Assembly: GCA_030167865.1 (NCBI GenBank)
Contig: JALAGF010000066.1
Coordinates: 62,001 to 85,366, forward strand
From: Craspedostauros australis
Taxonomy: Eukaryota
Direction: 5' to 3'
DNA length: 23,366 bases
Numbering within the stretch: position 1 is the stretch's first letter; the number at the start of each line of letters is the position of its first letter. Of this stretch, positions 1-23,366 are shown in pieces. The notes beneath the pieces were generated by a model. That model was not told where the DNA came from. It did not search any database and saw only the letters and a program-made list of their open reading frames with translations. A program made the translations under genes and the position numbers.

Positions 1-1
1 G

Positions 2-2401
2 AAGGACAGTGATGCCGAGACGAATGACGCCCAGGACAATGAAGCCAACGAAGGTGAGGGCCAGGGCGACAACAAAGATCCCGACACTCCGGAAAAGGAG
101 ATCGTGGGGTACTGGGAGGATGGTCTTGCCATCTACGCGGATGGTACCAGGGAAGAGCGCAAGGTGGACAAGGAGGAGGATGATCATCGCAAGCTGACGC
201 AGGACTCCAACCAGCGCGACACGGCGGGCATGTGGGAGGAGTCATTCCAGAGCCACCCCGATTCCAAGCCAAATGGCCCCATGAGCGTGGGCATGGACAT
301 CGCATTCCCTGGTTCCAAACACCTCTTCGGTCTCCCGGAGCATGCCTCCTCCACCAAGCTCAAGACCACGACCGAGGGAGGCGGGGAGTACGGCGATCCA
401 TACCGCCTGTACAACCTGGATGTGTTCGAGTACGACCTCGATGTCCCGATGGCGCTTTACGGTGCCGTTCCGCTCATCGTCAGCCAAAGCATGGCGACCG
501 GCACTGCCGGTGCATTCTGGTTCAATCCGTCCGAAACCTTCGTGGACATCATGGACGACCAAGATATCGACGGGCAGACTTCGCACTGGATCAGCGAGAG
601 CGGAGTCGTGGACTTGTTCCTCATCCCTGGACCGTCACCGGCCGATGTTTATCGCCAGTACGCGAAGCTCACTGGAACCATGCCGCTGCCACCGATGTTC
701 AGCCTGGGTTATCACCAGTGCAGATGGAACTACAAGGACGAACCAGATGTGTATCACGTGCATGGGCAGTTCGAGAAGCTGGATTACCCGTACGACGTCT
801 TGTGGCTGGATATCGAGCACACGGACGGCAAACGGTACTTCACATGGGACAAGAACGTCTTCCCCCACCCGAAGGAGATGCAGGAGAAGCTCTGGTCTCA
901 GGGCCGTCGCATGGTCACCATCATCGACCCGCACGTCAAGCGCGACAACCACTACTACATTCACAAGGAAGCGACCGCGAAGGGCCTGTACATCAAGGAA
1001 GCAGATGGCACGACCGACTTTGATGGCTGGTGCTGGCCTGGTTCGTCGTCGTACTTGGACTTCACGGCCTCGCACGTTCGTTCCTGGTGGGCCGATCAGT
1101 TTGCGTATGACCGGTACGAGGCATCCACGCCGTCTCTGTTCACATGGAACGACATGAACGAGTTCAGCGTCTTCAACGGACCAGAAGTGACGGCGAAGAA
1201 AGACCTCCGCAACTTGCGCGGCGACGAACACCGCGAGTGGCACAACCTGTACGGCATGCTCTTCCACAGATCAACAGGAGAAGGGCAGATTCGGCGCAGC
1301 GATGACACAGCGCGTCCATTCGTGTTGAGCCGATCCTTCTTCGCCGGCAGCCAAAAGTACGGTGCCATTTGGACCGGCGACAATGCGGCGGAGTGGTCGC
1401 ATCTTGAAATCGCATCGCCAATGCTTCTCAGCCTTAACGTCGGATCGTTGTCCTTCGTCGGGGCCGATGTCGGAGGCTTCTTCGGTAACACCGATGCAGA
1501 GCTCATGACGCGATGGATGCAGGCTGGTGCCTACACACCCTTCTTCCGCGGCCACGCTCACCACGATGCCAAGCGTCGGGAACCGTGGATGTTCGGACAA
1601 GAGACCATGGTCCGACTTCGCAAGGCCGCCATGGCGCGCTACGCCTTGCTCCCGTTCTGGTACACCATCTTCTACGAGGCGGGCGTCACAGGCATGCCGG
1701 TGATGAGAACCATGTGGATGCAATATCCCAAGACGGAGGTGCTGTTCGGCACTGACGATCAATATCTCGTCGGATCAGATTTGCTGGTGAAGCCTGTCAC
1801 TGCACCCAGCGTGGTAGAAACCACCGTCAAGTTCCCCAACGATGACAGATGGTACGACGCGGAAAGCTTTGCGCTGATTGCCTCCGGCAAGGGAAAGAAG
1901 CATGGCGTCACGGAGATCACTGTCCCAAGCGACATCAACACCATTCCGGTCTTCCAGCGCGGAGGTTCCATCATCGCTCGCAAGCTGTGGCTCCGCAGAA
2001 GTTCTGAGATGATGAAGACCGATCCGTACACGCTGTACGTCGCGTTGGATGCCAGCATGTCCGCATCTGGGTACCTGTACATGGACGACGAGGTGAGCTT
2101 CGAGCACGAGAACGATTACAAGTTTGCCAAGGCGCACTTCTCTTTCAACGGTTCCTCCCTGACCAACAGCGTCGAAGTCGGTTCAGGCTGGACGCACATG
2201 CTTGGCTTGATGGAGGCAGATCGCGACGTGGAACGCATCATCGTGATGGGGCTTAACAAAGAACCCAAATCGCTGATGGAAAAGTCAAGCGGAAAGGCCG
2301 TCGACTTCGTGTATCGTGTCGTCAACGGCACCAGGATCCTCGTTGTGCGCAAGCCACAGGTGTCTGCCATCACTGACTGGGAGCTGGTCTTTGAATACTA
2401 A
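2..2401 (+). CDS. GANAB: ER glucosidase II alpha subunit (GH31 neutral alpha-glucosidase); 5'-partial, frame open from window start
   Basis: Contains PYRLYNLDVFEY, LGYHQCRWNY, WLDIEHTDGKRYFTWD, GWCWPGSS, nucleophile motif WNDMNE (1145-1162), acid/base WTGDN and FFRGHAHHD. No stop from base 2 to TAA 2399-2401. The ORF-track start at 104 is an internal GTG. Confidence 0.95.
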   Translation, partial: KDSDAETNDAQDNEANEGEGQGDNKDPDTPEKEIVGYWEDGLAIYADGTREERKVDKEEDDHRKLTQDSNQRDTAGMWEESFQSHPDSKPNGPMSVGMDIAFPGSKHLFGLPEHASSTKLKTTTEGGGEYGDPYRLYNLDVFEYDLDVPMALYGAVPLIVSQSMATGTAGAFWFNPSETFVDIMDDQDIDGQTSHWISESGVVDLFLIPGPSPADVYRQYAKLTGTMPLPPMFSLGYHQCRWNYKDEPDVYHVHGQFEKLDYPYDVLWLDIEHTDGKRYFTWDKNVFPHPKEMQEKLWSQGRRMVTIIDPHVKRDNHYYIHKEATAKGLYIKEADGTTDFDGWCWPGSSSYLDFTASHVRSWWADQFAYDRYEASTPSLFTWNDMNEFSVFNGPEVTAKKDLRNLRGDEHREWHNLYGMLFHRSTGEGQIRRSDDTARPFVLSRSFFAGSQKYGAIWTGDNAAEWSHLEIASPMLLSLNVGSLSFVGADVGGFFGNTDAELMTRWMQAGAYTPFFRGHAHHDAKRREPWMFGQETMVRLRKAAMARYALLPFWYTIFYEAGVTGMPVMRTMWMQYPKTEVLFGTDDQYLVGSDLLVKPVTAPSVVETTVKFPNDDRWYDAESFALIASGKGKKHGVTEITVPSDINTIPVFQRGGSIIARKLWLRRSSEMMKTDPYTLYVALDASMSASGYLYMDDEVSFEHENDYKFAKAHFSFNGSSLTNSVEVGSGWTHMLGLMEADRDVERIIVMGLNKEPKSLMEKSSGKAVDFVYRVVNGTRILVVRKPQVSAITDWELVFEY

Positions 2402-2635
2402 TGAGAGAAGTAGGAAGATTTACATGAAGTACAGCAATCGTCAGCACCAACGGATTGGCACTTCTACAAGCGCGATTTCACATAAATACATTGTTTCTAT
2501 TCTACGTACTGATCTGATGTGAGGGTGTTCTTGCATGCTTGAAGCAAAGTGTGGCTGTGGACGGTGTGTGCTCCTTGCGTGGTATGGTACACTTGTGTGT
2601 ATTTGCTCGCACACCTACAGATGGTTTCACCCCAA

Positions 2636-4591
2636 TCAATTCACTTGCAATAGATCACCTGTCGCAACACCGTGATCGTCACTGGTGTTGTGTTGGGCGA
2701 TATCAATCAATTGACCTTCAGTCACTGCATTGTCTAGTCCATCGGCTTTCTCTTCGTCGTCGTCACCGCTGCCAATCTGATTGCCACCAACGGCACCGTA
2801 ATCCCCGCCGAAGCTCGCCTGATCCGAATCGCTGTCCTCGTCATCGAACAGAGTGTAGGCGCCCTCGCTCTTGATGTTGTCATCGACTGAATCATCGTCG
2901 GCGTCGCTCACGAGCTGGCTGGATTCCAACTGTGCCAACCGGGTGCGCAGAGCGTTGATCTCCAAATCTCGATTCTGCAATTCGCATTGCAGGTACGTGA
3001 TGTAGCCTTCGTCGTCCGCGATTTCCTTGCGCTTCCCCATGTACGCTTCGAGCGTTCGGTCCGGATCGATACGCACGCTGTGGCCTTGTACGGCGGTGTC
3101 GCGACTGGAGAATCGCATCGTCGTTGCCTCCTTGCGGCGTCCATCCGTCTCGGTCGAGGTGGGAAGAACGGAATCAACCAGATCGATGACCTTGGTTTCC
3201 AAGTTCTGCGTCCAGCTGCGGCTCATGTCATCGTCGTAGGCTCCGATCTGCATCTTGTTCATCCGTTTGTCCTTGTAGAGCTTGAGGCGCTCGCGAAGCG
3301 TACGCGGGCTGCACATCTCATCGGGGACGGAGTTTCCAAAACCCTCCATGCGGCTGTGCGATGTGTGCATGGAACGAGATCCCATGGGCGAGGCCGTGCC
3401 TTCCATGGCTTGGAGCTGCGTCTCCGAGATGGATGTCGACGATGACACAGAGCCTTCGTCGCTGTGGTGGCTGCTGTCGAATAGCTTCGTGTTCTCCTCC
3501 ATGGCTTCGTCTGAGAAATGGAGGACGGTTTCGGAGGATTCGAGCAGCGAGGACTGCTCAGTGTCGCCCCTGTTCCTGGATCTTGACGAGAATCCAAAGA
3601 ATCGCATCTTGGAAGCGCTCTTGCTGTGAGAGCTGTTGTTCTGACGCGATGACCTGCTGCGGCCCCACAGCGACCGTCTCGACGATGATGACGATGGCAG
3701 CGGTTGTTCTCCGACACTGCCCCTGGCTTCGTAGGTGTAGCTATCATCGTCATCGTCATCGTCGTCATCCTTAAAATGGCGATCGTGGCTGTCACCATCC
3801 TCTTCGGCATTGTCAGCATGATGGTCATCATCACCATCGCTTTCATCAAAAGATGTGAAGGAGCGCGTGCCTGCCGAGGACATGCGGAATTTGCTGCCTG
3901 ACGAGTTGGCAGATTCGGCGAGTTCATCGTCTTCAGCTTCTGTGCAGGTGGCCAAGAGGGACTTGTCTTCTTCTGCACTCGAACCTGTGCTGGCTGATCG
4001 TCTCCATGACAACAGATTACGCCACGATCTCTTCGACCTTCGACGCACGATGACTTCTTCCTCCTTGGGCTTTCCGCTGTCAAGGAGGGATGTGCATTGG
4101 GAAGCATCATCGTCATCATCGTCGTCGGCATAGTCGCTGTTGAACGGTGAAAATTCGTCCACATTCTCGAAGAAGTCATCCTCTTCATCTTCGTCATGGT
4201 CCTCTTCATGACGTTTTGGTTCATTGATGTTGTCATGAACATCGTTGTAAAGCGGTTCGTTGTGGTTGGCGTCGAAGAAGGCCTCTTCCTCTTGCGCCTC
4301 CTGTTCATCTTCTTCATCGTCATCGTCGTCAGAGTCTTCGTCAGAGTCCTCCTCTTCGGTATCTTCTTCCTCATCATTGTCGCTGCCGTCATGGCTGCTT
4401 CCACCACTACTACTGCTGTCTTCATCATCGTCTGAATCAGAACCAGAACGGGAATCTTCATCTTCCTCACTTTCTTCGCCTTCGCTGCGCATTGCTTCGT
4501 CTTCGGCAAGATCAAGCTGGTCTTTCGGTTGCATTCCCAGAAGATCAATCTCCTTTTGCTCGCCTGCCATCGGCATCACTGCTGTCGCCAT
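2636..4591 (-). CDS. Uncharacterised acidic, largely disordered protein (651 aa) with a short C-terminal coiled coil
   Basis: Uninterrupted 1956-bp ORF from the first ATG at 4591 (the track start at 4645 is GTG). Long D/E/S tracts, R/S-rich patches and heptad-like YITYLQCELQNRDLEINALRTRLAQLE. No family recognised. Confidence 0.8.
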   Translation of the reverse strand: MATAVMPMAGEQKEIDLLGMQPKDQLDLAEDEAMRSEGEESEEDEDSRSGSDSDDDEDSSSSGGSSHDGSDNDEEEDTEEEDSDEDSDDDDDEEDEQEAQEEEAFFDANHNEPLYNDVHDNINEPKRHEEDHDEDEEDDFFENVDEFSPFNSDYADDDDDDDASQCTSLLDSGKPKEEEVIVRRRSKRSWRNLLSWRRSASTGSSAEEDKSLLATCTEAEDDELAESANSSGSKFRMSSAGTRSFTSFDESDGDDDHHADNAEEDGDSHDRHFKDDDDDDDDDSYTYEARGSVGEQPLPSSSSSRRSLWGRSRSSRQNNSSHSKSASKMRFFGFSSRSRNRGDTEQSSLLESSETVLHFSDEAMEENTKLFDSSHHSDEGSVSSSTSISETQLQAMEGTASPMGSRSMHTSHSRMEGFGNSVPDEMCSPRTLRERLKLYKDKRMNKMQIGAYDDDMSRSWTQNLETKVIDLVDSVLPTSTETDGRRKEATTMRFSSRDTAVQGHSVRIDPDRTLEAYMGKRKEIADDEGYITYLQCELQNRDLEINALRTRLAQLESSQLVSDADDDSVDDNIKSEGAYTLFDDEDSDSDQASFGGDYGAVGGNQIGSGDDDEEKADGLDNAVTEGQLIDIAQHNTSDDHGVATGDLLQVN

Positions 4592-5388
4592 GGTGGATCC
4601 TCGCGAGCTTCTTGCGCGCTGTCGTTCCTGGAGGATGTGCCTCACTCTGTTGTGCTCTATTCTACAACGCCTTCTTTGTTATTCGTATTGGGGTGATAAG
4701 GATGCTTCACGAACCTTCGTTTCTTCGTTCTGCCTCTTGAGTGGCTGGACTTGCTGCTGCAACACGACGACCTCGACCGATCAAGGCATTCGTATTCTAT
4801 TATATGATCTATGGTACGAATAGTCGTAAGCAACGCGCTGCACACTCTGGGCGAGGAACAGGAACAGGGGATGGCAACAGGTCACCCAAAGGTCTCTTTG
4901 TGCCCCTCCCATGCAACTCTCTCGTTGTGCACAAAAGAACACAAACCAGGCAGCACCACAAAGTGGAGGCGTTGTCGAAGCTTCGTGTTGTGCTTTTCTC
5001 TTTCGCGACGAGAAAACCGTGTGTCGTTGTTCATGTTTCCTCTCCCACCGCGAAACCGCGCGATTTTCCGTCTTGGTGAGAGATGTTTTGTGTCGTTCGC
5101 GAATTTTTGTCGGTGACCATGACCGTTACAATCCAATCGCATGAGTCAACACGTGATTCAACCTGTTTAGTCTTGTTTGACTCAGATGATCTGTCGCGAG
5201 TCTTCATTTTTCTTGTTTGTGCGCCAAAAAGGAAACATCGCATCAACCACACGCATCAAATTCTCTCCCACCGCCACCATCCATCATCGTCCACCATCGT
5301 CCACCACGCACGGATCAGCATCGTCTGCTGGTGGAAGACTGAGGGAGGGCATAAAAACGCAATCCGAAAGCGGGCCGCAGTGGGTGAC

Positions 5389-7305
5389 ATGCAACGTTCA
5401 AGTAACTGTGCTCGTAATCGGACCACCGAATCACACCGACGAACGAAGAAGAACTGTCAGACGAGACACGAGGGATTGGTGCTGCTGGTTGGCACAGCGA
5501 TTCTGACATTCTTCCTTGCCGCAGCCTTTGCAACCACGAGATCAGCAACAGTTTCTGCATTCGGATTCGAGCAGTCGCATTGCGCAAGACTGTTTGCATC
5601 AAGGCAACTGCCTCTCGCCCGACCGAAGGCTCATTCCTCCTATCTGCACCATTTGCCATCGGCTTCATTTCACATTGAGGAGGCGTTTCATCACCGCAGC
5701 AGCCCGCGACAGTCGGCAGCCATACGATCGGCATTGCAGAATCACAGGCCCACCATCGCATCCAGCAAGGCACCACAATTGCCAACAGCAACAACAACGG
5801 CGTTGGCGATGAGTGCCGTCAGTACAGATGCAACAGATGCAGAGACCGGCGATGCTGCCAATGTGAAGCCTCAGGTTTCCGCAGCCACGGGATCGAATCC
5901 TCCAGCAGCGACCAATGCCGATGATGCCAACATCGACTCTGATATGGGAAGTGTGTGCGAGGTGGTGGAAGATGATGACATTGAAACATCGTCGCTGAAT
6001 GAGGCGGACATGTCGACGCTACCGCAAGGCGCCAAGAAAGGATTCTATGTCGTGAAGCAATACAAACTATCCCCCAAGCCATTCGACATGGATCAGATCC
6101 AGAAACTGCTCGGCGACACCAACGCGGAACGACTCAAGCTGACGCCCACCAATATCACCTTGCCGCTCGCGCTCATGCTGGTGGATTCGGCGGAGTACCA
6201 CTCCGTATCGCGCGCGCGCAAGGCCTGTCGCAAGGCCAACGTCCTCATCCATCGTGGACCGCTCTTGGTGGATGAAGCGACGGGCGAGAACACCGTCTTC
6301 GACACGGAACGGTGTATTCTGGGACGTGTCGGGGACCGCGTCCATCCCGGCGACGTGCTCGGCAAGCAAGTGCGGATGGGGTGCGGGAAGTTCCCGTTCA
6401 TGGGACAAGAGGCGCCGTTCGATCTGCCGGTGGTGTACGAAGATGATTACTTCGCCATCGTCAATAAGCCAGCGGGCGTCGTTTCCATCGCCAACAAGAA
6501 GGAGGGGCATGGCAAGATGACGGTAAGGGCGGCATTGCCGTTCGCTTTGACGCCGTCCCGCGTCGGGACCTTCGCGACCCTGCGCCGTCCTCAACCCGTG
6601 CATCGGCTGGATAAGCCCACCAGCGGGTTGCTCGTGATTGCCAAGACGAAACCAGCCATGGTCAGCCTGTGTCAGCAATTCCAACATCGTGTTGTCAAGA
6701 AGGAGTACACGGCAATTGTCAACGGCATACCGAAGGAGCTGGAGGAAACGTCCATCTCCTCGCAGCAAGCCATCGAGATGGGCGTGCACGTGGAGACGGA
6801 AGCACAACACGCCGACGTGCGATGGCAGGTGGCCGACACGGATCAGGATGGAAAGCACGCCGTCACGATCTGGAGGCCCACTCGCAGCGTCGCATGCGAT
6901 CGGGCGCATAACAAGACGCTGACGTTGGTCGAGCTCAAACCCAAGACGGGACGATACCACCAGCTGCGCCGCCACATGGCGTGGGATTGCGATGCGCCGA
7001 TTGTCGGAGATTACATTTATGACATCGGGATGCGAGCTCAACTCATGCGAGATGAAGGTCTGTGTCTGTGTTCGACCAGGGTGACGTTGGAGCATCCTTA
7101 CTTCAATTCGGAGAAGGGGCGACAAATCTACGAAGACATGGCACAAGAGGACCGGCATCCAGGAGGCGGCCTTTGGTTCTCGGAGCATGACGACAAGGTC
7201 ATGGTGACCGCGTTCATCGATTTACCTGACAAATTCAACGAGCTGATGTCGGAAACACGGAAGCGACCGCGATCGAGGAGCAATGGTAATAATTCATCCT
7301 GTTGA
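5389..7305 (+). CDS. RluA/RluD-family RNA pseudouridine synthase, probably plastid-targeted; start uncertain (in-frame ATGs also at 5083 and 5119)
   Basis: Contains VVYEDDYFAIVNKPAG, catalytic PVHRLDKPTSGLLVIAK (HRLD 6601-6612), KEYTAIV and TGRYHQLRRH...PIVGD. A hydrophobic stretch ending VSA-F is followed by an S/A/R-rich segment. Confidence 0.92.
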   Translation: MQRSSNCARNRTTESHRRTKKNCQTRHEGLVLLVGTAILTFFLAAAFATTRSATVSAFGFEQSHCARLFASRQLPLARPKAHSSYLHHLPSASFHIEEAFHHRSSPRQSAAIRSALQNHRPTIASSKAPQLPTATTTALAMSAVSTDATDAETGDAANVKPQVSAATGSNPPAATNADDANIDSDMGSVCEVVEDDDIETSSLNEADMSTLPQGAKKGFYVVKQYKLSPKPFDMDQIQKLLGDTNAERLKLTPTNITLPLALMLVDSAEYHSVSRARKACRKANVLIHRGPLLVDEATGENTVFDTERCILGRVGDRVHPGDVLGKQVRMGCGKFPFMGQEAPFDLPVVYEDDYFAIVNKPAGVVSIANKKEGHGKMTVRAALPFALTPSRVGTFATLRRPQPVHRLDKPTSGLLVIAKTKPAMVSLCQQFQHRVVKKEYTAIVNGIPKELEETSISSQQAIEMGVHVETEAQHADVRWQVADTDQDGKHAVTIWRPTRSVACDRAHNKTLTLVELKPKTGRYHQLRRHMAWDCDAPIVGDYIYDIGMRAQLMRDEGLCLCSTRVTLEHPYFNSEKGRQIYEDMAQEDRHPGGGLWFSEHDDKVMVTAFIDLPDKFNELMSETRKRPRSRSNGNNSSC

Positions 7306-7318
7306 GTCCATAGTACTC

Positions 7319-7348
7319 TCTCTCTATCTCTCTAGAGAGACAGAGAGA
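7319..7348. repeat. 30-bp (CT)n/(AG)n imperfect palindrome between convergent 3' ends
   Basis: TCTCTCTATCTCTCT|AGAGAGACAGAGAGA: 14 of 15 pairs complementary around the 7333/7334 axis. Confidence 0.8.
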
Positions 7349-7419
7349 CTCCACGTTGCTCCAGAGCGCTCGAGTTGTACCAGTATCCTGCGAAGTGCAT
7401 GGCAATGTCAATGTTAGTA

Positions 7420-8937
7420 CTAATACTTTGGAAAGCTCGGGTCGATGTCCTTCCTCCACCTTTCCAACCCACCCGTGATGTTTTGCACCACTCCAATCGA
7501 TGTTGCCTCGGCTTGCTTGGCTTCTAGGAGCATCTTCGTGGCGGCCGCTGAAAATATGCCTCTCCGACACACGCAGTAGACCGGCAAATCTCCATTCAAT
7601 GACAAGTTCGATAGTGACTCCAAGCCGGTCTGCAAATCAGAGAATGACATGTTCATTGCGCCCGGCAGGGAACAGATGTCAAACTGCTCCGGGGCTCTCA
7701 CGTCCAACAGAACATGAGGCTTGCCCGATTGTCGCACCTGGAAGTAATCGGCGCATGAGATCTCCATCTCCGGTGCGAGTGGGATGGCAACGTAGTCGCA
7801 CGAAATCCCGCGTGCAACCTGCGATACCTCGTGACTATCCTGCATGCTGCAGATGGTCGGTTCGATGCCGCACACTGCGCAGTTGGACTTCTTCGGTGGC
7901 TTCTTCAAGGAAAGGAACGAACATTGCGACGCATCGTACATCAGCAACCGATCGTGCATGGTCTTCCCCATCCCCGTGATGAGTTTGATTGTCTCGGTCG
8001 CTTGCAGTATGCCGATGGTGCCTGGAACCGGTCCCAGCACGCCATTGTCTGAGCAGGTCTTGGTTCCTTCGCTTTTGCTGGGTTTGGGGTAGAGACACCG
8101 GTAGCATGGACCTTCCTTGTGGTTGTAGATTGTGAGCTGACCTTCCATGCCGATGGCGCTGCCCGAAACTAACGGTACACCGGCCAACACACACGCATCG
8201 TTGACCAGGTAGCGTGTTTGCGGGTTGTCGCTGGCATCCACGACGCACGTATGATCCGACACAAGCTGCAGGGCATTGTGGTAGGTCAGTGGCGACTGCA
8301 CAGGTTCACACCGAATGGAGGGATTGAGTTCCTTGACAGCCCGGCATGCAGACTCCGCCTTGTTCATCCCCACATTTCTCGTGCCATGGATGACCTGTCT
8401 GTGCAGATTGGACACGTCCACATGATCAAAGTCTACGATCGATAAGCGACCAACCCCGCACGCTGCGAGGTAGAGGATGACGGTGGAGCCGATGCCACCA
8501 GCCCCAACGATGAGGACGGATGATTTTGCCAGCTTGAGCTGTCCCTCCACCCCAAAGCCATGAGTCATCAGCAGCTGTCTCGAGTATCGCTCAATCTGGT
8601 TGGGATCGAGCTGCGAGACGAAGTTGCCCGTTGATTTGTCGCCAGCACTTCCGATTGCTGACGCCGACACGTGTGCTGATGTTCGCGCCTGTTTTGCCTT
8701 TGATTCATCCAGTGGAGCGTCCTTCCCATCATGAAGCTTCCTCCTTCCATCTTCGTCTTCGTCTCCCATCGCTTCTGTGCCGTCGTCGGTCTCATCGGTC
8801 TCCCCAGCTGCCTTGTTCACTTTCGAGGACGCCAACTCGGATTGCAGCGCCTCATTCTTCTTCCGGAGCTTCTGGAGCTCACGTTCCAGCTCTTCGATTC
8901 TTGCCAACTGGTCCTCGCAGTTCTTGTCAATCGTCAT
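7420..8937 (-). CDS. MOCS3: Adenylyltransferase/sulfurtransferase MOCS3/UBA4 (ThiF/MoeB + rhodanese), 505 aa
   Basis: Contains RYSRQLL, GAGGIG, DFDHVDVSNLHRQVIH, DASDN, CYRC and CAVC Zn pairs, TCSDNGVLG, rhodanese LLDVR...CRRG and C-terminal DPSFPKY. First ATG at 8937 (the track start at 8952 is TTG). Confidence 0.96.
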   Translation of the reverse strand: MTIDKNCEDQLARIEELERELQKLRKKNEALQSELASSKVNKAAGETDETDDGTEAMGDEDEDGRRKLHDGKDAPLDESKAKQARTSAHVSASAIGSAGDKSTGNFVSQLDPNQIERYSRQLLMTHGFGVEGQLKLAKSSVLIVGAGGIGSTVILYLAACGVGRLSIVDFDHVDVSNLHRQVIHGTRNVGMNKAESACRAVKELNPSIRCEPVQSPLTYHNALQLVSDHTCVVDASDNPQTRYLVNDACVLAGVPLVSGSAIGMEGQLTIYNHKEGPCYRCLYPKPSKSEGTKTCSDNGVLGPVPGTIGILQATETIKLITGMGKTMHDRLLMYDASQCSFLSLKKPPKKSNCAVCGIEPTICSMQDSHEVSQVARGISCDYVAIPLAPEMEISCADYFQVRQSGKPHVLLDVRAPEQFDICSLPGAMNMSFSDLQTGLESLSNLSLNGDLPVYCVCRRGIFSAAATKMLLEAKQAEATSIGVVQNITGGLERWRKDIDPSFPKY

Positions 8938-9495
8938 GGTCGTTGAATACAATTCGCAATGAGCATTGTACTACTACTCCATGACGATGCATGAAGTGTG
9001 TGGTTGGCGTAGCTCGTGGCAGAGTCTCCCTTTCGTTGCTCCTCTGCCTTGTCGAGTTGGAAAGGCTTCGCTTTCCTTTCGTTTTGAGAATTGGGGCTGA
9101 CGGTAAATTGGATATTACAAATATTATCGGTTTGATGCAGTGCCGAACTGAGTACAAACTTTGGCGCCTGTACTTCCTCATTGTATCAAAACTGTGACGC
9201 CATTTGTAACGACGAGTGGCGAACAATACCCCCGCCTGACATGCGACCCAACAGACCAACCAGATCCAATCCCCGAACCGTGTTTTCTGCCATCTGTCAA
9301 GAAAGACACGCAGCTTGTGGTATCTTGTCAATCCCACTGTGACAACTATTCCATTCTGCGGAACGTGTTTTGTATTCTCTCGTGCTGTCCAATCCATCCG
9401 TCAGCTGTCAACTCCAGAGAATGTCAACAAGCAGGCATAGATAGGTACCAGTTGCACTGTGGAGTACTCGTTCAAGTAGTTCAATTAGGGCAGAG

Positions 9496-9525
9496 CACAA
9501 GTACTCGCCAATGCGAGTACTTGTG
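9496..9525. repeat. Perfect 13-bp inverted repeat with 4-nt loop in the MOCS3/PUF divergent intergenic region
   Basis: CACAAGTACTCGC-CAAT-GCGAGTACTTGTG read directly. Confidence 0.85.
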
Positions 9526-10396
9526 TTGGTGTGATGGAGGAGTATTACCGTGTTTGTACGGGTACGGCAGCTCGTGGAGCATGCTGAGAGGCGAGCGAAC
9601 AGCCAGGCAACCGAAGAGGTTTTCCGCCTATCCCTGTGTTGTGGAGGATTTGGGCGGGTTGGTGGTTGTGAGGGGTGTCCCTTGGCGCGGTCTTTGTCTC
9701 GGTGGCGGTGTGTGGTGGTCTGCTGCTGCTCCTGCTGTCGCTGCTGTCGGTGTGCATGTGTGTTCTGTTGACACCATCCCCTCTCTCTCTCTCTCTGGTT
9801 GTGCCTGCTGTCGGAGGAAGCAAAGAAAGCGATAAAAGGCAACAGGAGAACACGAGAGAAGACAGGAACGAGCCACGATCGCCACGAAGCCAACGAGGCG
9901 CAACGTGGGAGAGATTTCGCGTGTCTCTGGACCAGACACGAACAATCTGTTCTCTTTCGTGTGTGATCGGAGCCTCCTTGTGTCTTTCGCAGCCTGCCCA
10001 CGAGAAATCTGTCATTCTGCCTTTCGCTGGTTGGGGACAGAGGCCGATCCCTTCTCACGGAGACTGTTGCTGCTTCCTCGTCCTCTCGTGCAACCTCGTG
10101 CTCCGCTCCCACACGGAGGTCGCCTCTGTTGTGCCTCCTCTTGGTCCCGCTCGCTCACTGGATGTCACCTCTCTCTTGGGAGCTCTTGCAAGATACCAAG
10201 CCACCATACAACCAAAGCCACCAAAATCCGAACGAAGAAGAAACAAACACAAGGAAGAGAACGAAGACGCACAAATACGCGAGAGCCAACAACATCACCT
10301 CCTCTGGGCATCAGAGAAGGAATCAACGGCGGTGGCGGTCTGGATCTCTTGCCCCTCTTGGCAGGTATTCATTTGGTCGGTGGAGCATCGCATCGA

Positions 10397-10433
10397 ATCA
10401 CATCACATCACATCACATCACATCACATCACAT
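10397..10433. repeat. (ATCAC)7 pentanucleotide microsatellite upstream of the PUF gene
   Basis: Seven perfect ATCAC units plus AT. Confidence 0.95.
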
Positions 10434-10605
10434 AGGAGCACGCCTCAAGTGGTGCTTCGCTTCTTTTGTCGCAGAGAAGGCAACGGCGACGGTGGCAGCG
10501 AAGGAGTCAGCAAGAGGCAAGAGGACCAGTCGCCTGTACTGGTGACACACCGTACGAGTAGGAGAGTAGGAGAGTAGGAAAAGTCCAAAAAGACCAGATT
10601 GGAGG

Positions 10606-13600
10606 ATGAGCAGCACTTGGCAGCTGGAGTTCAATGGGTCTCGGACCACCGACCATTCGTCAGGAGTTGAGCGGAATGATCCCGCAGCGACCCAGCTCTT
10701 TGGGTTGGGTCCGTCCGGTGGCAAATACGTGAGTATCCGTGCCAAAGGCAGCAGGCGTAATCGTTTTGTGTCCTACTGTGTCCTATTGTGCTCGCGTGCT
10801 ATCGTACAAATGTCGCCACAACGCAGCTCGTTCCATTTGGTGCATCGACGGTGCCGTTCGTTGAAATCGTCCTCTCCAGCGGAGACCGTAACTCGGTGCG
10901 GTGCAGCAGCCAGCCGATGGCATGCTTCCGTTTCTTCGAGGGCAACGCAGCCGCCACATACCAATAGCCTGGTGCTCCAAGAAACCCTGTCTCACAAACT
11001 GATTCTCGCTCACTGTCTGCAATATGCACCCATCATCATCGCCATCACCATCATCGACGACGATGATGACGACTCATTGCGGACTCCTGACTTGGTATCG
11101 GCACTCGTGTCCCATGAGTAGTCACAGACAGGACACTCGGGTGAAGGATACACCCTGCATGAGACGGACGATCATCCTGGGATTGAGTCAATGTTCGGAG
11201 CCCTGGGAATAGACGACCAGGAGCCGTCGGGTTCCTTCTTCTCCCCCTTGCCGCCTCGCGACCAGCCAACGACGCAGCCATTGAAGGGACTTGAAAGGCA
11301 TTATGATGGCGTCAGTGCTTGGCAGCAACCTCAGCAGCAACAGGAGCAGCCACAGCAACAGCACCAACGCCCCATTGGCTCCAAACCATTCATCTTACCT
11401 ACAGCAACAGCACAAAGAGCGGAGGCGGGAGCTAGAACAGTGGCTGGAGTGGGATCGTATCAGCATGATCCCAACCCTGCATCGCTTGCGGACATCATTG
11501 GCCGCGAACACACCTCCAATCTGTTGGGCGGGGCGGGTCGTTCCGTTCCATCAGAGTGGAGTCCACAGTACGCAGCCAGCGACCATGATGCCAACACTCA
11601 CATCTCAGCATCACCGGTGCTGAACTCCATCTCTCGCCCCTACGTCATCCATTCAGCGACAGAGCATCCATCACCACCATCGGCAACAGCAACTGTCACA
11701 ACGCTTCACCAGCGACAGCACCAGCACCTGCCAACAACTGGCGGCGTGTCCCAGCCATTTGACATTGCCTTGAACAACGGTCTCCACCACGACGATCTCG
11801 GCGAAGGCTACTCACCCATGGTATGTTCTCCACATTCACCTGTCTTGTCGCTTGTTATGGTGCTCTATGGTAGTGTGCAGCACAGCTGGGACGTACCGTT
11901 GTTGTTTGAAATGTCAATCTGCCTCTGATTGATGCTCTGCCACATCATGAATACGGCATCAAGTGCGCCTATGAACACCGTGAACACCAGTATCCACAGG
12001 AATACATCATGACACATAGTCTAATACGGTTCTCTTCTTCTCCAATCTCTCTCCAATGTTCCTCCCAATTTCGACGATTGCATCTCCGATGGACAATCAC
12101 CCACGCTCAACTCTGATGTACATATGCATACCTCCGTGAATACTTCCATCAGTCTTCTATCGGTCTGCAGGACATGAACAAAGGCGCTGATCACCAATCG
12201 ATGCATCTTGGTGCTGGTAACTCGTACCTCGGTTCCTCAGGCTGGGAACACCACGGCAGGTCCATGGGAAGCGGAAATGTCAGCGATCATCACAATCACA
12301 ACCCGATCACCATCACGTCGACCTCCTCCACTTCCTACTCGCATCGTCAGCAAAGTCTCGAGCGCGACTACGGTGCACCCCATGAGGAAATCAAGACATC
12401 TATCTCACCGGTGATGCAGCCCGTCCAAGTGCAGATCATCCCAGCAAGCCAGACGGTGTACGTCGCAGCTGCACCACAATCACAATACCGCTACGCACAG
12501 GTGCAACATCACTACCAACCACCACAACCGCATGGCCATGGCCATGGTCAACACCATGAACCATTGCAAAACCATCACCATCACCACCACCTTAATCAGC
12601 AACACCAGCAGCAACACGTTCACCTTCACTCTCAATCGCTCGACTCGAACCAGCGTGGACGAACAGCAACAGGCCATCTCGATGGCTCCCGGGCGGAAGT
12701 GCACTCGCGGTACATGCCACCGTTTCAGCTCCATGAAAACTATCCTTCGGTGGGAGAGTACACACCTCCAGGCTACGTGAAGCACCAGTCATCCTTGGGC
12801 GTGTCCCCTGGGTCGATCGGCAGCGGTGCCGAGGGCTTGCCTCCGCACACCTTCATCGTTGCGGTGGAGTCGCCCAGAGATGGCTTCGATGGCCACCACC
12901 ATCAGCACCATCACCAATATCAAACCCAGCCGCACCATGGCTACGGGAATCAGCGTCACGTGACGATGCTACGAGATGGCAGGCACAGCGGCGGCCGTTC
13001 CACCAGAAAGGCGCTGTCGTCTTCACCTCGGCGGCAAGGAGTGGCCGATGGGAGATACCGTGGCGACTCGCTCTTGGACGAGTTCAAGGCAAACAAGAGC
13101 AGGGATTGGAGCGTCCTTGACATCCAGGGGCACGTCCCAGAGTTCTGCCAGGATCAGAACGGATCCCGATTCATCCAACAACGGCTTGAGATAGGTGACC
13201 CCACCGAAAAAGAGTACGTCTTGAAGGAGGTGCTGGGCGCCATCGAATCTCTCCGTAATGACCTCTTCGGCAACTACGTCGTCCAGAAGCTCTTCGACTT
13301 CGGCACTCCGCAGATGAGGTCGGACCTTTGCGCCACGTTAACCGGCGACATGGTCCACTTGTCCCTGAAGATGTACGGCTGCCGGGTCGTTCAGAAGGCG
13401 CTGGAGGTGGTCAACGACGACATGCTGCCTTCTCTCCTCGATGAGTTCAAGGGCCACGTCCTCGACTGCATCTACGACCAGAACGGCAACCACGTGATCC
13501 AAAAGTGTATCGAAATCGTTCACAAACGATCGAGGCACGCAATGTCAAAGGGAAAGCCTGAACATGCCAAGCGGGTCGACGGGCACCTCAACTTCGTCAT

Positions 13601-14532
13601 CGAGGACGTGCTCGGCAACGTGACGTCGCTATCATGCCACCCATACGGCTGCAGAGTGCTGCAACGCATCCTCGAGCACTGCGAAGGCAACCGAAAGAAG
13701 CGTGCTTTGATGGTCATCCGAGATGTTCACAGAACATTGCTCGATGATCAGTACGGCAACTACGTCATCCAGCACGTCCTGCACTACGGTACCGACGTGG
13801 ACAGAGACTCCGTCCTCTCCATCGTCGTTGAGAATGGCTTGCTGAAGCTTTCGCGGCAGAAATTTGCTAGCAACGTCGTCGAGAAGTTGCTCAAGCATGG
13901 TTCCCAACGACACCGCCGGGCCATCGTCCGCGAGATGCTGAAGAAGGCCAATACGTCGCCAGCATCGCACAAGGAGGGCAGGATTGGCCGAGGTTCTTCC
14001 TTCGACAGCCAGGACGGCAGAGATTCGACCGTCGTCCTCTTCATGGTACGGGACGCGTTCGCAAATTACGTCGTCCAAACAGCCCTCGATGTGCTTTGCG
14101 AATGCGAGGAGAAGAAGCAGCTCTTGCAAGAGCTCAATTCGCACTCCGCCGAACTGGTAAGTGAGGTCGCCCCTTTCCATGGATTGGTTCTGGAAGTGTA
14201 TGCGTGAAGTTGAATGCGCCGAAATGATCGTTGCTGGTGCCTGGTGTTGCTCTGTCGGAGGCGTGTTTGATTCTGTTCTCGTCTTTCGCCAGCAATTCTT
14301 GCCGAGCTGCCTCTTGCCGTCGCATTGCTTCTCTTTGCAGCTTTGCGTGAACCACATCCGCAATGCAATTCATCGTGTCCTTCTCACCATCAACATGTCT
14401 TCTTCCTATTCTTGACCTGTGACATGATATGATGATGATGGTTGTGATTCGAATGTGCTTTGCATTGAATTGCGAGTGCAGCGGAACTACACATTCGCTA
14501 AACACATCGTCAGCAAATTAAGCAACAATTGA
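10606..14532 (+). CDS. Pumilio/PUF RNA-binding protein (PUM1/2-type), ~950 aa; predicted exons 10606-10728, 11128-11820, 12171-14156, 14482-14532
   Basis: Eight PUF repeats (SRFIQ, NYVVQ, CRVVQ, NHVIQ, CRVLQ, NYVIQ, SNVVE, NYVVQ). Phase-0 introns: GTGAGT 10729..CAG 11127, GTATGT 11821..CAG 12170, GTAAGT 14157..CAG 14481. The last exon encodes RNYTFAKHIVSKL, matching the PUF C-cap (RKYTYGKHILAKL type). Exon 1 is the least certain; an alternative ATG lies at 11191. Confidence 0.9.
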
Positions 14533-15279
14533 ACGCTGCGAAAGCCTGCAGTACTCGTAGTGGGTCGACGAGAGTGTATGGTTTGTACAACTACGACTAT
14601 GTACCAGCAAAGACGGAGACGCAGACAGGAGCCCTACCGCAAGTCAACCTCTCCATGGTGCACAACATGCTCACCATGTCAGTGAATAGAACAAAGACAC
14701 ACACACGCACACCCAACACAAACCAACAAACCATCGCCTGGAGATGCCGCAACACAAACAATCCAATAAAAAATCAAACAAAGAAACAAGAAATGCGAAA
14801 GACCATACCAATACAGACCCAATACTCATACCATACTCTACGATAGACACATCCAACTGCAAAGAATCCACAAAACGTGGCTCCCCATGGAGGGCGACGC
14901 TTACAATTCAGCACGCAAGTAAGCAAGCCAGTAAACAAATAGGCAGGCGGACAGGCAAGCAACAAGTGCCCATGCATCCATGCACACGAACGTGCGTGAT
15001 GATGAAACACAATGCAATGAAAATAATACAAAGACAATACGGTTCACACAAGCACAAAATTCTACCAAATCCATAATCAAAGATATCGCAATTATAATAA
15101 ACCACATCATGAACAATGGGCCTGTGATTTTGTGAATTCGGGGGGGCTTGCTTCCTGCTGCTATCTTGAACTACTTGGACTTCAAACGTGCGCGCGTCCT
15201 TCGACCTATGCCATGTGTACGAATACCACAACTCGTACTCTATCCGCATCATTCTTTGCTGCATTGTGGAGTATAGCGG

Positions 15280-16757
15280 CTACGATGACTTGGGTTTCTT
15301 TCGTCTGTTTCGTCTCTTCTTCGAGATCGATGTTGCTCCCGAAGGATCCGCCACGCCCTCGTACGTGATGGGCGTCATCTTGACCAAACCATTTGAGGTG
15401 CCGTTTGCAGTTCCGTTCGTGCTTCCGTTCGTGCTTCCGTTCGCACTTCCGTTCATGATGCCGTTGCTCTTGCCGTTGGAGTATGGAGCAGCAACCGCCT
15501 TTTCCTTCTTGCCAAAATCATCCAGCACCAGCGAGGCCTTTGTTCCGAACGGAGCCGTCAAGGCATCCCAGAGTGCGAAGTACGGGCTGAATCCCGGTCC
15601 GAGGAATGCTGGAAGCTGCAGAATGCCGACGATCTGCATGAACAGACTCACTACAACCATGGCGAATGTCTTGTCGTCCAGACCGAATGGCTTGTTGCCG
15701 AGGAATGCGTGGACGGTATCCCTGAGGATGTTGCCCATGAAGCCATCCCTGTCGTGGACGTACAGGTGGAACAATGTTCCCATGGTCAAACCTGCGCATT
15801 GAAGGGTGATCGGATGTTTTTCGTAGAATACGTGTGCCAACCGCCAACCGCCAATCGCCAATCGCGGAAAAATGAGTGGTCAAGCGGAGTATTATCCGGA
15901 TGAAGCAATTGTGTGAGATGGTGTTCTGTCATTCCAAAAATAAAAGCAAGTGACGGCAACGACGCCAATTGCGACAAGTGTGATAATGCCATTGATGACA
16001 GCCATCCAATATCTGCAGTCTCGGTATCATCGTCGGCATCATCATCGGCATCGCCGTCATCATTTGTGAGGGCAGTATGGATTGAATGAACCACAGGCAC
16101 GACCGATGTCGAATCACAACACAGCCGGGTGCTCACGAACACAGGAATAGAGCAACATAGTGTGATGCATATAGTATTGCATGGAAGGAAGGAAGGAAGG
16201 AAAGACTCACCATTTTGGAAAGGCCACGGTATTCCATTCTTCAAGTGGCCATCGAAGCCTTTCACGAGGAAGCTTCCCATGTTGCCGAGCATGCACCCGT
16301 ACAGAACGGGTCCGATGATCGGGGTCGGATAGTACGGCGACGCCTTGCCATCGAGCTCGGCGAATGCCACCATGATGAACTTCATGAGACCCAGGGCTCG
16401 GAAGAGCTGCGCCAGAGAGGTGTAGGCGATGGTGACCGGCAGAAAGCCCGCCACCTTGCGACCCACATCAAAGGGTGTGAAGTTGGCCAGGGCGTATGCG
16501 ATGAAGAGCGCTGGCCAGGCGATGTCAGCGCCCGTGATCATGGAGGTTGGCTTGCCCAGCCAAATGAATCCCATCCATCCACCGCCGAAGCCAACCACTG
16601 TGGACAAGGCGAAGGCATGGAAGTCGGACATCGTCCGATCCTTGTTGCGTCCATTGCGCACGGCCAGAGCACCCTGGTATGCCATTCCAAAGGCTTGCAG
16701 CTCTGTCGTCATGTAGAAGTTCCCCGTGAGGAACGAGACCAACCAAGGCGGCACCAT
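15280..16757 (-). CDS. TRIC/TMEM38-like trimeric intracellular cation channel, 352 aa; exons 16757-16211 and 15791-15280
   Basis: Multiple hydrophobic helices and TRIC-type VVGFGGGWMGFIWLGKP motif. A phase-1 intron 16210-15792 (GTGAGT...GCGCAG, 419 bp) joins WPFQN-G-LTMGTLFHLY in frame. C-terminus KPKSS fits KxKxx. Confidence 0.75.
15389..15477 (-). repeat. 12-bp coding minisatellite encoding eight Asn-Gly units at 4-aa spacing
   Basis: Translation NGKSNGIMNGSANGSTNGSTNGTANGTSNG; + strand shows TTCCGTTCGTGC-like units. Confidence 0.85.
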
Positions 16758-17288
16758 CTTTGACGTTCGAACTTGTTCCGGTTTCTGACGAGTTTGTTCC
16801 TGCTCGGGCGGGGTTGAACTCTTGTGAGCACAAGTTTGTGTGCGCGTAATTGCAGACCAAGGCGTCTGTTGTTTGTTTTCGCGTTGTTGATGTGTTGTGT
16901 ACTGTCGCGATGTGGAGTGAAGGGTATTCGTACCATACGTACGAGTCTTTCCTTGATGTCTTTTGATGCCCAGCGCCACGTTGCCTGAGGGGAGTTGTGC
17001 CGTCCTCTGTGCATTTGTGATACACAAGAATGAGAGCATTGGCAGTTGCGCGCACTTTCATCAAAATTCCGCGAACGGGAGAAGGTACGTGGTGAGTTCA
17101 TCGCAAACGCAAGAAATTCTGTTCGTTGCCAACCCAATCGTGGAACAACGGATTGGCGGACAGACTTCTTCATCCACGAACAACAACGCGTCACGCAGAC
17201 AATGTGGTTTCCGTCTGTCGTGTGCTGCGTCATGTCGCGCCAAGACTGTGTCTGCGACTTTCCACGAAATCTGTTGGCGGAAACATAC

Positions 17289-17446
17289 GACCCGGGTCAG
17301 TGAGTCGACCAACCATTGGTAAAGTAGAGTGGCACTTTTTCTTCGATTAAAACCAAACTAAGCATACCGATCAACTCATTATAGTGTCCATAGCAACAGG
17401 AAAATTACCCAGAAACTTAAAGTCCATAGTTTAAGTTTTATGGACC
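17289..17446 (+). repeat. Left terminal inverted repeat (158 bp)
   Basis: GACCCGGGTCAGTGAGTCGACC...TTTAAGTTTTATGGACC; manual alignment to the reverse complement of 21697-21854 gives 5 substitutions and no indels. Confidence 0.97.
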
Positions 17447-17903
17447 AGCAAATATTTTGAATCGTTTGGGTCAAACGTAGCATTCCACAATGTAGTTTTG
17501 TCGAAGGTTCTTTGGTGTTCCGAGTTAATAACGATTGATGTCCATTCACGTTGGTGTCTCCAGCTTTTTCCTTTCTCCTCGTTCGTTTGGAACACGTTAT
17601 ACACCGTTAGCTGCTCCGGAATCGATTGACATTTTCCACTTGTGACATCACACACATCATCACATGCGCACGCACACATTGTTGCCACGCCCACACAAAA
17701 ACCGTCACATTTTGGGCTTCACTCCAAAGGTGCCTCCGCCGATGAGATGCTCATTGTATCTGTTGTTCTGCGGTTGTAGTTTGAGTAGTGAGAGCACTAG
17801 TTACATTGGCGGTTGTTGTTCTCGCTGCTGCATCCAACACCTCTATCGGCATCACCTCTTCCACTCGCTTTCATTCAGTGTTCTCCAGTGCCATTCATCG
17901 AAC

Positions 17904-17921
17904 AATCAATCAATCAATCAA
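17904..17921. repeat. Short (AATC)n tract just upstream of the transposase ATG
   Basis: AATCAATCAATCAATCAA read directly. Confidence 0.7.
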
Positions 17922-17944
17922 CCTACTCTGCTACCATCAACACC

Positions 17945-20900
17945 ATGTCCTCCACCGCCGCGAAAGCCTCCATCAAGGGTGAAAACCCATCTCCTCGTAA
18001 GAAGCCTCGTTCCTGTGTTGCCCCCCTCGATTCTCCTTTTGATTCAGATGGCAACTTGGCACCTACTCGTGAGCAGCTGTTGCCCGACAAGTTGTCTGCT
18101 GGATTGCAGAAGCCCACCGACATCACTCACGCGATCGAGGTGAAGCCGATGCTTCCGGTGGACAGCAACCTTGTTCCAACTTTGGCGCATGTCGATGCCG
18201 CCAACTTGCGCGTCGACGTGCGCCTGTCCAGTGCGGCTGGTGTCATTTTTGATACACCAACGGTCACACTGCGTACGGTTGGACAAGGTGTCGATGCGAT
18301 CACAGTGGTTGACGTCAACATCAACGTGCCGCATCCCGTCGCGTCTCCTGCCAAACCAACTACCCGTGCAAGCACTGCACGACACGCAAACGCTGTCGCT
18401 GGAGCCGCTTCCACCCGTGTTGATGTTGACAGCGACGACGACTACGTGGATGGCCGCGATCGCAGGAGGAAGCGAACAGGACGTAACAGACTCATGCAGA
18501 AAACGGCGAGAGGATGGCGTCGCGATGCGTTGGTCCGTGTCGCAGGTTTGGTTAAGTCTGGCCTTTCTCCAAAACTGTTCGACTGTATGCCGAAGACGGG
18601 ATTCGCAATTGGAGGAAAACACAACAAGCAAGTCTGGTGCAACATCAAACGACTCTGGGCACCAATTGCTTGTGCACTCTGGGGTGTGTTGCTCCCAAAA
18701 GAAGCGACACCAACTGGCCAGATGCATGAGGTGGTGCAATTTGTCCGAGCTAGGCAACCACTGCCACCACTGAGGCTTGCACCAAATCTGTACCGCATTT
18801 GTGTTGGAGGGAGCAAGCTTATGCACCTTTGCGCGAGAGCCGTTCTCGCGCAGTCTGCATCTCCACCAACATGCACAGATATTCTCACTGGATACGTCAA
18901 TGGATTGCCGGAGGAACAACGCGTGCGTGTACATACTAATCGATTAAGTGTCACTAAAAGCCAACATAACACATTGCATCGTTACCACGACATGTTGAGC
19001 GATGGGGAAACCATTCCCCCCAAAGTTCTCCAATACCGTGTGACTGCATGTGCTTTGTCTGGCGTGGTGTCCTTTCTCTGCACTACGACCACGTACAAGG
19101 CTGGCTTGTGCCACGCAGTGGAGTGGGAAGGAGTTGTATTCGAGAATGTTCCCGTCTTCGATCGTGGAGGAAAAAGTGTGATGGCGCTATTCGACATGTA
19201 CAAGACTACCACTACCAACCCAGTGGGCAAGCCAGCATTTAAGGAGATGACTAAGCTACTAACACGACGAGGCAAAGTGAACACAGGGCTGTCTTCCTTC
19301 GAGAGCCACTTCTTGCTGGCGATGCTCACTCTCAAACGCACGATCTCGCGCCTCGTCACACTTTTGAAGGCTAAGTATCCCGCAACAAATGATGCCGAGG
19401 ACGAGAATGACGTGATTTCCCAACATCTGCGCACAGCCGAGTCTCTGTTGTACTCATTGGAACTTCTTGTTGTCTTCGTCAAATGGGAATTCACTGCCTC
19501 TCACATGCAGATGGAGTGTGACGACCCACTGCACTCAGCTCAATTCGCGCTCACGCCCAACGAGAAGAAGAAGACAACGACCAAACGATCCCAACCAACC
19601 AGAACACGTACAAACAAGCACAAGCTCAGGAAGAAGAGCACTCGAACAAGCGACATTGCTTCTGCCACCAATGACACCCCAAGCATCACAACTGATATTC
19701 GTGACATCACTTGTGTGACAGATGCCGCTGCCAATGACACCACCACTGACAACAATGAACAGCCTCATGCCCCCACGGACAAACATCACACTGGAGTATG
19801 CAACCGTTGTGCAGCAGCAATGCGATTTGTGGACGACCGATATGTCCCTTTCGTCACGATGCTTATGGAGGATCACCTTGCAGAACACGTGACAGAATTA
19901 GAGTCCATGCTTAATGCTGCACCGGGGTTCAACAACGAAATACTGTGGTACATGGCACACAAAGTGCGCAGTAAGGTCCAATTCGGACAAATTGAGCAGT
20001 ACCTCAAAAACATCAACAACAGAGAGGATCGTGCACACGTGGTGCTGGACCACAAACAGAAAATTCTTCCAACCGGCCAAGGCGAGGCTCAACAAGAATA
20101 CTGGGGCAAGAAGGGCATGTCTCTGTTGGGTGCGATGGTGATAACGTGTCGCAATGACACATTCACTTATCGCTTCATCGATATCATCGTCAAAGGAAGA
20201 CCAACACAAGACACCCTACAAGTTGGCGGGCTTATCGAAATTGTGCAACAACAGGTGAGAAAAATTCTTCCATCGGTCACCGAAATTGTCATCCAATCCG
20301 ATAATGCGTCTTGTTTCGCGAGCCACGAGCACATCCCACTGATCACCTCAGTGCTCAACAAGAACCTTGGAACGCGAAATGTCCCGAAGATTTCTGCCTG
20401 GATCTACACCGAAGCCCAAACCGGAAAAGGCCGCCTCGACACGCACTTTGCGTACATCACTGTTGTACTGCGAGCGTACGTGCTGGAGGACAATGACATC
20501 AAAACAGAACACCAACTTTTCGACGCATTGGAAGCTGGCAACATTGCGGGAACGACCACGGTTTTGGTGGATGCAGAATGCCTCGAGGGGCGTGTCCTGA
20601 GTTTCCCTGACATGCCGAAGAAGCGTTTCTGCGCGAAAGGGCAAAAGGTACGCCAAACGCACGAGATCAAGTTTGGAGACAACGAGGCGAATTTGGTGGC
20701 GGCGTCCGGTGTCACAGACGACGTTCTTGTCCCGTGTACCGAATGGGAAGACTGGGAAATTAACCAGCTGGGCGTCCGCACCATTGCGGCGCACACGTCA
20801 GAAAAGGAACCGTTCACCGCGGAATCGCCGAAGAAGAAGAAGAAGACACGAAAGCGCGGATCTACCGCAGTGGAGAGCAAAGCGCTCGTCTTTCGCGACG

Positions 20901-21577
20901 CACTGATCATGGGGCAAGGAGAGCTACCGCACGACCACACCGCAGAATTGAAAGACCAGACCGCGGAAGCAGAAATCCCTCGACTCGCGGTGAAGGGCTG
21001 GGCAGTGAAAACAACGCGCAGCAACGCGGAGTTACCACGGTACGTACTCCAGAAACTGGATGAAATGAGCACGGCAGCCAAAGAGGACCCGAAAAATCGG
21101 CCAACAGAACACGAAGCGCACCGCCGATTGATGGAGGTGGAGGGAACAGAAACTGACTGGTACATCCAGTTGCACGCCAGTCCAATGCGTGTGAAATCGT
21201 ACTTGGCCGCAGCGTACAACAACGCACAGCGCGCAGCAAAGAAAACAACCGCGGCACCAAGCACGACCGACAACAACGCAAAAATGGCATCAATTTCGTC
21301 ACCGTTACCACCCTCACCATCACCACCTACAACAGCAACAGCAACCGCCGCGTCTGTAGCGGAACCATCAGGTACGAAGCAAGCAGAGCAGCAGCATACC
21401 GAAGAAGAGGAAGAGATGGAGGAAGAGGACAGAGAGAACAGAATGTGGTGTGAGGCCAACACCATCAGGAGGCACGCGGAGAACGAAGAGATGGTCCCCG
21501 AAGAAGTGAGGGATGCGATTCGCGCGAGGATGAGACGGAGACTGATGGCGAAAATGGAAAAACAAAATAAGGACTAA
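17945..21577 (+). CDS. DDD transposase, Sola3-like, 1210 aa
   Basis: First ATG at 17945 (the track start at 17813 is TTG). Motifs: WYMAHKVRSKVQ; VVLD(702)HKQKILP...EAQQEYWGKKGMS; QSD(786)NASCF; TEAQTGKGRLD(832)THF; C-terminal GWAVK. These parallel recalled Sola3 motifs (DWAMKxxP..RExQ..WxGKxG, SDNAxxY, GKxxCD, GWALK). The ORF lies inside TIRs. Confidence 0.85.
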   Translation: MSSTAAKASIKGENPSPRKKPRSCVAPLDSPFDSDGNLAPTREQLLPDKLSAGLQKPTDITHAIEVKPMLPVDSNLVPTLAHVDAANLRVDVRLSSAAGVIFDTPTVTLRTVGQGVDAITVVDVNINVPHPVASPAKPTTRASTARHANAVAGAASTRVDVDSDDDYVDGRDRRRKRTGRNRLMQKTARGWRRDALVRVAGLVKSGLSPKLFDCMPKTGFAIGGKHNKQVWCNIKRLWAPIACALWGVLLPKEATPTGQMHEVVQFVRARQPLPPLRLAPNLYRICVGGSKLMHLCARAVLAQSASPPTCTDILTGYVNGLPEEQRVRVHTNRLSVTKSQHNTLHRYHDMLSDGETIPPKVLQYRVTACALSGVVSFLCTTTTYKAGLCHAVEWEGVVFENVPVFDRGGKSVMALFDMYKTTTTNPVGKPAFKEMTKLLTRRGKVNTGLSSFESHFLLAMLTLKRTISRLVTLLKAKYPATNDAEDENDVISQHLRTAESLLYSLELLVVFVKWEFTASHMQMECDDPLHSAQFALTPNEKKKTTTKRSQPTRTRTNKHKLRKKSTRTSDIASATNDTPSITTDIRDITCVTDAAANDTTTDNNEQPHAPTDKHHTGVCNRCAAAMRFVDDRYVPFVTMLMEDHLAEHVTELESMLNAAPGFNNEILWYMAHKVRSKVQFGQIEQYLKNINNREDRAHVVLDHKQKILPTGQGEAQQEYWGKKGMSLLGAMVITCRNDTFTYRFIDIIVKGRPTQDTLQVGGLIEIVQQQVRKILPSVTEIVIQSDNASCFASHEHIPLITSVLNKNLGTRNVPKISAWIYTEAQTGKGRLDTHFAYITVVLRAYVLEDNDIKTEHQLFDALEAGNIAGTTTVLVDAECLEGRVLSFPDMPKKRFCAKGQKVRQTHEIKFGDNEANLVAASGVTDDVLVPCTEWEDWEINQLGVRTIAAHTSEKEPFTAESPKKKKKTRKRGSTAVESKALVFRDALIMGQGELPHDHTAELKDQTAEAEIPRLAVKGWAVKTTRSNAELPRYVLQKLDEMSTAAKEDPKNRPTEHEAHRRLMEVEGTETDWYIQLHASPMRVKSYLAAAYNNAQRAAKKTTAAPSTTDNNAKMASISSPLPPSPSPPTTATATAASVAEPSGTKQAEQQHTEEEEEMEEEDRENRMWCEANTIRRHAENEEMVPEEVRDAIRARMRRRLMAKMEKQNKD

Positions 21578-21696
21578 TTAATTCAAAATGTGAACAAATT
21601 CGCCAAAACGAAGAACACAAACACGTTATTTTGGATCGAACTTGTCGGATGTCTATCGCCCAGTTTAGGAGTAGTCCAAAAATGTGCACATTGACG

Positions 21697-21854
21697 GGTC
21701 CATAAAACTTAAACTATGGACTTTAAGTTTCTGGGTAATTTTCCTGTTGCTATAGACACTATAATGAGTTGATTAGTATGCTTAGTTTGGTTGTAATCGA
21801 AGAAAAAGTGCCACTCTACTTTACCAATGGTAGGTCGACTCACTGACCCGGGTC
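21697..21854 (-). repeat. Right terminal inverted repeat (158 bp)
   Basis: GGTCCATAAAACTTAAA...CACTGACCCGGGTC; reverse complement of the left TIR with 5 mismatches. Confidence 0.97.
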
Positions 21855-22073
21855 ATACACATCGGCAGGATTGCAACCATCACAATGATGATGATGGACC
21901 GTGGCGCATGCATTTTCTGCTCTGCTCCGCGAATACTCACACCGCACTGATTGATTGTATGGTAACCATGCACCACTATTATGTATTATCATATGCATCG
22001 GGCATTCTACGTACTCTTCATGGATGGGAGACGTCGGACAACGTCATCGCCGGATGCGATGTGAGCATCAGCA

Positions 22074-23366
22074 TCAAGCCAAATTCGCCATCATCCACTC
22101 CTCCTCGATCTCGTCAATCTCGTCAATCTCCTCGTTGAACTCCGCCTCCAGCTCATCCTCGGCCAAATCGCTGTCCCACGCCGACTGTCCTCTCAAACGG
22201 CGCGAGGGGCATTTGCTTGGACGGAAACGAAGCTCGGCGATGCATCCGGAACCGGTGTATGACACGCTGGTCTTGTAGATGTTCGAGTGATTGAGCCACA
22301 GGTCGGTGAGGCCGTTGTGGCCGCCCTTGTCCGCATACCTGGTGAGGGACTGGTCGGGGCTGCTGTGGCGCGGGTGGTAGAACTGCATCTTTGGGCGGCT
22401 CTCATCGGCGTCGACGTCCAGGAATCGACTCATCTCTATCTTCACGGCTCCGTGCATGGACGATCTGAAGAAGAAATAGATGCATCCTCCTGGCTTGCCA
22501 ATGTCGTCAGGGCACGTCTTCTTGTCCTCCTGGATGACGAGGACCTTGCCGATGGGGGTAGCGGGGCAGTTGGCGAACTTGTTCACGCCTCCGTTGCGTT
22601 TCAATGGCGCACCATCGCGACCGACACCAGGACCTGGATTTGGGCAGCCGTCGTTGGGGCTTCCGAGATCTGGGTCGCCGTCGTCGCCGCTTCTCCTTGG
22701 GTCACACATGGGGTTGTTGTACAATGCATACTTTGAGTCTGATGTTCTGTACCCAGTCGGTTTGGAGGTGTCGAAGACACGGGCGGCTCCGTAGCGCTGG
22801 TCGCTTCTCCAGTTGCGGCACTGCAATGGGTAATTGGGATTGAAGCTGCAGTAGCAACCAAGCTCACCAGTTTTGCAATTGGATGGGGGTCTGGGTGTGT
22901 ACGCCCTGGAAGACGAGCTGGCGGCGATGATCTTCACACCCTTCGTGTTCCACCATTCGTCGTAGATGAAGCCACCATCTGGAAGGTCGTTGAAGTCGAG
23001 GGTGATCAGCGGGCACACGCCGGGTGGGAGCGTGCAGTCTGGCTTGCATCGAGTGCCGGAGTAGTCATTGCGAGTTCCTTCGTCGCATTCCTCGCCGGGA
23101 TCGACGATGCCATTACCGCATGTGTTTGGAACGGGGATTTCGCAATTGTTGGTGCAGTTGTCGTTGTTGTTGTTGTTGCCATCGTCACACTCTTCTCCGT
23201 TCTGGACGATACCATCACCGCATTTGGGAAGCTTGCAGCCGTTGGTGCAGCCATCAGTGTTGCTGTTGTTACCATCATCACACTCTTCGCCGGCCTGCAT
23301 GAAACCGTCACCACACTTGGCGTTCTTGCAGTTGTTGGTGCAGGAATCAGTGTTGCTGTTGTTGCC
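22074..23366 (-). CDS. Cys-rich repeat protein (Myxococcus Cys-rich/DUF4215-like repeats + C-terminal globular domain + acidic tail), probably extracellular; 5'-partial
   Basis: Frame is open to the window edge (GNNSNTDSCTNNCKNAK...). Three complete CG[D/N]G...GEECD[D/E]G...C...C repeats plus part of a fourth, then RVFDTSKPTG...DPDLGSPN...GKVLVIQE...PDD..GG and RRLRG before an acidic tail. Confidence 0.85.
   Translation of the reverse strand, partial: GNNSNTDSCTNNCKNAKCGDGFMQAGEECDDGNNSNTDGCTNGCKLPKCGDGIVQNGEECDDGNNNNNDNCTNNCEIPVPNTCGNGIVDPGEECDEGTRNDYSGTRCKPDCTLPPGVCPLITLDFNDLPDGGFIYDEWWNTKGVKIIAASSSSRAYTPRPPSNCKTGELGCYCSFNPNYPLQCRNWRSDQRYGAARVFDTSKPTGYRTSDSKYALYNNPMCDPRRSGDDGDPDLGSPNDGCPNPGPGVGRDGAPLKRNGGVNKFANCPATPIGKVLVIQEDKKTCPDDIGKPGGCIYFFFRSSMHGAVKIEMSRFLDVDADESRPKMQFYHPRHSSPDQSLTRYADKGGHNGLTDLWLNHSNIYKTSVSYTGSGCIAELRFRPSKCPSRRLRGQSAWDSDLAEDELEAEFNEEIDEIDEIEEEWMMANLA

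Follow-up and report, generated by a model that had tools for sequence, protein, structure and literature searches.

The window analyzed here, a 23,366-nt stretch of DNA, contains a structurally complete, autonomous DNA transposon of the cut-and-paste type (class II), inserted once, with terminal inverted repeats (TIRs), a flanking target site duplication (TSD), and a single transposase gene whose product we call P0001. Its features are given below by their positions in the window, with the basis of each in parentheses.

17285 to 17288, no strand: left copy of the TSD, ATAC (identical to 21855 to 21858, direct reading)
17289 to 21854, + strand: whole element, 4566 bp (outermost matching bases of the TIRs)
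17289 to 17446, + strand: left TIR, 158 bp, opening with the palindrome GACCCGGGTC (5 mismatches versus the right TIR)
17413 to 17445, + strand: subterminal interleaved short palindromes in the TIR (repeat search and a hairpin in the DNA fold)
17945 to 21577, + strand: open reading frame (ORF) of the transposase P0001, single and intronless, 1210 amino acids plus stop (ORF list, translation)
19547 to 19789, + strand: low-complexity insertion, approximately amino acids 535 to 615, rich in K, T, N, and D (family alignment; lineage specific)
19865 to 20851, + strand: predicted catalytic domain, amino acids 641 to 969 (AlphaFold model and structural matches)
20048 to 20050, + strand: codon of D702 in the motif DHKQK, predicted first catalytic Asp, on beta-1 (conservation; strand E56-63 of the model)
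20300 to 20302, + strand: codon of D786 in the motif SDNAS, predicted second catalytic Asp, at the end of beta-4 (conservation; strand E140-146 of the model)
20438 to 20440, + strand: codon of D832 in the motif GKGRLDTHF, predicted third catalytic Asp (conservation; helix H190-207 of the model)
21697 to 21854, - strand: right TIR, 158 bp (repeat search and end comparison)
21855 to 21858, no strand: right copy of the TSD, ATAC (direct reading)

The nearby genes seen are eukaryotic housekeeping genes and one that encodes a DUF4215 repeat protein.

We set the limits of the element at the outermost matching bases of its inverted repeat, where the termini read GAC...GTC. Compared base by base from the ends, the TIRs run for 158 bp with exactly five mismatches (positions 23, 62, 80, 81, and 101); the outermost 22 bp are identical, and past position 158 the identity between the two arms collapses. 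The left end starts at 17289 with GACCCGGGTCAGTGAG, the reverse complement of which closes the right end at 21854, and the terminal 10 bp of the TIR, GACCCGGGTC, form a perfect palindrome. A repeat search returned inverted arms of 168 nt at 17286 to 17453 and 21690 to 21857, with 95% complementarity, and no other inverted pair of at least 30 nt in the 23.4-kb window. When up to three mismatches were allowed, the terminal 16-mer matched the window twice, at the two ends of the element, with 0.28 matches expected; this search therefore revealed no second copy or solo end in the 23-kb window. The terminal 22-mer had no exact match in the genome-contig or viral-contig libraries.

Both ends are bordered by the direct repeat ATAC, and its two copies, read directly from the one copy of the element, are identical. 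The chance of a 4-bp flank match alone is 1/256, on the basis of that one copy. A duplication of 4 bp is favored because the ends are symmetric only at this length, whereas with 3 or 5 bp one end would exceed the other by a base; reading the duplication as 3 bp (ATA or TAC), likewise judged on one copy, requires ends of unequal length. The predicted junction at the empty site is GGAAAC-ATAC-ACATCGGC. Within the TIRs lie the palindromes AAACTTAAA / TTTAAGTTT and GTCCATA / TATGGAC. These subterminal palindromes may be binding sites for the transposase, and the DNA fold of the entire TIR is unremarkable (z -1.45). An inverted repeat that surrounds a host gene by chance was considered and rejected, given that the ends are perfect, a duplication is present, and the protein has the fold of a transposase.

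The transposase frame holds 1210 codons counted from the first ATG, and internal stops are absent. An earlier reading of the window, made from the sequence alone, had proposed 158-bp TIRs with five mismatches, a perfect 4-bp ATAC flank, and a stop-free ORF of 1210 amino acids, and all of these were borne out. It had placed the element at 17285 to 21858; the element is indeed there, but that span includes both duplications and the element proper is 17289 to 21854.

P0001 aligns to its relatives over approximately amino acids 340 to 1090 with the frame unbroken. In the predicted plan of the protein, conserved domains and a long helical bundle that bears a His/Cys motif precede the compact RNase H-like core; C-terminal to this core there would be a small beta-rich subdomain, followed by a conserved tail. 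In the relatives, the internal motif H-C-C...C-x-H-x-H...C-x-x-C spans about 25 amino acids, whereas in P0001 it spans about 95, split by an insertion of about 80 amino acids that is private to this protein. This low-complexity stretch has a pLDDT of <50 in the AlphaFold model, and one conserved Cys of the motif is Ser in P0001. An N-terminal Cys/His module carried by 17 of the 25 relatives is absent from P0001 and is encoded in no frame of the element. The remaining eight relatives are also without this module, and some of them may be partial sequences.

The catalytic domain (amino acids 641 to 969) was modeled by AlphaFold with a pLDDT of 93.9 and a pTM of 0.90, and a larger model of 681 amino acids had a pLDDT of 76.7. 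In the core model, the RNase H-like core lies between a long helix and a beta-rich subdomain on its C-terminal side, and it has the topology beta1-beta2-beta3-alpha-beta4-alpha-beta5-alpha of the RNase H-like (retroviral integrase) superfamily. The position of D702 is Asp in 145 of 148 aligned relatives, that of D786 in 150 of 153, and that of D832 in 146 of 149, with Glu in none; the three are spaced by 84 and 46 residues. D786 closes strand E140-146 in the model, and D832 starts the helix after beta-5. In the modeled structure, D702, D786, and D832 are at the canonical catalytic positions of the RNase H-like fold. P0001 also keeps 37 of the 40 columns with at least 85% conservation in the family. 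The sequence-only reading had singled out these three Asp residues, which prove to be near-invariant acidic residues of the family, and had staked its proposal on an alignment of the core with an RNase H-like fold; that fold was found in the AlphaFold model, with a Z score of 10.9 to Mos1.

The best structural match of the core model is the Mos1 mariner transposase (PDB 4mdb; Z 10.9, rmsd 3.4, 173 of 201 residues). Further matches include Mos1 3hos (Z 10.4), the human Metnase transposase domain 3k9j (Z 10.3), the integrases of SIV (Z 10.2) and HIV (Z 9.9), Sleeping Beauty (Z 9.3), IstA (Z 8.4), and the Ty3 integrase (Z 8.1), and 20 of the 20 chains matched at a Z of at least 8 are DDE/D transposases or integrases. 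Foldseek returned 14 matches to the core model at E≤0.001, with Rous sarcoma virus (RSV) integrase predominant; with the 681-amino-acid model, it returned nothing at E≤0.001, and the viral structure library likewise gave no match. PiggyBac was not among the 50 matches listed in either wide fold search. Z scores of 9 to 11 at 10 to 14% identity denote a common fold, not family membership.

Mos1 and Metnase resemble the P0001 model in that their RNase H-like core is compact and lacks a large insertion domain, and mariner is a DDD enzyme as well. However, their identity to P0001 is 10 to 14%, P0001 matches no Tc1/mariner Pfam model, and it is about 3.5 times longer, with different flanking domains. 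Moreover, mariner duplicates TA whereas the present element duplicates 4 bp, and the second Asp spacing in mariner is 34, whereas the first and second spacings in P0001 are 84 and 46. The integrase cores of retroviruses and LTR elements (RSV, HIV, SIV, MMTV, PFV, and Ty3) match at Z scores of 8.1 to 10.2 over 136 to 156 residues; the two-domain RSV integrase predominates among the top Foldseek matches (E 2.9e-4 to 7e-4), and the integrases, like P0001, have a small beta-rich domain after the core. Their third catalytic residue is Glu rather than Asp, however, and their elements have LTRs and reverse transcriptase, whereas the present element has TIRs and no reverse transcriptase. By its predicted structure, the P0001 core is closest to the mariner and retroviral integrase cores.

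A first search with P0001 yielded 25 relatives (E 1e-62 to 1e-7), and a profile built from them reached 5070 cluster representatives at E≤0.001, of which 2592 had E≤1e-10 and 638 had E≤1e-30. The relatives (P0002 to P0193) share with P0001 the motifs DHKQK, YFGKKGMS, QSDNAS, and TEAQTGKGRLDTHF. The closest of them is 48% identical to P0001 in the 266-column core, and in the family tree the terminal branch of P0001 is 0.98, compared with a family median of 0.48. Informative names were found for none of the 10 relatives' clusters that were looked up; the named relatives, from Rotaria and Adineta, are called only "unnamed protein product" or "C2H2-type domain-containing protein," and two word-based searches reached only rotifer proteins. 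Pfam gave no significant match for P0001, the 25 relatives, or 42 further relatives (cutoffs of E≤1 for 26 members, E≤0.001 for 42, and E≤10 for 12), and neither did sequence searches of NCBIfam and PDB. A FAM101 match in the low-complexity tail (E 0.087, 13 bits versus a cutoff of 27) was discarded. Among the language-model neighbors, Pfam DUF7869 was present in 24 of 30 named clusters, in 12 to 38% of their members. By HMMER, this domain was detected in none of 38 family members at cutoffs of E 1 or 10 and in none of 42 more at E≤0.001, and no mention of it was found in the literature searched.

No protein relatives were found in the genome-contig or viral-contig libraries. In the metagenome, 24 loci encode relatives, all on contigs of 1 to 6 kb. 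Six of these loci (L007, L012, L013, L014, L017, and L019) were scanned for inverted repeats, which were present in L019 only. This locus encodes a 25%-identical relative from the rotifer branch, and its repeats, of 119 nt, lie right at both contig ends, leaving its true termini and target duplication unreadable.

On balance, the element is slightly more likely than not to belong to the Sola superfamily in its broad sense, judged by elimination and by the definition of Sola. Sola, with its groups Sola1, Sola2, and Sola3, was reportedly described by Bao, Jurka, Kapitonov, and Jurka in 2009 as having a DDD transposase and a 4-bp TSD; the present element has the DDD triad and, in its one copy, the 4-bp TSD. 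To our knowledge, among the superfamilies without a Pfam model, Sola alone combines DDD with a 4-bp duplication. The DDD triad, the 4-bp duplication, the TIRs, and the lack of a Pfam model thus point most probably to Sola. The absence of significant Pfam matches in the family agrees with Sola proteins being without a Pfam model (PMC5751038). Sola is among the repeat classes listed for the diatom Cyclotella cryptica (PMC7466962) and Sola3 is listed in stramenopile oomycetes, e.g., Phytophthora sojae (PMC11139960). These listings and the very large size of the family make it doubtful that the lineage is undescribed, as had been suggested from the sequence; as for a detailed description of a diatom Sola element, our literature search found only the class listing for Cyclotella cryptica.

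Assignment to Sola3 specifically is tentative and falls somewhat short of an even chance. According to the sequence-only reading, canonical Sola3 elements have GAG...CTC ends, a TTAA target, and TIRs of several hundred base pairs, whereas the present element has GAC...GTC ends, an ATAC target, and 158-bp TIRs. If these Sola3 values are correct, the element departs from the group in all three features. Sola1 stays a candidate because P0001 (1210 amino acids) and the element (4.6 kb) are large and bivalve Sola1 elements are reported to be the longest, averaging 5445 bp (PMC10294476). In Repbase, superfamilies are delimited by PSI-BLAST convergence at e<0.005 (PMC4455052).

It is rather unlikely, in our judgment, that the element is of the same kind (TIRs, DDD, and RNase H fold) but from a lineage outside all named superfamilies, Sola1 to Sola3 included; that lineage would then rank as a superfamily without a name, abundant in bdelloid rotifers and in data from marine protists. 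The GAC...GTC ends, the palindromic terminal 10-mer, and the ATAC target do deviate from Sola3 as given in the sequence-only reading, and the top structural neighbor is mariner Mos1 and not a family tied to Sola in the literature consulted; yet DDD with a 4-bp TSD is the Sola definition. Such a group would also fit the lack of Pfam, NCBIfam, or PDB sequence matches among the 68 members scanned and the absence of informative names from the 10 clusters and from the Rotaria and Adineta proteins, but missing annotation is equally expected of true Sola proteins, which are without a Pfam model (PMC5751038). Automated annotation has assigned repeats of a diatom to Sola and repeats of oomycetes to Sola3 (PMC7466962 and PMC11139960), and a family of >5000 clusters is unlikely to have evaded Repbase curation altogether. 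We hold it unlikely that the element is the first anatomically complete example (ends, target duplication, full transposase, and confident fold) of a DDD group unnamed in curated resources, whether that group ranks beside Sola1 to Sola3 as a fourth or forms a superfamily of its own. The traits of this improbable group would be a mariner/integrase-like compact core, upstream helical and His/Cys domains of its own, and palindromic GACCCGGGTC termini; with no greater probability, it would comprise >5000 protein clusters, chiefly from marine eukaryote data and bdelloid rotifers, and have a non-TTAA 4-bp target.

Very unlikely is the idea that the element, with its integrase- or mariner-like compact core, is a highly divergent member of Zator, Tc1/mariner/pogo, Ginger, or Academ. 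The leading structural matches (Mos1, Metnase, Sleeping Beauty, and the retroviral and Ty3 integrases) are in keeping with it, and the SDNAS motif at the second Asp resembles the D-N motif of mariner and integrase cores; however, Z scores in this range at such low identity show the fold only, and none of the 68 scanned members has a significant Tc1/mariner, pogo, or rve Pfam match. Duplications are 3 bp for Zator and 3 to 4 bp for Academ, and the large extra domains of Academ proteins are not seen in P0001. Tc1/mariner/pogo was rejected on the flank, which is ATAC and not TA, and on the lack of a DDE_1, DDE_3, or Transposase_1 match in the scanned members, the fold alone being shared. Ginger duplications are 4 bp, and weak rve matches occur in 2 of 26 members, but the best of these has an E of 0.09 and the third catalytic residue is Asp in 146 of 149 relatives and never Glu, whereas Ginger has an rve-type DDE integrase (PMC5751038); Ginger was accordingly rejected. 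PiggyBac was also rejected, as the flank is ATAC rather than TTAA and the scanned members give no DDE_Tnp_1_7 (PF13843) match.

A probable Sola transposase of this fold would act by analogy with mariner transposases and integrases. P0001 would bind the 158-bp inverted ends, presumably through its upstream domains, and the three Asp residues would hold two divalent metal ions for DNA hydrolysis where the element terminates in GAC.../...GTC. The 3'-OH ends released in this way would then be linked to a target site whose two strands are cut 4 bp apart, and repair of this stagger would give the ATAC duplication.

The sequence-only reading had called the element young and possibly active. We infer that present-day activity is plausible, but only one copy was seen, P0001 is without the N-terminal Cys/His module found in 17 of 25 relatives, and its branch is long. 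Whatever its classification, there is a substantial, though lesser, chance that this copy no longer moves and is the relic of a single old insertion, its transposase having lost some of the parts that bind DNA. That module is encoded in no frame of the element, but it is also absent from 8 of the 25 relatives, some of them possibly partial. The internal His/Cys motif is split by the insertion of about 80 amino acids and has the Cys-to-Ser exchange, P0001 has its long terminal branch, and the 23-kb window is without a second copy or solo end, all of which would suit a relic. Against this, a 3.6-kb frame free of stops and frameshifts is unexpected in an old, unselected relic, and P0001 retains its three catalytic Asp residues together with 37 of the 40 positions conserved in the family. 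The TIRs differ at five positions, as a relic might, but their ends are identical for 22 bp and the flanking duplication is perfect.

Taken together, these results describe a mobile element of an ordinary kind, whose protein belongs to a large family that has no name. Since 2009, elements with DDD, TIRs, and a 4-bp duplication have been on record, and repeat listings for diatoms and oomycetes include the Sola class; therefore, the find is useful for annotation and not surprising. For this transposase family, which has neither a Pfam model nor a solved structure, the analysis provides a structural model of high confidence. If this copy is active, the element is a compact transposon of a stramenopile-like alga with a single protein and no introns and, because few natural cut-and-paste elements have been characterized in such organisms, it would be a candidate tool for insertional mutagenesis or transgenesis.

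The element is a genuine, complete DNA transposon of the cut-and-paste type, and its DDD transposase has the mariner/integrase fold. An inverted-repeat search of the whole window returned a single long pair, with 168-nt arms at 17286-17453 and 21690-21857 (95%). Read directly, the TIR proper begins at G17289 (GACCCGGGTCAGTGAG...) and finishes at C21854; ATAC lies directly outside each TIR, and because ATAC is partly palindromic, the repeat search gave three bases beyond the TIR. Base-by-base comparison gave a TIR length of 158 bp with five mismatches (positions 23, 62, 80, 81, and 101), past which identity drops away. The interior between the TIRs holds one open frame that, counted from its first ATG, has 1210 codons. 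A sequence-only reading had proposed a Sola3-like transposon here, and its numbers for the TIRs, their mismatches, the ATAC flanks, and the 1210-aa ORF all proved correct when they were re-read and compared. The insertion site is between two minus-strand ORFs, and the region is eukaryotic, gene-dense, and intron-poor, as in a compact genome; a diatom-like host is plausible. The features are as follows.

230-14207: upstream long uninterrupted ORFs (GH31 glycosidase, RNA pseudouridine synthase, MOCS3-like ThiF-rhodanese protein, Pumilio-repeat protein)
15786-17039, minus strand: ORF with no Pfam match
17285-17288 and 21855-21858: ATAC duplication
17289-21854: element without its duplications, 4566 bp
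17945-21577, plus strand: transposase ORF
19547-19789: private K/T/N/D-rich insertion in the transposase (aa ~535-615), modelled as disordered
22074-23300, minus strand: host ORF for a DUF4215 Cys-rich repeat protein

The DNA of the DUF4215 ORF region (22074-23366) also holds three 93-bp tandem units, at 23133-23366.

The terminal 16-mer, with up to 3 mismatches permitted, matched the window twice (0.28 expected), at the two ends and nowhere else. The outermost 10 bp of both ends (17289-17298 and 21845-21854; GACCCGGGTC) are perfectly palindromic, with CCCGGG inside, and read identically on either strand. At the inner TIR edge, two interleaved short palindromes (17413-17445, mirrored at 21698-21730) give a hairpin when the DNA is folded as a single strand, and a protein may bind there; the complete TIR has an unremarkable fold energy (z -1.45). 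The exact terminal 22-mer had no match in the prokaryote and viral contig collections.

We modelled the transposase. For aa 330-1010, with a 26-row alignment, AlphaFold gave a pLDDT of 76.7 and a pTM of 0.67; for the catalytic core (aa 641-969), with a 118-row alignment, the values were 93.9 and 0.90. The modelled core follows the RNase H order (beta1-beta2-beta3-alpha-beta4-alpha-beta5-alpha), with D702 in beta-1, D786 as the final residue of beta-4, and D832 at the beginning of the helix that follows beta-5. In the model, all three positions are canonical for a DDE/D triad. The Asp spacings are 84 and 46 residues; therefore, there is no large insertion domain. When the core was compared with 48,161 PDB representatives, all 20 chains at a Z of at least 8 were transposases or integrases. 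These included Mos1 (Z 10.9, rmsd 3.4, 173 residues aligned; second chain, Z 10.4), Metnase (10.3), the SIV and HIV integrases (10.2 and 9.9), Sleeping Beauty (9.3), IstA (8.4), and the Ty3 integrase (8.1); lower among the matches listed were Hermes (6.9), the P element (6.0), and Tn5 (5.4). Foldseek gave 14 matches at E ≤ 0.001, mainly to the two-domain RSV integrase. On this point the sequence-only reading passed its check: the core aligns with an RNase H-like fold. For the helical region N-terminal to the core in the longer model, the matches listed were generic helical bundles only.

A word-based search with aa 600-960 found 25 related proteins among 2388 candidates (E 1e-62 to 1e-7; 28-41% identity), nearly all encoded on contigs of 3-7 kb; two rotifer proteins were the only named entries in such searches. 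Homology spans aa ~340 to 1090, and the residues invariant in the alignment include D702 (DHKQK), D786 (QSDNAS), and D832 (GKGRLDTHF). A profile of this alignment, run against 1.84 billion cluster representatives, matched 5070 at E ≤ 0.001; of these, 2592 had values of ≤ 1e-10 and 638 of ≤ 1e-30. Among the 193 collected proteins, as far as they could be aligned, Asp occupies the three positions in 145/148, 150/153, and 146/149 sequences, respectively; the third is never Glu in those 149, and E714, Q755, and E823 are nearly as constant. The family is very large but unnamed. The transposase itself had no significant Pfam match, 42 long family members had no Pfam hit at E ≤ 0.001, and 26 members gave nothing meaningful against Pfam or NCBIfam at E ≤ 1. 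Likewise, a profile search of PDB sequences gave nothing at E ≤ 10, a cluster look-up of 10 relatives returned no informative name, and no relatives were found in prokaryote and viral contigs.

To our knowledge, Sola alone among the superfamilies considered unites a DDD triad with 4-bp duplications. Zator duplicates 3 bp, Dada 6-7 bp, and Novosib and KDZ about 8 bp; Kolobok targets TTAA, and Academ has a 3-4 bp duplication and large extra domains. The Kolobok transposase is also described by a C/DxxH signature (PMC9587614). The blank Pfam result fits a Sola-type transposase, as Sola proteins are reported to be without a Pfam model (PMC5751038). The repeat classes given for the diatom Cyclotella cryptica include Sola (PMC7466962), and in Phytophthora sojae, Sola3 is described as abundant close to effector genes (PMC11139960). 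Sola is therefore the best fit, though by elimination only, and the element is most likely Sola-type. The protein and the element are both large, which would be compatible with Sola1 too, the class reported to be the longest in bivalves (PMC10294476).

Several features argue that this copy works or did so until recently: it has an open frame across 3.6 kb, the catalytic triad is intact, the two ATAC copies match perfectly, and both ends share the same outer 22 bp. The transposase also retains 37 of the 40 columns that are at least 85% conserved in the family (92.5%, versus a family median of 97%). However, 17 of the 25 close relatives open with a Cys/His-rich module (13 by a strict pattern and 4 variants judged by eye), whose pattern in the N-termini of relatives P0002-P0024, C-x2-H-x3-KKG-x-C-x2-C-x2-C-x2-C...C...H, looks like a zinc-binding DNA-binding domain without a Pfam model. 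In its place, the transposase carries ~330 N-terminal residues that are unrelated to the module and poorly conserved, and tblastn of the relatives' N-termini against every frame of the element did not detect the module. Also counting against a working element, the low-complexity insertion of ~80 aa splits the internal H-C-C...C-x-H-x-H...C-x-x-C motif conserved in the family, and one Cys of this motif is Ser here. In a FastTree phylogeny of 122 core sequences, the transposase stands alone beside a 48-member clade (support 0.70) on a terminal branch of 0.98, versus a median of 0.48, and its closest core relative has 48% identity. Finally, the ORF's GC3 of 0.57 is equal to or below that of seven neighbouring ORFs (0.59-0.76).

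The metagenome contigs carrying relatives were too short for element ends, with the sole exception of L019, a 6.3-kb locus (1-6315) with 119-nt inverted ends (98%) exactly at the contig limits. This locus is probably a complete element that assembled by itself; it codes in several exons for a distant rotifer-branch relative (CDWGQKILP..., KRTDNAG...), with a C2H2-like motif downstream.

Of the 30 named clusters that neighbour aa 640-900 in the language-model (Atlas) comparison, 24 carry Pfam DUF7869, present in 12-38% of the members of those clusters (arthropods and chordates). With HMMER, none of the family members scanned with an E cut-off of 1 or 10 matched DUF7869 (a further 42 were scanned for Pfam at E ≤ 0.001 only), and a literature search returned no paper mentioning the domain. 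DUF7869 may mark a sister family of transposases that is only remotely related.
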